From IMG/VR virus record IMGVR_UViG_3300028840_002373, positions 1 through 56,600 of that record: a stretch of DNA of 56,600 nucleotides. One strand, given 5' to 3'. Under the pieces are notes generated by a model, which made no database searches, was not told the origin of the DNA, and was given only the letters and a program-made list of their open reading frames with translations. Below, one piece after another: positions 1 through 56,600 of the stretch. A program made the translations under genes and the position numbers. Origin of the DNA: a virus (taxonomy: Duplodnaviria > Caudoviricetes). Position 1 is the stretch's first letter, and every line of letters begins with the position of its first letter.

Positions 1-144
1 GACCAAGTTTTAGCACCAGTTGGATATTTTATACCAGCAGAGGAATGTATGTTTGAAAGTATACTTGATGAATCTGGTGTAGATACTATGCAATATACTG
101 TTGTTGGTGGAACTAAAACAACTCAAGCGGCAGGAGCAGCACAA
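1..144 (+). repeat. Terminal direct repeat, copy 1 (circular assembly overlap)
   Basis: gaccaagttttagcacc...ggagcagcacaa is identical to 56457-56600 and lies inside the major tail gene. Confidence 0.97.
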
Positions 145-732
145 AAAGGATATGATAAGTTAGAATTTGGTGGAGCTTATATTTTAACTGATTATGTTTT
201 TGAATATTTTGCACCAAAAAGAACAGCAGCAAATTTATATGTAAGAGTTAGATTATATAAAGTTAATATTAGTCCTAATTTAGAAGTGGCTTATAAAAAA
301 GATGGTAAAACAGGTTGGAAATTTACTTGTAAAGCGGCAGCAGATACAACTAAGGACGCTGGTAAACAATTAGGTTATTACTTAGAAGAAACTGCTGACT
401 TAACAGGTACAACACCAACATTGGCGGTAAGTTCAACAGTACCAGCAGATGCAGCGGCAGCAGTTGTTGTCAGTAGTACAATAGTTGTAACATTTAATAG
501 AAATATTCATCCTGAGTCAGTAATAGAAGGTAACTTTATATTAGCAGAAGCAGACGGAACTCCTGTTAGTGGTACTGTTTCACAAACTGATTCAGACGAA
601 GTAACATTTACACCAGATAGTAATATGACAGCAGCAACAGTTCATATTTTTGCTATTAGTGAAAATGTAAGAGCATTAGATGATTATTCAGCAATGGCAG
701 ATAATGAGATTATCAATTTTACTACTGCTTAA
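1..732 (+). CDS. Major tail (tube) protein, 3' part, with C-terminal Ig-like domain; gene starts at 56322 across the junction (about 288 aa)
   Basis: Frame is continuous from ATG 56322 (MGTPSKIHVGAG...DLGYTSEGGTLTY) through base 1; C-terminal VSSTVPADAA...IVVTFN resembles a Big_5 domain; lies before chaperone and tape measure genes. Confidence 0.88.
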   Translation, partial: DQVLAPVGYFIPAEECMFESILDESGVDTMQYTVVGGTKTTQAAGAAQKGYDKLEFGGAYILTDYVFEYFAPKRTAANLYVRVRLYKVNISPNLEVAYKKDGKTGWKFTCKAAADTTKDAGKQLGYYLEETADLTGTTPTLAVSSTVPADAAAAVVVSSTIVVTFNRNIHPESVIEGNFILAEADGTPVSGTVSQTDSDEVTFTPDSNMTAATVHIFAISENVRALDDYSAMADNEIINFTTA

Positions 733-777
733 TTTATGATATAATTATCGATAAATAATAATATCGAGGTGACTAAT

Positions 778-1209
778 GTGAATAATGTAGATAAGAAGAA
801 AGTTTTTGAAACAGCTAAAAAGAGAACTGAAAGAGATAAATTAACAAACAAAGGTGTTGAGATACCATTTGGTCAAACTACAATTACATTAACAGCTTTA
901 GATTGGGATTCTTCAAATAATTTTGAGGATTGCATTGTAGAATTAAGTAAGAAGTTCTCTTTTTTAACTGGTAGTGACCTTATGAAAACAGGAATCGATA
1001 AATTAGTCGAAACAGCGGTAGGTATACTAAGGGAAGATTTAGTTAAATTAGCTGGTATAGCAACTAATGGTAAGATTGATATCGATTATATTAAAGAGGT
1101 TAAAGCTACAAAGAATGATGTAATAACAATAGTTATAGAAGCATTTAAAATAAATTATAGTTACTTAAAAAACTTAATGACCCTAGCTCAAAATCAAGGA
1201 TTGAAATAA
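778..1209 (+). CDS. Tail assembly chaperone (gpG-like)
   Basis: Between major tail and tape measure genes; GAGGTG RBS before GTG 778; slippery site near the 3' end. Confidence 0.8.
   Translation: MNNVDKKKVFETAKKRTERDKLTNKGVEIPFGQTTITLTALDWDSSNNFEDCIVELSKKFSFLTGSDLMKTGIDKLVETAVGILREDLVKLAGIATNGKIDIDYIKEVKATKNDVITIVIEAFKINYSYLKNLMTLAQNQGLK
1167..1173 (+). other. Programmed -1 frameshift site A-AAA-AAC (gpG/gpGT)
   Basis: X-XXY-YYZ heptamer in frame; the -1 frame is open from 1167 into the 1251-1475 ORF. Confidence 0.82.
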
Positions 1210-1475
1210 ATCAACGTGAAATTGGATGGGGTAATGTTTTTGATAAGTTAATGAGTGAGTATAATATGTCAATTAGTGATGTTCGAGCATTAACAAGAGA
1301 GCAAATGTTTCTATTTATTGATAAAATAAATGATAGAGAAGAAGATAAATTAAAAAATGAAGTTCATCTTCATGGTGGCAAGTGGAAATCAAAAGGATTA
1401 GATACAGATGGAGCAATACCAATTGAGGATATGATAGATTCTCAAAAAAAATTAGGTAAAGAAACAACCATGTAA
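1167..1475 (+). CDS. Tail assembly chaperone frameshift extension (gpT-like)
   Basis: -1 frame reads KKLNDPSSKSRIEINQREIGWGNVFDKLMSEY...; no good RBS before ATG 1251. Confidence 0.78.
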   Translation, partial: KKLNDPSSKSRIEINQREIGWGNVFDKLMSEYNMSISDVRALTREQMFLFIDKINDREEDKLKNEVHLHGGKWKSKGLDTDGAIPIEDMIDSQKKLGKETTM

Positions 1476-1483
1476 TAAGTAGT

Positions 1484-1515
1484 AAGCCGATTATAAAATT
1501 TTATAATCGGCTTTA
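1484..1515 (+). terminator. Hairpin / possible terminator before the tape measure gene
   Basis: aagccgattataaa/tttataatcggctt inverted repeat. Confidence 0.55.
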
Positions 1516-1537
1516 TTAATAGGAGGTGAGATTACAT

Positions 1538-4204
1538 ATGGCAACTATAGGTGATTTAATTATAAATTTAACTGTTAGAGGTGGACGTGAAGCAGTTTCA
1601 CAATTTAATGCGTTAAAGTCTGTTATGACTCCGTTAAATAATGCATTTAAAAATGTTACAAGAGGTTTAACTAGTGGTATAACAGAAGGTATTCGATTCA
1701 ACATGATGATGGAAGATATGAATATGTCTTTTAAGACATTAACTGGTAGCGCACAAAGAGGTGAAAAATTAAGTAATAATATACTAAAATTAGCAGCAGA
1801 CACACCATTGGCAACAGAAGCTTTATCAAAAGCAGCTAAAACAATGCTTGGTTATGGTATAGGAGTAGACGATATTTTACCTAATTTAAAAATGTTAGGT
1901 GATTTATCACTTGGTAATGGTGATGTATTACAAAGGTTAGCTGTAGCATTTTCTCAAACAAGTTCAGCAACAAGACTTACAGGGGAAGAAATGAGACAAT
2001 ATCGTAATGCTGGATTAAATCCATTAAAACTTATATCAGAGCAAACAGGTGTAAGTATGGCTGAGTTAGATCAAAAAATGAGAGATGGTGAAATCTCAGC
2101 AGAAATGGTAAAGAAAGCATTTATTGGAGCGACAACTGGTACTGGAAGATTCTCAGGCGCTATGGTTAATGCTTCTAAAACTCTTAGTGGACAAATGGAG
2201 AAATTAAGAGATTATGGTTCTATCTTTCTTGGAGAATTTACTCAACCTATTGTTAATGGTCTTAAACAAATAATACCAACATTTGTTGAGTTTATTCAAA
2301 GATTAACAAATGGTAGCTCAATTATAAATGATGTAATTAATACAATGGATTCTATTTTTACTAAAATAGGTAAAGTTGTAAAAGATGTATTCTCAGGCAT
2401 GGATAAAGATATGATGGATATTATAATAACAGTAGGTCTTGTCATTGCTGGTATAGCACCATTAGGTGTTGCTTTTGGTGCGATAGTGGCAGTTATTGGG
2501 TTTGCTGTATCTGGTATTACTGCATTGATCGGAGTATTTACTTCAATATCTCCTGTTGTATTTGCTGTGATAGGTGCAATAACAGCATTGGCGGCTATAT
2601 TTACAGATATGATATTGAATAATGATAATCTTAAAAGGGCTATAATGAATGCATTTAATGAGATTAAAAATGCTGTAATGGTAGCAGTTAATTTTATTGT
2701 ATCAAATATGGATAATATTAAGGCAGTTTTTGAACGTGTTAGAAATGCTGTAATGTCTGTTGTACCAATAATAGTTGATACCATTACAAGATTTGGTCAA
2801 TCTATAAAACCAGTAGTCGAAGATGTACAGAGAGTTTGGAGTAATTTAGTTAAACTATTTCAAGAAAATCAAACAATATTTACTGCTGTTTTTGCTGTTA
2901 TTGGTGCTGCTGTAGCATGGTTTGTCGGTACTTTTGTCGGTGCTTTTAATGGATTAGTTCGAGCAATTGGACCGATTGTATCAGTTATACTTGGTTTAAT
3001 AGATACAATAATAAATGTATTTAGGCTTGTTGGTGCAATAATTAGCGGTGAATGGGGTAAAATACCACAAATATTAATGGATATTGGAACGTCAATATTA
3101 GATGTTATAGTTAGTGCTTTTAGTGCTGTCGTTGAATTTATTGTAGGTTTTGTTGATGGTATAATTGCAATGTTTACAATGCTTTATAATGTTATAGTAG
3201 GTGGTTCTATAATTCCAGATATGGTTAATGCAATAATTATGTGGTTTAACACACTTATATCAACAGTTATTAATATTGTTCAGACTTTAGTTAATACAGC
3301 TATTAATATATTTAATGCATTAAAGGCAGCAATAACCTCTATAATAAGTGCAATTAAAACAGTAATTACTAATGGTTTTAATGCTGCTAAATCTATAGTT
3401 ACTAGTATTATTAGTTCGATTAAATCAGTAATTAGTAGTGGTTTTAATGCTGCTAGGTCTATAGTTAGTAGTGTTATTAGTTCTATTAGATCAGTAATTA
3501 GTAGTGGTTTCAATGCTGCTAGGTCTATAGTTAGTAGTGTTATTAGTTCTATTAGATCAGTAGTATCAAGCGGATTTAATTCAGTAAGATCAATTATATC
3601 AAGTGCTGTTAATAGTGCTAGGTCTAGATTATCAAGTGCTTTTAATTCTATGAGATCAATTGCAAGTTCAGCTATTAATTCTATTAGATCAATAGTTAAT
3701 AGATTAGGTGGTATTTTCAGAAGTGCTTTAAGTAGTGCTATGGGTGCTATTAGAAGTGTAGCTGGTAGTATGTATAGTGCTGGTGCTAACTTGGTACAAA
3801 ATTTAATCAATGGTGTTACTGCTAAAATAGGTCAATTTAGAGCTAAAATATCAGAACTAGCAAATGCAGCAAAACAATTCTTAGGATTTAGTTCTCCGAC
3901 TGAAAAAGGAGCTGGAAGAACTGCTCATAAATGGATTCCTAATTTAATTGATATGATGGGAAAACAATTAGAACAAGGAGTTGGAAGAATAAGTTTGGCT
4001 AGTGGTAAAGTAGCAAGTGCAATACAACAATCAACAACAGCTACTATTGGTAACTCATTGCAAGCTAATAGAACTGTAATCACTCAAGGTTCTCCTACAA
4101 ATGTAATGATAAAAATAGATGCAAGTCATATGGATGTAGATCAATTAGGTACAGCTTTAGTTAGTAAACTAAGGTCTTATGGTATAAGATCGCAAACTCA
4201 GTAA
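1538..4204 (+). CDS. Tape measure protein
   Basis: About 890 aa, Ala/Gly/Ile-rich; tape-measure N-terminal domain (LAADTPL...RLTGEEMRQY); 11/22-aa periodic repeats; AGGAGG RBS. Confidence 0.95.
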   Translation: MATIGDLIINLTVRGGREAVSQFNALKSVMTPLNNAFKNVTRGLTSGITEGIRFNMMMEDMNMSFKTLTGSAQRGEKLSNNILKLAADTPLATEALSKAAKTMLGYGIGVDDILPNLKMLGDLSLGNGDVLQRLAVAFSQTSSATRLTGEEMRQYRNAGLNPLKLISEQTGVSMAELDQKMRDGEISAEMVKKAFIGATTGTGRFSGAMVNASKTLSGQMEKLRDYGSIFLGEFTQPIVNGLKQIIPTFVEFIQRLTNGSSIINDVINTMDSIFTKIGKVVKDVFSGMDKDMMDIIITVGLVIAGIAPLGVAFGAIVAVIGFAVSGITALIGVFTSISPVVFAVIGAITALAAIFTDMILNNDNLKRAIMNAFNEIKNAVMVAVNFIVSNMDNIKAVFERVRNAVMSVVPIIVDTITRFGQSIKPVVEDVQRVWSNLVKLFQENQTIFTAVFAVIGAAVAWFVGTFVGAFNGLVRAIGPIVSVILGLIDTIINVFRLVGAIISGEWGKIPQILMDIGTSILDVIVSAFSAVVEFIVGFVDGIIAMFTMLYNVIVGGSIIPDMVNAIIMWFNTLISTVINIVQTLVNTAINIFNALKAAITSIISAIKTVITNGFNAAKSIVTSIISSIKSVISSGFNAARSIVSSVISSIRSVISSGFNAARSIVSSVISSIRSVVSSGFNSVRSIISSAVNSARSRLSSAFNSMRSIASSAINSIRSIVNRLGGIFRSALSSAMGAIRSVAGSMYSAGANLVQNLINGVTAKIGQFRAKISELANAAKQFLGFSSPTEKGAGRTAHKWIPNLIDMMGKQLEQGVGRISLASGKVASAIQQSTTATIGNSLQANRTVITQGSPTNVMIKIDASHMDVDQLGTALVSKLRSYGIRSQTQ
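3370..3610 (+). repeat. 66-bp (22-aa) tandem repeats in the tape measure gene
   Basis: Near-identical SGFNAARSIVSSVISSIRSVIS units at DNA level. Confidence 0.85.
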
Positions 4205-4218
4205 AGGAGGTGTTTTAA

Positions 4219-5685
4219 TTGGGTTTACGACATTTATATATTGGTGGTACTGGTGGAACTGGTGTAACACCAACAGGAACAGAAGTACAAATAGGTAAAT
4301 CATGGACAATAAATCAACGAATAAATAATAAAGATACATTCTCATTTACAATAGAAGACGATAATAGTGCAACAATAGAACCATTAATAGAATTATATTT
4401 TTATGATGATACTACTTATATATGGGGTGGAGTTATAAAAACTGTAGATATTGAAAAAGTTAATCCAAATAGAGTAATATACTCAGTTAAAGCAGAGGAC
4501 TTCACTTCTTTAACTGAAAGACCATTAGTGGTTAGATCATATGAAGATGAAACAATATCAACTATTATAAATTCATTGATAACTACATACTTTAGTCAAT
4601 ATGGTGTAACTGAGGGAACTAATACAATAACTACTGTTATAAATCAGATTACATTTAATTATGAAAACGGTGATAATGTATTAAATCAATTAAAGAATTT
4701 TGGTAATTTTCAATGGAATGTAGATAAAGACAAAGTACTAAGTTTTACTATGATAAATACAACAACTAGCACAACTGCTTTAACTGATGAATTATCATTG
4801 AAAAAACAGTTAAGTGCTGACAACTACCGTAATACTCAGTATGGTAAAGGAAAGAAAAAGAGAACTGAGTATTTAGAAGATAAAACTATGACACCTAAAC
4901 CAGATGGTAAGACAAGAGAATTTTTCTCAAATTACCCTATAGCAAAAGAACCAGTAATCGAAACTAATGTTAATGGTGCTGGATGGGTGACTAAAACGGT
5001 AGGTGTTAGAGGTCTACAAACTGATAAAGATTTTTATTGGTCATATAATGATACTCAAGTTTCACAAGATGAAGATGGAACTGTTTTAACTGATGCTAAT
5101 CCAACAGATGATGAAATAAGAATTAGTTACTATGGTCTTATTCCATTACTAGTTGTATCTAGTGATACCTCAGAAGTAACAGCACATGGAGCAGTAGAAA
5201 ACTATATTTACAATAAGCACTTAGAGGATTCAATTGACGCTAAAAATTATGTTACAACATTATTAGACAAATATAGTAATGACGCTGATAAAATAAGTTT
5301 TACCATTCAACAAAAGACATATGAAGTAGGTGTACAGATACCAATAACTGATACATTATTAAATATATCTGGCGACTTTTTAGCTGAGTCTTGTACATGG
5401 ACACCTAGGGGTGCTAATGCGATAAATTATACATATGGTGTGTTAGATGGTGTTGCTCTTGGTGGATGGGAAGAATTTTTCAAAAACTTATTTGCACCAG
5501 AGGTAATTGAATTAGACGATCAAGAAGTAGTTATTCGTATTTATGAATTTGACGAGCCAACAGATCATGACGGTGAATATTATATAGAAGTTACTACACC
5601 ATTATTCCCTAGTAATTCTTTATATCCTAGTAATTCTTTATATCCAAATTCAACACCAACTAGTACAACTACTTTAAATGATTAG
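4219..5685 (+). CDS. Tail tip / hub protein
   Basis: First gene after tape measure; hub-like segments (GGVIKTV, FQWNVDKDKVLSF, YRNTQY). Confidence 0.7.
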   Translation: MGLRHLYIGGTGGTGVTPTGTEVQIGKSWTINQRINNKDTFSFTIEDDNSATIEPLIELYFYDDTTYIWGGVIKTVDIEKVNPNRVIYSVKAEDFTSLTERPLVVRSYEDETISTIINSLITTYFSQYGVTEGTNTITTVINQITFNYENGDNVLNQLKNFGNFQWNVDKDKVLSFTMINTTTSTTALTDELSLKKQLSADNYRNTQYGKGKKKRTEYLEDKTMTPKPDGKTREFFSNYPIAKEPVIETNVNGAGWVTKTVGVRGLQTDKDFYWSYNDTQVSQDEDGTVLTDANPTDDEIRISYYGLIPLLVVSSDTSEVTAHGAVENYIYNKHLEDSIDAKNYVTTLLDKYSNDADKISFTIQQKTYEVGVQIPITDTLLNISGDFLAESCTWTPRGANAINYTYGVLDGVALGGWEEFFKNLFAPEVIELDDQEVVIRIYEFDEPTDHDGEYYIEVTTPLFPSNSLYPSNSLYPNSTPTSTTTLND

Positions 5686-5700
5686 AAATGAGGTGATTAA

Positions 5701-6249
5701 GTGTACAGAATAAAACGAAGTAGACCAATTAAAAGAAGGGTTAAGAAAAGAGATAAAATGAATTTTAATGAAAAACATGGTCATACTGGGAGAATTTTAG
5801 TTTGGTCAATAGACCCTGTGACCAAAAAGAGAACATTAAAACTAGATAAACCAAATCTTATAATGAATCGTACTTTTGGTTATGATTATGAATATTTGCG
5901 TGGTAATAATGTTGCTGCTAATGGTCAAATTATGCATTTAGGAATTGGGGATGATAATACAGCACCAACTTCAACTGATTCTGATTTAGGTAATGAGACT
6001 TATAGAGTACCTGTAATTTCACAAAGTATCACAGGTACAGGAGAATTAACAAGCGAATTTTATATTACTGCTACTGAGTTCTCAGGAACTATTGAAGAAT
6101 TAGGAATATTTGGTGGTTATTTCTTTTCTGAGGACTGGAATGGTGGTACTGGTGCAGATACAGGTAATTTATTGGCAAGAATTTTATATAGTGATACTAA
6201 GACAACTAATGAGGAATTATTAATACAAAGAGTAGATACATTTAGTTAA
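5701..6249 (+). CDS. Baseplate / tail-collar-like structural protein
   Basis: HLGIGDDNTAPTSTDSDLGNE and GTIEELGIFG motifs. Confidence 0.65.
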   Translation: MYRIKRSRPIKRRVKKRDKMNFNEKHGHTGRILVWSIDPVTKKRTLKLDKPNLIMNRTFGYDYEYLRGNNVAANGQIMHLGIGDDNTAPTSTDSDLGNETYRVPVISQSITGTGELTSEFYITATEFSGTIEELGIFGGYFFSEDWNGGTGADTGNLLARILYSDTKTTNEELLIQRVDTFS

Positions 6250-6262
6250 AGGAGTGATTTTA

Positions 6263-6754
6263 ATGTTATATGAATTTACAAGAGACTATGAGATACCAGA
6301 TGGAGGAATCACAGATCAATTTAAATTGAACTCGTATGCTAGTTTTTCAATGGAATTAATTGACATGGTTAAAGTCGATAATAAAATAATAAATATATAT
6401 AGTGTTGAAGAATGGCAAGGTGAGAAAGAATATGAGGAAGAAATAGATGTAATTGATGATGATGGTAAAACAATTAAAGCAGTTAAAAAAGTTATGAAAA
6501 ATGTTTTATCATATAAAGCATTATTAACTAATAATGATAAAGTTGTGAAAGATGGTAGAATTAAACCAATTAAACATAAAAGGAAATTACCTAAAATAGA
6601 TGACCCTATACCATATCCTCATGTACCAGATGTACAAAATAAACCAAGTCAACCTAAGATACCTAAAGAAGAAAATCCACCTAAGACGAAAACAGATGAT
6701 AATCCATCTATACCAATTAAAGACGAAAAACTTAAGGAAAAAGGTGGTGAATAA
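6263..6754 (+). CDS. Hypothetical tail-module protein with Pro/Lys-rich C-terminus
   Basis: ORF with RBS in the tail operon. Confidence 0.5.
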   Translation: MLYEFTRDYEIPDGGITDQFKLNSYASFSMELIDMVKVDNKIINIYSVEEWQGEKEYEEEIDVIDDDGKTIKAVKKVMKNVLSYKALLTNNDKVVKDGRIKPIKHKRKLPKIDDPIPYPHVPDVQNKPSQPKIPKEENPPKTKTDDNPSIPIKDEKLKEKGGE

Positions 6755-6757
6755 TAT

Positions 6758-8521
6758 ATGACAGTACATGGTAATTTTACGGAACTAACTTATACTAATG
6801 GTTCTGGAACTGCTATTAATGCAACTAATTTAAATGCTTCTCAGGCAGTAATGAAAATCACAGACACCGAATTGGCTCGTAGTTTAACTTTTTCATGGGA
6901 ACAATACAAAGAAATGTTTTTTAATTGTAGTACTAAAACAATAGATACATTTAATACATATACAGATTGGTCTGAGACAGGAACATTAACAAAGAGTGAA
7001 GCAGATCATACTGAGTGTATGGTACATGGTCGAGGGGTAAAGATGTTAGAACCAGATAATTCGGCTGGTGAATTGGCTATATATAATAGTGGACATACTC
7101 AACTAGATTTAACAGAGTTTCAAAGTGGTGATACAGCAGCAGCGGCAGATTTAATATGTTTACTTGTTTATATATCTGATACAACATATATCACAAGGAT
7201 AACTATGAGATTTGGTACAGACACAAGTAACTATTATTATTATGATAAAACCACAGGTCTTGTAAATGGATGGAATATTATCACAGTACCTAAGAGTTCA
7301 TTTAGTACATTTGGTTCTATTTCTGATTGGACAGCACAAGATTACATGGCATATAGGGCTTTATTTGCTGCTAATGCTCAAAATGAATATGTCATATTCA
7401 ATCATTGTTCATTAGTTAGAGCGGATTCAGCAACAGCGACACTTATGAATCCTTTTATGGCTAATGATGGTAGTGATAATTGGGATGTTGATGTAATGAC
7501 ACCATCTAGTCAATTCTTAGTTTATAAGGATGAACAATTAGAAGAAATATGTGTTGTTGATTGTTTACAAAGTGGTTTAGCTTCAACAGACCCAGATTTT
7601 TTAGGTTGTGGATTTGTATGTAGTAGTTTTAGTGGTTCATTTAGAATGATAGTTAAAGCCACAGATTATAGTCAAGGTATAATGTGGTATGTTGATGATG
7701 ATAATTGGATTTTATTTCAACTTGACGATGCCGATTTACAAATAACTGAAAGGTATAGTGGTTCAACTAGTTATCATTTTGAATCCCTTAGTGCAACTCC
7801 GTTAGTTGGTAGTACTGTAGTAATGAAGTTTGAAAAAATAGGTGGTGGTACTGCTAGAGTATGGATAACTGATGAAAGCGAAACATTTACTTTTATTGAA
7901 GAATCTACTGAAACCCTACAGTTTGCCGATAGTACAGAAGGTGAACTAGGTATTGGAGCAGTATCGACAAGTAATCTAGGAGTAATTCAAGATTTTGTTG
8001 TGAGCAATAGAAGAATAGATCAACTAAAGTTACCACAATTAAGAAGTAATGATATTGGTGATAAACTTGTTGTTATAAAACAAGTTGAAGAAGTTTACAC
8101 TAGTACTACTATTCAACCCGATAACGAATTAAAATTAAGGTTAAAACCATTTTGCATATATAGGATTAAATTACATTGTTTATCTTATGGTGCTACAGCA
8201 GGAGATATAAAAACAGATTGGACAGTTACAGGAGATATCACAGGAATAGGGTTAAAAGGTTGTCGTGGTGCTGCTAGTGGCGAATCAGACCCTAATGATT
8301 GTCAAACTAGATGTAATGCACTTGGATTAACTACAGGTGTATCTGGATATGGGTTAACTACATTACATACAACATTTATTACTGAGGAATTTATAGTGAG
8401 TACAGACGATCAAGGTGGAGTATTACAATTTTATTGGGCGCAATTAGCTGCTAGTGGTACGTCTACAGCAGTTAGAGAAGGTTCATTCCTATTAGCTGAA
8501 AAAATAGCCAATAATTATTAA
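6758..8521 (+). CDS. Tail fibre / receptor-binding protein
   Basis: N-terminal TAINATNLN anchor motif, beta-rich carbohydrate-binding-like domains; last gene of the tail operon. Confidence 0.7.
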   Translation: MTVHGNFTELTYTNGSGTAINATNLNASQAVMKITDTELARSLTFSWEQYKEMFFNCSTKTIDTFNTYTDWSETGTLTKSEADHTECMVHGRGVKMLEPDNSAGELAIYNSGHTQLDLTEFQSGDTAAAADLICLLVYISDTTYITRITMRFGTDTSNYYYYDKTTGLVNGWNIITVPKSSFSTFGSISDWTAQDYMAYRALFAANAQNEYVIFNHCSLVRADSATATLMNPFMANDGSDNWDVDVMTPSSQFLVYKDEQLEEICVVDCLQSGLASTDPDFLGCGFVCSSFSGSFRMIVKATDYSQGIMWYVDDDNWILFQLDDADLQITERYSGSTSYHFESLSATPLVGSTVVMKFEKIGGGTARVWITDESETFTFIEESTETLQFADSTEGELGIGAVSTSNLGVIQDFVVSNRRIDQLKLPQLRSNDIGDKLVVIKQVEEVYTSTTIQPDNELKLRLKPFCIYRIKLHCLSYGATAGDIKTDWTVTGDITGIGLKGCRGAASGESDPNDCQTRCNALGLTTGVSGYGLTTLHTTFITEEFIVSTDDQGGVLQFYWAQLAASGTSTAVREGSFLLAEKIANNY

Positions 8522-8533
8522 CAATTAAAAAAA

Positions 8534-8575
8534 ATACTAATGAGTTATTTATGGGGTAACTCATTAGTATAAAAG
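8534..8575. terminator. Bidirectional terminator between tail operon and endolysin
   Basis: atactaatgagtta/taactcattagtat stem between convergent genes. Confidence 0.7.
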
Positions 8576-8617
8576 AAAAAGTATTATATTTCATGACTAA
8601 TGTATATCAATATTATA

Positions 8618-9352
8618 CTACTTAGGAAGTGTATAGTATAATACTTCTATCAAACCTTTCCAGTTATGACCTTCTTTGTGTATTGTTTTTAAGTCTTCTA
8701 AGTAAACATGTGACCATTTAGAAACTTCTTTTAATATTTGCTCATAATTCTTTTTACCTGATGGTGTCTCAGGAACATAAGTTAAATTAAAGTATTCACA
8801 TATACCCTTACAAACTTCAATAGCACATTCTTTTTGATAGTTTAAATCCCTCATTAAATTAGCTTCTTTTAGTATATCCATGAATCCAAACTCACTTAAT
8901 ACTGCTGGCATTGTTGTTTCTCTTAATACAAAAAAGTTAGCTGATTTAACACCCCTATTTTTCAATGGTGTACCTTGTAAGCTATATTTATGAATACTAG
9001 TTGCTAATTTTTTTCCGCTAGAACTATTAGGATAATGGTAAGTCTCAATACCACCTTCACCAGATCGCCAAGAGTTAGTCAAAGCATTAAAATGACCAGA
9101 CCAAAAAATATTACACTTTTTATTATTTGCTCTATTTGTGCGAACATAAAGAGGTGTATCAGTTCTTTCTGGTGATACATCATAAGGTGTTAATTGCGGT
9201 TGTCTCTTTAGTTCTTCAATTAAAAAAGTTTTACATGCATGATTAAATTCGTTTTCTCTTATCTGTGTTCCATCTGGATATTCAGGTGTTCTTTTTCCAG
9301 CAGTTTCCATTCCATGACCATCCGAGCAAGCTACTGTATAAATTTTACTCAT
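8618..9352 (-). CDS. Endolysin, N-acetylmuramoyl-L-alanine amidase (Amidase_3)
   Basis: DGHG...E, SGHFNA, GIETY and FFVLRETTMPAVLSEFGFMD zinc-amidase motifs. Confidence 0.93.
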   Translation of the reverse strand: MSKIYTVACSDGHGMETAGKRTPEYPDGTQIRENEFNHACKTFLIEELKRQPQLTPYDVSPERTDTPLYVRTNRANNKKCNIFWSGHFNALTNSWRSGEGGIETYHYPNSSSGKKLATSIHKYSLQGTPLKNRGVKSANFFVLRETTMPAVLSEFGFMDILKEANLMRDLNYQKECAIEVCKGICEYFNLTYVPETPSGKKNYEQILKEVSKWSHVYLEDLKTIHKEGHNWKGLIEVLYYTLPK

Positions 9353-9428
9353 ATTATTACTCCTTTCCAAAAGTACCGTTCTTTTTTCTATTTTGAATAT
9401 TTGGTCTTGATATACCTAATCCAGTTTT

Positions 9429-9650
9429 TTATTTGCTAACATAGGTAGCTATTATACCTATTAAGCACATAATGACACCAACTAAAGATGTTAAAACTAA
9501 GTTACCATTAGTTTTCAATGTTTGCTTTAGTTCATCTATTTCCTTTTGTTGCTCGTCGTTACAGTATTTTTGTAATTCAATTTTAGTATTTAAATCTAAT
9601 ATATATCTCAATTGTTTACATTCATTTGAGTTACAATTGTTATCGCTCAT
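9429..9650 (-). CDS. XhlA-like membrane lysis protein (coiled coil plus C-terminal TM)
   Basis: 73 aa, one C-terminal TM helix, directly upstream of the endolysin. Confidence 0.55.
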   Translation of the reverse strand: MSDNNCNSNECKQLRYILDLNTKIELQKYCNDEQQKEIDELKQTLKTNGNLVLTSLVGVIMCLIGIIATYVSK

Positions 9651-9675
9651 GATATAAACATCCTTTTATTTATAT

Positions 9676-9735
9676 TGTATCATTTATTACTTATCAATAA
9701 AAGAATTGAATATTAATATATTAATGATACAATAT
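9676..9735. promoter_or_regulatory. Divergent extended -10 promoters (TGATACAAT on both strands)
   Basis: attgtatcat near 9676 (minus) and atgatacaat near 9724 (plus) between divergent lysis genes. Confidence 0.5.
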
Positions 9736-9801
9736 AAACAAGTGATTATTATTCTCATGGTTTAGCACACAATAATAAACCATGTGAAATGAGGTGATTT
9801 A

Positions 9802-10002
9802 ATGCAAAATGATATTCAACGTAGAATTAGAAGTAAAGTTTTATGGTTAGCTATAGCTAGTCAATTAGGAATCATCTTAGTTACATTAGGAATCTTCGAC
9901 AATACAGTATTAGAAGAATACAAGATAATAGTAAATGCATTATTAGTGATATTAGGTTCATTTGGTATTATAAATAATCCTACAGATAAGAATCACTTAT
10001 AA
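9802..10002 (+). CDS. Phage holin (two TM helices)
   Basis: RIRSKVLWLAI...GIINNPT pattern typical of Firmicute phage holins. Confidence 0.82.
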   Translation: MQNDIQRRIRSKVLWLAIASQLGIILVTLGIFDNTVLEEYKIIVNALLVILGSFGIINNPTDKNHL

Positions 10003-10073
10003 ATCAACTCTAGTAAATATTTTATATTAGACTATTATTAGTCTATTTTTTTTAAACTAATGGAGGTTAGGAA

Positions 10074-10340
10074 ATGTCTATTAAACAAATAACAACTAAA
10101 TATAATTTAAATCCGCTTTATTTAAAAAAAGTAATAAAGATGAAAAATGTAACACAACAAGAATTAATGCAACTTTTTGATAGGAGTATTGCTTCTATTT
10201 ACACTAGGTTAAGTGGTTCAAAAATGTTTACAATTAAAGAAGCATTTTTATTAGCTGATTATCTGGATATGGATATAAATAAGTTATTTGCACCAACACA
10301 AGATGATGTTATGAATGTTATTGTTAGAGATAAATTATGA
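10074..10340 (+). CDS. XRE-family HTH protein
   Basis: VTQQELMQLFDRSIASIYTRLSG...FTIKEAFLLADYLDMDINKLF. Confidence 0.75.
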   Translation: MSIKQITTKYNLNPLYLKKVIKMKNVTQQELMQLFDRSIASIYTRLSGSKMFTIKEAFLLADYLDMDINKLFAPTQDDVMNVIVRDKL

Positions 10341-10618
10341 GTGATTATTTTTCAAATGAATACCACGAAATAGGTTATACAATTAATCGTAATGAATTAA
10401 TTAATGATTTAAGAAAACAATTGAAACAAAAGGAAAAACAGTTAAGTATAGGTGAAATTGATAAATATATATACATAACTGTTTTATACAACTCAAATAT
10501 AGAAATGATAAAGATACCAGATAAATATATTTTTCCTGTAAATATTCATCAAATATATTACATGATTTACAATAGCTTTCTTTCAGATAAAAGTGAATAT
10601 GATTCGATACACAATTAA
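10337..10618 (+). CDS. Hypothetical protein
   Basis: Overlapping ATGA coupling with the HTH gene. Confidence 0.5.
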   Translation: MSDYFSNEYHEIGYTINRNELINDLRKQLKQKEKQLSIGEIDKYIYITVLYNSNIEMIKIPDKYIFPVNIHQIYYMIYNSFLSDKSEYDSIHN

Positions 10619-10649
10619 AAAAAAGAATTATAGGCTATACTATAATAGT

Positions 10650-11069
10650 TTAGTCTATAATTCTCGTACCATAAGGTAATATTTTGTAAACTCCATTTTT
10701 CAGTTGTTTAACTATTTTTATCTTTGAATAATCTGAGAACTCAAAAGTCTGATATGTCATATTTAATATCCTATCTTCAATTTCAATTGTTCTTACATCT
10801 TTGTCAATTTCATACAATACATACATGACTGTTTCCATCGGCTCATTAATCATATTATCATTAGCTAATTTCTTATGAGCTTTATAGGCTAATGTATTTT
10901 TAATAGTAGGTTTTGGGGTGCGGTCTAGGATTAATGCAGTAACTTTAGTTACAATTGGTTCTGATTGCTTTTTAGATTTGAAATTTGGTTTAATAACTTT
11001 ATAACCAATGTATATGTGAATTATTAAGATTAAACCAATTATAATCATTATAATAGTATTCTTATTCAC
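10650..11069 (-). CDS. Hypothetical protein with N-terminal membrane anchor
   Basis: Hydrophobic N-terminal helix; coupled to upstream ORF. Confidence 0.55.
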   Translation of the reverse strand: MNKNTIIMIIIGLILIIHIYIGYKVIKPNFKSKKQSEPIVTKVTALILDRTPKPTIKNTLAYKAHKKLANDNMINEPMETVMYVLYEIDKDVRTIEIEDRILNMTYQTFEFSDYSKIKIVKQLKNGVYKILPYGTRIID

Positions 11070-11257
11070 AATTTATCACTCCTATTCAAGAAGATTTCTA
11101 TATTAATATCTAACCTTTTTAATTGTGATTTTAACGAATTAAATAAATCTTCATTCTTTTTATCTTTATATAAGTGAATATCAACAAAATTAATCCACTC
11201 ATTAATTTCATTGATATGTTGTTTAATTACATTATCTAATTCACTTTTAATATCCAT
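11066..11257 (-). CDS. Hypothetical protein
   Basis: ORF with AGGTGA RBS. Confidence 0.55.
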   Translation of the reverse strand: MDIKSELDNVIKQHINEINEWINFVDIHLYKDKKNEDLFNSLKSQLKRLDINIEIFLNRSDKL

Positions 11258-11264
11258 AATTCAC

Positions 11265-11498
11265 CTACTTAACTAACTCGTACTTCCTGTGAAATTCTTC
11301 ATATGATAACCAATAAATATTATCTTCATTGTTATGAACATATACATATTCATAACCGTTCCTATGTTTATCAGTTTCAACATATCTTAATTGGTTATCT
11401 ATAGCATACTCATAATAACTTTTTGGCATAGCGTAAATATCACTATCACTAAGAGAATAAACTTTACACTTGTATTTGTGCTTCTTCTTGTATACCAT
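11265..11498 (-). CDS. Hypothetical phage protein
   Basis: ORF with GGAGGG RBS. Confidence 0.55.
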   Translation of the reverse strand: MVYKKKHKYKCKVYSLSDSDIYAMPKSYYEYAIDNQLRYVETDKHRNGYEYVYVHNNEDNIYWLSYEEFHRKYELVK

Positions 11499-11516
11499 GT
11501 TTAACCCTCCATATCC

Positions 11517-11813
11517 TCAACCATCATTGTAACAAGTAGTACAATATTTTGACATATCATTAACATTCATAACAGTACACTTGTCACACAATACTTTACC
11601 GCATTTTTCACAGGTATTCTCACAACTTTCACATACCATAGCTTCACACATGTCACACTCTTGTATTCTATCTCTACAATCATTACAATAGTTACTATGA
11701 CATATTGAACATTGCTCATAATCTACATGCTTTGTTTCTGATGTTAATATCAGATTACCACATATACAATCATCCATTGTTTCCGTCACCTTCTTTAGAT
11801 TCAACATATTCAT
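11517..11813 (-). CDS. Cys-rich multi-CxxC (zinc-binding) protein
   Basis: At least seven CxxC pairs; true start probably MDDCICG. Confidence 0.65.
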   Translation of the reverse strand: MNMLNLKKVTETMDDCICGNLILTSETKHVDYEQCSICHSNYCNDCRDRIQECDMCEAMVCESCENTCEKCGKVLCDKCTVMNVNDMSKYCTTCYNDG

Positions 11814-11931
11814 TCATAAATTTAATTAATACATGTGACATTGTTCTACCATCACAAGCTTCTTTAAATTTTTGTTTTAATTCAGCACCAGCGATTACAA
11901 CTATTCTATCATCTTGTTTTTTAACACTCAT
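11770..11931 (-). CDS. Small ribbon-helix-helix protein (not in ORF track)
   Basis: MSVKKQDDRIVVIAGAELKQKFKEACDGRTMSHVLIKFMNEYVE...; AAGGAG RBS; first gene after a promoter. Confidence 0.6.
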   Translation of the reverse strand: MSVKKQDDRIVVIAGAELKQKFKEACDGRTMSHVLIKFMNEYVESKEGDGNNG

Positions 11932-11963
11932 TCATAACACTCCTTTATTTATTAATTGATTAT

Positions 11964-11992
11964 ATATTATCATGAATTATAATCAATGTCAA
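11964..11992 (-). promoter_or_regulatory. sigmaA-type promoter TTGACA-N17-TAATAT
   Basis: Member of the conserved phage promoter family, with extended TG. Confidence 0.8.
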
Positions 11993-12011
11993 TACTTTAT
12001 AACAATTAAAA

Positions 12012-12045
12012 AATAAGGACTATTTATACATAAGTCCTTATTCTT
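12012..12045 (-). terminator. Terminator after the primase-helicase
   Basis: aataaggact/agtccttatt stem with U-tract on the minus strand. Confidence 0.65.
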
Positions 12046-12103
12046 CTATATTTTACATTAGTTTGATTTTATGATATACTAATTATTGATTATTGATAAC
12101 TTT

Positions 12104-14446
12104 TTAAAAATTCGATAAATGTTGATATTGCGTTAATATATCATCTTTGATTTTCAGACCAATTAAGCCACGACTTGTTGGTTTTTTTGTTTTAGGATTT
12201 ATAACATGCTTACTTTCTTTAATTGATTTAAACTTACTAGATATTTCTTTTCTTAATTGTGACCCTGACTTTTTAAATTTTAGATTTTCTTCTTCACAAT
12301 AAAGTTTAAACCAATGCAAAAGATCACTTGTAACCAGTTGTCCATCTTCTTTTAACTCAAACCATTCATTAACAAAGTCAACTACTGGTGAATCTTGGGT
12401 AATATAGTCTTTTATGATTTCTTCATTTTCTGTAGTTGTGCTAAATTTTAAATTGTTGCTCATTAATCGCCTTAATCCTTCAAACATCCAATTAAAAACA
12501 GCTTCATAATTAAATTTATTCAGTATCTCAGTATCTTGTTTTTCTTTTGGACATATATTTTTAAATGGTATAATAATAAATCTATTAAAAAACTCAGGTG
12601 ATTTATCATAAGTCATAGGTAACTGATTTGCACTAAAGTACAATCTAGCTGTATTATATCCAAAAATACTATCTCTACCTTTTTTCTCATATTTCATTAA
12701 ATCATCACCAGTTAGTATTTTAATTGTACTAGTGTCTTCAATTGGTGTTGATGGTAAATCAGCACATACATTAACTAATTTAGATAACAAAGAAGCTGTG
12801 TTAAATCTTGAGTTTTTCTTTGTTAAATCTTGTAATGGTTCACCACTACTATTCTCAGTACCTATTATTTTTAATAGTGTACTAAGTATAACTGATTTAC
12901 CAGTATCACCTTTACCATAAAGCATAAAGAATTTTTTTGCTCTATTGTGAGGAATTAAAGCATAACCCATGATTTCTTGAAGTAGCTTTTGTTGATATTT
13001 TGGTAAAACATCATCTAAAAATTTACTAAATATCTCACATTTAGCTTCTGGATTATAGTTATGATTTAATTGTATAGTAGTTAATTTATCTGGTGAATGG
13101 TCTTCTTTAGTAAAATCAGAAGAACCATGCTTAACATTTAAGATACAATTTTTCATATTTATTTGTGTATTAGATGTATTGAATTTAGAAAATTTAATAA
13201 ATTCTCTAAGTAACTGTTTGTAAACTTCATCTACATACTTAGATTCTTTGAATTTATTGTTTTCTACATCTATCATATGATTCTCTATTAACTTAGTTAA
13301 TTGTTGTTTTTCTACAATATTATAAACACCATTATTATAACTGTATGTATTTTGCTCAGTATTAACTATATTATGCTCTACAACTAAATGATTTCTTAAT
13401 TTAGTATAATCTAACTTATAATTATTATTACCATCAATATAAAACCAGTCTTTATCTAATGTTTGATTTTGTTTACTAAAGTCTATCTTTAGATCAAACA
13501 TTTCATTTAATTTAACTACAGCTTTAAATGGTGTGATGTCTTCCATTAAAGCAACTAGGTCTATTACAGTACCGCCTTTTTCACACCCAAAACAATTAAA
13601 AGAATTAGTCACCTCATATATAGCCATACTTGGTGTATTATCGTCATGATCGGGTAATATACAGTTAATAAGTCCTCCATTATAATCAACATTATATTTT
13701 TCAAGAACATTAACAATATCCACTTCACTTTTGACAAAATCAAATACATTATTAATATCTTCTTTTCTCATTTCTGTATTTCTTTGATACTTGTCTTTAA
13801 CTTTGTTTACATCAATTTTACTTAGTAATTCAACTTTTTTATATAACTCATTTACGTTCCTTGTGGCTGATGGTAAATTGTCAACTTTATAATCTTTATA
13901 TACATTACCAGTTAAAACAATAGCATGTTTTTTTATAAATACTTCAATACCACTTTTATCTGGTAAGTTAGAATACTTAGAATGTACTTTTTTTAACTTG
14001 ACACTTTTATTATCTTGTTTAGATAATGTTTTTGTTACCTTATATATAAGATGTAAACCATAACCACTAATAGAATACTCGATATATGGTCTAGTTTTTT
14101 CTATCTCTAAAGTATCTAATACCTCTTTTCCCCAATCGTATAAATTTTTATTTTCATCAAAACATCTATCTAAGTCAATTACCACATAGTCATTATCAAG
14201 TAGATAACTATAATACAATTTTTTTGGATTATTTGCTGTAACTGTCATAAATGACTTATAACAACTTGAATCTTTCCATTTAACATAGTACCCGTTGACA
14301 TCAACTGGCGCTCTTGTCACAACATCACCGAACACCCATTTATTTTGCTCTTTTATTTCTCTAGGTATATTGTGAATATTATCGATATGAGTTGTATTTA
14401 TTACCTCTTTTATATTATTTGTCTCTATCTTATTTAAAACATCCAT
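12104..14446 (-). CDS. Primase-helicase: AEP/PrimPol domain + CHC2 zinc finger + D5/P4-family SF3 helicase
   Basis: VVIDLD and EYSISGYGLH (AEP); CILPDHDDNTPS...CFGC (CHC2); GKGDTGKS, KILTGDD, FSANQLP and RFIIIPF (SF3). Confidence 0.92.
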   Translation of the reverse strand: MDVLNKIETNNIKEVINTTHIDNIHNIPREIKEQNKWVFGDVVTRAPVDVNGYYVKWKDSSCYKSFMTVTANNPKKLYYSYLLDNDYVVIDLDRCFDENKNLYDWGKEVLDTLEIEKTRPYIEYSISGYGLHLIYKVTKTLSKQDNKSVKLKKVHSKYSNLPDKSGIEVFIKKHAIVLTGNVYKDYKVDNLPSATRNVNELYKKVELLSKIDVNKVKDKYQRNTEMRKEDINNVFDFVKSEVDIVNVLEKYNVDYNGGLINCILPDHDDNTPSMAIYEVTNSFNCFGCEKGGTVIDLVALMEDITPFKAVVKLNEMFDLKIDFSKQNQTLDKDWFYIDGNNNYKLDYTKLRNHLVVEHNIVNTEQNTYSYNNGVYNIVEKQQLTKLIENHMIDVENNKFKESKYVDEVYKQLLREFIKFSKFNTSNTQINMKNCILNVKHGSSDFTKEDHSPDKLTTIQLNHNYNPEAKCEIFSKFLDDVLPKYQQKLLQEIMGYALIPHNRAKKFFMLYGKGDTGKSVILSTLLKIIGTENSSGEPLQDLTKKNSRFNTASLLSKLVNVCADLPSTPIEDTSTIKILTGDDLMKYEKKGRDSIFGYNTARLYFSANQLPMTYDKSPEFFNRFIIIPFKNICPKEKQDTEILNKFNYEAVFNWMFEGLRRLMSNNLKFSTTTENEEIIKDYITQDSPVVDFVNEWFELKEDGQLVTSDLLHWFKLYCEEENLKFKKSGSQLRKEISSKFKSIKESKHVINPKTKKPTSRGLIGLKIKDDILTQYQHLSNF

Positions 14447-14460
14447 AGTATAATACCTCC

Positions 14461-14658
14461 TTACTTAACATTAGTTTTATAGTTGTCTTCTTTTAACTCT
14501 AAGTTATCAAAATTATTAATTAAAAATTCTAAAACAGTTGTCATATTTTTACCTTGAGATTTAGCTATATCTTCTAACTTTTCTATTGTCTCAGGGTAAA
14601 ATTTGTATGTTTTAGCTACCTTTTTTACTCTTTCTGGTTTAATCACTTTTAATTTCAT
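14461..14658 (-). CDS. Ribbon-helix-helix / CopG-like regulator
   Basis: VAKTYKFYPETIEKLEDIAKSQGKNMTTVLEFLI; first gene of the primase operon. Confidence 0.75.
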   Translation of the reverse strand: MKLKVIKPERVKKVAKTYKFYPETIEKLEDIAKSQGKNMTTVLEFLINNFDNLELKEDNYKTNVK

Positions 14659-14702
14659 TTATATCTACCTCCATTTATTTATTTGTTTTAATCGGTAAAT
14701 AC

Positions 14703-14731
14703 ATTCTATATCATATTAACATCAATGTCAA
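14703..14731 (-). promoter_or_regulatory. sigmaA-type promoter TTGACA-N17-TAGAAT
   Basis: Consensus match upstream of the RHH-primase operon. Confidence 0.8.
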
Positions 14732-14852
14732 TACTTTATAATAAATATTTTATCGTTAATACATTAACAAACTTATTTACATTGATTAGAAGATATGTTA
14801 ATATAGTAGTATTAACGATGATATATTTTTTTAAAACTTTTCAATAGTGTCT

Positions 14853-14918
14853 GAGAATTTGAAATTACTATTAGTTTCCTTGAATGTAAGAGAATTTGAA
14901 ATTACTATTAGTTTCCTT
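14853..14918 (+). repeat. 29-bp direct repeat with 37-bp period
   Basis: gagaatttgaaattactattagtttcctt at 14853 and 14890. Confidence 0.9.
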
Positions 14919-14937
14919 TAAGCGTTTAGTAGAAAAG

Positions 14938-14965
14938 AAAAGACCATATAAATGGTCTTTTTTTA
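14938..14965 (+). terminator. Intrinsic terminator
   Basis: aaaagaccat-ataa-atggtctttttttt. Confidence 0.75.
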
Positions 14966-15048
14966 TATTCATTAATATGCTATTATAAGATTGTAGAAAG
15001 ATATTTCCTTTTAATTTAATAATTTTAGTAAATTATAGATTCAAATAA

Positions 15049-15076
15049 GAAAAGACCATCTAATTTGGTCTTTTTC
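15049..15076. terminator. Bidirectional terminator, near copy of the 14938 hairpin
   Basis: aaaagacca-tctaatt-tggtcttttt. Confidence 0.75.
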
Positions 15077-15083
15077 TACGTTT

Positions 15084-16370
15084 TTACAAATCTTCACTAA
15101 CTCTATAACTTTTTGAATTATTTTTATAAATAACTTTTTCTTCTAATAATTTTGGTTTCAAGTTGTCTACTTCATATCTTTTCATTCCCATAAATAATGT
15201 TATTTTTGCAATTGGAAATTGCTTACCTTGCATATTATTATCTTTTAGAAATTTAACAATTTTAGTAATAGTTGTATCTGAATAATCAAAACCAATCTTT
15301 TTTGAACTTGAACTTTGAAAACCAATCTTTTGTTTTGAACTTGATCTTTTTTGATCTTTAGTTGATCTTTCAAGATCAGTTGAACTTTTTATTTGATCTT
15401 TATGTTTAAGACTTAAAGATTGGGAATCATTACTACAAGCTACTTCCAGAACTTCATCTTCAACATCAAGATCAGATTTACCAATCTTTTTTATTTGAAC
15501 TTGATCTTTGTCAAAAGATTGGTTGATCTTTTCTAGTTGATCTTGAACTTGATCTTTTTTATTTGAAGTTTCATTTACACCATTAGATAACTCACTTTCA
15601 TTTTTCAAATTATTTGCTAATTCTTTTGCTTGCTTTAATGATTTTTCTTTTAAAGCCTCTTGCATAATATCATTTGGTGTAATTTCTTTTTCAGTTTTAT
15701 TATTACAATATATATGTGAGAAAATAACAATTAATGATTCTAACATTATTGCAAATAAGAATGAAAATATTAGTAAAATCTTACTCTTGTTTACATTTGT
15801 TTGTTTTGATATATTATTAAATAGCTTATGATAACCTTTGTCGTTATCGATTTCAATAGTCTTATATTTATTTATCTTTTTATTTTGCAATGTAATCAAT
15901 TTATCATTTTCTTTTTTAATTGATTCTTGCATTTCTTTTTTTATTTTCATAAATTCATTAGTTACTTTAGCAATATTAGTTGTATGGTATTGATTCATAT
16001 TACCTGTATAATCATTAATACTTAGTTCATTGTATGATTTCTGTAAATCTGAAATAACATTCTTTTGTAACTCTATAGCTTTAATATTATTATTGTATTC
16101 AGTAGTAATGATTTGCTTTGTCTTTATTGCTGTAAAGTTCATAAAGTTACCCATTGAAGCAATTAAAGAAAAGGAAATTAGGATTAATGCTAATCCTAAG
16201 TATACACGATTCTTCTTTTCTAACCCTTTGTATATAATCACAGGTTTCGCTATATCAAATGTTACACCTAGTATTATAAAGAAAATACCCAATGACCTAT
16301 AAAATATAAAACTTAATATAACTGCTATACCTATAAATCCATAATACAATATATTATTTATTTTACTCAT
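15084..16370 (-). CDS. Multi-TM, coiled-coil protein with low-complexity linker and probable C-terminal winged helix
   Basis: Three N-terminal hydrophobic helices, long coiled coil, fourth TM, and C-terminal FPIAKITLFMGMKRYEVDNLKPKLLEEKVIYK...YRV. Confidence 0.65.
   Translation of the reverse strand: MSKINNILYYGFIGIAVILSFIFYRSLGIFFIILGVTFDIAKPVIIYKGLEKKNRVYLGLALILISFSLIASMGNFMNFTAIKTKQIITTEYNNNIKAIELQKNVISDLQKSYNELSINDYTGNMNQYHTTNIAKVTNEFMKIKKEMQESIKKENDKLITLQNKKINKYKTIEIDNDKGYHKLFNNISKQTNVNKSKILLIFSFLFAIMLESLIVIFSHIYCNNKTEKEITPNDIMQEALKEKSLKQAKELANNLKNESELSNGVNETSNKKDQVQDQLEKINQSFDKDQVQIKKIGKSDLDVEDEVLEVACSNDSQSLSLKHKDQIKSSTDLERSTKDQKRSSSKQKIGFQSSSSKKIGFDYSDTTITKIVKFLKDNNMQGKQFPIAKITLFMGMKRYEVDNLKPKLLEEKVIYKNNSKSYRVSEDL
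15292..15556 (+). repeat. Intragenic array of 8-bp TTGAWCTT repeats
   Basis: 14 exact copies counted by eye (15302, 15308, 15335, 15341, 15351, 15362, 15380, 15393, 15495, 15501, 15523, 15537, 15543, 15549) plus CCAATCTT and reversed variants. Confidence 0.85.
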
Positions 16371-16396
16371 TCCTTATTCCTCCTTGTAATTTAATA

Positions 16397-17020
16397 TCAT
16401 GCAAATATCATGCAATATAACCATAATAATATTGCAATAATTATTGATAATATAATCGGCATAGCTAACGATAAATATATAGCATAATCTATTCGTAACC
16501 CTAAAGATATGTAAGTTATTGAAAATGTTACACAAATAATAATACTCAATATTATACATATATATTTCATATTAGATTTATCACATACATTATTATTATT
16601 ATTAGTTTCAATTTCTTTTTCTGTGTTATTGAAATCTTTCATTGATAATTGATTAGTTTGTGAATCATATCCTATTAGTATAATATTTAATTTATACATA
16701 TTAATATAATCTTCTATTAACTTTAATTCACCTTTTGAACAATTCATATATGCTATACATAGTTTTACTTCTTTATCTATACAATCTCCATACATAACAT
16801 TGTATGTTAATATTTGACCTATATCATGTGCTTGTAATTGCTTTTTACATTCAATTAAAACAATAGATTTTTCACATTCTACATAAATATCTAAAGTTTT
16901 ATAAATACCATTTCTATGCAATGAATACTCTAATAAAATTTTTTCAATTTTATCATTAAACCAATTTTCTAATATATCTTTATTATCTTTTAATAATTCA
17001 GCAAATTGTCTTTCTTTCAT
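16397..17020 (-). CDS. PD-(D/E)XK nuclease-like protein with two C-terminal TM helices
   Basis: E...LDIY...LIECKK...IGQILTY (D-ExK-QxxxY), then two hydrophobic helices. Confidence 0.7.
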   Translation of the reverse strand: MKERQFAELLKDNKDILENWFNDKIEKILLEYSLHRNGIYKTLDIYVECEKSIVLIECKKQLQAHDIGQILTYNVMYGDCIDKEVKLCIAYMNCSKGELKLIEDYINMYKLNIILIGYDSQTNQLSMKDFNNTEKEIETNNNNNVCDKSNMKYICIILSIIICVTFSITYISLGLRIDYAIYLSLAMPIILSIIIAILLWLYCMIFA

Positions 17021-17103
17021 ATCAAAATTACCTCCTTTTGTTCATGTGCTAAACCCTTCTTATAACTAGGTTTTGCTAAAAATTACCCTATTTTAGATCC
17101 TAC

Positions 17104-17247
17104 TTAAAATTGTTCTTTTAAATATTGCTCAATTAATCTAGTTACCAACTTTGATACACTTTTATCGTTTTCGTAACAATGTTCACTTAGTTTATCCTTT
17201 AATTCCTTTGTAACTCTTATTGATATAGTTCTAATTTTTTTATCCAT
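17104..17247 (-). CDS. Ribbon-helix-helix protein, 47 aa (not in ORF track)
   Basis: MDKKIRTISIRVTKELKDKLSEHCYENDKSVSKLVTRLIEQYLKEQF; GGAGGT RBS. Confidence 0.8.
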   Translation of the reverse strand: MDKKIRTISIRVTKELKDKLSEHCYENDKSVSKLVTRLIEQYLKEQF

Positions 17248-17508
17248 ATTTAACTACCTCCTTATTATTTGATTACATTGTATCACATGTAATACTTGTA
17301 TACAAATGTAGCAACATCTATATACAATCATATAACAAAAACACCTTCGACTTTCTGTGATTACATTCACAAAACTCGTACATAATATGTGATTCATTAT
17401 TGATTATCAATAACACTATTGAATATTGACAGTATGATAAGGGTATAGTAGTATAATAATTAAACTAGTGATCGATTTATGAAGTAGTCCATAAGTCATA
17501 AAAAAAAA

Positions 17509-17540
17509 AAGAACTCATATAATTGTATGAGTTCTTTTTA
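17509..17540. terminator. Bidirectional terminator
   Basis: aagaactcata/tatgagttctt stem with A- and T-tracts. Confidence 0.75.
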
Positions 17541-18008
17541 ATAGTTTTCTTTCAGTAACTTATAGGTATTCTTCATTTCCTGTATATCCAGATCATTCAT
17601 AGGTCTAATATAGTCTTTATCGATTAAAATATCTAATCTTTTCTTAATTGTGTTTTTATCAATGTTACCAAAATATTGCCCTAGTTTTGCCAATGATGGT
17701 CTTTTGAATAATCCATCTTTACTATTGATTTTTATGTAGTAGAATAACATTTTTAATTGGTTATCTAGGGTTAACTTTTTATAATTTTGGTGATTTTTTT
17801 CTAAAAAATCGCCCATATTAGGTGTATTTTTAGTTTGCTCACCAGTTAAAGAGTTCATGTATCGAAACACGCTTATATCAAAGGGTTGAATTAGTTTTAT
17901 TTCTGGTGAATCACTTAGTGACTTGTTGTGATTCTTGGTGAGTGATTTCTTCTTTGTCTTCTGTAAGTTCAATTTTGGCAAGATTAATTCTTTTAGTTGA
18001 TTTATCAT
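17538..18008 (-). CDS. Winged-helix DNA-binding protein overlapping the FtsK 3' end
   Basis: RPSLAKLGQYFGNIDKNTIKKRLDILIDKDYIRP wHTH pattern; own AAAGGA RBS. Confidence 0.6.
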   Translation of the reverse strand: MINQLKELILPKLNLQKTKKKSLTKNHNKSLSDSPEIKLIQPFDISVFRYMNSLTGEQTKNTPNMGDFLEKNHQNYKKLTLDNQLKMLFYYIKINSKDGLFKRPSLAKLGQYFGNIDKNTIKKRLDILIDKDYIRPMNDLDIQEMKNTYKLLKENY

Positions 18009-19716
18009 TTAAAACATATCCTTTCTTTAAGATTTCATACAATTTATTATGTGTATTGTTTGTAAGATAACCCTTCAATTTATAATTATCTGTCTCAGAT
18101 AAGACGAAAAATTCTCCAGTATTCAAACTTGGTATCATTTGTTGATATTCTTTCTTAGTTGTTATATTACAGCAGTCTATTGTATCTTCTAGTAAATGAG
18201 CTATCCTAGTAAACTGAGTCTTCCAAGACTTAACAAAGTCATTATCATTGGTTTGTTGTACTGCCATTAAGCAAAACATACCATATTTACGACCCCTTTG
18301 TAATAATGTTTTGATTTGCTTCTCCATTGGTTCAAACTCTTTTTTATCCATTTCGCTTTTAAATGCATTTGCTTCATCAACAGCAAAACAGATATACGGT
18401 AATTGTTCATTGTTAACCTTGTTATACTCTTGTATATTTTCGACTTTTAATTGTCTAAATGCTTGTTTTCTTTTATTATACTCAGTCAATAACTCAGTTA
18501 AAGCATTGTTTATATGGGGTACTTCTGATTCGATATATTTAACATTGTAGAAGTCTTCATATCTTACAAGTGCTGAGTCGGCAAAATCAAGCATATACCA
18601 GACAATATTAGTATGAAAGTACATGAGCGATTCTATGATACATTTAAAGGTACAAGATTTACCACTACCAGTTTTACCAGCAATTAAAAGATGTTTAAGG
18701 TTTGTTAGTGTATCAGTAACGACATTACCATTACTCATATTAACCCCTAGTATAAATTCTAAATCTTTTTTAACTGTGATATCTGGTATAACATCATCTA
18801 ATAAGTAGGTTTTAGTTACATCTTTTGATATTTTGTACAATATATAACCATTAGATACCTCAATATTACCTTTGTTTAACCCTATTCCCATTTTATGATT
18901 AATATCGTCCTTTAATCTTATTACCCTTTTAATAGGCAATATTGTTGTAAATTTATGAATAATTTCTGTATCAGTCTCATTAGTGCTTATGAAGTTAGGT
19001 TTATCCTTCATATTAATTAAAATTTGCTCTAATCTTGCTATACTTCCAGCTTCTAGTTTTCTGTAGTCGTTTTTTCCTAACTCTAAGTGATACTTATTCA
19101 AAACTAATTTATCCCTTCTTATACATGATATGCTATGATTAACTATAGACTCCAATTTGGTCTTATAAGTTATATCTAAAGGTTGAGTGGTAACAACTGT
19201 TACTACTTTATTTTTTACCTCAATTATCTCTAATCCATTAATAGTATCATTAGCTTTAATTTGCATATTTTCAACCATTTTAAAGTTTCTTTTAATGTTA
19301 TACATAATATAACTCAGCCCTCCTAGTGGTAATGTTAAACCATAGTATAAATTGTTTAACTCAGGTAATATCTGTTTATCTGAGAATTTCCATATATCTA
19401 TATAGTTATCATAAACTACAAAAGAAACTACAGTTAAAATAAAAGAGATAACTAATCTCTTATGATTAACATTACTAATTGATTCTATTATCTGTTTAAT
19501 CATTGATATAAATTTACTTCTCTTATATTGCTTAGTCCAACTATGAATAGCTACGCAATATGTATAATTAGATAATATCAATCCAGATAAGTAAATTAAT
19601 AAACTCTTGTCTACTCCTAGCTTACTCAATGTCCATGTTATACCTGTTAATATACATAGATTATATATAATCATTGCTATCAATTTCTTATCTTTAATTA
19701 ATGTTCTTAGCTTCAT
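17911..19716 (-). CDS. FtsK/SpoIIIE-family ATPase with N-terminal TM helices
   Basis: HLLIAGKTGSGKS Walker A, FAVDEA Walker B, LQRGRKYGM arginine finger, AVQQ; four N-terminal hydrophobic segments; no obvious gamma domain. Confidence 0.9.
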   Translation of the reverse strand: MKLRTLIKDKKLIAMIIYNLCILTGITWTLSKLGVDKSLLIYLSGLILSNYTYCVAIHSWTKQYKRSKFISMIKQIIESISNVNHKRLVISFILTVVSFVVYDNYIDIWKFSDKQILPELNNLYYGLTLPLGGLSYIMYNIKRNFKMVENMQIKANDTINGLEIIEVKNKVVTVVTTQPLDITYKTKLESIVNHSISCIRRDKLVLNKYHLELGKNDYRKLEAGSIARLEQILINMKDKPNFISTNETDTEIIHKFTTILPIKRVIRLKDDINHKMGIGLNKGNIEVSNGYILYKISKDVTKTYLLDDVIPDITVKKDLEFILGVNMSNGNVVTDTLTNLKHLLIAGKTGSGKSCTFKCIIESLMYFHTNIVWYMLDFADSALVRYEDFYNVKYIESEVPHINNALTELLTEYNKRKQAFRQLKVENIQEYNKVNNEQLPYICFAVDEANAFKSEMDKKEFEPMEKQIKTLLQRGRKYGMFCLMAVQQTNDNDFVKSWKTQFTRIAHLLEDTIDCCNITTKKEYQQMIPSLNTGEFFVLSETDNYKLKGYLTNNTHNKLYEILKKGYVLNDKSTKRINLAKIELTEDKEEITHQESQQVTK

Positions 19717-20026
19717 CTTAAATCACCTCGTATAATCGTTTAAATAGGTCTTAAATTGATTCTTATGTCAAAAGAGTATATTTAGTACTCTTAATTCTCT
19801 TAGCGTTCTAAGTGCCTTTATTTAATTAATAATCATATCAATTATTAATAAGATTATTATTTATCAATAATTATATAATGAATTATCATTTATGACAAGC
19901 AGTAAACATTAATTATAATTATGACTAATGTAAAATTTGATTTTACTTATTACAATTAAAAAATATTATCATTATGTAGGTGAATCTTTGTCACATATAT
20001 TTTACTTTTATTCGCTTGTAGTCATG

Positions 20027-20457
20027 TTGGGCAGTCAGGGCAATTAAAAGAATTATGATAATTTCTTAAAATCTAACTAAGAGTTAATAAGTAGACTGTA
20101 GTAGTCTTGGGCAATTCTCCTAGTTAGGTCTGGGCAGGTTTTAAAAAAGTTTGGGCAATTTATTTTTAAGCTACTACTGTATTTGGGCAATTAGGGCATA
20201 TATTTAATAAGTTCGCTGTAGATACTGAGAATAAAAAAAAGTGGACATATGTACATGATAAAAAAATATAATATATATATATATATATATAAAAGTAATT
20301 TTGCAAAAATGCGCCCAAAGCGCCCAGATGCAGTCAGGAGAAGGGCTAAGATGTGCCCAAGAAAATGCCCAAAATGCCCAAGATTTTTTTTGAACTGCTA
20401 CGAGTAAACTAAGAGAATTAATCTCACAGGTTTAAAAAAGTGCCCAAAAATGCCCAA
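20027..20457. repeat. Origin-like element A: seven (T/A)GGGCA repeats, AT-rich (TA)n core, seven inverted YGCCCA repeats
   Basis: GGGCA motifs at 20027-20198, (TA)n at about 20266-20291, GCCCA motifs at 20312-20457; non-coding. Confidence 0.85.
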
Positions 20458-20539
20458 TCAACTAAGAGAACGGATTCAATGCTCAAGATTTATATTGAAG
20501 ATAATAATACTTTTTTAATTGGTAATGATGTTGTATCTA

Positions 20540-20568
20540 TTGTAATTGATGATAACTTATGATAATAT
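20540..20568 (+). promoter_or_regulatory. Promoter TTGTAA-N17-TAATAT
   Basis: Same architecture as the copy at 21516. Confidence 0.6.
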
Positions 20569-20641
20569 ATAATTAGTGAGTTTAGATTAAGTAACTCGTG
20601 TTACAGTAATCTGGGTTGCGTTAAATAGGAGGTAAAGGAAA

Positions 20642-20788
20642 ATGTTTAATGAAGATAAGATACAAAGAGCAATAACAGAAATAAATGAATTAATTGTTTA
20701 TTTAAATTGTAAAACTAAAGATGAAATTGAAACTCAATTAACTGAGATAGTGGAACTTTTAGCAAAAGATACAGACATAGAATACTAA
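20642..20788 (+). CDS. Hypothetical protein, 48 aa (not in ORF track)
   Basis: MFNEDKIQRAITEINELIVY...; AGGAGG/AAGGA RBS. Confidence 0.6.
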   Translation: MFNEDKIQRAITEINELIVYLNCKTKDEIETQLTEIVELLAKDTDIEY

Positions 20789-20807
20789 TAAAAAGGAGTG
20801 AAACATT

Positions 20808-21149
20808 GTGGAATTAAAGTTAATTAAGATGGAAGTAGTTAATAAGGGTTACAAATTAACATTTGAAAGAAATAATAATAGGATTGAGTTAGTAACAGAT
20901 AAAAAGAAAGCTAACAAATTTAATATTGGTGGTTGGTATGAAGTATTAATTGGAGATCAAGAGGTACATGATGATGATGAAATAAAAGAAGATGAAGAAC
21001 AATACAAATATGGTAAAGGTAAATTGTACACACATGAATCAAGTTATAACCCATTTGTAGGATATGGTTATTCTGTTGACCCAAATAAAAATTATGCTAT
21101 TGGATATCACAACGGACTAAAAATTAAAGGAGATGATGATAATGAGTGA
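20808..21149 (+). CDS. Hypothetical protein
   Basis: AAGGAG RBS. Confidence 0.6.
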   Translation: MELKLIKMEVVNKGYKLTFERNNNRIELVTDKKKANKFNIGGWYEVLIGDQEVHDDDEIKEDEEQYKYGKGKLYTHESSYNPFVGYGYSVDPNKNYAIGYHNGLKIKGDDDNE

Positions 21150-21474
21150 TAGATTACAAAAAATATTAATTGAGCAATTAATTGAAGCTCAAAATAAATA
21201 TGATGAATACAAAGTAAGATATAGGAACTTTTGCAACAAGGAACATTGGGATGATGATTACGACAATATTTGTCAAAATGCAATGAGCGTGTATCTAAGT
21301 AAGCTTTTACAAAATGTAGAGGATATTCATAAGCTTTTAAATGATTTAGATAAGGACGATAATTATTTTAATGGTGCTGCTGTAGGTCAAATAAAAAATA
21401 TCAGTACTCCTAATGGCGAATATAAACCATTAATGAACAAAGGAAAATTCATAAGATATATAAAAATTGATTAA
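21133..21474 (+). CDS. Hypothetical protein (paralog of 23392-23601)
   Basis: Shared R..NF.NK..WDD.YD..CQ motif. Confidence 0.6.
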   Translation: MMIMSDRLQKILIEQLIEAQNKYDEYKVRYRNFCNKEHWDDDYDNICQNAMSVYLSKLLQNVEDIHKLLNDLDKDDNYFNGAAVGQIKNISTPNGEYKPLMNKGKFIRYIKID

Positions 21475-21476
21475 AT

Positions 21477-21502
21477 AAAGCAACAAGTTGTTGCTTTTTT
21501 TT
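21477..21502 (+). terminator. Intrinsic terminator
   Basis: aaagcaacaa-g-ttgttgcttttttt. Confidence 0.7.
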
Positions 21503-21515
21503 AATTGTTATACTA

Positions 21516-21544
21516 TTGTAATCTATGTTAATTTATGATAATAT
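21516..21544 (+). promoter_or_regulatory. Promoter TTGTAA-N17-TAATAT
   Basis: Between terminator and next gene; matches the 20540 copy. Confidence 0.6.
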
Positions 21545-21567
21545 ATGTATATAGGAGGTAAACAATA

Positions 21568-21765
21568 ATGTGCAATTATTACGATAAGAATTTAGATGTA
21601 ATCAAAGAAGGTATGAGTTTACAACATGTAGATGGAGATATAGAAGTAGTTGAAAAGGTTGATGATAGATTAATCATGGATAACATATTTTTATATGAGT
21701 ATGCTGACGTTGATTATAAAGAAGGAAATGGATTCAAGTTATCAGATTGGACAATTATAAAATAA
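21568..21765 (+). CDS. Hypothetical protein (weak YopX-like DKN..I.EG motif)
   Basis: AGGAGG RBS. Confidence 0.5.
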   Translation: MCNYYDKNLDVIKEGMSLQHVDGDIEVVEKVDDRLIMDNIFLYEYADVDYKEGNGFKLSDWTIIK

Positions 21766-22028
21766 TTTTTTTTAAGGAGGATAAATGGTTAATGAGAAAT
21801 GAATATAAGGAGTTGTTGAAATATTCAAAGATAATCGAGATTAATAAATCAAATCATGTATTGAATTATTATAACTGGACACTACATATAACAGAAGGTG
21901 AACGAGAAACTGTATGTAAACTATATTTAAAAAATATATGTGTTTTAACTGATCATTACTATGACACCAAAATAAAATGGAAAGATTATGAAACTTATAC
22001 CTTAAAGGAAGGTATTTTTGGAGAATAG
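21747..22028 (+). CDS. Hypothetical protein
   Basis: ORF; true start probably after AAGGAGG near 21775. Confidence 0.5.
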   Translation: MDNYKIIFFKEDKWLMRNEYKELLKYSKIIEINKSNHVLNYYNWTLHITEGERETVCKLYLKNICVLTDHYYDTKIKWKDYETYTLKEGIFGE

Positions 22029-22043
22029 AAAGAGGTGATTTAA

Positions 22044-22467
22044 ATGTGTCTAAACCGTTATATTATTGGTTTAGACCCTTGAACTAGGTGGTTCAACGGG
22101 TTTCATCGTAGTTAATAAGGATAACTATGAGATCATGGAGTACAATACATTAGATGGTTATAAGGAGATACACAAAGAACTAAAAGATATAAGTGGTAAT
22201 TATGAGATAGTCTGTGAGGACTATAGAGCAAATATTAAGACTAAAGATCAAGCATATGCCATGAAGCTTGTGGGGTACATAGAAGGACTTTGTATAACGA
22301 ATGGTATTAAATGTACCTTACAACTTCCAAGTCAAAGAAAAGGGTATTTAAAGCAATCTAAGGAAACATTGAGGGGTTATGGTTGCAATGTACCTCATGT
22401 GATTGATAGTTTTGCTCATGTATTACGATATATTGATAAGGTGGTTAAAAAGGAGGAAACCAAATGA
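22044..22467 (+). CDS. RuvC-like Holliday junction resolvase, interrupted by TGA with a +1 frame change after codon 12
   Basis: MCLNRYIIGLDP* then +1 frame ELGGSTGFIVV...IVCEDY...HVIDSFAH; RNase H-fold catalytic D/E/D pattern; GAGGTG RBS before 22044. Confidence 0.75.
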
Positions 22468-22817
22468 GTACAGTTAATAATATGTTAATTAAGAAATATA
22501 TAAGATTAAGAAATATATATAGTCAATGTAATTTAAGGTTTAATATATTTAACAATTGTTTAAATCTTCTTGATACAGATAATTTTGACGAATCTAAGTT
22601 TGATGATATTACTTCTAGATTCTCAGAAACAATTAATGTTGATAAAGAATCTGAGTTTACTAATGAGTTACAAGAGTTCTTGAGTGTAAATGTTGATGTA
22701 GATTTGGAAGAATATATTAAAATGATTGAAACAATTAATGATTACTATGTTACTAAATTATTTTTGAAAACATTGTTAACTAAAGAAGATAAGATAAATT
22801 ATATATTATTAGATTAA
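22464..22817 (+). CDS. Hypothetical protein (paralog of 22952-23377)
   Basis: Shared F...L.E.L....D......MIET.N.Y...EDK..Y pattern. Confidence 0.6.
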   Translation: MSTVNNMLIKKYIRLRNIYSQCNLRFNIFNNCLNLLDTDNFDESKFDDITSRFSETINVDKESEFTNELQEFLSVNVDVDLEEYIKMIETINDYYVTKLFLKTLLTKEDKINYILLD

Positions 22818-22832
22818 GGAGTGTATTTTTAA

Positions 22833-22913
22833 ATGAGATATTGTCCAATTTTGAAAGTAATGATAGACGAATCATTTTGTGAAGAAAATCATTGTTATAT
22901 GTGTGAATGGTAA
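22833..22913 (+). CDS. 26-aa Cys-rich microprotein (not in ORF track)
   Basis: MRYCPILKVMIDESFCEENHCYMCEW; AAGGAG RBS. Confidence 0.5.
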   Translation: MRYCPILKVMIDESFCEENHCYMCEW

Positions 22914-22951
22914 GAGGTATCGATTGATACCTCTTAATTAAAAAAAAAGGA

Positions 22952-23377
22952 GTGTACAAGATGAATCAAGTTGTAAATGTACCATTAAAGGTATTCTTGA
23001 AACTAAGTGGTGAATGTAAGATAGTTGAGGAACGAATGAAACATTTAAAAGATGATATATCTAAATGTTTTAACTTAGAACAAGATATATGTAAATGTAC
23101 AAAAGAAGGACACAAGAAGACTAAACAAACTCTTAATTTAATAAAGTTTTCAGATGTTATGACTAAGTTTAATAAAGAAATAACAATTAAACCGAAATTT
23201 AATTCTCAGGTTGATGAATACCTAAATTATTCAATGAATATAGATGTTAAAGTATTTATGAATATGGTTGAGACAGTTAATAAGTATAATCAAAGAGTAC
23301 TATATCATGAAAACTTAGTTAATGTAGAAGATAAAGAAAAATACGCTCAAGCTGTAGTATATGGTGAAATTAAATAA
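22952..23377 (+). CDS. Hypothetical protein (paralog of 22464-22817)
   Basis: C-terminal similarity as above. Confidence 0.6.
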   Translation: MYKMNQVVNVPLKVFLKLSGECKIVEERMKHLKDDISKCFNLEQDICKCTKEGHKKTKQTLNLIKFSDVMTKFNKEITIKPKFNSQVDEYLNYSMNIDVKVFMNMVETVNKYNQRVLYHENLVNVEDKEKYAQAVVYGEIK

Positions 23378-23391
23378 GGTGGTGATAAAGG

Positions 23392-23601
23392 ATGAATCAA
23401 TTAGATAAATTAAAGGAACAATTAAAAAAAGCTAAAGAATCAGTATTAGAATGTAGTAATAGATTAGATAATTTTAATAATAAAGATGGTGAATGGGATG
23501 ATATTTATGACCATCTATGTCAAGGAGAAATTGAGAAAGAATTACAAAGTAAAAGACAAATAGTATTAGAATTAGAAAATAAAATAAAAGATATAAACTA
23601 A
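23392..23601 (+). CDS. Hypothetical coiled-coil protein (paralog of 21133-21474)
   Basis: WDDIYDHLCQ motif. Confidence 0.6.
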   Translation: MNQLDKLKEQLKKAKESVLECSNRLDNFNNKDGEWDDIYDHLCQGEIEKELQSKRQIVLELENKIKDIN

Positions 23602-23628
23602 ATTAAAACTAAAAGGAGATTGTGACTA

Positions 23629-25302
23629 ATGTTAACTAAAAAAGGAAATAAATTAATCTTAGAAGGAAATAATTTACCAGATTTCAATAGTGTACAAGGT
23701 AGCTCAAGAATAAAAAATGCATGGAGTTTTCCTATTGATTTCTTTTGTGTAAATCAGATAGCTAAAATATTGGGTTCTATTAAATTAGAACCTAGTGAGG
23801 AAGTTAAAAAGTGGTACTATGAGGAATATAATAAAAACTCATTAGCTAATAAGGTACAAAAGAATCAAGTTGTACCAGTACTAAGTAATATAGAAGGTTT
23901 AAACAAAGAATTAAAAGATTATCAATTACAGGGTGTTAAATTCTTTTTATCTGTTAACCGCTGTATACTAGGGTTCGAAGCTGGTTTGGGTAAAACTCTT
24001 ACAGCTATTAATTGCATGAAAACAATTAAAGCAAAAAAAGTTTTGGTAGTTTGTCCTAGTTACCTTAAATACAATTGGGAAGATGAAATAAACAAGTGGT
24101 CTGATTATACAAATACCATTATTAATGGAACACCAACTCAAAGGGAACAAGGTTACAAAGATTTCAAAGAAAATAATAAAAACATACTTATTGTTAACTA
24201 TGAGCAAATAAGATACAAAGTAACTAAAGGAGAAAACAACAAGGTAACAAATAAAGAAATTAAGATTCATAAGGATGTTTTAGAGCCAATATGGGATTTA
24301 ATAATAATGGATGAATGTCATAGATTAAAGGGAAGGGATTCTCAGGTATCTGAGGGTATGTTAAAGCTTAAGTCTAGAAATAAATTAATGCTCACAGGTA
24401 CACCAATTAATAAATGTGAAACTGAGATATGGAAGTTATTAAGGATTCTTGATAAACAAAGGTTTACAAGTTACTGGAAGTTTGCGGAGTATTACTGCAA
24501 TGTTGAAGATGGTTTCTATGGTAAAGAAATTAAAGGACTAAAGAATCCACAAGAATATAGTAAACTTCTTAATCGTTATATGCTGAGAAAGAAAAAAGAG
24601 GATGTAATAGATTTACCAGATAAGGTCATAAAGACTATTAAAATTGACTTATCACCTAAGCAACTAAAGTTATATAAGCAAGCTGAGAAAGACTATTTAA
24701 ACCCTAAAGGTGATGTTATAGAGTCAGATGTTGAAAAGTTTATAAGAATCAATCAAATAGTGCAAAATCCAGCAATCCTCGATGGTCAAAACGTATCTTC
24801 TTTAACTGATACAGCAATTGAAATACTACAGGATAATGAGGAAAAATTTATTATAGGCTGTGTATACATTGGTATGTCTGAGTTGACATATGAGACAATT
24901 AAAAAAGCTTTTCCTAAAAGAGACGTATTTCTTGTTAATGGTACGATTAATAATAAGAATAGACATGAAATAATAGAGAACTGGAAGAAAAAAAGAAATT
25001 CTATCATAATCACAACAATAAAAGCTATGAGTGAGGGGTTAAATTTAGATATCTGTGATAACATGATGTATCTTGATTATGATTGGTCAAATGTTGCCAA
25101 TTCACAGTTTAGCAATAGGATTCATAGAATGACTAGTACCAGACAAAAAATGTATTATCATTTAATTGTTAGAAAAACAGTATCAGAATACAAATACTAC
25201 AAGCTAATGAATGAAGATCATCAGATGTCTAAAGCTTTAAATGATACTCCTAGTGCTATTAAATATCTAGCTGAGGAATACAGGAGGTCTTTAGATGACT
25301 AA
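23629..25302 (+). CDS. SNF2-family (SF2) helicase
   Basis: LKDYQ, GLGKT, DECH, LTGTP, EGLNL and RIHR motifs. Confidence 0.93.
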   Translation: MLTKKGNKLILEGNNLPDFNSVQGSSRIKNAWSFPIDFFCVNQIAKILGSIKLEPSEEVKKWYYEEYNKNSLANKVQKNQVVPVLSNIEGLNKELKDYQLQGVKFFLSVNRCILGFEAGLGKTLTAINCMKTIKAKKVLVVCPSYLKYNWEDEINKWSDYTNTIINGTPTQREQGYKDFKENNKNILIVNYEQIRYKVTKGENNKVTNKEIKIHKDVLEPIWDLIIMDECHRLKGRDSQVSEGMLKLKSRNKLMLTGTPINKCETEIWKLLRILDKQRFTSYWKFAEYYCNVEDGFYGKEIKGLKNPQEYSKLLNRYMLRKKKEDVIDLPDKVIKTIKIDLSPKQLKLYKQAEKDYLNPKGDVIESDVEKFIRINQIVQNPAILDGQNVSSLTDTAIEILQDNEEKFIIGCVYIGMSELTYETIKKAFPKRDVFLVNGTINNKNRHEIIENWKKKRNSIIITTIKAMSEGLNLDICDNMMYLDYDWSNVANSQFSNRIHRMTSTRQKMYYHLIVRKTVSEYKYYKLMNEDHQMSKALNDTPSAIKYLAEEYRRSLDD

Positions 25303-25741
25303 TAAAACACATATTATGTTTGGTGTAGCTGTTAATGCAACAGCTACTTATTTTTTAAAAGATTACATAGAAATAGATTTATCACATGTATTACTTGGTG
25401 CTATTATTGGTTCTCAGTTTCCTGACTTAGACTCAGAATGTAGTTGGATAACTCAAACTATCCCATTACCATATAAGTTGTTGAGTAAAACAAAAAAATT
25501 ACACCATAAAACCCATAGGACAATATTATTACACAGTCTCTATACAATAATTGTAACCATCATATTAATGTTAATGTTTAAAAATAGTATTATCATAGGT
25601 TTTGGAATAGGTATCATTACTCATATAGTAACTGATAACTTTATTAAATGTAATTCATTATTAGAAAAAGTTTGCTACTATATTTCTACTTCAATAATTA
25701 TTATCTTTATTATAAAGGAGGTGACTTTTTTAATTGGATAA
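25295..25741 (+). CDS. YdjM-like membrane metal-dependent hydrolase
   Basis: M..KTH, GSQFPDLD, HR...HSL and HIVTD motifs with TM helices. Confidence 0.85.
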   Translation: MTNKTHIMFGVAVNATATYFLKDYIEIDLSHVLLGAIIGSQFPDLDSECSWITQTIPLPYKLLSKTKKLHHKTHRTILLHSLYTIIVTIILMLMFKNSIIIGFGIGIITHIVTDNFIKCNSLLEKVCYYISTSIIIIFIIKEVTFLIG

Positions 25742-25922
25742 CAAAGAGAACTATGAGAACATTAAGAAACTATCACCTAATTGTTTAGATAATGCCATAT
25801 ATAATTATAATGAAAATCCTATATCAGTAGAAAACTTAAGAAACTCAATTAAAAGTAAAAGATTAAATGCAGTCCATAAGGCACTATTTTACTATATTCT
25901 ATATGTTAAAGATAAAAAATAA
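25734..25922 (+). CDS. Hypothetical protein
   Basis: AGGAGG RBS, TTG start. Confidence 0.5.
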   Translation: MDNKENYENIKKLSPNCLDNAIYNYNENPISVENLRNSIKSKRLNAVHKALFYYILYVKDKK

Positions 25923-25941
25923 AATTAATTATGAAAAAGTA

Positions 25942-25970
25942 TTGACATTAATTATCATAGATGATAATAT
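25942..25970 (+). promoter_or_regulatory. sigmaA-type promoter TTGACA-N17-TAATAT
   Basis: Conserved promoter family; upstream of the SSB gene. Confidence 0.8.
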
Positions 25971-26028
25971 ATAAATGTACCAACGAGGTACACAAAAAAT
26001 AAACTAAATTAAACGGAGGTAACAAAAA

Positions 26029-26784
26029 ATGGCTAAAGGAACTAAAACTTCAAAAGGAACTAAATATGTAAGTGGAAAGGTGGATTTAATATTTCCAGCT
26101 ATAGCAACACCACAGTATTATGTAGCAAATAGTAACAAGTTTGTAACAATTCAGAAAGAAGATCAATTGGAAAAAGAATGTACTAAGAACGATAAGGGTG
26201 TATGGGTAAAGCAAGTAGATGATAAAGATGTAGACTTAGGATATGTTGTTACTGTATTAGTACCAAAAGATTCGAATGAGGGTAAGAAGATTAAACATAT
26301 AATAGATACTGAATGGGAAAATGGTAAAAAAGCTGGTATGATTTCTAAAAGATCACTTTATCCATTAGTAGATGGTGATGAAAAAGCGGATGAATTAGAA
26401 TCTAGAGATAAAAACGGAGAATATTACAGAGGTTGTTATAGTCTTCAAGCAAAAACAAAATATAAACCATTAATAATCGAGGGTAAAAAAAGAGTCAATC
26501 CAACATCAACTATATTTGATGTAGATCACAATGGTTGGACTGGTAGAGTATCGTTAACAATTAGACCATATAAATTTGGTGCAAATTCAGGAGTTAGTAT
26601 CAAACTTAATCAAATATGTTTCTTAGAAGATAATCCAGATTTAGATTTTGGTGGCGGTTGTGATTTTGAGATTGAGGAAGAAGACGAGCAAACAGATTTT
26701 GGTAATAATGTTGCAAATAATGAAACAGTTAACACAGGTATACAATCATGTTATGATGAAGAAGAAGAACCACCAGTCATGTAA
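26029..26784 (+). CDS. Single-stranded DNA-binding protein (DUF2815/Enc34-like)
   Basis: PLVDGD, Y.G.Y.L.AKT, GRVSLTIRPY...NSGVSIKLNQI and an acidic C-terminal tail. Confidence 0.82.
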   Translation: MAKGTKTSKGTKYVSGKVDLIFPAIATPQYYVANSNKFVTIQKEDQLEKECTKNDKGVWVKQVDDKDVDLGYVVTVLVPKDSNEGKKIKHIIDTEWENGKKAGMISKRSLYPLVDGDEKADELESRDKNGEYYRGCYSLQAKTKYKPLIIEGKKRVNPTSTIFDVDHNGWTGRVSLTIRPYKFGANSGVSIKLNQICFLEDNPDLDFGGGCDFEIEEEDEQTDFGNNVANNETVNTGIQSCYDEEEEPPVM

Positions 26785-26799
26785 TATTTACTCATAAAG

Positions 26800-26828
26800 A
26801 AAAAGGAGATATATTATCTCCTTTTTCT
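26800..26828 (+). terminator. Intrinsic terminator
   Basis: aaaaaggagat/atctccttttt. Confidence 0.7.
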
Positions 26829-26913
26829 TATTTAATAGGTAAAAATTAATGAATAGATTATTCTTTAATTATAACATGTTAACTAAATTAAACTAAAAGG
26901 AGATTGATAAACA

Positions 26914-29634
26914 ATGGATATTAAAGATATAAGGTATAACATAATAGATATTGAGTGTCTATATTATAAAAAGGATGGTGTTAACTCAGGATATTTTAGT
27001 TTTCAATATTTAACTGATGAAATGGAAGAAGCTAAGATATTTGAGTGTAGGACTGATAAACATTTTCATACACTTTATAGATCATTATCAAAGACTAATA
27101 GACCAATGTATTGTTATTCAATAGACTATGACAAACTTATGATTAACTGCTTTTGCAAAATGGTCGAAAAAGGTATAACAAATATCGCATGGAAACTCAG
27201 AAACATATCAGATTTTTATATTAATGGTGATGTAAACTTTTTTCAGTTAAACAAGGAGTTTTGGGTTGATATATATTATGAAAATAAAAATTCTTTTGAT
27301 GGTGATGATTTGTACGAATGGTCACTAGATCAATTAAAAGAGAATAAGTCAGATAATGAGATAGAATTTATTAATCGTTATGATTGGTTACTAGGTAAGT
27401 CTAAGTTATTTAGTAAACTTAACATACTAGAGATACCTAAGATTATGTATTACTATACTATAAGACAAGACAACAAACCAAGAATGACTATATCACTAAA
27501 GAAACTACAATTATTCTATGAGAACTATAATATAAAATTTGATTTCGCTAAATATATGAATATGGCTGACATAGAGAAAGATGGTCTATATGACGAATTT
27601 ATTAAATACTCTTTAAATGATGTTGATTTCCTTAAACGTATCTGGGATAAGAAAGCTAAAGACGATATTGTAAAAAGAATCTATGCAGTTAAAGCAGTTA
27701 AGAAATTGAATCCAGATTTTGAAGTATCTGAAAGAGCTATTTATTCAGAAAATAACACAAAATTAATCAATGAGATACTAAAGATCGATAACCCTAACAA
27801 GGATATTAAGATCAATTATTTAGATTATGTTAACACTCCATATGATAAGTTTAATAATTTCGCAAGCTTTATTACACTTAATCAAGATGTTAAAAAGGAT
27901 AAAGAATTAAAGAATAAATATTGTGAAACTTATGAAAAAATATATGAAAATGATGATACCAAAAAGTATGAAGATGGGCAAGTTGAAACCATTGTTAATA
28001 CTATTGACGAATTAAATATCAATGATGTTATGGTCAAATTTGGTCTTGGTGGTTTACATGGTTCTTTAGAAAACTATATTCAAGATGATTTAATTCATTT
28101 AGATTATAGATCACAATACCCATCAATCATACTACAATATAAAGAATTGTTCTCACAGATAATAAATGTTGACTTGTATGAACAGGTTTACAATATGCGT
28201 AATTTCGAGATTAAACCACGATTAAAACAGTTATATGAAGATCAAAAAAATCAAGACAGTATTAATAAATTAGCACAATTAAAAAAAGATGCAGAAGATC
28301 AATTGAAAATCATACATGATGGTGGTAATGATGGAGCAGACATAGCAGTATATCAAGATTACATGAGCGAAATTGAACACTTAGAAACAAAATCAAAAGA
28401 AATCTATGATGAAATTACACAACTAACAGAATTAGAGCAAGGTTTAAAACTTATATTAAATACTGCTTATGGTCTTATTAATAGTAACTTCAAGTTATCC
28501 ATAGCAAATAAGACACTAGGACGTTTAATTTGTTTAAAAGGTCAATCAATGTTACTAAATCTAATGTATAAACTTGGTAAAACTGAGATAGCAAATGTTA
28601 ATACAGATGGGATAATTGTAAAAAATACTGAAAATCTAGACATAGATCAAATAGTCAAAGAAGATGAAGACAGATACTTTGTACTTGGTGTGTCAAAGAT
28701 AGACAAATTAATACAAAAATCTGTTAATAGTTACATTAAGATATCTAATGGTAAGATGAAAACTAAAGGAGAATTCAATCTATCAATTAAGAACTATATT
28801 AATAAACATGATAAGTTTATAGGTTTACCAAATGCACTTAGAATGATTGAGAATAAACCTAATGAGATATACCCTATTTATTTTAATCGTAGGTATGTAG
28901 ACGTACAAGGGTATGAGGAAGATTTCAAAGATCATGCTTATTATTTAACTGATAAAGATAATGGAGCAATGGCAATTAAGAAAACTATAAGACCATTAAT
29001 ACTAGGGTGTGAGGGTGAAATAATGTATTTCACACCAGATAAAGAAAAGGCTAGAATTGGAGAATACAATAGATTCGCAACATTAACACATAATAAAATA
29101 ATGGAACATAGATTAAGTGATAGCTCGAAGGGTATTAAGTATTACAAGTATGAATTGTCACCAGATGAAAACGAGGACTCAATTAAAAATAAAAGATTCA
29201 TTAAAAGAAAATTAGCACAGTTAAAGAAGGATAATATTTTAATTGTTGGGAATATATCAATTGATGGTAGTGAACATAAGACAACTATATTATGTCAAGG
29301 TAATAATCCAGTTAAAGACTTCAACAATTATACTATGACTAATATATTAAAATCTAAGAATGTAACAGGATTTTATTTAGCTGAGAACAATAGTTATCAC
29401 ATGGTTAGTACGGATAATTTAGAGACAATAGAATTACTTGATAACTTCAATACCTTAACAGTCACACACAAAAGCGGTAGAAAATGTTATATATTCGGCG
29501 ATATTGACAAAGAATATATCAAATGCTTTGAAAACATTAGATATCAAAAGGGAATAAGTATACCATTAGTTAAATTAGATGATAGTTATACCTGTGATTT
29601 CAACAAACCACAATATTTAATCTCAGATTTATAA
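26914..29634 (+). CDS. Family B DNA polymerase with 3'-5' exonuclease
   Basis: DIE (ExoI), YSLND (ExoIII), DYRSQYP (motif A), KLILNTAYG (motif B), NTDG (motif C). Confidence 0.92.
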   Translation: MDIKDIRYNIIDIECLYYKKDGVNSGYFSFQYLTDEMEEAKIFECRTDKHFHTLYRSLSKTNRPMYCYSIDYDKLMINCFCKMVEKGITNIAWKLRNISDFYINGDVNFFQLNKEFWVDIYYENKNSFDGDDLYEWSLDQLKENKSDNEIEFINRYDWLLGKSKLFSKLNILEIPKIMYYYTIRQDNKPRMTISLKKLQLFYENYNIKFDFAKYMNMADIEKDGLYDEFIKYSLNDVDFLKRIWDKKAKDDIVKRIYAVKAVKKLNPDFEVSERAIYSENNTKLINEILKIDNPNKDIKINYLDYVNTPYDKFNNFASFITLNQDVKKDKELKNKYCETYEKIYENDDTKKYEDGQVETIVNTIDELNINDVMVKFGLGGLHGSLENYIQDDLIHLDYRSQYPSIILQYKELFSQIINVDLYEQVYNMRNFEIKPRLKQLYEDQKNQDSINKLAQLKKDAEDQLKIIHDGGNDGADIAVYQDYMSEIEHLETKSKEIYDEITQLTELEQGLKLILNTAYGLINSNFKLSIANKTLGRLICLKGQSMLLNLMYKLGKTEIANVNTDGIIVKNTENLDIDQIVKEDEDRYFVLGVSKIDKLIQKSVNSYIKISNGKMKTKGEFNLSIKNYINKHDKFIGLPNALRMIENKPNEIYPIYFNRRYVDVQGYEEDFKDHAYYLTDKDNGAMAIKKTIRPLILGCEGEIMYFTPDKEKARIGEYNRFATLTHNKIMEHRLSDSSKGIKYYKYELSPDENEDSIKNKRFIKRKLAQLKKDNILIVGNISIDGSEHKTTILCQGNNPVKDFNNYTMTNILKSKNVTGFYLAENNSYHMVSTDNLETIELLDNFNTLTVTHKSGRKCYIFGDIDKEYIKCFENIRYQKGISIPLVKLDDSYTCDFNKPQYLISDL

Positions 29635-29639
29635 ATAAA

Positions 29640-29667
29640 AAAAAGGCTAACATATAGCCTTTTTTTT
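29640..29667. terminator. Bidirectional terminator at the convergence of replication and early blocks
   Basis: aaaaggcta-acata-tagccttttttt. Confidence 0.8.
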
Positions 29668-29765
29668 GTTACTCATTTATGGAACATAACCACTAAAAAA
29701 AAGATAATTGGTATAATTAACCTTAACAAATTTCAACATCATATAATATATATTGCATTGTACCA

Positions 29766-30042
29766 TTAAGTAAACATGTTTGTAAATATATTTGCCTTTT
29801 CTTATAATCCCTTAATATTCCTTTGTCTGATTTCATACTGAATTTTACGCATAACACCATATAATTCCTCATTTGTATACAATGATATAAAATTATCAAT
29901 AAAAACATTATTATTCTTTTGTTCCTTCATTAATAAAATTAATTTTAGTTCTTTTTGTTTATTTTCGTTTACCTTGTTGTCCATTGTTTTAATTCTCCTT
30001 CCAGTTAAGTAAACATGTTTGTAAATATATTTGCCTTTTCTT
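29766..30042. repeat. 38-bp perfect direct repeat (29766-29803 and 30005-30042) flanking a small gene
   Basis: ttaagtaaacatgtttgtaaatatatttgccttttctt, equal to the 3' end of the kinase gene. Confidence 0.9.
29802..29984 (-). CDS. Hypothetical protein
   Basis: AAGGAG RBS; lies between the 38-bp repeats. Confidence 0.55.
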   Translation of the reverse strand: MDNKVNENKQKELKLILLMKEQKNNNVFIDNFISLYTNEELYGVMRKIQYEIRQRNIKGL

Positions 30043-30517
30043 TCAATTGCTCTAATGTTCCATCATTTAATATAATATGGTCATACATTAGATCATTAAA
30101 GTTATAACTTTTATCAATATCTGATAACTCACTATCACCTTGATTACTATTAGGATTAACAACTAATACCTTTATACATTTACCATAATCCTTAAATTCC
30201 TTTTCTTCTCTACAGTGTATGAAGTTTAAATTATTTTTCCTGAGTCTATCATTTACACAATACTTGAAATAATTAGGATTATATTTCTTTATCATCTTTT
30301 TTAATTGGTGCAAAAAGTTTCTATACTCCTTACATTTATCAACATTTCTTACATCATGGTCATAATAAAATACTTGGTTAGCTATGAATCTAAGAGTATC
30401 AACAGTACTTATATTATTACATGGCACATATTGACTACAGTATTCTATAAAAGTATCTTTACCGCTATAACATTGACCATTAATGATAATATTATAAGTA
30501 TTTTTTAATTGTCTCAT
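30005..30517 (-). CDS. P-loop nucleotide (dNMP) kinase-like protein
   Basis: INGQCYSGKDT, FIHCRE..E and YDHIILNDGTLEQL. Confidence 0.75.
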   Translation of the reverse strand: MRQLKNTYNIIINGQCYSGKDTFIEYCSQYVPCNNISTVDTLRFIANQVFYYDHDVRNVDKCKEYRNFLHQLKKMIKKYNPNYFKYCVNDRLRKNNLNFIHCREEKEFKDYGKCIKVLVVNPNSNQGDSELSDIDKSYNFNDLMYDHIILNDGTLEQLKEKANIFTNMFT

Positions 30518-30720
30518 GACTTGCTATCTCCTATAAATTTTTTTAAAAATATATGTGCTATCTCATTTGATTTCTCATAACCTAAATTCGAGTTATCCAT
30601 AATTGTTACAGCTAAATTAGATTGCCATGCATAATATAAACTATTGTTATACCTATCTTTCTTTAGTTCTTCTTTAAATATCTTCATACCCTTTGATAAA
30701 TCATCATATCTATTATTCAT
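30514..30720 (-). CDS. Hypothetical phage protein
   Basis: YYAWQSNLA motif; coupled ORF. Confidence 0.55.
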   Translation of the reverse strand: MNNRYDDLSKGMKIFKEELKKDRYNNSLYYAWQSNLAVTIMDNSNLGYEKSNEIAHIFLKKFIGDSKS

Positions 30721-30843
30721 TATAATATACCTCTGTCTCTACATAATTTATTTATCCAGTTAAAAGAACTGATTAAACCTAATATCACAATTACCATTAT
30801 TACACTACTTAATACATATTCATACATTAGTCATAACCTCCTT

Positions 30844-31137
30844 TTAGTCTTTTGTTCCTATGATTTTCCCATAAACATCCATAAATAAAATATCATGATT
30901 TCTCATTTCTCTAATATCTGTTATCTGATATCTAATATCTTTAGTAATCATGTTACATTCATTCAATAATTCATCTGGCATAATGCAATGTAAATAGATT
31001 CCTAAGTGTACCTTAATTACAAATTTGGTAAACTTAACTTGTTTCTTTTTTAACAGTATTACTGAGTTTAATTGCAATTGCATAATTTGTTTTATTGGCA
31101 TATTAATTAATGCAATTTTATAAAAATCTTCTATCAT
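30844..31137 (-). CDS. Hypothetical protein
   Basis: GGAGGG RBS. Confidence 0.55.
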   Translation of the reverse strand: MIEDFYKIALINMPIKQIMQLQLNSVILLKKKQVKFTKFVIKVHLGIYLHCIMPDELLNECNMITKDIRYQITDIREMRNHDILFMDVYGKIIGTKD

Positions 31138-31256
31138 GTAATTACCCTCCTTTTGATATGCTATGAATCACTAAGATAATAAAAAGAATAATAGCCAAAA
31201 CCCCTCCAAATACACCACCTATAATAAAAGTAAAAAATATATCCCAGTTCATAAAA

Positions 31257-31484
31257 TCACCCATTCTTTTTATTAATAATTTTTTTCACAATATCATTAA
31301 CTTTAGTCATAGGAATATGTTGACATAGTTTATTGGTATCAATACCCATGTATTCAAGGATAGCTTTTTTTAATATGTTGTTTACTAGATCACTTTCAGT
31401 TATATTGCCACTAACCGCTATACACTTAATATCCTTGATTACATCCTCGTCTAATACATATAACTTCCTTTTGCGATCACTCAT
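31257..31484 (-). CDS. Ribbon-helix-helix-like regulator
   Basis: RKLYVLDEDVIKDIKCIAVSGNITESDLVNNILKKAI; AAGGAG RBS before MSDRK. Confidence 0.6.
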   Translation of the reverse strand: MSDRKRKLYVLDEDVIKDIKCIAVSGNITESDLVNNILKKAILEYMGIDTNKLCQHIPMTKVNDIVKKIINKKNG

Positions 31485-31603
31485 TAATATTATCTCCTTC
31501 CTATACATTATATACAATGTATACATTGTAACATATATTAACATTAATGACAATTAAAAAAGATAAACATATCTAGATTTGACAAATTATGATTTGATAA
31601 AAA

Positions 31604-31625
31604 AAAAGAATCCATTTGGATTCTT
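31604..31625 (-). terminator. Terminator of the early block
   Basis: aagaatcc/ggattctt stem with U-tract on the minus strand. Confidence 0.65.
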
Positions 31626-31815
31626 AGTATGTATCACAGTATTCAAATTTTACTTTTATTATCCTGTAGTTATATTCAAACTCATAATCAAGTATATATT
31701 TTTTCTTAATCGATTCTAAGTCTTTATCATTTAAAGCTATATATTTTACCTCATGTTTATCATTGAATATCAGATAACAATAATTATCAAACATTTTATT
31801 TCCCTCCTTCACCAA
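31624..31815 (-). CDS. Early hypothetical protein
   Basis: ORF in the leftward early block. Confidence 0.55.
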   Translation of the reverse strand: MVKEGNKMFDNYCYLIFNDKHEVKYIALNDKDLESIKKKYILDYEFEYNYRIIKVKFEYCDTY

Positions 31816-32093
31816 CTATCTAATTTAAATAATCTATTCCATATATGGTCTATTTCTTCATAACTCAATTCCAAAATACTAATTGTGTCTATATAGTTGT
31901 CATAAAATTTTACCTGAGTCTTACCATACCTTAGATTTATTTCAATACTTAATAAGTCTTTAATAAACTCATAAAATAATTTGTTACTAATTTCTTTATG
32001 TTTTAACAATCCTCTTATCATTTCCCTTGTACAATCTAACAATCCCATAGTAGAATTAAAAGTGTTAAGTACTTCTATTTTTATTTCATTCAT
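31809..32093 (-). CDS. Early hypothetical protein
   Basis: AAAGGAGATT leader. Confidence 0.65.
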   Translation of the reverse strand: MNEIKIEVLNTFNSTMGLLDCTREMIRGLLKHKEISNKLFYEFIKDLLSIEINLRYGKTQVKFYDNYIDTISILELSYEEIDHIWNRLFKLDSW

Positions 32094-32148
32094 AATCTTT
32101 TAATCTCCTTTAGTTTAAAAGGGTTAACCGTAGTTAACCCCATTGTAT

Positions 32149-32475
32149 TTATATTGCCTTCAATTCGTTTATAGTTCTTAATGCATTTATTATTTGTTTT
32201 CCCTTTTGAAAACTCATTTTATTTAACTGGATTCTTTTAACTAGGTTTCTAGCTATTACTTTAAGTGCCTTGTTTACATCTTCACTCTTAACTTTACCGA
32301 TTAACAAATTATGTTCTATATTCTTGATATCTTGTGTTAATCTGGATATCCAGAAACCACCTTGTTTTTTACTAAGTCTTCTAAGTTTGTGAATGTCTGA
32401 CTCAGAACCGTATCTGATATACTTTAGATTTGATAAATACTTGACTTGCTTCTCAGTTATTAAATAATTATTCAT
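32149..32475 (-). CDS. Early hypothetical protein with (T)EKQ..YL..L / LSK.Q....I..L repeats
   Basis: First gene after a promoter; conserved leader. Confidence 0.65.
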   Translation of the reverse strand: MNNYLITEKQVKYLSNLKYIRYGSESDIHKLRRLSKKQGGFWISRLTQDIKNIEHNLLIGKVKSEDVNKALKVIARNLVKRIQLNKMSFQKGKQIINALRTINELKAI

Positions 32476-32524
32476 ATTCTTTTAATCTCCTTTAAGTTTA
32501 ATTTAGTTTAATTTGTTTTACCTT

Positions 32525-32561
32525 ATGATAATATATTATCATGTATGTACATTAATGTCAA
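32525..32561 (-). promoter_or_regulatory. Early promoter TTGACA-N17-TAATAT with perfect palindrome ATGATAATATATTATCAT over the -10
   Basis: Palindrome at 32525-32542; TGTCAA at 32556. Confidence 0.85.
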
Positions 32562-32569
32562 TACTTTAT

Positions 32570-32902
32570 TTAAGTTTTTTTCATAACCTTATAGTTTACT
32601 AATTTACCCTGTGATTTGCATATACATTTCACATTATCATTTAAAAGTAATGTGATTTGATTGTGTAATACATGTACACCAGATATCGCATAGTTTACTT
32701 TTGATAACTTGATTGACTCGAATATTTGAGAATAAGTGTTGTATTTATATAACTTTAAATTATGTGTGAATCTGATAACTGTGTTGTTATCAAGTATTAA
32801 GAATTTTTTCTCGATATTCTTTATCTTGTTATTTGTAACTAATAGTGATAAATTATCTCTAGTGATATTGTTCTTGATTTCTGATAGTGATAATTTGGTC
32901 AT
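32570..32902 (-). CDS. Early hypothetical protein
   Basis: AAAGGAGAT RBS. Confidence 0.6.
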   Translation of the reverse strand: MTKLSLSEIKNNITRDNLSLLVTNNKIKNIEKKFLILDNNTVIRFTHNLKLYKYNTYSQIFESIKLSKVNYAISGVHVLHNQITLLLNDNVKCICKSQGKLVNYKVMKKT

Positions 32903-32995
32903 AATTTGATTATCTCCTTTCTAATAATTTGTTAACCATGTGTATTATTATATTCACATGGTTAACATTAATACATTCATTAACATATACATTTA

Positions 32996-34453
32996 TTACA
33001 CATTATCATCTAATAGATTCAATTTGTAATTAAGGTAATCATTGTATATAGTTAAGTTATCTAGAGTTTTTTGTATATCAATCTCATATAAATATACAAA
33101 TTTCTTATACATCTTATAAAGATATTTTGTTTCTTCATTTTTTCTAAGGGATACCTTGAAATCAAATATTTCCTTTTCATTATTTTTATCAATATGATTC
33201 TTTTCAATGTATTTATCAATAATCATATCTTTTAAAACATCCATTTCAGCATATAGTATTTTAATTTTTATCAGATTGTTTATAATATCTTCTATATTAC
33301 AATAGTCTCTATAGGTTAATCTATCAGTATCAATTAAAACATTCATATCATTATATCGTAGCTCATTATTAGCTATATTAAATCTATTACCATCGTATAC
33401 CTCAGTATCTAATTTGATATAAAAGACATGACCATGTAAATTATGATCTCTTAATAACCTTGCTATCCTTGTTGTGATACTTTCTTTGATATCTAAATTA
33501 TTATCTAAGTCTTCCTTGAATTCTTTTTTAACTCTATCCCTCATGTCATCCTCTTTTGGTTCTTCTACTCTACTAGCATTTAATGTTTTTTTCATGAAAT
33601 CATCTTTTACATTATCATCTTTTACATTATCATCTTTTATATTATCTTCTTTTGGTTCTTCCTTAACTTCCTCAACTCTTTTTAATTGTACTACTGGTAA
33701 TAATAAAGCGACTGGATTATTATCTATTAATACAAGTAATCCTTTATTATCTCTTATATCTATTAATTGGATAGTGTAATCAAAATTATCATATAGCTTT
33801 AACATATTTACATAAATCTTTTTGAAGTGTATATTTTCCCCATTATGATTAATTATATAAGTACCATCTTTATCCATACCAGTACCATAGTTGACAAATT
33901 TTAACTCATCTTTTTTAAATGTTTCTATAATACCATTAGAATTTTTTGATATGAATTGTGAGAAATCAATGTTTTCCATTGGGTGATTTTTAGATTTCTT
34001 CAAGTATTGACAATATTCTTTCGGTATCTCATAGAAACTACACCCATCTGATATATATCTGTTTTTGATAAGTCCATTTTTAATAGTATCATTTTTGTTT
34101 AAAGTATTATCAATGTAATGATTGATTAATCTTAAATCACTTCTCAAATTATTTTGTTCTCCATTAGAATCAATGTTCTTAGTATTTTTTACAGCATTTT
34201 GCATAGCTTGTAATGATTTCTTCATAGATTCTATTGTTGAATAATCCCAAAACTTTTTACTATAGTTATCAATTATAAAATTCATTGGGTATAACTTATT
34301 AAGAGTTGTATAATTCTCAGTAACTTGAACACTCCTTTTGTCTAACTGATTAAATATCTGGTAACTCCAAGACCTACCATTTTTATAAACACATACTGTA
34401 TTATTACTATTTAACTCATTTCTCACTAATTTACTCAATTGTCTAATATTCAT
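32996..34453 (-). CDS. Large early multidomain protein; N-terminus paralogous to 36626-36934
   Basis: YKNGRSW motif; central PVALLLPV; KDDNV repeats. Confidence 0.7.
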   Translation of the reverse strand: MNIRQLSKLVRNELNSNNTVCVYKNGRSWSYQIFNQLDKRSVQVTENYTTLNKLYPMNFIIDNYSKKFWDYSTIESMKKSLQAMQNAVKNTKNIDSNGEQNNLRSDLRLINHYIDNTLNKNDTIKNGLIKNRYISDGCSFYEIPKEYCQYLKKSKNHPMENIDFSQFISKNSNGIIETFKKDELKFVNYGTGMDKDGTYIINHNGENIHFKKIYVNMLKLYDNFDYTIQLIDIRDNKGLLVLIDNNPVALLLPVVQLKRVEEVKEEPKEDNIKDDNVKDDNVKDDFMKKTLNASRVEEPKEDDMRDRVKKEFKEDLDNNLDIKESITTRIARLLRDHNLHGHVFYIKLDTEVYDGNRFNIANNELRYNDMNVLIDTDRLTYRDYCNIEDIINNLIKIKILYAEMDVLKDMIIDKYIEKNHIDKNNEKEIFDFKVSLRKNEETKYLYKMYKKFVYLYEIDIQKTLDNLTIYNDYLNYKLNLLDDNV

Positions 34454-34491
34454 AATTTTTAAATCTCCTTTTAGTTTAATTTAGTTTGTTC

Positions 34492-34548
34492 TTAATTGCT
34501 TATTGTGGTTTCTATGATTAAACCATAGAAACCATGTAAACAATTAAA
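34492..34548 (-). other. Long hairpin with internal loop (RNase III-like site), copy 1
   Basis: aattgcttattgtggtttctatg-loop-catagaaaccatgtaaacaatt; repeated at 36175. Confidence 0.65.
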
Positions 34549-34675
34549 AAGGTAATTTCTCAGATTCTTGTTTTATTAATTGTTCTTCCTCCTTCTTTCG
34601 TTGTGCCAATGCCTTATTAGTTATTTCTCTTATTTCTTCATCACTCCAATTTTGTATAACATCATCACTATTCAT
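34544..34675 (-). CDS. 43-aa early microprotein ending LPF (not in ORF track)
   Basis: MNSDDVIQNWSDEEIREITNKALAQRKKEEEQLIKQESEKLPF; AGGAGG RBS. Confidence 0.65.
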   Translation of the reverse strand: MNSDDVIQNWSDEEIREITNKALAQRKKEEEQLIKQESEKLPF

Positions 34676-34767
34676 TATTTTTTACCTCCTTTTTTATTAT
34701 CATTCTTATTTACTGGAAAAAACTTTTCACCTTTATTTTTTCGATTATTTATAATTCTTTCTAACAT
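34675..34767 (-). CDS. 30-aa basic early microprotein (not in ORF track)
   Basis: MLERIINNRKNKGEKFFPVNKNDNKKGGKK; GGAGG RBS; first gene after a promoter. Confidence 0.55.
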   Translation of the reverse strand: MLERIINNRKNKGEKFFPVNKNDNKKGGKK

Positions 34768-34829
34768 ATCCCTATTACCTCCAATTTGTTTATTTTTTTT
34801 TATCTTTATTTAATTTACCTTATGTATAT

Positions 34830-34858
34830 ATATTATCATGTATTAACATCAATGTCAA
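34830..34858 (-). promoter_or_regulatory. Early promoter TTGACA-N17-TAATAT
   Basis: Conserved promoter family. Confidence 0.8.
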
Positions 34859-34985
34859 TGTATTTTATGTTACTTAATTATTACATGTGATACAATTAAA
34901 AAACAATGTGCTACTTTTATTATTTTATTAATTGTTTATTCATGCTTTACTAGAGTAATTTAGTAAAGCATAGTAAACAATCAAT

Positions 34986-35294
34986 CTAATAGTTATATTT
35001 GATAATTTTGTATAAATGACTTGATAATGGTAAAAACTTGACTTGCTTTAGTTCATCAATGTCAAACCTAGATACAAACTTATTCTTTAGTAAACTATCA
35101 TAACTAACATTTACTTCTATTATTGAGATATCTAATGTATCATAAAGATTTGTACTTACATTAAGGCAATCATTAGATACATTAATTGATTCATGTAATC
35201 TCTTAAACCTTTGTATATATGATTCATAATCCGTTGTTATACCTCTATTTAACACTAATCCTCTTTTATTCTTGATTTCTAATAATTTCATCAT
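34986..35294 (-). CDS. Early hypothetical protein
   Basis: AAGGAG RBS. Confidence 0.6.
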   Translation of the reverse strand: MMKLLEIKNKRGLVLNRGITTDYESYIQRFKRLHESINVSNDCLNVSTNLYDTLDISIIEVNVSYDSLLKNKFVSRFDIDELKQVKFLPLSSHLYKIIKYNY

Positions 35295-35411
35295 TTTTCA
35301 ATTCTCCTTTTATTTGATATAATATACTTATTAATGTTTTATTATACTTATTTTTTTATTTTCCCTAGATTCATTTCTTTATGGGGTTAATCATGGTTAA
35401 CCCCATATCAA

Positions 35412-36131
35412 TTAAGAAGGTATAGCTTGTTTCATGACAGGATTTACATAAAAGTTTTCATTCTTATATCTAAAGTATTCAACTTTTTCTATATCAATCC
35501 TATTGAGATATTGTGTGTATAAACTATCTGTTTTGAATTTACTACCATCTTCTTTAATAACCCATACCGATTTTTTACCACCACGTTTAAACCATTTAAG
35601 CAAGTCAATTAATTCTTCATAAGGTTTATTAATTTTACCAATACTGTATTTATGCATTATTAACATTTGATTCAATTCGTATATAGGTATTATTTTGTAT
35701 AATACAGAACTATTAAAAGTACCATTTATTAAATCGTATTCAATGTATTTATTTTGTTCGCTTCTATGTGAATAATAGTTATCTGTAGATTTGTAGATAA
35801 TAACAATACCTTGCATTATCTTTTCATAAGATACTTGTATATAATGATTCTCAATAATTTCACTCGGTCTCTTAGGTATATCATAGAATTTCACATCATC
35901 ATATATTTTGCTACTGTCTTCATTTGATATAAGATATTTTTCAATCTCTAATTCTAATTGAATCTTTAACCTAGCTTCAACATATTTTCTAAAATCTCTA
36001 GTTTTATCCAATGTATACCCAATAGCATACTTAACATTATTAATGTTAACGTTCTTAATCTCTAGTTTTCCATCATGTGATACGTTGTTACTCAGTTCTA
36101 ATCTGATATTCTCACTTAATTTAATATTCAT
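35412..36131 (-). CDS. Early hypothetical protein
   Basis: Conserved leader plus RBS. Confidence 0.65.
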   Translation of the reverse strand: MNIKLSENIRLELSNNVSHDGKLEIKNVNINNVKYAIGYTLDKTRDFRKYVEARLKIQLELEIEKYLISNEDSSKIYDDVKFYDIPKRPSEIIENHYIQVSYEKIMQGIVIIYKSTDNYYSHRSEQNKYIEYDLINGTFNSSVLYKIIPIYELNQMLIMHKYSIGKINKPYEELIDLLKWFKRGGKKSVWVIKEDGSKFKTDSLYTQYLNRIDIEKVEYFRYKNENFYVNPVMKQAIPS

Positions 36132-36174
36132 AGTTTTTCAATCTCCTTTTAGTTTAATTTGGTTTAATTTAGTT

Positions 36175-36230
36175 TAATTGCTTATTGTGGTTTCTATGGT
36201 TTAATCATAGAAACCATGTAAACAATTAAA
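36175..36230 (-). other. Long hairpin (RNase III-like site), copy 2, loop inverted relative to copy 1
   Basis: Loop gtttaat is the reverse complement of attaaac in copy 1. Confidence 0.65.
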
Positions 36231-36234
36231 AATA

Positions 36235-36588
36235 TCACCAATAAAAATTATCATTTATTTCCTTAAGATATGTTATTATTTGTTCTCTATACAATTCTTT
36301 CTTATATTCTTTAGGCACTAACATAAATGTTTTAATTGTTACTGTATTTCCTTTATCTGTCACAATCCACTTAGTAACTGCAAATTTTACCTTATTACTA
36401 TCAATTCTTATGCTTAATATCTCATTATCACTTATGTTATAATGTGTCTCATTTGGGTACATCTTAGTTGTTAGTTTTACATTAGTTGCAAATGTCTTAC
36501 ATTGAATAATCTCTTTTGTATCAAATAAATACTTATTGTTACCATTTATTATTTTTAGCTTATTTTGTAATTCTTTGAATTTAGTCAT
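36235..36588 (-). CDS. Early hypothetical protein
   Basis: Leader plus GGAGGT RBS. Confidence 0.65.
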   Translation of the reverse strand: MTKFKELQNKLKIINGNNKYLFDTKEIIQCKTFATNVKLTTKMYPNETHYNISDNEILSIRIDSNKVKFAVTKWIVTDKGNTVTIKTFMLVPKEYKKELYREQIITYLKEINDNFYW

Positions 36589-36625
36589 AATCTCAATACC
36601 TCCAAGTTTTATTTAGTTTAGTTTC

Positions 36626-36934
36626 TTATAATTTCACAACTTTATTATCTATATATGCGACATACCCATCTTTACAATATTGGTATTCAAATTTAATTTT
36701 TTCTCTTATATAATCCAATGTATACATTGCTAAATTATCATACCCATTTAATACAATATAATTCTTATCAATCTTTTTTACTTTTTCTAATGTCTTCTTA
36801 ATATCGTCGTATTCGTCAACACCTTCCCAATATAATTCATACATCCAAGACCGTCCTTTTTTATAAATAATTACATCCGCTATTCCTTCCTCAAAAACAC
36901 ATTGTAATACTTTAGATAATTTAATTAGATTCAT
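36626..36934 (-). CDS. Early protein with YKKGRSW motif
   Basis: Paralogous to the N-terminus of 32996-34453. Confidence 0.65.
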   Translation of the reverse strand: MNLIKLSKVLQCVFEEGIADVIIYKKGRSWMYELYWEGVDEYDDIKKTLEKVKKIDKNYIVLNGYDNLAMYTLDYIREKIKFEYQYCKDGYVAYIDNKVVKL

Positions 36935-36986
36935 AATTTTTAAATCTCCTTTAAGTTTAATTTAGTTTGTTTTACCTTATGATTAT

Positions 36987-37015
36987 ATATTATCATGTAT
37001 TAACATTTATGTCAA
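36987..37015 (-). promoter_or_regulatory. Early promoter TTGACA-N17-TAATAT
   Basis: Conserved promoter family. Confidence 0.8.
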
Positions 37016-37065
37016 TACGTTCTATGTTACAATTATGTTAATACATGATAACGATTAAAAAGATA

Positions 37066-37650
37066 TTAATTTCCTATTTTTACGAAGTTTTTCTTAGATT
37101 TCTTAGTATTATCAAATATCGTTTTTTCACCATAAACACTACTAGTTTTTTCTTTTGTCCATCCCCTACGATTTTTTGATTTCTTGAAATTCTTAGAATC
37201 ACTCATAAACCACGCTCTAGCTGTTTTACCCCATTGAAAACCTAGTAATTTTAATTCTTCCTTAATCGGTGTGGTATCTCCTTCAATCCATAACCATGTA
37301 CCCTTAAGAATTGTTTTAATACCCTCTTTTTTAAGTAACTCAATTATCGCATTTTTGAATCTATCGTCGTTTAAATCATCTTCCTTGATATTGTCCTCAC
37401 TAAAATTACTATTGTTGTACTTTTTAGCATTTTCTTTCATATGTTCAACCTTATGAATCTTATAGTAAGAATCATAATCATTACTCATACATTTAAAAAA
37501 TATATCATCCAAATCCTTGTTTACGTCAGGATGTAATAGTTTACTAAATCTCTTAAAGCTTGTCTTTAGTTCGCCCAAGTCCTTACAATTAAAAAATAAT
37601 TCTAACTTGTTTACACCTTTTTCAATAAGTTTCAATTCATAGTTTTTCAT
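37066..37650 (-). CDS. J-domain (DnaJ-like) protein
   Basis: ELKTSFKRFSKLLHPD J-domain motif followed by GTWLWIEGDT..IKEELK.LGFQW. Confidence 0.8.
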   Translation of the reverse strand: MKNYELKLIEKGVNKLELFFNCKDLGELKTSFKRFSKLLHPDVNKDLDDIFFKCMSNDYDSYYKIHKVEHMKENAKKYNNSNFSEDNIKEDDLNDDRFKNAIIELLKKEGIKTILKGTWLWIEGDTTPIKEELKLLGFQWGKTARAWFMSDSKNFKKSKNRRGWTKEKTSSVYGEKTIFDNTKKSKKNFVKIGN

Positions 37651-37738
37651 AATCTCATAATCTCCTTTTTGTTTAATTTAGTTTAATTTGGTTTTTCATG
37701 GGGTACTCAGTACCCCACTTTTTACTAATGTTTCTTTA

Positions 37739-38038
37739 TTATCTAACTGTCACCATGTTACCTATTTTATTATTGTTTTTATTTTGATTCATTACTATCT
37801 CAATATCTCCATTTTCTAACCTTGTACTATCTATTACTTCATTTGGTTTCTTAGTATTTTTATAGATATCTAATCCTATAAATTCTTTCAAATTTGCCTT
37901 AGTTGTCTTTACATATTTTGAATAAATCACATGACCGCCAATTTCTTGATTTATATATGTGTGTCCACAGCTGTAAATTTTTACTAAGTATACCTTATTT
38001 TCATTGTATTGATCTTGTACTCTTATAATTGTTTTCAT
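37739..38038 (-). CDS. Early hypothetical protein
   Basis: First gene after a promoter; conserved leader. Confidence 0.65.
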   Translation of the reverse strand: MKTIIRVQDQYNENKVYLVKIYSCGHTYINQEIGGHVIYSKYVKTTKANLKEFIGLDIYKNTKKPNEVIDSTRLENGDIEIVMNQNKNNNKIGNMVTVR

Positions 38039-38087
38039 ATTCTTATAATCTCCTTTAAGTTTAATTTAGTTTGTTTCGTTCTTGACT

Positions 38088-38124
38088 ATGATAATATATT
38101 ATCATGTATTAACATTAATGTCAA
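38088..38124 (-). promoter_or_regulatory. Early promoter with perfect ATGATAATATATTATCAT palindrome
   Basis: Palindrome at 38088-38105; TGTCAA at 38119. Confidence 0.85.
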
Positions 38125-38504
38125 TACGTTTTTGTATTACATAATTATTATGTGAATGTTACAGGAATATTACACACCTAAGGTTATACAATTAAAAAAA
38201 AAGATACGATTAAAAAAGAACTCAAAATATAAGATTCTTTCTTTTAATTGTAGAAAACTTTTGTAAATATGCGTATACCTCAGCTGTAAGAACGGATTTG
38301 ACGGTTTTGTATAGCGTTCTCTGAATCCGTTGGTATAACTGAGTTAGACCATGATAAATCATTTGTAGCGATTCTATTTTTCAATAATGATACTTTGTAA
38401 AACGATATAAAATAAAATCGCTGTAAATGAGCTTATGCAAAAATAATAAAAATAAGGTATAATTGAATTGTATCGGTACACTTTTAGACTAATGTTAAAA
38501 TGGG

Positions 38505-38670
38505 CTGCTGGTGTTAAACTATAGTTGACTAAGGAAATTATTAAAGACTGCTGGTGTTAAACTATGGTTGACTAAGGAAATTATTAAAGGCTACTGATGT
38601 TAAACTATGGTTGACTAAGGAAATTATTGAAAACTAAGAGTGATTAAGTGTACTATGGTTGACTGGAATT
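38505..38670. repeat. 43-bp tandem repeat (three copies plus a partial)
   Basis: ctgctggtgttaaactatrgttgactaaggaaattattaaagr at 38505, 38548, 38591. Confidence 0.92.
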
Positions 38671-38907
38671 TTGAAAGAATTATTATTTTATCTATGGGTG
38701 TTTTGTACCCTTCAAATCAAACTATATCGGTCTAAAATTTCTTAAATCAAATCTCGATGTTTATATTTATCAAATTTAGTATCACATAGTACCCAGGTGA
38801 CAGTTGACTCACTGGCGTTAGTTATATTTATCATTTCATTAAATCAATGTATAGAATAGCAGATACAAAGGTTTTCTATGGTTTATATTTAATCCACAAT
38901 GGACAGT

Positions 38908-39346
38908 TTGGGCACACATGGGCAAGTCTTGGGCACTTTTTGGGCACATTGTAACCCTCATCATTACTAGGTTTGGGCGCTTTGGGCGCATTTTTGCAAA
39001 ATTACTCTATATATATTTATATATAAAAAAATATATTTTTTTTTATAGTTTTTTTTTTTATCAAAAATATCTACAGCGAAATTATTAAATATATGCCCAA
39101 AATGCCCAAATGCAGTAATAGCTTAAAAGTAAAGTGCCCAAATTTTTTTAAAACCTGCCCAAACCTCACTAGGAGTGGTGCCCAACTGAACTAAGAACTC
39201 CTAGTTTACTTAGAGTACCCTCTAAATAAATCTTGGGCACTTTTTCATTTTTTGGGCACTTTTTTTTTTTATGAAAATATTTTTTAATTGGGCAAAAAAA
39301 AAAAAAAAAAGTGCCCAAGAAAAAAAAGTGCCCAAGATTTTGCCCA
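38908..39346. repeat. Origin-like element B, inverted homolog of element A, with an extra mini-array at 39233-39346
   Basis: TGGGCR x6, AT core, TGCCCAA x5, then TTGGGCA x3, poly-A, TGCCCA x3; reverse complement aligns with 20107-20385. Confidence 0.87.
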
Positions 39347-39428
39347 CGTAGTTTTATTTAGAACGAAAATAGCACTTTTTTAGCAAAATGTTTGACACTT
39401 TTAACTAATGTCATACTGTAGTGACAAG

Positions 39429-39437
39429 TTATCCACA
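39429..39437 (+). promoter_or_regulatory. Perfect DnaA box TTATCCACA
   Basis: Exact consensus next to element B; one-mismatch TAATCCACA at 38890. Confidence 0.45.
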
Positions 39438-39574
39438 GTTATTTTTATATCAAATAATAATGATAATTACGTTAATTGGCGAACTGTAGTTATCCCAAGT
39501 TATACAATGGTGTTTATTGAAAATCAATAAGCATAGTAAATTATAGCATAACCCTTGTGTATCAAGGCATAACA

Positions 39575-39610
39575 AAAGGAAGCTGAGAACGTTCCAAGCT
39601 TCCTTTTTTA
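39575..39610. terminator. Bidirectional terminator
   Basis: aaaaggaagct/agcttcctttttt. Confidence 0.7.
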
Positions 39611-39620
39611 TAACTACTGT

Positions 39621-39914
39621 TTACCACTTTATAGTAAATAATTCATTTATATTAAATTCATCCTCTATGTGATAGATCACTAGTACTTTATCACCTACAT
39701 TATAGTTTTGATTCTTAATGCAAAAGTATTGAGTGTATTTATAATTACCTTGACTATCATATACCTTTGTATTATCTATAATCATTTTGTAACCTAGACT
39801 ATAATCTTCTACAGTTATTATTTTAATACCAGCTATTCCATATATTACTAAACAAGATATTGTATAACTTAGAATTACAATTGTTATTAATATTATAATT
39901 AGTTTCTTATTCAT
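39621..39914 (-). CDS. Membrane-anchored or secreted small protein
   Basis: N-terminal MNKK plus hydrophobic helix. Confidence 0.6.
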   Translation of the reverse strand: MNKKLIIILITIVILSYTISCLVIYGIAGIKIITVEDYSLGYKMIIDNTKVYDSQGNYKYTQYFCIKNQNYNVGDKVLVIYHIEDEFNINELFTIKW

Positions 39915-40138
39915 TAAGCAAATACCTCCATTAATTGTAATTCAATATCAACTCTTTTTAAGCTTTTGTATTTACCTAGTAATTCGTTGTACTCTTTATT
40001 AACATTAGCTTTATAACTGTTAAACCTTTTCATTAACTTAGTTACTTCCTTAGTCTTCCTTTCGTAACTCTTAGGTAATTTCATTGTACTAGTGATACCC
40101 TCTGTTATAACCTTGATAGCTATTAGTTTAATATTCAT
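39914..40138 (-). CDS. Early hypothetical protein
   Basis: Conserved leader plus RBS. Confidence 0.65.
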   Translation of the reverse strand: MNIKLIAIKVITEGITSTMKLPKSYERKTKEVTKLMKRFNSYKANVNKEYNELLGKYKSLKRVDIELQLMEVFA

Positions 40139-40306
40139 AATCTTTTAATCTCCTTTTAGTTTAATTTAGTTTAATCTTAGTTTACTATAGTTCTTGTGGT
40201 GCTTGTTGTAGTAGAGTACTATAGGATATAGCACTAGAATACTACAGTAGTACAACAGTAGACCACTGTTACACCACTAGGTAAGTACTAACCTTACCTT
40301 AAATAC

Positions 40307-40335
40307 ATTATATCACACATGATAATCCATGTCAA
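40307..40335 (-). promoter_or_regulatory. Perfect consensus promoter TTGACA-N17-TATAAT with extended TG
   Basis: Exact match; heads the leftward early region. Confidence 0.9.
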
Positions 40336-40473
40336 TCAATTATCATGAATTAATATCATTGTAACAATTGTAACCGAGTTGTAATATTGTCACAAAAATT
40401 ATACATTGTTTGCTTTTGCGCTTGGGGGAGGTCTGCAAAAAATCTGCGCACAATTTTTTTCAAAACTACCTGT

Positions 40474-40645
40474 AAACCTTTGTAAATTGTAGTGAACTTT
40501 TGTTTACTTTATATACTTAAACCTTTGTAGTGAACTTTTGTTTACTTTATATACTTAAACCTTTGTAGTGAACTTTTGTTTACTTTATATTCTTTATTTA
40601 TATACTCAAACCTTTGTAAATTGTAGTAAACTTTTGTTACTTACA
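40474..40645. repeat. 38-bp tandem repeat (about four copies)
   Basis: ttgtagtgaacttttgtttactttatatacttaaacct at 40487, 40525, 40563, variant at 40621. Confidence 0.92.
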
Positions 40646-40743
40646 CATAAACTAACATATAAAATTTATAAAACAATATATATTAATTAGTTATCATGAT
40701 ATACTATGTTTAACAAATAAATTAAGTTAATGGAGGTAATTAT

Positions 40744-41004
40744 ATGTATTTTGAAAAAGGTGATGAAGCTACAATTAAGATCAGACAGGGTTATAAATTG
40801 AGGAAAATCACAGTAGCTCAATTGGACTATCTTGTAGAAAGGGAACAATATAAGGATGATTCGCCATTTGCGGAGCAAGCTGGTAAGAGGACACCACAAT
40901 GCAATAAAACAACAGTTATTCAGTATCTTATAGATAATGCTTTAACTGATGATGAGAGACAATATGTTCTTGATAAATTTAGAAGGGAGGAAGGTATAAC
41001 TTGA
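40744..41004 (+). CDS. Possible RHH-like regulator
   Basis: GYKLRKITVAQLDYL...NKTTVIQYLID; first gene of the rightward block. Confidence 0.5.
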   Translation: MYFEKGDEATIKIRQGYKLRKITVAQLDYLVEREQYKDDSPFAEQAGKRTPQCNKTTVIQYLIDNALTDDERQYVLDKFRREEGIT

Positions 41005-41201
41005 AGGTCATAGATGATCAAAATAATTATATTGTGAATATACCAGATAATTTGATAATAACATCTGGTGATATTCTTGATATTTTTAATCGTTTATACA
41101 GGATAATTTATGTAACTTCTGATACAACATATGTTAAGTCATTAACAGAAGTTACTATTGGTAATATTGGTTGGTTAAAAGAATGTAAGTTATGGACTTA
41201 G
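41001..41201 (+). CDS. Hypothetical protein (similar to N-terminus of 41234-41560)
   Basis: M...D...N......G..L.I....Y pattern. Confidence 0.5.
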   Translation: MKVIDDQNNYIVNIPDNLIITSGDILDIFNRLYRIIYVTSDTTYVKSLTEVTIGNIGWLKECKLWT

Positions 41202-41233
41202 ATTTATTAGAGATATATTAGGATGGTGAATAA

Positions 41234-41560
41234 ATGCATATTTATGATAAAGATAAAAATTTTCTAACAAAATTATCTACAGGTATAGGGTTACAATTAA
41301 GGATAGGTTCTATGTTAGAGATTGATAATACTATTTATGTGGTTGAAAATATGATTATGGATAATAGTAGAGATCAATATATAACATACGTTGATACATT
41401 ATTGAATTACAAATTAAAAGGTCATGTTTTACAATTCACTTATGATTATTACACACCAGAGGAAATACAATTTTATTTGGACAACATAGGTTTAGAGATA
41501 AGACTTAAAGATGATATTGATTATTCAAAAGATACAAGGATGATAAAAGTAAACAGATAA
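41234..41560 (+). CDS. Hypothetical protein
   Basis: ORF with RBS. Confidence 0.55.
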   Translation: MHIYDKDKNFLTKLSTGIGLQLRIGSMLEIDNTIYVVENMIMDNSRDQYITYVDTLLNYKLKGHVLQFTYDYYTPEEIQFYLDNIGLEIRLKDDIDYSKDTRMIKVNR

Positions 41561-41596
41561 TAAGATATTTTTTTTAATTGGAAAAGGGGTGGGAAC

Positions 41597-41803
41597 ATGG
41601 TTAAGACAATGATAATTATTTTAATCGCAATATATATCGTTTCAATGCCTATATATTGTGATTTAATTAAGGTGTATCGAAGGGATGTAGATATAGAATA
41701 CAAAATAAGTTTGATTAATCTTATTATTATGATGTTACCTATGATAAATACTATATATTGCTTAGTATTATATTTACAAATAAAGGAGAATAATGAATTA
41801 TGA
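41597..41803 (+). CDS. Small two-TM membrane protein
   Basis: Hydrophobic helices, PMINT motif. Confidence 0.55.
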   Translation: MVKTMIIILIAIYIVSMPIYCDLIKVYRRDVDIEYKISLINLIIMMLPMINTIYCLVLYLQIKENNEL

Positions 41804-42168
41804 CAATGTATGATAATTATAAGGATAAGAAAATATTTAAGGTTAAGTTAGATTATGAATATTTTAGGATAAATAATATTGGCTCAAAGGTAATAGATAC
41901 ATTAAAGGAGATTGAGGAAAGCCAATCTTTTTTAATTGTATACACATTAGACGATTATGTTAATGAGTTCAATGAGCCATCGGGATATTATTTATACAAT
42001 ACACGAATAATTATAACACCATTAGCAATTAAGCAAAAGAAAGAGATAACTAGGTCATTAGTAGACCTTATTAGAAATAGTAGATTTGATGAAGATGAAA
42101 ATGAGTCGAAGAATATAGAAGAAATAGTAGATGATGTTATATTAATGGATGATGTTGCAAATAAGTAA
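41800..42168 (+). CDS. Hypothetical protein
   Basis: AAGGAG RBS. Confidence 0.55.
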   Translation: MTMYDNYKDKKIFKVKLDYEYFRINNIGSKVIDTLKEIEESQSFLIVYTLDDYVNEFNEPSGYYLYNTRIIITPLAIKQKKEITRSLVDLIRNSRFDEDENESKNIEEIVDDVILMDDVANK

Positions 42169-42180
42169 GGAGTGTAAATT

Positions 42181-42558
42181 ATGGATGAAGGTAAATCTGG
42201 TAGTATTTTAGAAAAATTAGATGTATTGAGTGATTTAATTGATGATGAATTAAAAGAAGCAAATAATAAATTCCCATTGTTTCAAAGTATGCATGAAGCA
42301 TATGGGGTAATGAGGGAAGAATTAGAGGAATGTAATGATGAATTTAAGAAAATAAAATATATGATATTAAGTAATTATTGGACTTATGCAAAGAATGATA
42401 AATTTCACATGAAGACTAAAGATTCTATTAATAAATTATTGGTTGAATTAGATTCTGTTATAATTTTTAATATTTACGAATTAATCCAATTAGGTGCTAT
42501 GGTAAGAAAGAGTAAACTATTGAATGATAAGGGGATGAATATAGATGAAACTAAATAA
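42181..42558 (+). CDS. MazG-like nucleotide pyrophosphohydrolase
   Basis: FQSMHEAYGVMREELEE...ELIQLGAM all-alpha ExxE pattern. Confidence 0.7.
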   Translation: MDEGKSGSILEKLDVLSDLIDDELKEANNKFPLFQSMHEAYGVMREELEECNDEFKKIKYMILSNYWTYAKNDKFHMKTKDSINKLLVELDSVIIFNIYELIQLGAMVRKSKLLNDKGMNIDETK

Positions 42559-42730
42559 TTTACTTAAACTCAATAAATTCATTATTATTTTTTTAATCGT
42601 TACAATACTTGTCATGCTATTTACAATTGGGTTATGTGCTAGTATTTTTTTTAATGCTTTATTTGATAATGATTCTGATAAGAATAAACCAGTTAATATT
42701 GATAAGATTGCAGTGATTAGGAAAAACTAG
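42545..42730 (+). CDS. Small membrane protein
   Basis: Single TM helix. Confidence 0.5.
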   Translation: MKLNNLLKLNKFIIIFLIVTILVMLFTIGLCASIFFNALFDNDSDKNKPVNIDKIAVIRKN

Positions 42731-42877
42731 ATTTATATTGATGTTTATGAATTAACATGGTAAACTTATGTTAATGATAAGAAGTTTTTTTCAAGTTATT
42801 TTTCCTTAAATAATTTAAATGGATTCGTTTTAGAATTATTAATACATTTAAATCCCTAGAAATTTTAAGTGATAAAA

Positions 42878-42904
42878 AAAAGAGTCAAATAGACTCTTTT
42901 TTTT
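42878..42904 (+). terminator. Intrinsic terminator
   Basis: aaagagtc-aaata-gactctttttttt. Confidence 0.75.
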
Positions 42905-42994
42905 AATTGTTATCTATTCAATAATTAATAACTTTATTGAATCTTAATATAGCGGAGTGATACAATATTAGTAAACGAAAAGAGGTAAAGACTA

Positions 42995-43267
42995 ATGATT
43001 CATAATTCACTTAAAGAAGTAAATGTAAAAGATGTTACGACATATACTGTGAATGGTGATTTAACAATTCATATTTATAAAAATATTGCATTAGATGATT
43101 GTAATTATTATATGTCTGTGTTATCACATAATATTATAAATTATGCTTTAGGTACTAATGACTTAACAATGGCTAAAAATAAAGCAATTAGTAATTTAGG
43201 TCATATAATAAGGGAATATATTAATGATTACAATAAGACCTTAGATCAACTAGGTTTAGCTAATTAA
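42995..43267 (+). CDS. Hypothetical protein
   Basis: GAGGT RBS. Confidence 0.6.
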   Translation: MIHNSLKEVNVKDVTTYTVNGDLTIHIYKNIALDDCNYYMSVLSHNIINYALGTNDLTMAKNKAISNLGHIIREYINDYNKTLDQLGLAN

Positions 43268-43295
43268 AATAAATAATGAAAGGAGTTGTTTTTAA

Positions 43296-43973
43296 TTGGA
43301 TAAGACTAATATGACAGATAGTAGCTATTATAGGATAAGGATTCACAGAGCAAAATGTCCTATATGCATGTTTACAGAAAAGATACGAGATTTTACTAAT
43401 AAGAAGATACTCAGGGGTGATTCTATTGAATCTATAACTGAGTATATTATCAAGAAACATCCAATTTATGATGAAGATGATAGAGAATCTTTTAATTTTA
43501 TTATTCGTTCTCATGCGGAATACTTAGATACTATGTTGAGCGATATTAAAAATAAGAGTATGTATAAGTTAATAAAACCACAATTAGATGATGTAAATAT
43601 TGATGATATGAGAATGAATGATAAACTTAAGTTAATCCAGCAGTTAGAAGATGAGTTGAATATTGAAAGAGACAATATGAGTGATGAGCAAATATCTGTG
43701 ATGAAAGCTTTAATGAATGAAACATTACCTCTTTTAATTGGTAGGTTTAACAAAGAGATCATTAGAGGAAATGCACAAGCTGTAAGACTTTTGTCCAATA
43801 GTGTATCAATGACACTAGATTCAATTACAGATTTGAATAAGAAACTTAAAAATGTATCAGAAGAAATGAAAGATATTGATGAAATGGAGTTGTTGGAAAT
43901 TGACTCAAGTAGAAAAGAAAAAGTCGTATCCTTATCCGACAGAATACAACAAGCTGTGGGAAACTCAGACTAA
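43296..43973 (+). CDS. Terminase small subunit (putative)
   Basis: Directly upstream of and overlapping TerL; N-terminal CPIC...H..Y, helical. Confidence 0.6.
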   Translation: MDKTNMTDSSYYRIRIHRAKCPICMFTEKIRDFTNKKILRGDSIESITEYIIKKHPIYDEDDRESFNFIIRSHAEYLDTMLSDIKNKSMYKLIKPQLDDVNIDDMRMNDKLKLIQQLEDELNIERDNMSDEQISVMKALMNETLPLLIGRFNKEIIRGNAQAVRLLSNSVSMTLDSITDLNKKLKNVSEEMKDIDEMELLEIDSSRKEKVVSLSDRIQQAVGNSD

Positions 43974-45438
43974 TGCAGTAAGAGACATATTTTGGAACGC
44001 TAGTAAGTCAGAGCGTAGGCAATACGCTCTTTCTAACCCTTGTATATTTGGTGAGCAATATATAAAACCTTATATTAGATTATGGAATACTAATACAGCT
44101 AAACATCAATATTATATGTTATATGAAGCGTTAACATCTAATTCCATAATTATCCATGTACCTATTGAACATGCGAAGTCTACTTGGTTTAGCTTAGTTT
44201 TACCATTATGGTTTTTAATTAATGATCGTAATACACATGGAGCAATTATTTCAAATACTGCAACACAGGCTTATGGATTTTTAGCAGCTATTAAATGGCA
44301 TATAGAACATAATGAGAAATTGAATAATGATTTTCCAGAATTAAAACCAGATTATAAGTCAAAATGGTCTGAATCTGAGATAATGGTTATTCGTGATAAA
44401 GATAAGCAATCTAAAGATTCATCAATTGTTGCTAAAGGTACTGGTAATGCTATACTTGGTGCTAGATTCGAATGGGTTATAGCAGATGATATATGTGATT
44501 TAGATAATACAGCTAGTGAGCAACAAAGAAGTAAAACATTTAATTGGTGGAATGAAATAGTTGACTCAAGGGTAATTGATGGTGGACGTAAGATTATACT
44601 TGGTACACTACAGCATAATAAAGACCTTTTATGTGTTTTATCTGATAATTCAACATATAAATATATTAATCTTAAAGGGTTAGATAAAATTAACAATATC
44701 CCATTATGGGGTGAGAAGTGGTCAGTTAAAAGACTATTAGAAAAAAAGAAGGCAATTGGTACAGTTGCATGGAATAAAGTTATTCAAAATGATAGATCGG
44801 CTTCAAAAAATAAGCTGTTAAATGCTGATTGGCTTAATTATTATGGTGAAACTGAGAAATATAATTTTAATATTTTTTCTGAGGATGTACAATGTTATAT
44901 CGCTGTTGACCCTGCTATAGCGGATGATAAGGACACAGCAGAAAAGAAAAGATTAGATAAATTTGCTTTAACTGTTATGGGTTTTGATAAGATATCTAAA
45001 TTAATATTTTTATGGGAATATTACACAGGTTACTTAACTTTCCCAGAGCAATTAAAGATAATAGAAAAATATTATCTTAAATACCAAGAGAATGGTGGTA
45101 ATGTTAAGAGAATTGGAATAGAATTGGCAGCTTATCAAAAAGCTTTAGCACAATCTAGTTTTTTATTAGACTCACTACCTCCAATCGAGGGTGTGAAAAC
45201 TGGTGGTAAATCAAAGGCTGCTAAGATAGAAGCTTTTGGGGTTTACTCAGAAACAAAAAGATTCTATATAAAGAGAGAACATGAAGAATTTATAGATGAA
45301 TTTATTGAATATGAGGTAGGTGGAAGATCACCAAATATTCTTGATAGTTGTACTGTAGGTATAGCAATGATTAAAAATTGTGGCTCAGTATCAGATATAA
45401 GTATTTTTAAACGTCCTAAATTAAGTAATGTATGGTAA
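43876..45438 (+). CDS. Terminase large subunit
   Basis: PIEHAKST Walker A variant, GARFEWVIADD Walker B, AVDPA and ILDS nuclease motifs; start may be TTG 43900. Confidence 0.9.
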   Translation: MMKWSCWKLTQVEKKKSYPYPTEYNKLWETQTNAVRDIFWNASKSERRQYALSNPCIFGEQYIKPYIRLWNTNTAKHQYYMLYEALTSNSIIIHVPIEHAKSTWFSLVLPLWFLINDRNTHGAIISNTATQAYGFLAAIKWHIEHNEKLNNDFPELKPDYKSKWSESEIMVIRDKDKQSKDSSIVAKGTGNAILGARFEWVIADDICDLDNTASEQQRSKTFNWWNEIVDSRVIDGGRKIILGTLQHNKDLLCVLSDNSTYKYINLKGLDKINNIPLWGEKWSVKRLLEKKKAIGTVAWNKVIQNDRSASKNKLLNADWLNYYGETEKYNFNIFSEDVQCYIAVDPAIADDKDTAEKKRLDKFALTVMGFDKISKLIFLWEYYTGYLTFPEQLKIIEKYYLKYQENGGNVKRIGIELAAYQKALAQSSFLLDSLPPIEGVKTGGKSKAAKIEAFGVYSETKRFYIKREHEEFIDEFIEYEVGGRSPNILDSCTVGIAMIKNCGSVSDISIFKRPKLSNVW

Positions 45439-45680
45439 ATAAATTAATTAAAGGAGAATGTGAAATGATTGTATTTAAAACAGAAATGAAAGAATTACCT
45501 TTAAATTGTACTTCCTGTGAGTTATCAGTTGATATGTGTAAATTGCCACTTGAGATATTGAAACATAAAAATGGTAGAAGTAAGTATTGCCCATTGATTG
45601 ATACTGATAATCAAACGATTGTTAAAGATCACAGTCCTTTAAATGAGGAGTTAATTATCAATAATGAAGAAGATTCTTAA
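45432..45680 (+). CDS. Cys-rich hypothetical phage protein
   Basis: LPLNCTSC...C...RSKYCPL. Confidence 0.6.
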   Translation: MVNKLIKGECEMIVFKTEMKELPLNCTSCELSVDMCKLPLEILKHKNGRSKYCPLIDTDNQTIVKDHSPLNEELIINNEEDS

Positions 45681-45698
45681 AAAACGAGGTGTTAAATA

Positions 45699-45926
45699 AT
45701 GAATTTACAAAAAGCATTGGATATTGTTGAAACAGGAGAAAAACTATTAAAAATTGATGATATAATGGATAGTATTAAATATATTGATAAGAATAAGAAA
45801 TTACATGACATTTTAATAGAAGCTAAAAATGATATAATTCTTGAAATGTTCACATTGTATGGAAAACAATATACTAGTAATACTAAAAGTAAAGTATCAA
45901 AAAGTAAAATTTCTAAAACTAGTTAA
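45699..45926 (+). CDS. Hypothetical protein
   Basis: GAGGTG RBS. Confidence 0.55.
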   Translation: MNLQKALDIVETGEKLLKIDDIMDSIKYIDKNKKLHDILIEAKNDIILEMFTLYGKQYTSNTKSKVSKSKISKTS

Positions 45927-45935
45927 ATAAATTAT

Positions 45936-45978
45936 ATACTCCAAAGTAGTATACTCTAAAGTATAATACTCTAAAGTA
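45936..45978. repeat. Three ATACTCYAAAGTA repeats with 15-bp period
   Basis: Copies at 45936, 45951, 45966, just upstream of the portal RBS. Confidence 0.8.
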
Positions 45979-46005
45979 TATAAATTTTAAGAAAGGAGTT
46001 ACTTT

Positions 46006-47694
46006 ATGACAAGACGTAGAGAAGTAGGAACAACAGGGCGTTCTATGAGGTCTATGTATCAATATACTTTAGATACTGATGAGTATTTGTCAGCTTTAAA
46101 ACATCCAGATAATATTCCAATTTATGAACGTATGGGTAGATCGGATTCACAAATAAAAGCAATATTACTTATGTTAGAGTTACCTTTACGGTCTACACAA
46201 TGGTTTGTTAAGTCTTATGATAACTCAGATGAAGCTAAGAAAATATCTAATTACATTGAAGATTCTTTATTTGGCGATTATCCTAATGGTATACAAGGTG
46301 GTTTTGATGAATTTTTGAAAAATGTATGTACTATGTTTCAATTTGGTCATTCTGTGTTTGAGAAAGTATTTGAAGTTAAAAATAATTATCTTAAATGGAA
46401 TAAGTTTGCAGTTAGACCACAATCGACAATTTATGAATTTTTATATGATAAAGTTGGAGATATAAAAGGTATAACTCAAGAATTAGTCAATCAAGGTTAT
46501 ATACATGTTGATATTAATATAAATAAACTTCTTATATTTTCTCATGATAAACAGCAAGGTAATTTTGAGGGAATATCGGCTATAAGATCGGCTTATAAAC
46601 ATTGGTCAATTAAAGATTTTTTATATAAGATTTTAAATGTAGGTGTAGAGCGTAATTTAGTTGGAACTCCTACTTTAAAACTTCCAGAAAATTATACAGA
46701 AAATGATTTTGAATTGGCAAAAGAAATAGTTACAGACCTTAGATCATCAGAATTTGGTGGTGTGACTTTACCAGATGGTTTTGATTTAAGTATGTTTGAG
46801 GGTAAAAGGACACTTATTGACGTATTACCATATATAGAATATCAAGATCGACTTATTTCAAAATCGATATTGGCTCAATTTATGGACTTAGGTTCTTCTT
46901 CGTCTGGCTCATTTGCTCTAAGTTACGATCAATCACAAATGTTTTTATTAATGCTCGAATCCTCAGCAAAAAATATATGTAATATAATTAATTCTCATGC
47001 TATCCCTGAGTTAGTCAATCATAATTTTAATTCAAACATGTACCCTAAGTTAACATTTAAGCCTTTAAATTCTGGAAGATTAATTAATGTACTCAAGACT
47101 TTAACTGATGGTAATTTAGTTATTCCAGATACAGATTTAGAAGAATGGATAAGAGATATGCTAGATTTACCAGATAAAAAAGTAAGTGATGAAGTTTACC
47201 AAGATCAATCACAAGAAACAAAACCAAGAGATAGATCAAAACAAGAGAAGGCAGAAGATGATATAGTATCAGATGAAGAAAAGGGAACAACTGAGAATGA
47301 AAATAGAGCAAATAATACTACTTATAAAGATAGAATTAAAGATAATAAGTTAAATATGAAACTACATGAAACTGAGGATATTAAGGATATTATGTTAAAA
47401 CAATTACATGATATAAATGAAAAAGTGATAAAACTACATTACACTAAATGGTGTACTATTAAACCAAGATATAAAAAAGAATTAACTGAATGTATATATG
47501 AGTGTTTTAAAGAAGAAGAGGATTTAATTAAGTGTGATGATAGTAAATTACATATTCTATCTTCTGTAAAAGCTTCTAATGTGAGTGAAAATTTAAAAGA
47601 TAATTTTTTAATTGAATATGTTAATGAAGATTTAAATATAATCTCAAAATTTAATTTGATTATAAATAAGGTTTTATCATCTATGAATTTATGA
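46006..47694 (+). CDS. Portal protein (Mu gp29/DUF935-like) with C-terminal extension
   Basis: FGHSVFEKV, G.SAIRSAY..W..K, ISKSILAQF..LG, IPELV..NF...PKL.F. Confidence 0.9.
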   Translation: MTRRREVGTTGRSMRSMYQYTLDTDEYLSALKHPDNIPIYERMGRSDSQIKAILLMLELPLRSTQWFVKSYDNSDEAKKISNYIEDSLFGDYPNGIQGGFDEFLKNVCTMFQFGHSVFEKVFEVKNNYLKWNKFAVRPQSTIYEFLYDKVGDIKGITQELVNQGYIHVDININKLLIFSHDKQQGNFEGISAIRSAYKHWSIKDFLYKILNVGVERNLVGTPTLKLPENYTENDFELAKEIVTDLRSSEFGGVTLPDGFDLSMFEGKRTLIDVLPYIEYQDRLISKSILAQFMDLGSSSSGSFALSYDQSQMFLLMLESSAKNICNIINSHAIPELVNHNFNSNMYPKLTFKPLNSGRLINVLKTLTDGNLVIPDTDLEEWIRDMLDLPDKKVSDEVYQDQSQETKPRDRSKQEKAEDDIVSDEEKGTTENENRANNTTYKDRIKDNKLNMKLHETEDIKDIMLKQLHDINEKVIKLHYTKWCTIKPRYKKELTECIYECFKEEEDLIKCDDSKLHILSSVKASNVSENLKDNFLIEYVNEDLNIISKFNLIINKVLSSMNL

Positions 47695-47760
47695 TAATAT
47701 TATTGATATGGTATAACAAATTATACATGAAGTATAATATATACCATATCAATAATATTA
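47695..47760. other. 66-nt near-perfect inverted repeat
   Basis: 21-bp perfect arms taatattattgatatggtata plus inner attatac/gtataat stem. Confidence 0.85.
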
Positions 47761-47885
47761 ATTTTCAATAATTATTCTTCAATTCTAAATAATACTATTA
47801 AGGTATTATATGAAAGTTTCAGAATATTAAAATATAATAAATATAATAAATATAATAAATAACACTAAATAAAGGTGGTGTTAAT

Positions 47886-48191
47886 ATGAGTTTCAAAATA
47901 ATAGCTGATACATTAGGTGCAACGGTAACTAATGGTAATAAAAACGTTACTACTTCTAGTAGTGAAATTTTTGCTGCTGATTCTACAAGAAAAACATTAA
48001 TATTAACTAATAATAGTGCTTATGATGTATGGCTAGGTTTAGGTGAAGCAGCAGTTGTTGATGATGGTTTACTTTTGGCTGCTTATGGTGGTTATATTAA
48101 ATTTGATAAAGATGGTATGTATGAGGGAAAAATATATGCTATAGCAGACGGAACTAATACAAATATAGCTTATACACAGGGGGTTGTGTAA
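47886..48191 (+). CDS. Small beta-sandwich virion protein
   Basis: RKTLILTNNS..VWLG......G.LL..G...G.IYAI pattern. Confidence 0.55.
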   Translation: MSFKIIADTLGATVTNGNKNVTTSSSEIFAADSTRKTLILTNNSAYDVWLGLGEAAVVDDGLLLAAYGGYIKFDKDGMYEGKIYAIADGTNTNIAYTQGVV

Positions 48192-48192
48192 T

Positions 48193-49536
48193 ATGGAAGT
48201 TTATATACCTCCTAAGAATTTTAAAACAATAACTGTTGAAGCAATAAATGTGATAAGTAATGCTTCAAATACTTTTTATGGATATCTTTCAGGAGAAGAT
48301 TTAACAACAGGTTCTGACAATAGTGCATTTGGCAATCAAGCTTTACCAAACGTTACAGATGGAATAAAAAATGTTGCTATTGGAAAAGAAAGTTTATTTT
48401 CTAATACTGGTGGTAGTAATAATGTTGCAATTGGTTATACTGCCTTGTATAGTAATTTATCAAGCGAAAATACAGCTATTGGATATAGGTCTCTAACTGC
48501 TAATGGAAATATTAGCGGTAATACTGCGGTTGGGGCTTTTAGTGGTGAATCTAACACAACAGGTCAATATATAACAGCCATTGGGTATAAGGCTTTGCAA
48601 ACAAGCTCTACAGCAGGAAATAACACAGCAATTGGAGCATTTGCATTACAAAATAATACAGACGGTATTGGTCATGTTGCTGTAGGGAAAAGCGCACTAG
48701 CTAATAATACTGTTGGTAACTATAATACAGCAGTAGGAGAGCAAGCACTATTTACAAATGTTGACGGTATAGAAAATACAGCACTTGGATATCAAGCTTT
48801 GTTCTCAAATGAAGATGGTAACAGTAATATGGCAATAGGAAGACGTTGCATGTATACAAATGTTGGCGGTACTGCAAACGTAGCAATTGGAAGAAATGCT
48901 TTATATTACAATGTTTCTGGTAACAATAATGTAGCTATTGGATATAATTCTCTTAATGCAAATACAGGTTCTAACAATGTAGCTGTTGGAAGAAATGCTT
49001 TGAACTCCGCTGGTAATACAACAGCAAATACAGCACTAGGAACGTATACACTTGAAAGTAATTTAACTGGAAACGAAAATACAGCGTTAGGATTTTCGGT
49101 ACTACAAGCAAATACAAGTAGTTTCAACACTGCAATTGGCGCAAGTGCTTTAATTTCAAGCACTGGAACAAGTAATACCGCTGTTGGTAGGTTGTCATTG
49201 TATAGTAATACAACTGGTGCGAATAATGTATCTGTTGGAAGAGATTCGGGTAGAACAAACATAACAGGAAACCAAAATGTATTTATTGGGGATTCAGCTG
49301 GATATAATGCAAGTCAAAAAGATGATGCTACAAATAGTATTGCTATTGGATATCAAGTTTATACAACTGCTTCAAATCAAGTTATTATAGGTAATTCAAG
49401 CATTACTGAGGTTAAATTTTCAGATGGAGCGCAAGCAACATTTTCAAATGACGCTACAGATTTAGCTACAACAACAGCATTAGTAAATAAGATTAAAGAC
49501 TGGATGATTGATAATAAAACAATGGCAGCAAGTTAA
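48193..49536 (+). CDS. YadA-head-like (N.A.G..AL repeat) beta-roll fibre protein
   Basis: More than 20 NTA(I/V)G..AL..N..G repeats of about 16 aa. Confidence 0.8.
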   Translation: MEVYIPPKNFKTITVEAINVISNASNTFYGYLSGEDLTTGSDNSAFGNQALPNVTDGIKNVAIGKESLFSNTGGSNNVAIGYTALYSNLSSENTAIGYRSLTANGNISGNTAVGAFSGESNTTGQYITAIGYKALQTSSTAGNNTAIGAFALQNNTDGIGHVAVGKSALANNTVGNYNTAVGEQALFTNVDGIENTALGYQALFSNEDGNSNMAIGRRCMYTNVGGTANVAIGRNALYYNVSGNNNVAIGYNSLNANTGSNNVAVGRNALNSAGNTTANTALGTYTLESNLTGNENTALGFSVLQANTSSFNTAIGASALISSTGTSNTAVGRLSLYSNTTGANNVSVGRDSGRTNITGNQNVFIGDSAGYNASQKDDATNSIAIGYQVYTTASNQVIIGNSSITEVKFSDGAQATFSNDATDLATTTALVNKIKDWMIDNKTMAAS

Positions 49537-49544
49537 CAAAAAAA

Positions 49545-49811
49545 ATGAAGGATGGTAAAATAATGAATAGAAAAATAGTATATTTAAGTGATGAACAGAT
49601 TAATGATTTGATAAATTTAATTAATACTAGAATGATGTTAGGTGTTAATGGTAATTTAATAGGTGAAGCAAAATCTGTTATAAAAATAATTACAGAGTTA
49701 GAAATGGGATTGTTGGGTAAGAATGAAGTTAAAACAGATGAAGTTAAAACAGATGAAATTAAAAAAGATGAAATTAAAAAAGATGAAATTAAGAACAAAG
49801 GTGTTAAATAA
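49545..49811 (+). CDS. Hypothetical protein (possible fibre chaperone) with KxDE repeats
   Basis: Follows the fibre gene; 15-bp repeats at the 3' end. Confidence 0.5.
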   Translation: MKDGKIMNRKIVYLSDEQINDLINLINTRMMLGVNGNLIGEAKSVIKIITELEMGLLGKNEVKTDEVKTDEIKKDEIKKDEIKNKGVK

Positions 49812-49823
49812 GGAGGTGCTAAA

Positions 49824-51125
49824 TTGCCTTATAGTAAACATAATATACCTAATAGTATTAAAGAATTACCTAGTAAAGCTAAAGATATTTTTATAAGTGC
49901 TTTTAATAATGCATTTGGACAAAATAAAGATGAAGAACAATCAACTAAAATAGCATGGTCAGCAGTTAAAAAAGTGTTTAAGAAAGATGATGAAGGTAAT
50001 TGGATTAAAGCTTGTGAGAACTATAATTATTTAATATCTTTATCTGATAATAGTAGTGATAATAAATTAGTAGAAATCATGAGAACTGGTGAGTGGAAAC
50101 ATCCAGTATATGGAGAATTAAAGATAACTGATGAAACATTAGAGAATGTAATATGTAATTTTAATGATAAAGTTAGAGGTGTAGATATACCAATAGATTT
50201 AGAACATGAAGTTTCACAACATAAAGGTGAAGCGGCTGGATGGGTTAAGAGTTTAATTAAAAAAGGCAATAAGTTATTGGCAGAAATTGAGTGGACTAAA
50301 TTAGGTGAAGAAAAAATAAAAGATAAAATTTATAGATATTTTAGTCCTGAGTTTAAATTTAATTATCGAGATAGTGAAACAGGTAAGGTATATAAAGATG
50401 TTTTATTTGGTGGAGGGTTAACCAATAAACCTTTTATAAAACGCATGAATCCTGTAATGCTTAGTGAAAACATTAATACAGATTTTTGCGAATATATACA
50501 AATTACTAAAAAGGAGGGTAATGTAAATATGAATAAAGAGTTATATAAACTTTTAAAATTGTCTGAGACAGCAAGTGATGATGATATGATGAATACAATT
50601 AAGCAATTGATTGAAGCTGGAAATAAAGTTGCTAAATTAACTGAAGCTTTAGACAATATGACAGCAGAAAACAAAGAACTAAAGGAAAATTATGAGGAAA
50701 AAGAAGAAGAAATAAAAACAATGAGAGAAAAAGAAGAAGCAGTTAAAGAAGATAATGTAAAAATGTCTGAAAAAATCAAAGATATCGAATCACAGTTATT
50801 AAGTGCTGAGTGGGATAAGGTTTCATCTATTGCTTTATCAGAAGGAAAACTTACTCAAAAAATGTTACCTGTGTACGAAAAGAGTTTTAAAGCTAATCCA
50901 CAAGAAACTAAAGAAATGATGAAAGTCTTAGAACCGGTTGTTAATTTATCAGAAAATGGTTCATCTAAGTCAAATGATGATAAATCTAATACTGATTTAT
51001 TCAATGATGAAGTTACTAAGTATATGAGTGAAAACAAAGTTGATTATAGTCAAGCGATATTAGCAGTTGAGAAAAATAATCCTCAATTATTCAGATTATT
51101 TGATAATGAAAGGAGAGGTGTGTAA
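49824..51125 (+). CDS. ChaB-domain + Mu-like prohead protease + scaffold
   Basis: MPY...LP..A..IF..AFN.A...AWSAVKK (ChaB); IDLEH, AAGWV, EWT..G, YRYFSPEF, GLTNKPF (Mu gpI-like); coiled-coil C-terminus. Confidence 0.9.
   Translation: MPYSKHNIPNSIKELPSKAKDIFISAFNNAFGQNKDEEQSTKIAWSAVKKVFKKDDEGNWIKACENYNYLISLSDNSSDNKLVEIMRTGEWKHPVYGELKITDETLENVICNFNDKVRGVDIPIDLEHEVSQHKGEAAGWVKSLIKKGNKLLAEIEWTKLGEEKIKDKIYRYFSPEFKFNYRDSETGKVYKDVLFGGGLTNKPFIKRMNPVMLSENINTDFCEYIQITKKEGNVNMNKELYKLLKLSETASDDDMMNTIKQLIEAGNKVAKLTEALDNMTAENKELKENYEEKEEEIKTMREKEEAVKEDNVKMSEKIKDIESQLLSAEWDKVSSIALSEGKLTQKMLPVYEKSFKANPQETKEMMKVLEPVVNLSENGSSKSNDDKSNTDLFNDEVTKYMSENKVDYSQAILAVEKNNPQLFRLFDNERRGV
50529..51125 (+). CDS. Internally initiated scaffolding protein (Mu gpZ-like)
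   Basis: AAGGAGG at about 50511 before in-frame ATG 50529. Confidence 0.7.
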   Translation: MNKELYKLLKLSETASDDDMMNTIKQLIEAGNKVAKLTEALDNMTAENKELKENYEEKEEEIKTMREKEEAVKEDNVKMSEKIKDIESQLLSAEWDKVSSIALSEGKLTQKMLPVYEKSFKANPQETKEMMKVLEPVVNLSENGSSKSNDDKSNTDLFNDEVTKYMSENKVDYSQAILAVEKNNPQLFRLFDNERRGV

Positions 51126-51505
51126 TGGCTAGTGGCGAAAATGCTATTCTTTGTAAAACTTTTGAAGCAAATGGAGATTTATCTTCATCACAATATAGAT
51201 TTGTAAAACTTGAAGCTGCTGGAACTGTTGCTATTTGTGGTAATGGTGAAGTACCTATTGGTATTCTTCAAAATGACCCAGAAGATGGAGAGCAAGCAAA
51301 TGTTATGGTTATGGGTATATCTAATTTAGTTGCTCATGCAGCTATAGCAGTTAACGCTAAACTTGGTTCACAAGCTTCTGGTAGAGCTGTGACAGTATCG
51401 GCTGATACTAATACATATAATGCTGTAGCTTTAGAAGCAGCAGCAGCACAAGATGATGAAATTAAAGTATTGTTGACTGGTATTGTGAATTATATAGCTG
51501 GATAA
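51125..51505 (+). CDS. Capsid decoration/cement protein (DUF2190-like)
   Basis: Between protease and capsid genes; ALEAAAAQDDEIKVLL. Confidence 0.78.
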   Translation: MASGENAILCKTFEANGDLSSSQYRFVKLEAAGTVAICGNGEVPIGILQNDPEDGEQANVMVMGISNLVAHAAIAVNAKLGSQASGRAVTVSADTNTYNAVALEAAAAQDDEIKVLLTGIVNYIAG

Positions 51506-51534
51506 TAAATAAAATTTAAAGAGAGGTGAAATAA

Positions 51535-52467
51535 ATGAGACCTACAACTAATAGTGTACATGTTGACCAAGTTTTAACCAATTTGTCAATTAAATATAAA
51601 AATCATATGTATGTAGCGGAACAGGTTGCACCGTTAGTACCTGTTACAAATCAATCAAATAAATATTATATTTTTAATAAAGCTGACGACTTTACAGATA
51701 CAGCAGAATATAGAGCACCAGGTACAGCTTCAACTAGACATGGATTCAGAGTTTCAACAGACTCTTACATGTGTGAAGAAATTGCAGACTCTACAGTTCT
51801 TGAAGATGAAACTAGAGATAATGCAGATTCAGTATTAAGAATTGAAACAGCTAAAACTAATTTTGTAACAAACAAAGTTCTTTTAAAACTTGAAAGGGTT
51901 GTCGAAACACTTTGTATGACAACTGGTAATTGGGATAATTCAGCTACACCAAGTAATCTATGGGATGATTATGTTAACTCAGACCCTATCTCAGATATCG
52001 AAACTGGTATTGATACTGTTGAGGATAATACTGGTGCTAAAGTTAACAAGATGATTATATCTAATGATGTTTGGAAAAAATTAAAACATCATCCACAAAT
52101 TTTGGCAAGAAAACCAAACGATAGTTTTAGAGTTGCTGGTATTGAAGATTTAAAATCAATATTTGATATTGAAGAAATTTTAATTGGTAGAGCTTCATAT
52201 AACACAGCTAATCAAGGTCAAACTGCTTCATTTTCTAGAATTTGGACAGGTGATGTATGGTTAGGACATGTTACTAATACACCAGCAATGGAAGAACCAA
52301 GCGCAATCTATACTTTTGTATGGGGTAGAGAAGGTAATAAAATGCGTGGTGTAAGAAGATGGAGAGATGAAAACGTACATAGTGATATTATAGAAGCTTT
52401 TATGAATTTTGATGCAAAAGTTACTGCTTCTGATATGGGTTATGTATTAGAAGGATGTATATCTTAA
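51535..52467 (+). CDS. Major capsid protein
   Basis: VDQVLTNLSIKYKN, RAPG, SDPISDI, LKHHPQI, GYVLEG; gpE-like. Confidence 0.9.
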   Translation: MRPTTNSVHVDQVLTNLSIKYKNHMYVAEQVAPLVPVTNQSNKYYIFNKADDFTDTAEYRAPGTASTRHGFRVSTDSYMCEEIADSTVLEDETRDNADSVLRIETAKTNFVTNKVLLKLERVVETLCMTTGNWDNSATPSNLWDDYVNSDPISDIETGIDTVEDNTGAKVNKMIISNDVWKKLKHHPQILARKPNDSFRVAGIEDLKSIFDIEEILIGRASYNTANQGQTASFSRIWTGDVWLGHVTNTPAMEEPSAIYTFVWGREGNKMRGVRRWRDENVHSDIIEAFMNFDAKVTASDMGYVLEGCIS

Positions 52468-52539
52468 TTAATAATATAAGTGTCCTACCACTTATATAGT
52501 GGTAGTGTTTCCCTTATAAATTATAAGGAGGTCTATATT

Positions 52540-54051
52540 ATGGGCTTAAACGATTTTATTTATAATGGTAGAGTAGCAACATTTGATAAGGTTAATGTAA
52601 AACAAACCTTAAATGTAGGAAATCAAACAATTTATTCTAATCAAGGTAATAGTTATTTTGTTGATAGTGGCTCAGGTTCTTCAAGTAATACTGGTAAATC
52701 ATGGGCGCAAGCTTTAGCAACAATCGATCAAGCGATTAATAAATGTACTGCTAATCAAGGTGATAGAATTATTGTTGCAGAAGGTCATAGTGAATCTTAT
52801 ACAACAACAGGAGCAAAAGCAACATTTGATGTAGCTGGAATTGAGGTAATTTGTCTTGGTCAAGGTTCTGATAGATCAACATTTTCATTTGGTCACACAG
52901 GAGCAACATGGACAATCTCAGCAGCAAATGTTGTTATTCGTAATGCATTATTTGTAACTGCTGTTGATTCAGTTGTAACTTTTGGAACAATCTCAGGTGC
53001 GGATTGTGCTTTAATTGGTTGTGAATCGAGGGATGTAACTGATAAAGAGGTTGTTACTGATTTCACAGTAACTGGTGATAGATTTGTCGCATTGAATCAT
53101 TTTAAAAATGGTTATGTTAGTGGTAATGCTAATGATTGCGTATTTAGTTTAAATGGTGTAGATAATGCATTAATTCAAAATTGTATCTTTATGACTAAGG
53201 TTTTAACTGCTGTAGTTGAGTTTGTAACTGCTGCATGTTCTAATGTAGTTGTTAAAAATTGTGAATTTTATGTATCTGGTACTACTGATTTCTCAAAAAC
53301 TGTGGTAGATACAATCACAGGTTCTACATGGGAAGTTAATAGTGGATTCGATTTAGGTGCTGGAAGTAAGTTTTCTGGTGGTTCTGGTGCTGCTTTAGCT
53401 GGTGATGATGTTTCAGCAGTTAGTACAGCAGTTGCAGCAGTACAAACAGATTTAGGGAATCCAAGTGCAAGAACTAATCTTCAAACTATTGAAGCAATGC
53501 TTGGTAATCCAGATACAGCAGCACAATCCTTATGGGATTTACTTGCTGGTGCTGGTGGTATTGCTAGTTTTCCAGCAGCAGCAGCACCAGCGAATGATGT
53601 ATCTTTAGCGGAAGTAATTAGGGATATATGGGATTCTCTTAGAAATGGAACAGGCGGTTCTGAGCCAGCAACTAATTTATCAATAGTTGATGAAATTAGA
53701 AAAAATGCACTTTCTTATAATAATGCTAAGTATATTTCAGTAACAGCAGATTTAACAAGTGCTACATGGAACACAGTAGCTACTCATGAATTATTCACAG
53801 TAACAGGTCTTGTAAGAATGAGAGTTATTGCAGAAGTAGTAACAACTGGTGATGATACTAGTGGTAATACTTCAAATATTCAATTAGGTGTAGAAGATTC
53901 AACTAATGATTGGATTGCAGCAACAGAGGTTGATGATTTAACTATAACAGGTGAAGCTGCAACAGATGGTAATATTGTTTTCCATTGTTGGTATGAAGCA
54001 CTAAATAGTACTGGTGCGGTTGTAGCTGGTGATGGTTCAGCTATGGTGTAA
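52540..54051 (+). CDS. Head fibre / pectin-lyase-like beta-helix virion protein
   Basis: YFVDS...GKSWAQALATIDQAI...GDRIIV.EGH; located after the capsid gene. Confidence 0.7.
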   Translation: MGLNDFIYNGRVATFDKVNVKQTLNVGNQTIYSNQGNSYFVDSGSGSSSNTGKSWAQALATIDQAINKCTANQGDRIIVAEGHSESYTTTGAKATFDVAGIEVICLGQGSDRSTFSFGHTGATWTISAANVVIRNALFVTAVDSVVTFGTISGADCALIGCESRDVTDKEVVTDFTVTGDRFVALNHFKNGYVSGNANDCVFSLNGVDNALIQNCIFMTKVLTAVVEFVTAACSNVVVKNCEFYVSGTTDFSKTVVDTITGSTWEVNSGFDLGAGSKFSGGSGAALAGDDVSAVSTAVAAVQTDLGNPSARTNLQTIEAMLGNPDTAAQSLWDLLAGAGGIASFPAAAAPANDVSLAEVIRDIWDSLRNGTGGSEPATNLSIVDEIRKNALSYNNAKYISVTADLTSATWNTVATHELFTVTGLVRMRVIAEVVTTGDDTSGNTSNIQLGVEDSTNDWIAATEVDDLTITGEAATDGNIVFHCWYEALNSTGAVVAGDGSAMV

Positions 54052-54055
54052 TATC

Positions 54056-54529
54056 ATGAACATTCAAGATGAAATGCAGAAAACTATAGGTTTATGTGAT
54101 GAAAATAATCATGATGATGATAACATATGGGGTAAAGTTTGTAGAATTATGAGAGCATTAACTAATACATCATATTGTTATCCATCATTAGCAAATGGAA
54201 TATTACTTACTGCTAATGAATCATCATGGACACCAAGTGATTATATCGAAGTAATACCAGTTAATACGATTACTTCTGATTATAGACTACATGATATAAT
54301 TGTTGAAAATACTAGTAATGGTGGATGTTATCAACTGGATTTCTACAAGGGTACTATTGGTAATGAGGTTCATATAGGTTCTGTTAGAATAAGTGGTATA
54401 TCTGAGATAAAAGGTAATAGGGATATTAGAACTAAATGTCTTGAAGCTAATAATAGAGTTAGTTGTAAGGTGTCACATAATATTGGTGGTGAAACAATAA
54501 CAATATCATTAGGTTATCATTTGGTATAA
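54056..54529 (+). CDS. Virion-associated beta-sandwich protein (paralog of the next gene)
   Basis: YPSLAN...W....IEVIP.NTIT...AN.R.S.K....YH. Confidence 0.6.
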   Translation: MNIQDEMQKTIGLCDENNHDDDNIWGKVCRIMRALTNTSYCYPSLANGILLTANESSWTPSDYIEVIPVNTITSDYRLHDIIVENTSNGGCYQLDFYKGTIGNEVHIGSVRISGISEIKGNRDIRTKCLEANNRVSCKVSHNIGGETITISLGYHLV

Positions 54530-54543
54530 GGTGGTGGATTAAT

Positions 54544-54914
54544 ATGGCTAGTAATAATCAAGACGAACAATCTAAAACAATTGGTAATCGTGAATATGAC
54601 AATTATACTAGTGATAATATATATGGTATTTTAGATATGTTAAAACATCATGTTCACTCAGTTACTAAAGTATACCCAACATTAGCAAATAATGTTACAT
54701 TAACTGGTGGTGCTGGTGCTTGGCAATTAGGTAATTTTATAGAAGTTGTACCAGCAAATACTATAACAGATTGGTTTGATATCCATTGGGTTCAGGTTCA
54801 GTACCAATAATTACACCGATTATGTCAGCTAATACTAGAATTAGTGCTAAATTAGCGACTGAATCTGGTGGTAATGATACATTAGATATAGCAGTTTCAT
54901 ATCACGAATATTAA
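54544..54914 (+). pseudogene. Paralog of 54056-54529 with internal deletion and frameshift near 54790
   Basis: N-half ends DIHWV; C-half GSVPIITPIMSANTRISAKL...YHEY is in the -1 frame; about 37 aa missing versus the paralog. Confidence 0.65.
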
Positions 54915-54934
54915 ACTGGAGGTGAAAGGATAAT

Positions 54935-55378
54935 ATGGCATATACAACTTATCAAGAGGTAGATAGATTGTTGAAGTGGTTTAGTTTTTCAGCAAGTTCT
55001 AAGGTAACAGTAACAGACGTTAATACTTATTTTATACCAGAAGTAGATGCAATAATTGACGGTTATATTGGTCGTGTATATGAAGTACCTATAACCGATT
55101 CAGATGATTTATTAATACTTGAGTATATTGCAACAAGAATGGTTGCATGTGAGATAGCTCATGTATTAGTACTACAGGCTTCTGGTGAAATTAGTCCTAT
55201 TGTTCAAAGATGGTGTGATACAGCTAAACAGAAATTAAAAGATATATTAAGTAGAGATTTACCATTACCAAATTCAACATTGAAAACTACTAATAGGTTA
55301 TATTCTTTCACTTCTCATGGTAATGCTGATTATGAAGCACCAGACCCCAAATGGTTAATGGACGAGGAACAATGGTGA
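54935..55378 (+). CDS. Head-tail adaptor (Mu gp36/DUF1320-like)
   Basis: MAYTT..EV, IDGYIGRVYEVP, A...LKDI. Confidence 0.8.
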   Translation: MAYTTYQEVDRLLKWFSFSASSKVTVTDVNTYFIPEVDAIIDGYIGRVYEVPITDSDDLLILEYIATRMVACEIAHVLVLQASGEISPIVQRWCDTAKQKLKDILSRDLPLPNSTLKTTNRLYSFTSHGNADYEAPDPKWLMDEEQW

Positions 55379-55382
55379 TATT

Positions 55383-55841
55383 ATGTTATTTGTTAGAGTA
55401 AGTGGAGCAGATCAATTAAGAAGAAATTTAGGAAGTATTGCTCGTAATTTTGAAAACTTTAGTAAAGTTTTTGAAAAAATTGCAGATGATTTCAGAAGAA
55501 CTCAATCAGCTGTATTTAGATCACAAGGAGCGTTTGAAGGTAGAGCTGGATGGAGTCCACTAAGACCTTCCACCGTTTTACGAAAAGGTAATAGTAAAGT
55601 ATTAGTTGAAACAGGAGCATTAAAAACTTCATTTACTAAAAAGGGTGGTGCTCATATATCACAGATAACTAAGGATAGAGTTATATTGGGTTCATCAGAC
55701 CCAAAAGGTAAGTTTCATCAAAGCGGTACTAGTAGAATGGTAGCAAGACCACCTTTGACCGCTAGTAATACAACTAATAGAAGATGGGTAAGGATAGCAC
55801 ACAAGGAAATTATGAAAGATATAAGAAGGGGGTTAGTTTAG
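55383..55841 (+). CDS. Virion morphogenesis / tail completion protein
   Basis: WSPLRPST, LVETGAL..S, FHQSGTSRMVARP. Confidence 0.85.
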   Translation: MLFVRVSGADQLRRNLGSIARNFENFSKVFEKIADDFRRTQSAVFRSQGAFEGRAGWSPLRPSTVLRKGNSKVLVETGALKTSFTKKGGAHISQITKDRVILGSSDPKGKFHQSGTSRMVARPPLTASNTTNRRWVRIAHKEIMKDIRRGLV

Positions 55842-56306
55842 TTGAATAGTGAATTTGTATTAAATAATATAAAAACAATGATGGAAACTTATTTAACTGC
55901 AATGCTTAGGACAGTTGAAACAGAAGCTTCGGCAGTTACTCAAACTACTGACCCTCAAGAGTATATTATTGGAGAACGTGATTTAGATATATTAACCATG
56001 TTTCCAGCAGTATTAATATATGGTAAAAATTCATCAGATAATGATGATGAATTTGGATATCAAGAAAGAATATTTACTTATGAAATTGTCACTTGGGTTG
56101 TTGAGAATGACCAAGAGAATTTACATAGATTTGTAGTTAGATATGGGGATAGTATTGTTAGAATACTACGAAAAGAAAGTTATTGGAATAAAAATTTACA
56201 TACACCAATAGTTAGAATGTGTACATTCACAGATTTATTTAAATCTACAATAGGGTATGCTCAAGGTGTAATGGTAAATGGTGAAATTAGATACATAATA
56301 TCTTAA
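55842..56306 (+). CDS. Tail terminator protein (putative)
   Basis: FPAVLI motif; directly before the major tail gene. Confidence 0.65.
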   Translation: MNSEFVLNNIKTMMETYLTAMLRTVETEASAVTQTTDPQEYIIGERDLDILTMFPAVLIYGKNSSDNDDEFGYQERIFTYEIVTWVVENDQENLHRFVVRYGDSIVRILRKESYWNKNLHTPIVRMCTFTDLFKSTIGYAQGVMVNGEIRYIIS

Positions 56307-56321
56307 GGAAGGGGTGTATAT

Positions 56322-56600
56322 ATGGGTACTCCTAGTAAAATACATGTAGGTGCTGGTAATATTAATTTGAATCCAGATTCTTCACCAATTGACTTAGGTT
56401 ACACTAGTGAAGGTGGTACACTTACTTATAATGCAGAACTAGAAGCTATTTCAGTTGACCAAGTTTTAGCACCAGTTGGATATTTTATACCAGCAGAGGA
56501 ATGTATGTTTGAAAGTATACTTGATGAATCTGGTGTAGATACTATGCAATATACTGTTGTTGGTGGAACTAAAACAACTCAAGCGGCAGGAGCAGCACAA
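56322..56600 (+). CDS. Major tail protein, 5' part (continues at base 1)
   Basis: GGAAGGGG RBS; MGTPSKIHVGAGNINL...DLGYTSEGG. Confidence 0.88.
   Translation, partial: MGTPSKIHVGAGNINLNPDSSPIDLGYTSEGGTLTYNAELEAISVDQVLAPVGYFIPAEECMFESILDESGVDTMQYTVVGGTKTTQAAGAAQ
56457..56600 (+). repeat. Terminal direct repeat, copy 2 (circular assembly overlap)
   Basis: Identical to 1-144. Confidence 0.97.

What the first reader, a model, noticed from the sequence alone, without database searches (positions are those of the whole stretch)
15084..19716. Phage-encoded membrane DNA-translocation/tethering module (FtsK + wHTH + membrane nuclease + TM-coiled-coil-wHTH)
Seen: two adjacent leftward operons. One is a TM-FtsK/SpoIIIE ATPase with no visible gamma domain plus an overlapping stand-alone winged-helix gene. 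The other is RHH, then a PD-(D/E)XK nuclease with two TM helices, then a four-TM coiled-coil protein with a C-terminal wHTH. The phage has its own terminase, so this ATPase is unlikely to be for packaging, and no integrase or ParA was seen. Known: Streptomyces plasmids move dsDNA with an FtsK-like TraB plus membrane Spd proteins, and SpoIIIE pumps DNA into forespores. Inference: this is a virion-independent system that anchors the episomal phage genome at the membrane or septum and pumps it into the forespore, daughter cell or neighbouring cell. The membrane nuclease could process DNA or exclude competing DNA.
Basis: partly seen in the sequence, partly recalled or inferred. Interest (0 to 1): 0.85.

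Follow-up and report, generated by a model that had tools for sequence, protein, structure and literature searches.

The report
Phage membrane DNA pump with tether
An uncultivated tailed phage carries a conserved gene set for a membrane-anchored FtsK-type DNA pump, a separately encoded DNA-reading adaptor predicted to dock on it, and a membrane protein that probably ties phage DNA to the membrane, but what the set does for the phage is untested.

Summary
The window is a complete, circularly assembled ~56.5-kb tailed phage. At 15084-19716 (minus strand) lie two operon-like units. Unit 1 is a membrane-anchored FtsK/SpoIIIE ATPase without a gamma domain, plus an overlapping 156-aa gene. Unit 2 is an RHH protein, a PD-(D/E)XK-like protein with two C-terminal hydrophobic helices, and a 4-TM/helical-hairpin protein ending in a winged helix (wHTH).

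New here:
- The 156-aa protein is a detached DNA-reading adaptor. It follows the pump gene in 8 of 10 related loci and is fused to it in L001 and P0029. A complex prediction docks its residues 34-54 on the motor (0.81; best control 0.02).
- A multi-TM protein with a C-terminal wHTH recurs beside FtsK-type genes in several lineages.
- The nuclease-like gene is missing from the closest relatives, so it is accessory.
- Fourteen TTGAWCTT copies lie inside the tether gene, in three reading frames, and are conserved in relatives.

Best reading: a TraB/clt/SpdB2-like machine that holds the phage's own DNA at the membrane and moves it. The destination (daughter cell, forespore or neighbour) is open. 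The host and any episomal state are not shown. This scan has noted similar modules in other phage genomes. New variant of a known kind.

The parts
19870..19898 (-). Promoter-like site upstream of the FtsK gene (TTGTCA-17-TATAAT, 11 of 12)
   Evidence: Pattern scan. Consensus match only; the region had fewer promoter-like sites than its shuffles (44 against a mean of 55.4).
17911..19716 (-). Membrane-anchored FtsK/SpoIIIE-type ATPase, 601 aa, with no gamma domain
   Evidence: PF01580 3e-17. PHROG 1358 2.7e-32. Walker A G347-GKTGSGKS-S354 and D447-E448 are invariant in 25 relatives. Profile hits in PDB to EccC, FtsK and a 'DNA translocase coupling protein', 6o1w. Hydrophobic segments at 12-31, 39-57 and 88-106.
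17538..18008 (-). ORF156, a detached DNA-reading adaptor: N-terminal docking peptide (about residues 34-54) and C-terminal wHTH (about 80-150)
   Evidence: Found directly after or overlapping FtsK in relatives and fused to it in L001 and P0029. Weak HTH_36, MarR and DnaD_N matches. Complex prediction scored 0.81 against a best control of 0.02. A stop codon lies directly before its ATG.
17506..17539 (.). Hairpin that reads as a terminator on both strands, at the end of the FtsK-ORF156 unit
   Evidence: 14-15 pairs followed by a T run. Eight terminator-like sites were found in the region against a mean of 1.0 in shuffles.
17382..17410 (-). Promoter-like site upstream of the RHH gene
   Evidence: TTGATA-17-TATTAT, 10 of 12. 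Consensus match only.
17104..17247 (-). 47-aa ribbon-helix-helix protein: operon regulator or repeat-binding protein
   Evidence: PF01402 5.5e-6, 26.6 bits against a cut-off of 20.5. PHROG Arc-like repressor 1.5e-6. 96% identical in L003 and L004. RHH-like small genes also flank the module in L002, L005 and L043, judged by eye; L005's upstream 71-aa ORF matches RHH_1 at E 0.0025, below the cut-off.
16397..17020 (-). ORF207, a PD-(D/E)XK-like domain (1-135) with two C-terminal hydrophobic helices; accessory, not a conserved part
   Evidence: D44...E57xK59 invariant. Weak fold support. Absent from L003 and L004. A relative, P0057, fuses this domain to an ORF428-type wHTH.
15084..16370 (-). ORF428, a membrane DNA tether: TM1-3 (2-79), helical hairpin (90-163), TM4 (195-226), disordered linker (264-363), wHTH (363-423)
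   Evidence: AF2 model with a 20-row alignment, pLDDT 71, wHTH about 89. Foldseek matches wHTH domains only (GntR, Z-alpha, IclR; probability about 1.0 but E 0.07-0.3). The family has 21 representatives and no Pfam family. Full-length-aligned uncharacterised phage proteins in BFVD, E 6.6e-6 to 1.3e-4.
15302..15556 (+). Array of 14 co-oriented TTGAWCTT copies in two clusters (8 + 6), inside the linker-coding part of ORF428: candidate docking site
   Evidence: 24 matches in the window against 10.4 expected, and 0 of 100 shuffles reached 24; 14 of the 24 lie here. The copies fall in three reading frames, and all 14 are conserved in L003 and L004, which carry 15. It is the densest local 7-mer pile-up in the window.
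15050..15074 (-). Terminator-like hairpin after ORF428

Best explanation
This is a conserved early-gene module of a lineage of uncultivated low-GC tailed phages. It builds a membrane-bound machine that handles the phage's own double-stranded DNA.

The proposed parts are:
- The 601-aa protein is a membrane-anchored FtsK-type hexameric pump that lacks a DNA-reading domain.
- That domain is supplied in trans by ORF156. Its N-terminal peptide (about residues 34-54) docks on the motor, and its C-terminal winged helix reads DNA.
- ORF428 sits in the membrane with four helices and an outward helical hairpin. It reaches into the cytoplasm through a long disordered linker that ends in a second winged helix. 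This makes it a membrane tether for DNA.
- The 14-copy TTGAWCTT array inside its own gene is the likely docking site for one of the three DNA binders (ORF156, RHH47 or ORF428).
- The RHH protein regulates the second operon or binds the array.
- ORF207 is an add-on.

Most likely job: keep the replicating or episomal phage genome at the membrane and move it directionally across a closing septum, so that it reaches daughter cells or, in a spore-former, the forespore. This would work like FtsK/SpoIIIE and like Streptomyces TraB/clt/SpdB2, and it is not packaging.

Shown by computation: the domain identities, the membrane segments, the co-occurrence and fusion, the predicted docking, and the array with its conservation. 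Inferred: DNA binding to the array, pumping, cellular location and biological role.
For: - Motor: FtsK domain with intact Walker motifs. N-terminal hydrophobic segments are present in 17 of 25 family members by a simple hydropathy scan.
- Adaptor: the wHTH HMM hits the ORF after FtsK in the window and in 8 of 10 related loci. In one of these (L001) it is the C-terminus of FtsK itself, and P0029 carries the same fusion.
- Docking: complex prediction scored 0.81 against a best control of 0.02. That mark was reached by 58 of 80 solved complexes and 2 of 110 mismatched pairs. The runs agree in at least 49% of contacts and the partner pLDDT is at least 66. My own alignments were used, so the calibration counts hold only roughly. 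The interface is ORF156 residues 34-51 and 54, the block conserved in split forms and missing from the fused form.
- Tether: the ORF428 fold. The same family sits next to an RHH, a short FtsK-domain ATPase and a tyrosine recombinase in an unrelated 70-kb viral contig, L043. Multi-TM proteins with a C-terminal wHTH (partial ORFs cut by the contig end in L005, L006 and L010) lie beside the pump in L002, L005, L006, L007 and L010.
- The adaptor wHTH and the wHTH of one ORF428-family subgroup align by hhalign at probability 82%, E 9.8e-6.
- Array.
- Precedent: TraB binds direct 8-bp repeats in clt through a C-terminal wHTH. SpdB2 is an oligomeric 4-TM protein with a coiled coil that binds dsDNA, and it has putative homologues in actinophages (passages of PMC4447253 and PMC3583192).
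- The phage has its own terminase and portal, so a packaging role is unlikely.
Against: - No experiment bears on any step.
- The window's own ORF428 wHTH does not align significantly with the adaptor family (E 0.14).
- The adaptor does not align significantly with a cellular FtsK gamma domain (E 0.3), so 'gamma-like' rests on position and role only.
- The L002-type membrane protein is not demonstrably homologous to ORF428 (hhalign probability 5.7%, wHTH part only). The recurrence there is of architecture, not of a family.
- L001 has the fused pump but no membrane wHTH protein in its 11 kb.
- No comparable short-repeat array was found in L002 or L043. The L007 array is an in-frame tandem repeat. 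The TTGAWCTT array could instead be replication iterons or a by-product of a repetitive linker.
- 8 of 25 pump relatives show no hydrophobic segment at my threshold.
- Host, lifestyle (lytic or episomal) and sporulation are unknown.
- The NCBIfam TraB model scores 14.4 bits against a cut-off of 800.
Confidence: 0.45

Rival explanations
1. Capsid-independent spread. The module is a true TraB-like conjugation device. The pump loads at the repeat array and pushes phage dsDNA into a neighbouring cell, with ORF428 acting like SpdB2.
For: The part list matches TraB/clt/SpdB2: TM plus motor plus wHTH, direct 8-bp repeats, and a 4-TM DNA-binding membrane protein. [quoted passage not shown] PMC4447253 suggests SpdB2 homologues in actinophages may spread phage DNA. 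Thermus TdtA is listed as an ATPase that pushes DNA out of donor cells (PMC5365140; search listing and start of abstract only).
Against: FtsK-type dsDNA conjugation is documented, in the passages I read, only for mycelial Streptomyces, where hyphae offer fused compartments. The low GC content and the endolysin point to a non-actinomycete, probably unicellular host. The NCBIfam TraB model is far below its cut-off. No cell-wall hydrolase or mating-pair genes were seen in the module.
Confidence: 0.15
2. Replication and resolution module. ORF428 attaches replicating phage DNA to the membrane, the array is a set of iterons for the neighbouring primase-helicase or another initiator, and the pump serves to resolve or unlink replicated genomes (an FtsK-Xer-like role) rather than to move DNA across a septum.
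For: The module lies directly upstream of, and in the same orientation as, the primase/D5-type helicase at 12104-14446, among replication genes. In L043 the FtsK-domain gene is followed by a tyrosine recombinase, PF00589 4.9e-12. Members of the adaptor family match HTH_36 and DnaD_N, which are wHTH types of replication initiators. Two iteron clusters flanking a spacer recall P4 and SaPI origins, and the phi29 membrane protein p16.7 anchors replication; both points are recalled, not from a call.
Against: The window has no recombinase among the ORFs scanned. A soluble pump would do for resolution, yet this one is membrane-anchored. I confirmed only a TGCCCAA pile-up near 39.05 kb.
Confidence: 0.2
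3. Superinfection exclusion or defence. The membrane pump and the membrane nuclease reject or destroy incoming foreign DNA at the membrane.
For: ORF207 is a nuclease-like membrane protein. The motor gives partial hits to PADLOC models with FtsK/HerA-type ATPase domains: SspH 2.3e-15, mads_8 2.5e-10, HerA.
Against: The PADLOC hits cover only the shared P-loop domain. The other five proteins have no PADLOC hit below E 0.004. ORF207 is missing from the closest relatives while the rest of the module is kept. A binding-site array on the phage's own genome argues for handling of self DNA.
Confidence: 0.1
4. No joint function. The genes are neighbours by chance, and the repeats are a side effect of a low-complexity linker.
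For: Phage early regions are mosaic. ORF207 shows that genes come and go here. KDQ and KIGF motifs persist at the protein level in a 44%-identical homologue.
Against: Fusions exist (P0029 and L001 for pump plus adaptor; P0057 for nuclease plus ORF428-type wHTH). The module recurs in distant contigs. The complex prediction passed. The repeat is used in three reading frames.
Confidence: 0.05

Closest known systems
Streptomyces TraB / clt / SpdB2 conjugative DNA-translocation system (pSVH1, pIJ101, pWTY27)
   Same: An N-terminally membrane-anchored FtsK-like motor. A wHTH that reads short direct repeats of about 8 bp clustered at one locus. An oligomeric 4-TM, coiled-coil, dsDNA-binding membrane partner of about 410-430 aa. 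A small regulator in the operon. (Passages of PMC4447253 and PMC3583192; anatomy here.)
   Different: Here the wHTH is a separate, overlapping gene predicted to dock through a peptide. The NCBIfam TraB model is not met, at 14.4 bits against 800. The setting is a low-GC tailed phage, not an actinomycete plasmid. In ORF428 the TM helices come first and the DNA-binding domain is a defined C-terminal wHTH. Homology of ORF428 to SpdB2 was not tested because I had no SpdB2 sequence. Transfer is not shown.
Cellular FtsK / SpoIIIE
   Same: The same motor family (PF01580, and a PDB profile hit to 2ius/2iuu that covers part of the alpha domain and the beta domain). Membrane anchoring. Reliance on a wHTH that reads 8-bp words.
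   Different: No gamma domain in cis, and the adaptor does not align with a gamma domain (E 0.3). The NCBIfam FtsK equivalog scores 33 bits against a cut-off of 1566. The N-terminal membrane part is unrelated and poorly conserved.
FtsK/SpoIIIE-like genes already annotated in phages (Bacillus cereus-group gamma-like and Bastille-like phages, Cluster J mycobacteriophages)
   Same: A phage with its own terminase also encodes an FtsK-type ATPase of unknown role. Authors presume it binds and translocates phage DNA, or link it to sporulation (passages of PMC4113786 and PMC3706429). spoIIIE is listed among sporulation genes in gut phages (a table row of PMC10294663).
   Different: Only 23-26% identity to those phage genes over about half the length. 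The Cluster J proteins lack the membrane domain and carry their gamma-like domain in cis. Here the pump is membrane-anchored with a split adaptor and a conserved membrane wHTH partner.
TcpA-type FtsK-like coupling proteins of Firmicute conjugative elements
   Same: N-terminal TM helices plus a single FtsK-type motor of about 500-600 aa without a gamma domain. The longest PDB alignment is to a 'DNA translocase coupling protein', 6o1w-6o1z, profile positions 311-543. That this entry is TcpA of pCW3 is recalled, not from a call.
   Different: No type IV secretion genes or relaxase were seen among the ORFs scanned. The partner proteins here are DNA binders.
Phage phi29 p16.7 membrane DNA anchor (recalled, no call)
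   Same: A membrane anchor plus coiled coil plus C-terminal DNA-binding domain that holds phage DNA at the membrane.
   Different: p16.7 is small with a single TM helix. No homology was tested, and it has no associated pump.

Membership tests
FtsK/SpoIIIE ATPase superfamily (Pfam PF01580) | P-loop motor domain scoring above the Pfam gathering cut-off, with Walker A and B motifs | tested here: met
   63.3 bits against a cut-off of 24, E 3e-17. GKTGSGKS and DE are invariant in 25 relatives.
Cellular FtsK/SpoIIIE proper | C-terminal gamma wHTH domain (PF09397) in the same chain | tested here: not met
   No PF09397 among the 11 Pfam hits. The chain ends about 30 residues after the motor. Adaptor against the gamma-bearing P0048: E 0.3.
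Cellular FtsK/SpoIIIE proper | Equivalog-level similarity (NCBIfam NF007615) | tested here: not met
   33 bits against a cut-off of 1566.
Streptomyces TraB | NCBIfam NF041214 plasmid_TraB above its cut-off | tested here: not met
   14.4 bits against a cut-off of 800, E 0.0096.
Streptomyces TraB | wHTH that recognises clustered direct 8-bp repeats (clt) | tested here: inconclusive
   A wHTH adaptor is predicted to dock on the motor, and a 14-copy 8-bp array exists 2.4 kb downstream. Binding is not testable here.
Streptomyces TraB | Transfers dsDNA between cells | not testable with these tools
   Needs a mating assay with the (unknown) host.
SpdB2-like spread protein | Oligomeric 4-TM membrane protein with a coiled coil that binds dsDNA and TraB | tested here: inconclusive
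   The architecture fits: 4 TM helices, a helical hairpin and a wHTH. Sequence homology was not tested, and oligomerisation and binding are not testable here.
Type IV coupling protein (TcpA-like) | Works with a T4SS (VirB4-type ATPase, channel proteins) and a relaxase | tested here: not met
   No such family appeared among the window ORFs scanned with Pfam or PHROGs. Small ORFs were not all scanned.
EssC/EccC (type VII secretion) | Several tandem FtsK-type ATPase domains; equivalog score | tested here: not met
   One ATPase domain only. TIGR03928 scores 74.5 bits against a cut-off of 778.
Ribbon-helix-helix (PF01402) | RHH_1 above the gathering cut-off | tested here: met
   26.6 bits against 20.5.
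PD-(D/E)XK nuclease (ORF207) | An alpha-beta-beta-beta-alpha-beta core carrying D...(D/E)xK | tested here: inconclusive
   The D44...E57xK59 motif is invariant in 3 of 3 homologues and present in P0057. The secondary-structure order fits. But pLDDT is 57, Foldseek gives NucS/EndoMS only at E 4e-3 or weaker, with acetyl-CoA carboxylase rows ranked above, and Pfam HSDR_N_2 is at 0.013, below its cut-off.
Winged helix (ORF428 C-terminus) | Three helices followed by a beta hairpin, with structural matches to wHTH domains | tested here: met
   H363-377, H387-394, H398-410, E414-417 and E420-423 at pLDDT about 89. Matches to GntR, Z-alpha, IclR and DtxR-type domains, with TM by target up to 0.79 and rmsd 2.0, though E is only 0.07-0.3.
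Plasmid partition systems (ParABS / ParMRC) | A ParA- or ParM-type NTPase beside the centromere-binding protein | tested here: not met
   No ParA or ParM family was found. The only partition-related row is a weak RHH match to phrog_795, 0.0064.

The most novel reading that the evidence does not exclude
Low-GC tailed phages outside the actinomycetes carry a self-contained TraB-like machine: a split pump and reader, a membrane DNA tether, and an in-gene docking array. It moves the phage genome without a capsid, either into a neighbouring cell or actively into the forespore or daughter cell. That would give these phages a second, virion-independent route of inheritance or spread.
Probability: 0.2. 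Interest if true: 0.85.

Novelty: new variant of a known kind. Interest (0 to 1): 0.6.

Why it matters
FtsK/SpoIIIE-like genes have been annotated in phages for over a decade with no known role. This locus supplies a testable part list:
- a pump that has lost its reading head;
- a separately encoded head with a defined docking peptide;
- a membrane protein that probably ties DNA to the membrane;
- a candidate DNA site.

If the parts work as proposed, tailed phages of low-GC bacteria have a way to place or move their genomes in cells without capsids. That bears on carrier states, spore entrapment and horizontal spread. The split motor and reader would also be a simple system for studying how FtsK-type pumps are loaded on DNA.

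Tried and rejected
- Near-identity DNA searches of the region against phages and plasmids found nothing.
- tblastn of ORF428 against phages and plasmids found nothing.
- Single-protein scans of IMG/VR with FtsK and ORF428 found no relative.
- The genome-contig scan with the FtsK alignment found none.
- Programmed frameshift joining FtsK and ORF156: rejected. All six overlapping cases are in the +1 frame, but the ORF156 frame opens only 0-18 nt before its start codon, and in the window a stop lies directly before the ATG.
- Packaging ATPase: rejected, because a TerL and a portal are present.
- Defence system: only shared P-loop hits in PADLOC.
- Homology of the adaptor to the FtsK gamma domain: not significant.
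- Homology of the L002 membrane protein to the ORF428 family: not significant.
- Fold search of the ORF207 model: no match at E <= 0.001.
- Fold search of ORF428 against PDB: only the wHTH matched, and the membrane part matched nothing.
- Pfam found no family in 20 ORF428-family members beyond scattered weak rows.
- Host assignment: the genome search does not draw relatives for a virus record, so the host remains unknown.
- From the 40 metagenome loci, I analysed only the 9 with E <= 5e-23 (L003-L011; L009 is the same contig as L002). I dropped the other 31, which are generic FtsK-like at 22-28% identity.
- Literature: three searches turned up no description of a split pump/adaptor or of this membrane wHTH family in phages. 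That is the whole basis for calling it undescribed. Supplements were closed.

Full report
**What the window is.**
The window is the whole record held for this genome: one contig of 56,600 bp. Its first and last 144 bp are identical and lie inside a gene, so the assembly is circular and about 56,456 bp long. GC content is 24-34% and there are no tRNA genes.

It is a tailed phage. PHROGs finds:
- a large terminase at 43876-45438 (5.3e-60);
- a portal at 46006-47694 (5.7e-77);
- a head protease and a major head protein at 51535-52467 (2.3e-81);
- an endolysin at 8618-9370.

A tape-measure-like 892-aa ORF lies at 1526-4204 (judged by eye).

Replication genes include:
- a primase/D5-type helicase at 12104-14446;
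- a helicase at 23629-25302;
- a gp2.5-like SSB at 26029-26784.

No integrase, ParA or ParM appeared among the ORFs I scanned. The smallest ORFs were not all scanned. An 88-aa HTH protein at 10074-10340 weakly matches repressor PHROGs (7e-6). The lifestyle is therefore open.

**The five genes.**
All five sit on the minus strand. Four of them have strong AGGAGG-type ribosome sites, and ORF156 has a weak one.

Pattern scans place signals as follows:
- a promoter-like site at 19898-19870;
- a two-way terminator hairpin at 17506-17539, directly after ORF156;
- another promoter-like site at 17410-17382;
- a terminator hairpin at 15074-15050, after ORF428.

These remain consensus matches only.

- **FtsK (601 aa).** It meets Pfam PF01580 at 63.3 bits against a cut-off of 24. 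It has three N-terminal hydrophobic segments and ends about 30 residues after the motor, with no gamma domain.
- **RHH47.** It meets PF01402.
- **ORF207.** It carries D44...E57-x-K59, invariant in its three homologues, followed by Q69-x-x-x-Y73. That this second motif is typical of RecB-like nucleases is recalled, not from a call. Its model is poor (pLDDT 57), although the strand and helix order fits the nuclease core. Foldseek puts NucS/EndoMS at ranks 3, 4 and 8 with E of 4e-3 or weaker, below two acetyl-CoA carboxylase rows. The Atlas's own model matches clusters that carry NucS_C, PDDEXK_10 and YhcG_C at TM about 0.5. I rate the nuclease fold as likely but not established. The two C-terminal hydrophobic helices are clear.
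- **ORF428.** Modelled with a 20-row alignment, it reaches pLDDT 71. The model shows helices 2-25, 29-52 and 55-79, a helical hairpin at 90-163 flanked by short strands, a fourth hydrophobic helix at 195-226, a helix at 232-262, a disordered stretch at 264-363, and a three-helix-plus-hairpin winged helix at 363-423 with pLDDT about 89. The positive loop between TM2 and TM3 suggests that the N-terminus and the wHTH are cytoplasmic and the hairpin faces outward. This topology is an inference.
- **ORF428 fold searches.** Against PDB, Foldseek matched only the wHTH. Against BFVD, it found uncharacterised phage proteins of 269-408 aa aligned over most of the length, with E 6.6e-6 to 1.3e-4.

**The 156-aa gene is a detached reader for the pump.**
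The FtsK protein has a tight family of 37 metagenomic proteins, itself included, with E <= 1e-51. The other 13 hits were generic FtsK proteins at E >= 4.7e-9.

Pattern scans gave 10 distinct related loci: L001 and L002 from IMG/VR, and L003-L008, L010 and L011 from metagenomes.

An HMM of the C-terminal half of ORF156 hits an ORF directly after or overlapping the pump gene in L002, L003, L004, L005, L006, L007 and L011. In L001 it hits the C-terminus of the pump itself. That makes 8 of 10 loci.

The two misses are:
- L008, where a 124-aa ORF starts like L011's but diverges just before the contig end;
- L010, where a 181-aa ORF after the pump looks like a wHTH only by eye.

P0029 carries the same fusion as L001.

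The six overlapping cases are all in the +1 frame. However, that frame opens only 0-18 nt before the start codon, so this is an overlapping gene and not a frameshift product.

Family members give weak but convergent wHTH matches. Five of 8 match HTH_36 (best E 4.7e-4), and others match MarR_2, HTH_24 or DnaD_N. A profile search of PDB finds MarR at E 0.018.

The split forms share an N-terminal block (P-E-I-K-P-I ... V-x-R-x-F) that the fused form lacks.

A complex prediction of the motor (residues 215-601) with ORF156 supports binding:
- the score was 0.81 and the best of three controls was 0.02;
- that mark was reached by 58 of 80 solved complexes and 2 of 110 mismatched pairs;
- the runs agree in at least 49% of contacts, and the partner pLDDT is at least 66;
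- my own alignments were used, so the calibration counts hold only roughly.

The confident interface is exactly that N-terminal block, ORF156 residues 34-51 and 54. It lies against motor residues 307-312, 365-372, 390-393, 408-412, 437-442 and 558-567. This is a model, not a measurement.

**The membrane wHTH protein and the RHH recur; the nuclease does not.**
In L003 and L004, whose FtsK is 88-89% identical, the order is pump, adaptor, RHH (96% identical), then immediately the ORF428 homologue. ORF207 is absent. ORF207 is therefore an accessory insertion.

P0057 joins an ORF207-like domain directly to an ORF428-type wHTH. That suggests recombination at this spot, or a shared task.

A profile of ORF428 found 21 representatives among 1.84 billion proteins. 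All 19 family members that I aligned keep the pattern of N-terminal hydrophobic helices plus one near residue 200. Pfam knows no family for them.

One family member lies in an unrelated 70-kb viral contig, L043. There the order is an RHH-like gene, the ORF428-family gene, two small genes, a 274-aa FtsK-domain ATPase without TM segments (PF01580 1.2e-12) and a tyrosine recombinase.

Other pump lineages carry a different multi-TM protein in the same place:
- L002 has a 348-aa protein ending in a wHTH-like segment.
- L005 and L006 have partial ORFs cut by the contig end whose N-termini resemble it.
- L007 has a divergently placed 438-aa protein with a coiled coil, TM helices, a repetitive linker and a wHTH-like end.
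- L010 has a 284-aa multi-TM ORF, also cut by the contig end.

These are similar in architecture only. hhalign of the L002 protein against the ORF428 subgroup gives probability 5.7%. Several of the assignments are by eye or at E 4e-4 to 6.5e-3 against an HMM that included the L002 sequence. L001 has no such protein in its 11 kb, and L008 and L011 are too short to tell.

The adaptor wHTH and the wHTH of one ORF428 subgroup align at probability 82%, E 9.8e-6. The window's own ORF428 wHTH does not align significantly (E 0.14).

**A repeat array inside the tether gene.**
The whole window has 24 copies against 10.4 expected, and none of 100 shuffles reached 24.

The copies lie in the part of ORF428 that encodes the disordered linker. 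They form two clusters of 8 and 6, and they fall in all three reading frames (7, 6 and 1 copies). The same word thus encodes KDQ/QVQ in one place and RSS/SSK in another. This argues for selection on the DNA.

All 14 copies are unchanged in L003 and L004, which have 15. The substitutions between the genomes fall between the copies. Overall divergence there is only about 10%, so this is a weak test.

No comparable short-repeat array was found in L002 or L043. L007 has 8 copies of a 10-mer at a 21- or 42-nt period inside its own membrane wHTH gene, but these are in-frame tandem repeats.

**What it most likely does.**
The parts add up as follows:
- a membrane-anchored dsDNA pump;
- a sequence reader that docks on it;
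- a membrane protein with a cytoplasmic DNA-binding head on a long leash;
- a small RHH DNA binder;
- a dense array of an 8-bp word on the phage's own DNA.

This part list matches Streptomyces TraB/clt/SpdB2:
- TraB binds direct 8-bp repeats in clt through its C-terminal wHTH, and it forms hexameric membrane pores.
- SpdB2 is an oligomeric 4-TM coiled-coil protein that binds dsDNA and TraB.
- Putative SpdB2 homologues occur in actinophages.

These points come from passages of PMC4447253 and PMC3583192.

The list also matches the logic of FtsK/SpoIIIE. Membership of those families is not met: the TraB model scores 14.4 bits against 800, the FtsK equivalog 33 against 1566, and there is no gamma domain. 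So it works like them without being one of them.

I commit to a machine that holds the phage's own genome at the membrane and moves it directionally, most likely across a closing septum. My confidence is about 0.8 for the anatomy and 0.45 for the whole reading.

The rivals are:
- TraB-like cell-to-cell spread (0.15);
- a replication-anchoring and resolution role, favoured by the neighbouring primase-helicase and by the recombinase in L043 (0.2);
- exclusion or defence (0.1);
- no joint function (0.05).

The forespore version needs a sporulating host. The endolysin is 47-49% identical to those of Geobacillus, Lysinibacillus and Bacillus phages. One 42%-identical pump relative is labelled as coming from a Cetobacterium MAG. 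The host is not established.

**Known or new.**
FtsK/SpoIIIE-like genes in phages are in print as annotations with presumed roles. Examples are the B. cereus-group phages and the Cluster J mycobacteriophages. The Cluster J proteins lack the membrane domain and keep a gamma-like domain in cis (passages of PMC4113786 and PMC3706429). spoIIIE appears in a list of sporulation genes in gut phages (PMC10294663). The Streptomyces plasmid-phage pZL12 is cited as needing a tra gene for transfer (PMC3583192). I could not read the original paper.

This scan has also noted TraB-like pump modules in other phage genomes. One of them has a membrane DNA-reading protein whose probable target repeats lie inside its own gene. 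By sequence, none of those notes matches this locus.

What I did not find in three literature searches is the split pump and reader with a docking peptide, or this membrane wHTH family. I therefore class the locus as a new variant of a known kind.

Noticed in passing
window 1-144 and 56457-56600: An exact 144-bp direct overlap of the two contig ends, lying inside a structural gene. This is a circular assembly, so the true length is about 56,456 bp.
   Followed up: yes
window 26914-29634 (+): A 906-aa ORF in the replication block, after the SSB gene, with no Pfam, PHROG or NCBIfam match at the thresholds used. It may be a divergent polymerase or another large replication protein.
   Followed up: partly
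L043 7677-11702: An unrelated 70-kb viral contig carries, in order, an RHH-like gene, an ORF428-family membrane wHTH gene, two small genes, a 274-aa soluble FtsK-domain ATPase and a 228-aa tyrosine recombinase. This is a second version of the pump-plus-tether module, here next to a recombinase.
   Followed up: partly
protein P0057 (202 aa, metagenomic): An ORF207-like nuclease domain fused directly to an ORF428-type C-terminal wHTH, without any TM segment.
   Followed up: no
L007 1301-1562, inside the minus-strand gene 1060-2376: Eight copies of a 10-mer at a 21- or 42-nt period in the linker-coding part of a 438-aa coiled-coil/TM/wHTH-like gene that lies divergent from the FtsK gene. Two further 7-mer pile-ups lie near 150-400 and 5000-5300 of the same locus.
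   Followed up: partly
L002 8353-9684; L006 356-1447; L008 1008-2309: Three small membrane proteins (about 130, 160 and 80 aa) are conserved directly upstream of the shorter FtsK variants, which lack the long N-terminal TM region. They may supply the membrane anchor in trans.
   Followed up: no
L001 5697-6353 and about 5200-5450: A DUF2800/PD-(D/E)XK nuclease (2.4e-48) sits directly upstream of the fused FtsK-wHTH gene. A pile-up of a 7-mer (ACCTAGC/CCTAGCA, up to 6 copies in 300 bp) lies just upstream of it.
   Followed up: no
window 25295-25741 (+): A 148-aa protein matching the YdjM inner-membrane protein family (2.4e-16), between the helicase and SSB genes.
   Followed up: no
window 14461-14658 (-): A 65-aa ORF ahead of the primase-helicase gene looks like another ribbon-helix-helix protein by eye. 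Its only database row is a weak TelK_muzzle match (0.0088).
   Followed up: no
window about 39050-39400: A local pile-up of TGCCCAA (7 copies in 300 bp).
   Followed up: no

Follow-up and report, generated by a model that had tools for sequence, protein, structure and literature searches.

A conserved CCT-TGA break and paired hairpins in a phage RuvC-like resolvase gene: a candidate for programmed forward recoding at codon 12

A gene of an uncultivated phage, predicted to encode a RuvC-fold Holliday junction resolvase, is broken by a UGA stop directly after codon 12, and, judged from its sequence, the full-length protein can most likely be obtained only by programmed forward recoding at that codon. 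We consider it highly probable that forward recoding of some kind occurs there. An earlier note, made from the sequence alone, had described the gene as split at CCT-TGA and had offered two ways of reading through the split, a +1 frameshift or a 7-nt translational bypass. The analysis below supports a predicted recoding event of this sort, in that the break is conserved under purifying selection and is not an error.

Gene layout and predicted product

The window, which is the whole stretch of DNA analysed (56,600 bp), corresponds to a complete IMG/VR virus record with direct terminal repeats and a GC content of about 27%. The resolvase gene lies on its plus strand, in a block with genes for an SNF2-type helicase and a Gp2.5-like protein (Table 1). 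This block is a replication/recombination module, and as such a natural setting for a junction resolvase.

Table 1. Features of the resolvase gene and its surroundings, in window coordinates
Feature	Position	Strand	Description	Basis
Shine-Dalgarno-like sequence	22032-22039	+	GAGGTGAT; ends 4 nt 5' of ATG 22044	
ORF1	22044-22082	+	12 codons, MCLNRYIIGLDP, then TGA 22080-22082	Read from sequence
Hairpin SL1 (predicted)	22048-22076	+	Arms GTCTAAACC (22048-56) and GGTTTAGAC (22068-76); 9 perfect pairs, 11-nt loop	Inverted repeat
Hairpin SL2 (predicted)	22073-22103	+	13 pairs, bulged C 22097, loop AGGT	Fold prediction
Candidate recoding site CCT TGA	22077-22082	+	Pro codon in P site, UGA in A site	Same in all relatives
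TGAACTA	22080-22086	+	7 nt extra relative to the family motif	Homolog spacing
ORF2	22081-22467	+	+1 frame, 128 codons; rest of RuvC-like fold	Translation, alignment, fold, dN/dS
First +1-frame start codon, ATG	22135-22137	+	Start chosen by gene callers in relatives	ATG/GTG/TTG scan
SNF2-type helicase	23629-25302	+		phrog_62, E 2e-94
Gp2.5-like ssDNA-binding/annealing protein	26029-26784	+		phrog_112, E 6e-20

The position of the Shine-Dalgarno-like sequence is occupied in the relatives by GAGGTGAT or GAAGTGAT. The codons of ORF1 (ATG TGT CTA AAC CGT TAT ATT ATT GGT TTA GAC CCT) encode beta-strand 1 (residues 6-12 in the structural model described below) and the invariant Asp11 (GAC 22074-76), and the nascent chain at CCT TGA therefore ends in Asp-Pro. 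The +1 frame is open only from 22075, a TAG occupying 22072-74, and runs to a stop at 22465-67. From 22075 it reads (TL)ELGGSTGFIVVNKDNYEIMEY..., which includes ELGGSTGFIVV, and ORF2 carries the codons for E58 (22216-18), H118 (22396-98), D121 (22405-07) and H125 (22417-19). Given the TAG at 22072-74 and the TGA at 22080-82, the frame change that joins IIGLDP to GGSTGF must fall within 22075-22082. A one-base step at CCT-T yields a 140-residue protein with the junction DP-EL-GGSTGF; omission of TGAACTA would yield the junction DPGGSTGF, as read off the sequence. The seven nucleotides TGAACTA are thus either a candidate coding gap or, in the +1 product, two codons from 22081 on, GAA CTA, that specify Glu-Leu.

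Re-reading the sequence bears out what the earlier note had seen at the start of the gene (a good ribosome-binding site, ATG 22044, IIGLDP and TGA 22080), and the catalytic motif continues in the +1 frame as it had stated, from ELGGSTGFIVV to 22465-67. The junction that it gave for a +1 slip is reproduced by the joined translation. Its DPGGSTGF junction for a skip of tgaacta holds by sequence, with the same family spacing in 76 of 81 distant homologs.

Three other ways of accounting for the break, or of finding it repeated, were tried and rejected. Reassignment of TGA fails in that frame-0 readthrough meets a TAA at 22113-15 and TGA ends 17 of the 78 ORFs of at least 80 aa. ARAGORN found no tRNA genes and hence no phage tRNA that might read four bases. 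A second site of the same kind was not found: of the 30 CC[CT]TGA sites, the one at 22077 alone is preceded by a frame of 10 codons or more and leads into a +1 frame of 100 codons or more.

The joined protein matches the PHROGs Holliday junction resolvase family phrog_1770 (E 6.8e-5) and none of the Pfam families at E <= 1. An HMMER search with the +1-frame part returned 82 representatives at E <= 1e-3, and 21 of them were aligned for the model; in these 21 members, Pfam finds DUF460 in seven (best 1e-5) and RuvC in one (0.051). A profile search of PDB sequences gave nothing better than E 0.1. The AlphaFold2 model of the +1-joined protein has a pLDDT of 94.2 and a pTM of 0.89, with strands and helices in the order beta-beta-beta-alpha-beta-alpha-beta-alpha-alpha. 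Foldseek aligns this model with 55 PDB structures at E <= 0.001, the top match being RuvC of Thermus thermophilus (4ld0; E 3.4e-6, TM 0.68), followed by 7w8d and 6s16. RuvC of D. radiodurans and of E. coli are among the matches, as are chloroplast MOC1, the RuvC of Lactococcus phage bIL67 (4ktw) and poxvirus resolvases. At the level of the predicted fold, AlphaFold2 and Foldseek thus agree with the RuvC-like identity first proposed from the sequence.

Five residues (D11, E58, H118, D121 and H125) are the same in every one of the 21 aligned sequences, and they fit the catalytic pattern of an Asp ending beta1, a Glu, and a C-terminal (H/D)-x2-D. Judged by their place in the fold, they probably correspond to the RuvC tetrad. 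The phage protein shares with the RuvC family (bacterial RuvC, bIL67 RuvC, poxvirus A22 and plant MOC1) the RNase H-like fold, at TM 0.6-0.7, and invariant acidic and His residues in matching elements. It differs in that its gene is interrupted and its sequence likeness is too low for Pfam RuvC, and its beta1-beta2 turn is presumably one residue shorter than that of E. coli RuvC. Beta-strand 2 (STGFIVVN) is encoded in the part of ORF2 that has no start codon. Since Asp11 and beta-strands 1 and 2 are all coded 5' of ATG 22135, the 110-aa ORF that begins there cannot be a complete enzyme; it had been described before as lacking the first catalytic Asp, and the two strands are missing from it as well.

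Conservation of the break and of the hairpins

A word-indexed search of 5.8 billion proteins gave eight relatives (69-91% identity) among 12 candidates. All eight are called in the protein databases as proteins of 104-115 aa that start at or just before the internal Met, with the N-terminus absent. DNA of relatives was taken from five metagenome contigs and one viral contig, the latter being the same record as one of the five. Together they provide five distinct sequences, namely the window, L002 (identical to L003 over the gene), L004, L005 and L006, and the nucleotide comparison covers these. The GAC-CCT-TGA break is the same in all five, and the encoded proteins are 72-91% identical to that of the window. 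The four sequences other than the window read ATG TGT CTA AAC CRY TAT ATK ATK GGT TTA GAC CCT TGA RCT AGG TGG TTC AAC GGG TTT. Protein and DNA-pattern searches of IMG/VR found one related contig only; the phage GenBank collection gave no match, and the representative prokaryote genomes no relative.

Assembled Logan contigs from four public runs were also mapped on 21950-22480 at a likeness of at least 80% (2, 1, 18 and 1 contigs, 22 in total). Among the 12 of these 22 that were listed, several of which span the site, no indel, joint or base change occurs in 22068-22104, within the limits of assembled contigs, which drop rare variants. Differences are frequent in the listed contigs from 22105 on, and indels are limited in them to two that compensate each other, at 22122 and 22125. 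A sequencing error had been named at the outset as a possible refutation; no indel is present at the site in the listed contigs from the four runs.

Between lineages, dN/dS over codons 19-118 is 0.06-0.19 at pS values of 0.33-0.64. Since the same break is found across lineages with pS up to 0.64 and with low dN/dS, the interruption is old and the gene has been kept under purifying selection. A simple pseudogene with uninterrupted close relatives, which the earlier note had also allowed for, does not agree with these data: the interruption is present in all close relatives, under purifying selection. The 18 start-less codons of 22081-22134 keep GGSTGF and vary only in the predicted beta2-beta3 turn, with no net change in length, and the stretch 5' of the first +1-frame start codon is protein-coding. 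The ATG at 22135 has no conserved Shine-Dalgarno sequence, and no such motif stands 5' of it in L004-L006.

Two hairpins are predicted side by side at the break. The first, SL1, is new in this analysis, and its 3' arm ends at the codon directly 5' of CCT. Folded alone, it has a predicted energy of -12.1 kcal/mol (z -5.26), and none of 200 shuffles is as good. Its arms are invariant, and the four variable positions (22057, 22058, 22064 and 22067) all lie in the loop. The second, SL2, consists of AGACCCTTGAACT-AGGT-GGTTCAA(C)GGGTTT and is predicted to fold at -13.9 kcal/mol (z -3.18; again none of 200 shuffles as good) in the form described beforehand, with the stop inside the stem-loop. Its 5' arm contains both CCT and TGA, and its loop and the first bases of its 3' arm form AGGTGG, which is Shine-Dalgarno-like. 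The upper stem of SL2 begins at the U of UGA and has -4.7 kcal/mol on its own. The tandem of SL1 and SL2 is predicted in all five sequences at -20.8 to -20.9 kcal/mol (z -2.7 to -3.5), with 0-1 of 200 shuffles folding equally well.

Within 22068-22103 there is one change only, A22083G, which turns an A-U into a G-U pair and GAA into GAG. No invariant runs in the gene are longer than 22084-22103 and 22068-22082. In 22068-22104, two of 12 third codon positions are variable, as compared with 66 of 118 elsewhere (Fisher one-sided p 0.0098); counted over the first 20 codons, 5/20 vary, against 63/110 elsewhere (p 0.007). The site is under nucleotide-level constraint. An alignment of homologs at the stop and the hairpin, as had been proposed, finds both conserved in the five distinct sequences. 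As the hairpin arms never vary and yield no covariation signal, the case for the predicted structures consists of their computed stability and the suppression of synonymous change.

Further structure was looked for around the pair. Folds of 22090-22150 are weak and are not common with L006 (z -1.5 and -0.4), and no conserved structure was found 3' of SL2. No conserved pseudoknot partner for the loop of SL1 or SL2 was seen by eye, and Rfam gave no matches. An intrinsic terminator was considered and rejected, as a terminator scan did not call the hairpins.

The distant homologs (81 other representatives, 27-48% identity) have an uninterrupted N-terminal motif in 78 of 81 cases; the other three, of which one is N-terminally truncated, one is a protein of 4,847 aa and one is divergent, are without the motif region. 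The spacing D-P-x3-T-G occurs in 76 of the 81, 62 by a regular expression (D-[P]-x3-[T/S]-G-hydrophobic) and 14 by eye with a variant residue. One of the 81, P0012, is one residue longer, one match to the expression is doubtful, and a turn longer by two residues is found in none. The commonest form, DPGG-x-TG, is the same as the product of a 7-nt skip. With the motif mostly uninterrupted and its spacing fixed in the distant homologs, the break looks like an insertion of 7 nt. The extra bases, (T)TGAAC(T), are the reverse complement of the GTTCAA that stands 3' of them, and their complementarity implies that the insertion created most of the upper stem of SL2; that they form one arm of a hairpin had been recognized from the start.

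The frame change and its alternatives

Of the ways in which the two frames might be joined, the best explanation is a programmed +1 shift at Asp-Pro-UGA giving DP-EL-GGSTGF, which we put forward tentatively, at slightly less than an even chance. Ribosomes would initiate at ATG 22044, make the ORF1 peptide, and come to a halt with CCU, bound by peptidyl-tRNA(Pro), in the P site and UGA in the A site, where termination after Asp-Pro would be slow; a C-terminal Asp-Pro is described as a slow termination context in PMC5009743 and PMC3985003. Since Asp-Pro belongs to the catalytic motif, the enzyme itself would supply this poor context free of charge. By enclosing the UGA, the upper part of SL2 may make the stop still less accessible to RF2. 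SL1, whose 3' arm is the stretch in the exit channel, would pull the message forward as it refolds at the mRNA exit, and the two forces proposed for T4 gene 60 (an A-site hairpin and a 5' stem-loop) could thus act in miniature. A fraction of the ribosomes would then move by +1, either by re-pairing of tRNA(Pro) on CUU or by occlusion of the U. GAA would be read next, and translation would continue to 22467 to give an enzyme of 140 residues whose beta1-beta2 turn contains an extra Glu-Leu. A potentially toxic nuclease would presumably be made in this way at a low level, a purpose that the earlier note had suggested together with a possible coupling to RF2.

A +1 shift agrees with the sequence variation, in that A22083G, the sole change in the site, leaves the +1-frame amino acid as it is, and no sequence has a stop in the two extra codons. 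It is also how nature commonly deals with stops that follow Pro codons: PMC5009743 describes CCC_UGA shifty stops for the tsh genes of Listeria phages and for E. coli pheL, where the shift is 15%. On the other hand, CCU_U is no classical slippery quadruplet, and by pairing rules tRNA(Pro) on CUU would have one Watson-Crick pair plus G-U/U-U wobble. CCU_UGA does not appear in the 300,000 of 449,034 characters examined of the review PMC5009743 or in PMC3711429, and a full-text literature search found no report of frameshifting at CCU UGA. There is no Shine-Dalgarno-like run in 22060-22076 that would serve as a prfB-type stimulator, the place being occupied by SL1, and the shift site lies within the 5' arm of SL2, which is therefore no classical downstream roadblock. 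The hairpins could instead serve the control of translation initiation. In addition, the +1 product has a two-residue insertion right after the catalytic Asp-Pro, where 76 of the 81 distant homologs have a fixed turn length.

A short bypass is a possible reading, to which we give about one chance in three. Here peptidyl-tRNA(Pro) would leave CCU 22077-79, re-pair on CUA 22084-86 and resume at GGU 22087, aided by the refolding of SL1 at the exit and by the A-site hairpin that holds the UGA. The product would be the canonical ...IIGLDPGGSTGF... enzyme without extra residues, and skipping TGAACTA restores the exact family motif, D-P-x3-T-G. The layout resembles T4 gene 60 in miniature, and a precedent for a very short gap is given by the terminase gene of Streptomyces phage phiHau3 (PMC10732093). 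A UGG anticodon on CUA would form C-G, U-G and A-U pairs, which is better than on CUU, and A22086, a 4-fold-degenerate base in the loop, is invariant; for this base and one other degenerate loop site together, however, invariance has a chance probability of about 0.2. Against a hop, the take-off codon CCU and the landing codon CUA are mismatched, with no CCN downstream in 22080-22140, and landing on CUA needs the upper stem of SL2 to be open. The nascent chain has 12 residues, which makes a tunnel signal of the gene-60 type unlikely, and short hops are found in nature far less often than +1 shifts (PMC5009743). We consider it somewhat unlikely, in particular, that this phage clade uses a 7-nt hop from CCU to a non-matching CUA that depends on the hairpin pair and the Asp-Pro-UGA stall, dispenses with a long nascent-peptide signal, and operates at a low and possibly RF2-sensitive level.

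That no recoding takes place is improbable. ORF1 would then be a 12-codon leader (uORF), and the hairpins would act on initiation or on the stability of the mRNA; either the Met19 protein that starts at ATG 22135 would be the functional product or the gene would be inactive, and the N-terminal motif would be kept by RNA constraint alone. This is how gene callers see the gene in eight of eight relatives. The strong constraint over 22044-22104 acts on the nucleotide sequence and could have structural causes alone, and the changes in ORF1 are too few to separate constraint on the protein from constraint on the RNA. The Met19 product, however, would be without the invariant Asp11 and without beta-strands 1 and 2 of the RNase H-like core, and its ATG is not preceded by a Shine-Dalgarno-like motif in L004-L006. 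Nor does a leader account for the start-less codons of 22081-22134, which keep GGSTGF and are variable in the predicted turn only. Decay of an inactive gene is ruled out by the dN/dS of 0.06-0.19 at pS up to 0.64.

Correction of the break before translation, whether through a minority DNA form, polymerase slippage, editing or excision of the 7 nt, is very improbable. The seven nucleotides do form one arm of an inverted repeat, and inverted repeats are hot spots for templated indels. The site, CCCTTGA, however, offers no homopolymer for transcriptional slippage, and the listed Logan contigs of the four runs have neither joints nor indels there, with the proviso that rare variants drop out of such assemblies. 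We know of no mechanism that removes 7 nt from bacterial mRNA. Finally, a sequencing or assembly error, or a recent pseudogene specific to this record, can be dismissed almost entirely, as contigs of at least four further metagenome data sets have the same break, as do the Logan assemblies of four runs, and it is kept across lineages with pS up to 0.64.

Known recoding sites and meaning of the phage site

The phage site is most readily compared with the shifty stops (prfB CUU_UGA_C, Listeria tsh and pheL CCC_UGA, and antizyme UCC_UGA), in which, as here, a short ORF1 with a UGA stop is followed by the main ORF in the +1 frame. A Pro codon in the P site, conservation among relatives and a slow termination context are likewise common to these systems and the phage site. 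The phage site differs in that it has CCU instead of CCC or CUU, with re-pairing on CUU that would be of wobble grade only. For prfB, a Shine-Dalgarno-like element lies 3 nt upstream, which has no counterpart here, and the phage site stands at codon 12 between two conserved predicted hairpins, instead of before a downstream pseudoknot. A resolvase would be a new gene class for such sites.

For T4 gene 60, PMC5462505 describes a small A-site hairpin that includes the stop adjoining the take-off codon and that hampers RF1; it also gives a proposal that the folding of a 5' stem-loop as it leaves the 30S subunit pulls the mRNA forward. Gene 60 and the resolvase gene are both phage DNA-metabolism genes, and in both the stop is directly 3' of the take-off codon and within a hairpin, as predicted here. 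The gap is 50 nt in gene 60 and would be 7 nt at the phage site, and the take-off and landing codons are matched in the former and mismatched in the latter. A nascent-peptide signal in the tunnel is improbable here, with 12 residues, and no 3' stem-loop was found.

The case of phiHau3 and related prophages is similar in other respects. There, according to PMC10732093, the terminase gene has inserts of 10 nt and 7 nt, a stem-loop and an internal Shine-Dalgarno sequence, and for the 10-nt gap a junction peptide found by mass spectrometry in E. coli supports bypassing. In both systems 7-10 inserted nucleotides put an essential phage gene out of frame where the protein has a highly conserved junction; local stem-loops and a Shine-Dalgarno-like sequence are nearby, and in both cases the argument is that a +1 shift would leave additional residues at that junction. 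They differ in the pause codon, which is the rare UUA in the phiHau3 type and UGA after Asp-Pro here, and in the Shine-Dalgarno-like element, which lies 5' of the site in the phiHau3 type, whereas the AGGTGG of the phage site is 3' of it.

Full-text literature searches that combined recoding or frameshifting with Holliday junction resolvase or RuvC and phage found no report of recoding in a resolvase gene. The frameshift in PMC7911831 concerns a tail chaperone. The PRFect paper (PMC10885494) lists 'RusA/RuvC' among genes known to contain a frameshift, citing only the 1991 paper that identified ruvC. The prediction is of programmed forward recoding in a class of genes new to it, where the arrangement of site and hairpins is unusual. 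The combination of CCU before UGA, an Asp-Pro context, two abutting hairpins and a position at codon 12 is not described together in the literature examined.

The whole element is small, about 60 nt, and bears on whether refolding of the mRNA alone, with no long nascent peptide, can drive a forward shift or a short hop. To our knowledge, few recoding sites occur naturally in bacteria and phages, and every one is instructive on how ribosomes keep or lose the reading frame. For the resolvase family itself, the consequence is that the catalytic N-terminus is missing from the protein databases, since gene callers truncate the entries of all eight relatives.

Repeat array between the gene blocks

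Minus-strand and plus-strand gene blocks are separated by a gene-poor stretch of roughly 900 bp (19720-20640). Short repeats are arrayed here around an AT-rich palindrome of (TA)n type (20260-20302), and the GC skew switches sign at this region. The repeat region could be a replication origin or, alternatively, a divergent operator region.

Features of the repeat region, the resolvase gene and other genes of the window
Feature	Position	Strand	Remarks
601-aa protein	17911-19716	-	PHROG match, FtsK/SpoIIIE-like (E 2.7e-32)
Repeat TTTGGGCAATT	20033, 20106, 20150, 20182		3-4 copies; complement of AAAATGCCCAA; opposite side of palindrome
Repeat AAAATGCCCAA	20362, 20371, 20437, 20447		4 copies; one side of palindrome
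AGGTGG, SD-like	22086-22091		Loop and first 3'-arm bases of SL2; just 3' of recoding site
Gene after resolvase	22464-22817		Start overlaps resolvase stop
906-aa ORF	26914-29634	+	In replication module

Database matches of other genes

The 601-aa protein also has a weaker PHROG match to the terminase large subunit (E 3.6e-8), and the 906-aa ORF of the replication module, the plus-strand block that includes the resolvase gene, returned nothing from the PHROG search at E <= 0.001.

The SD-like sequence and the gene downstream

The AGGTGG sequence in SL2, the predicted hairpin at the recoding site, is unchanged in all relatives, despite two of its bases being at 4-fold-degenerate codon positions. 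In neither the window nor the relative L002 is it followed by a start codon at a workable spacing. At the other end of the gene, the resolvase stop codon and the start of the next gene share ATGA (22464-22467). A PHROG search with the product of this next gene gave no match. Translation of the gene may be coupled to those ribosomes that made the resolvase frame change.
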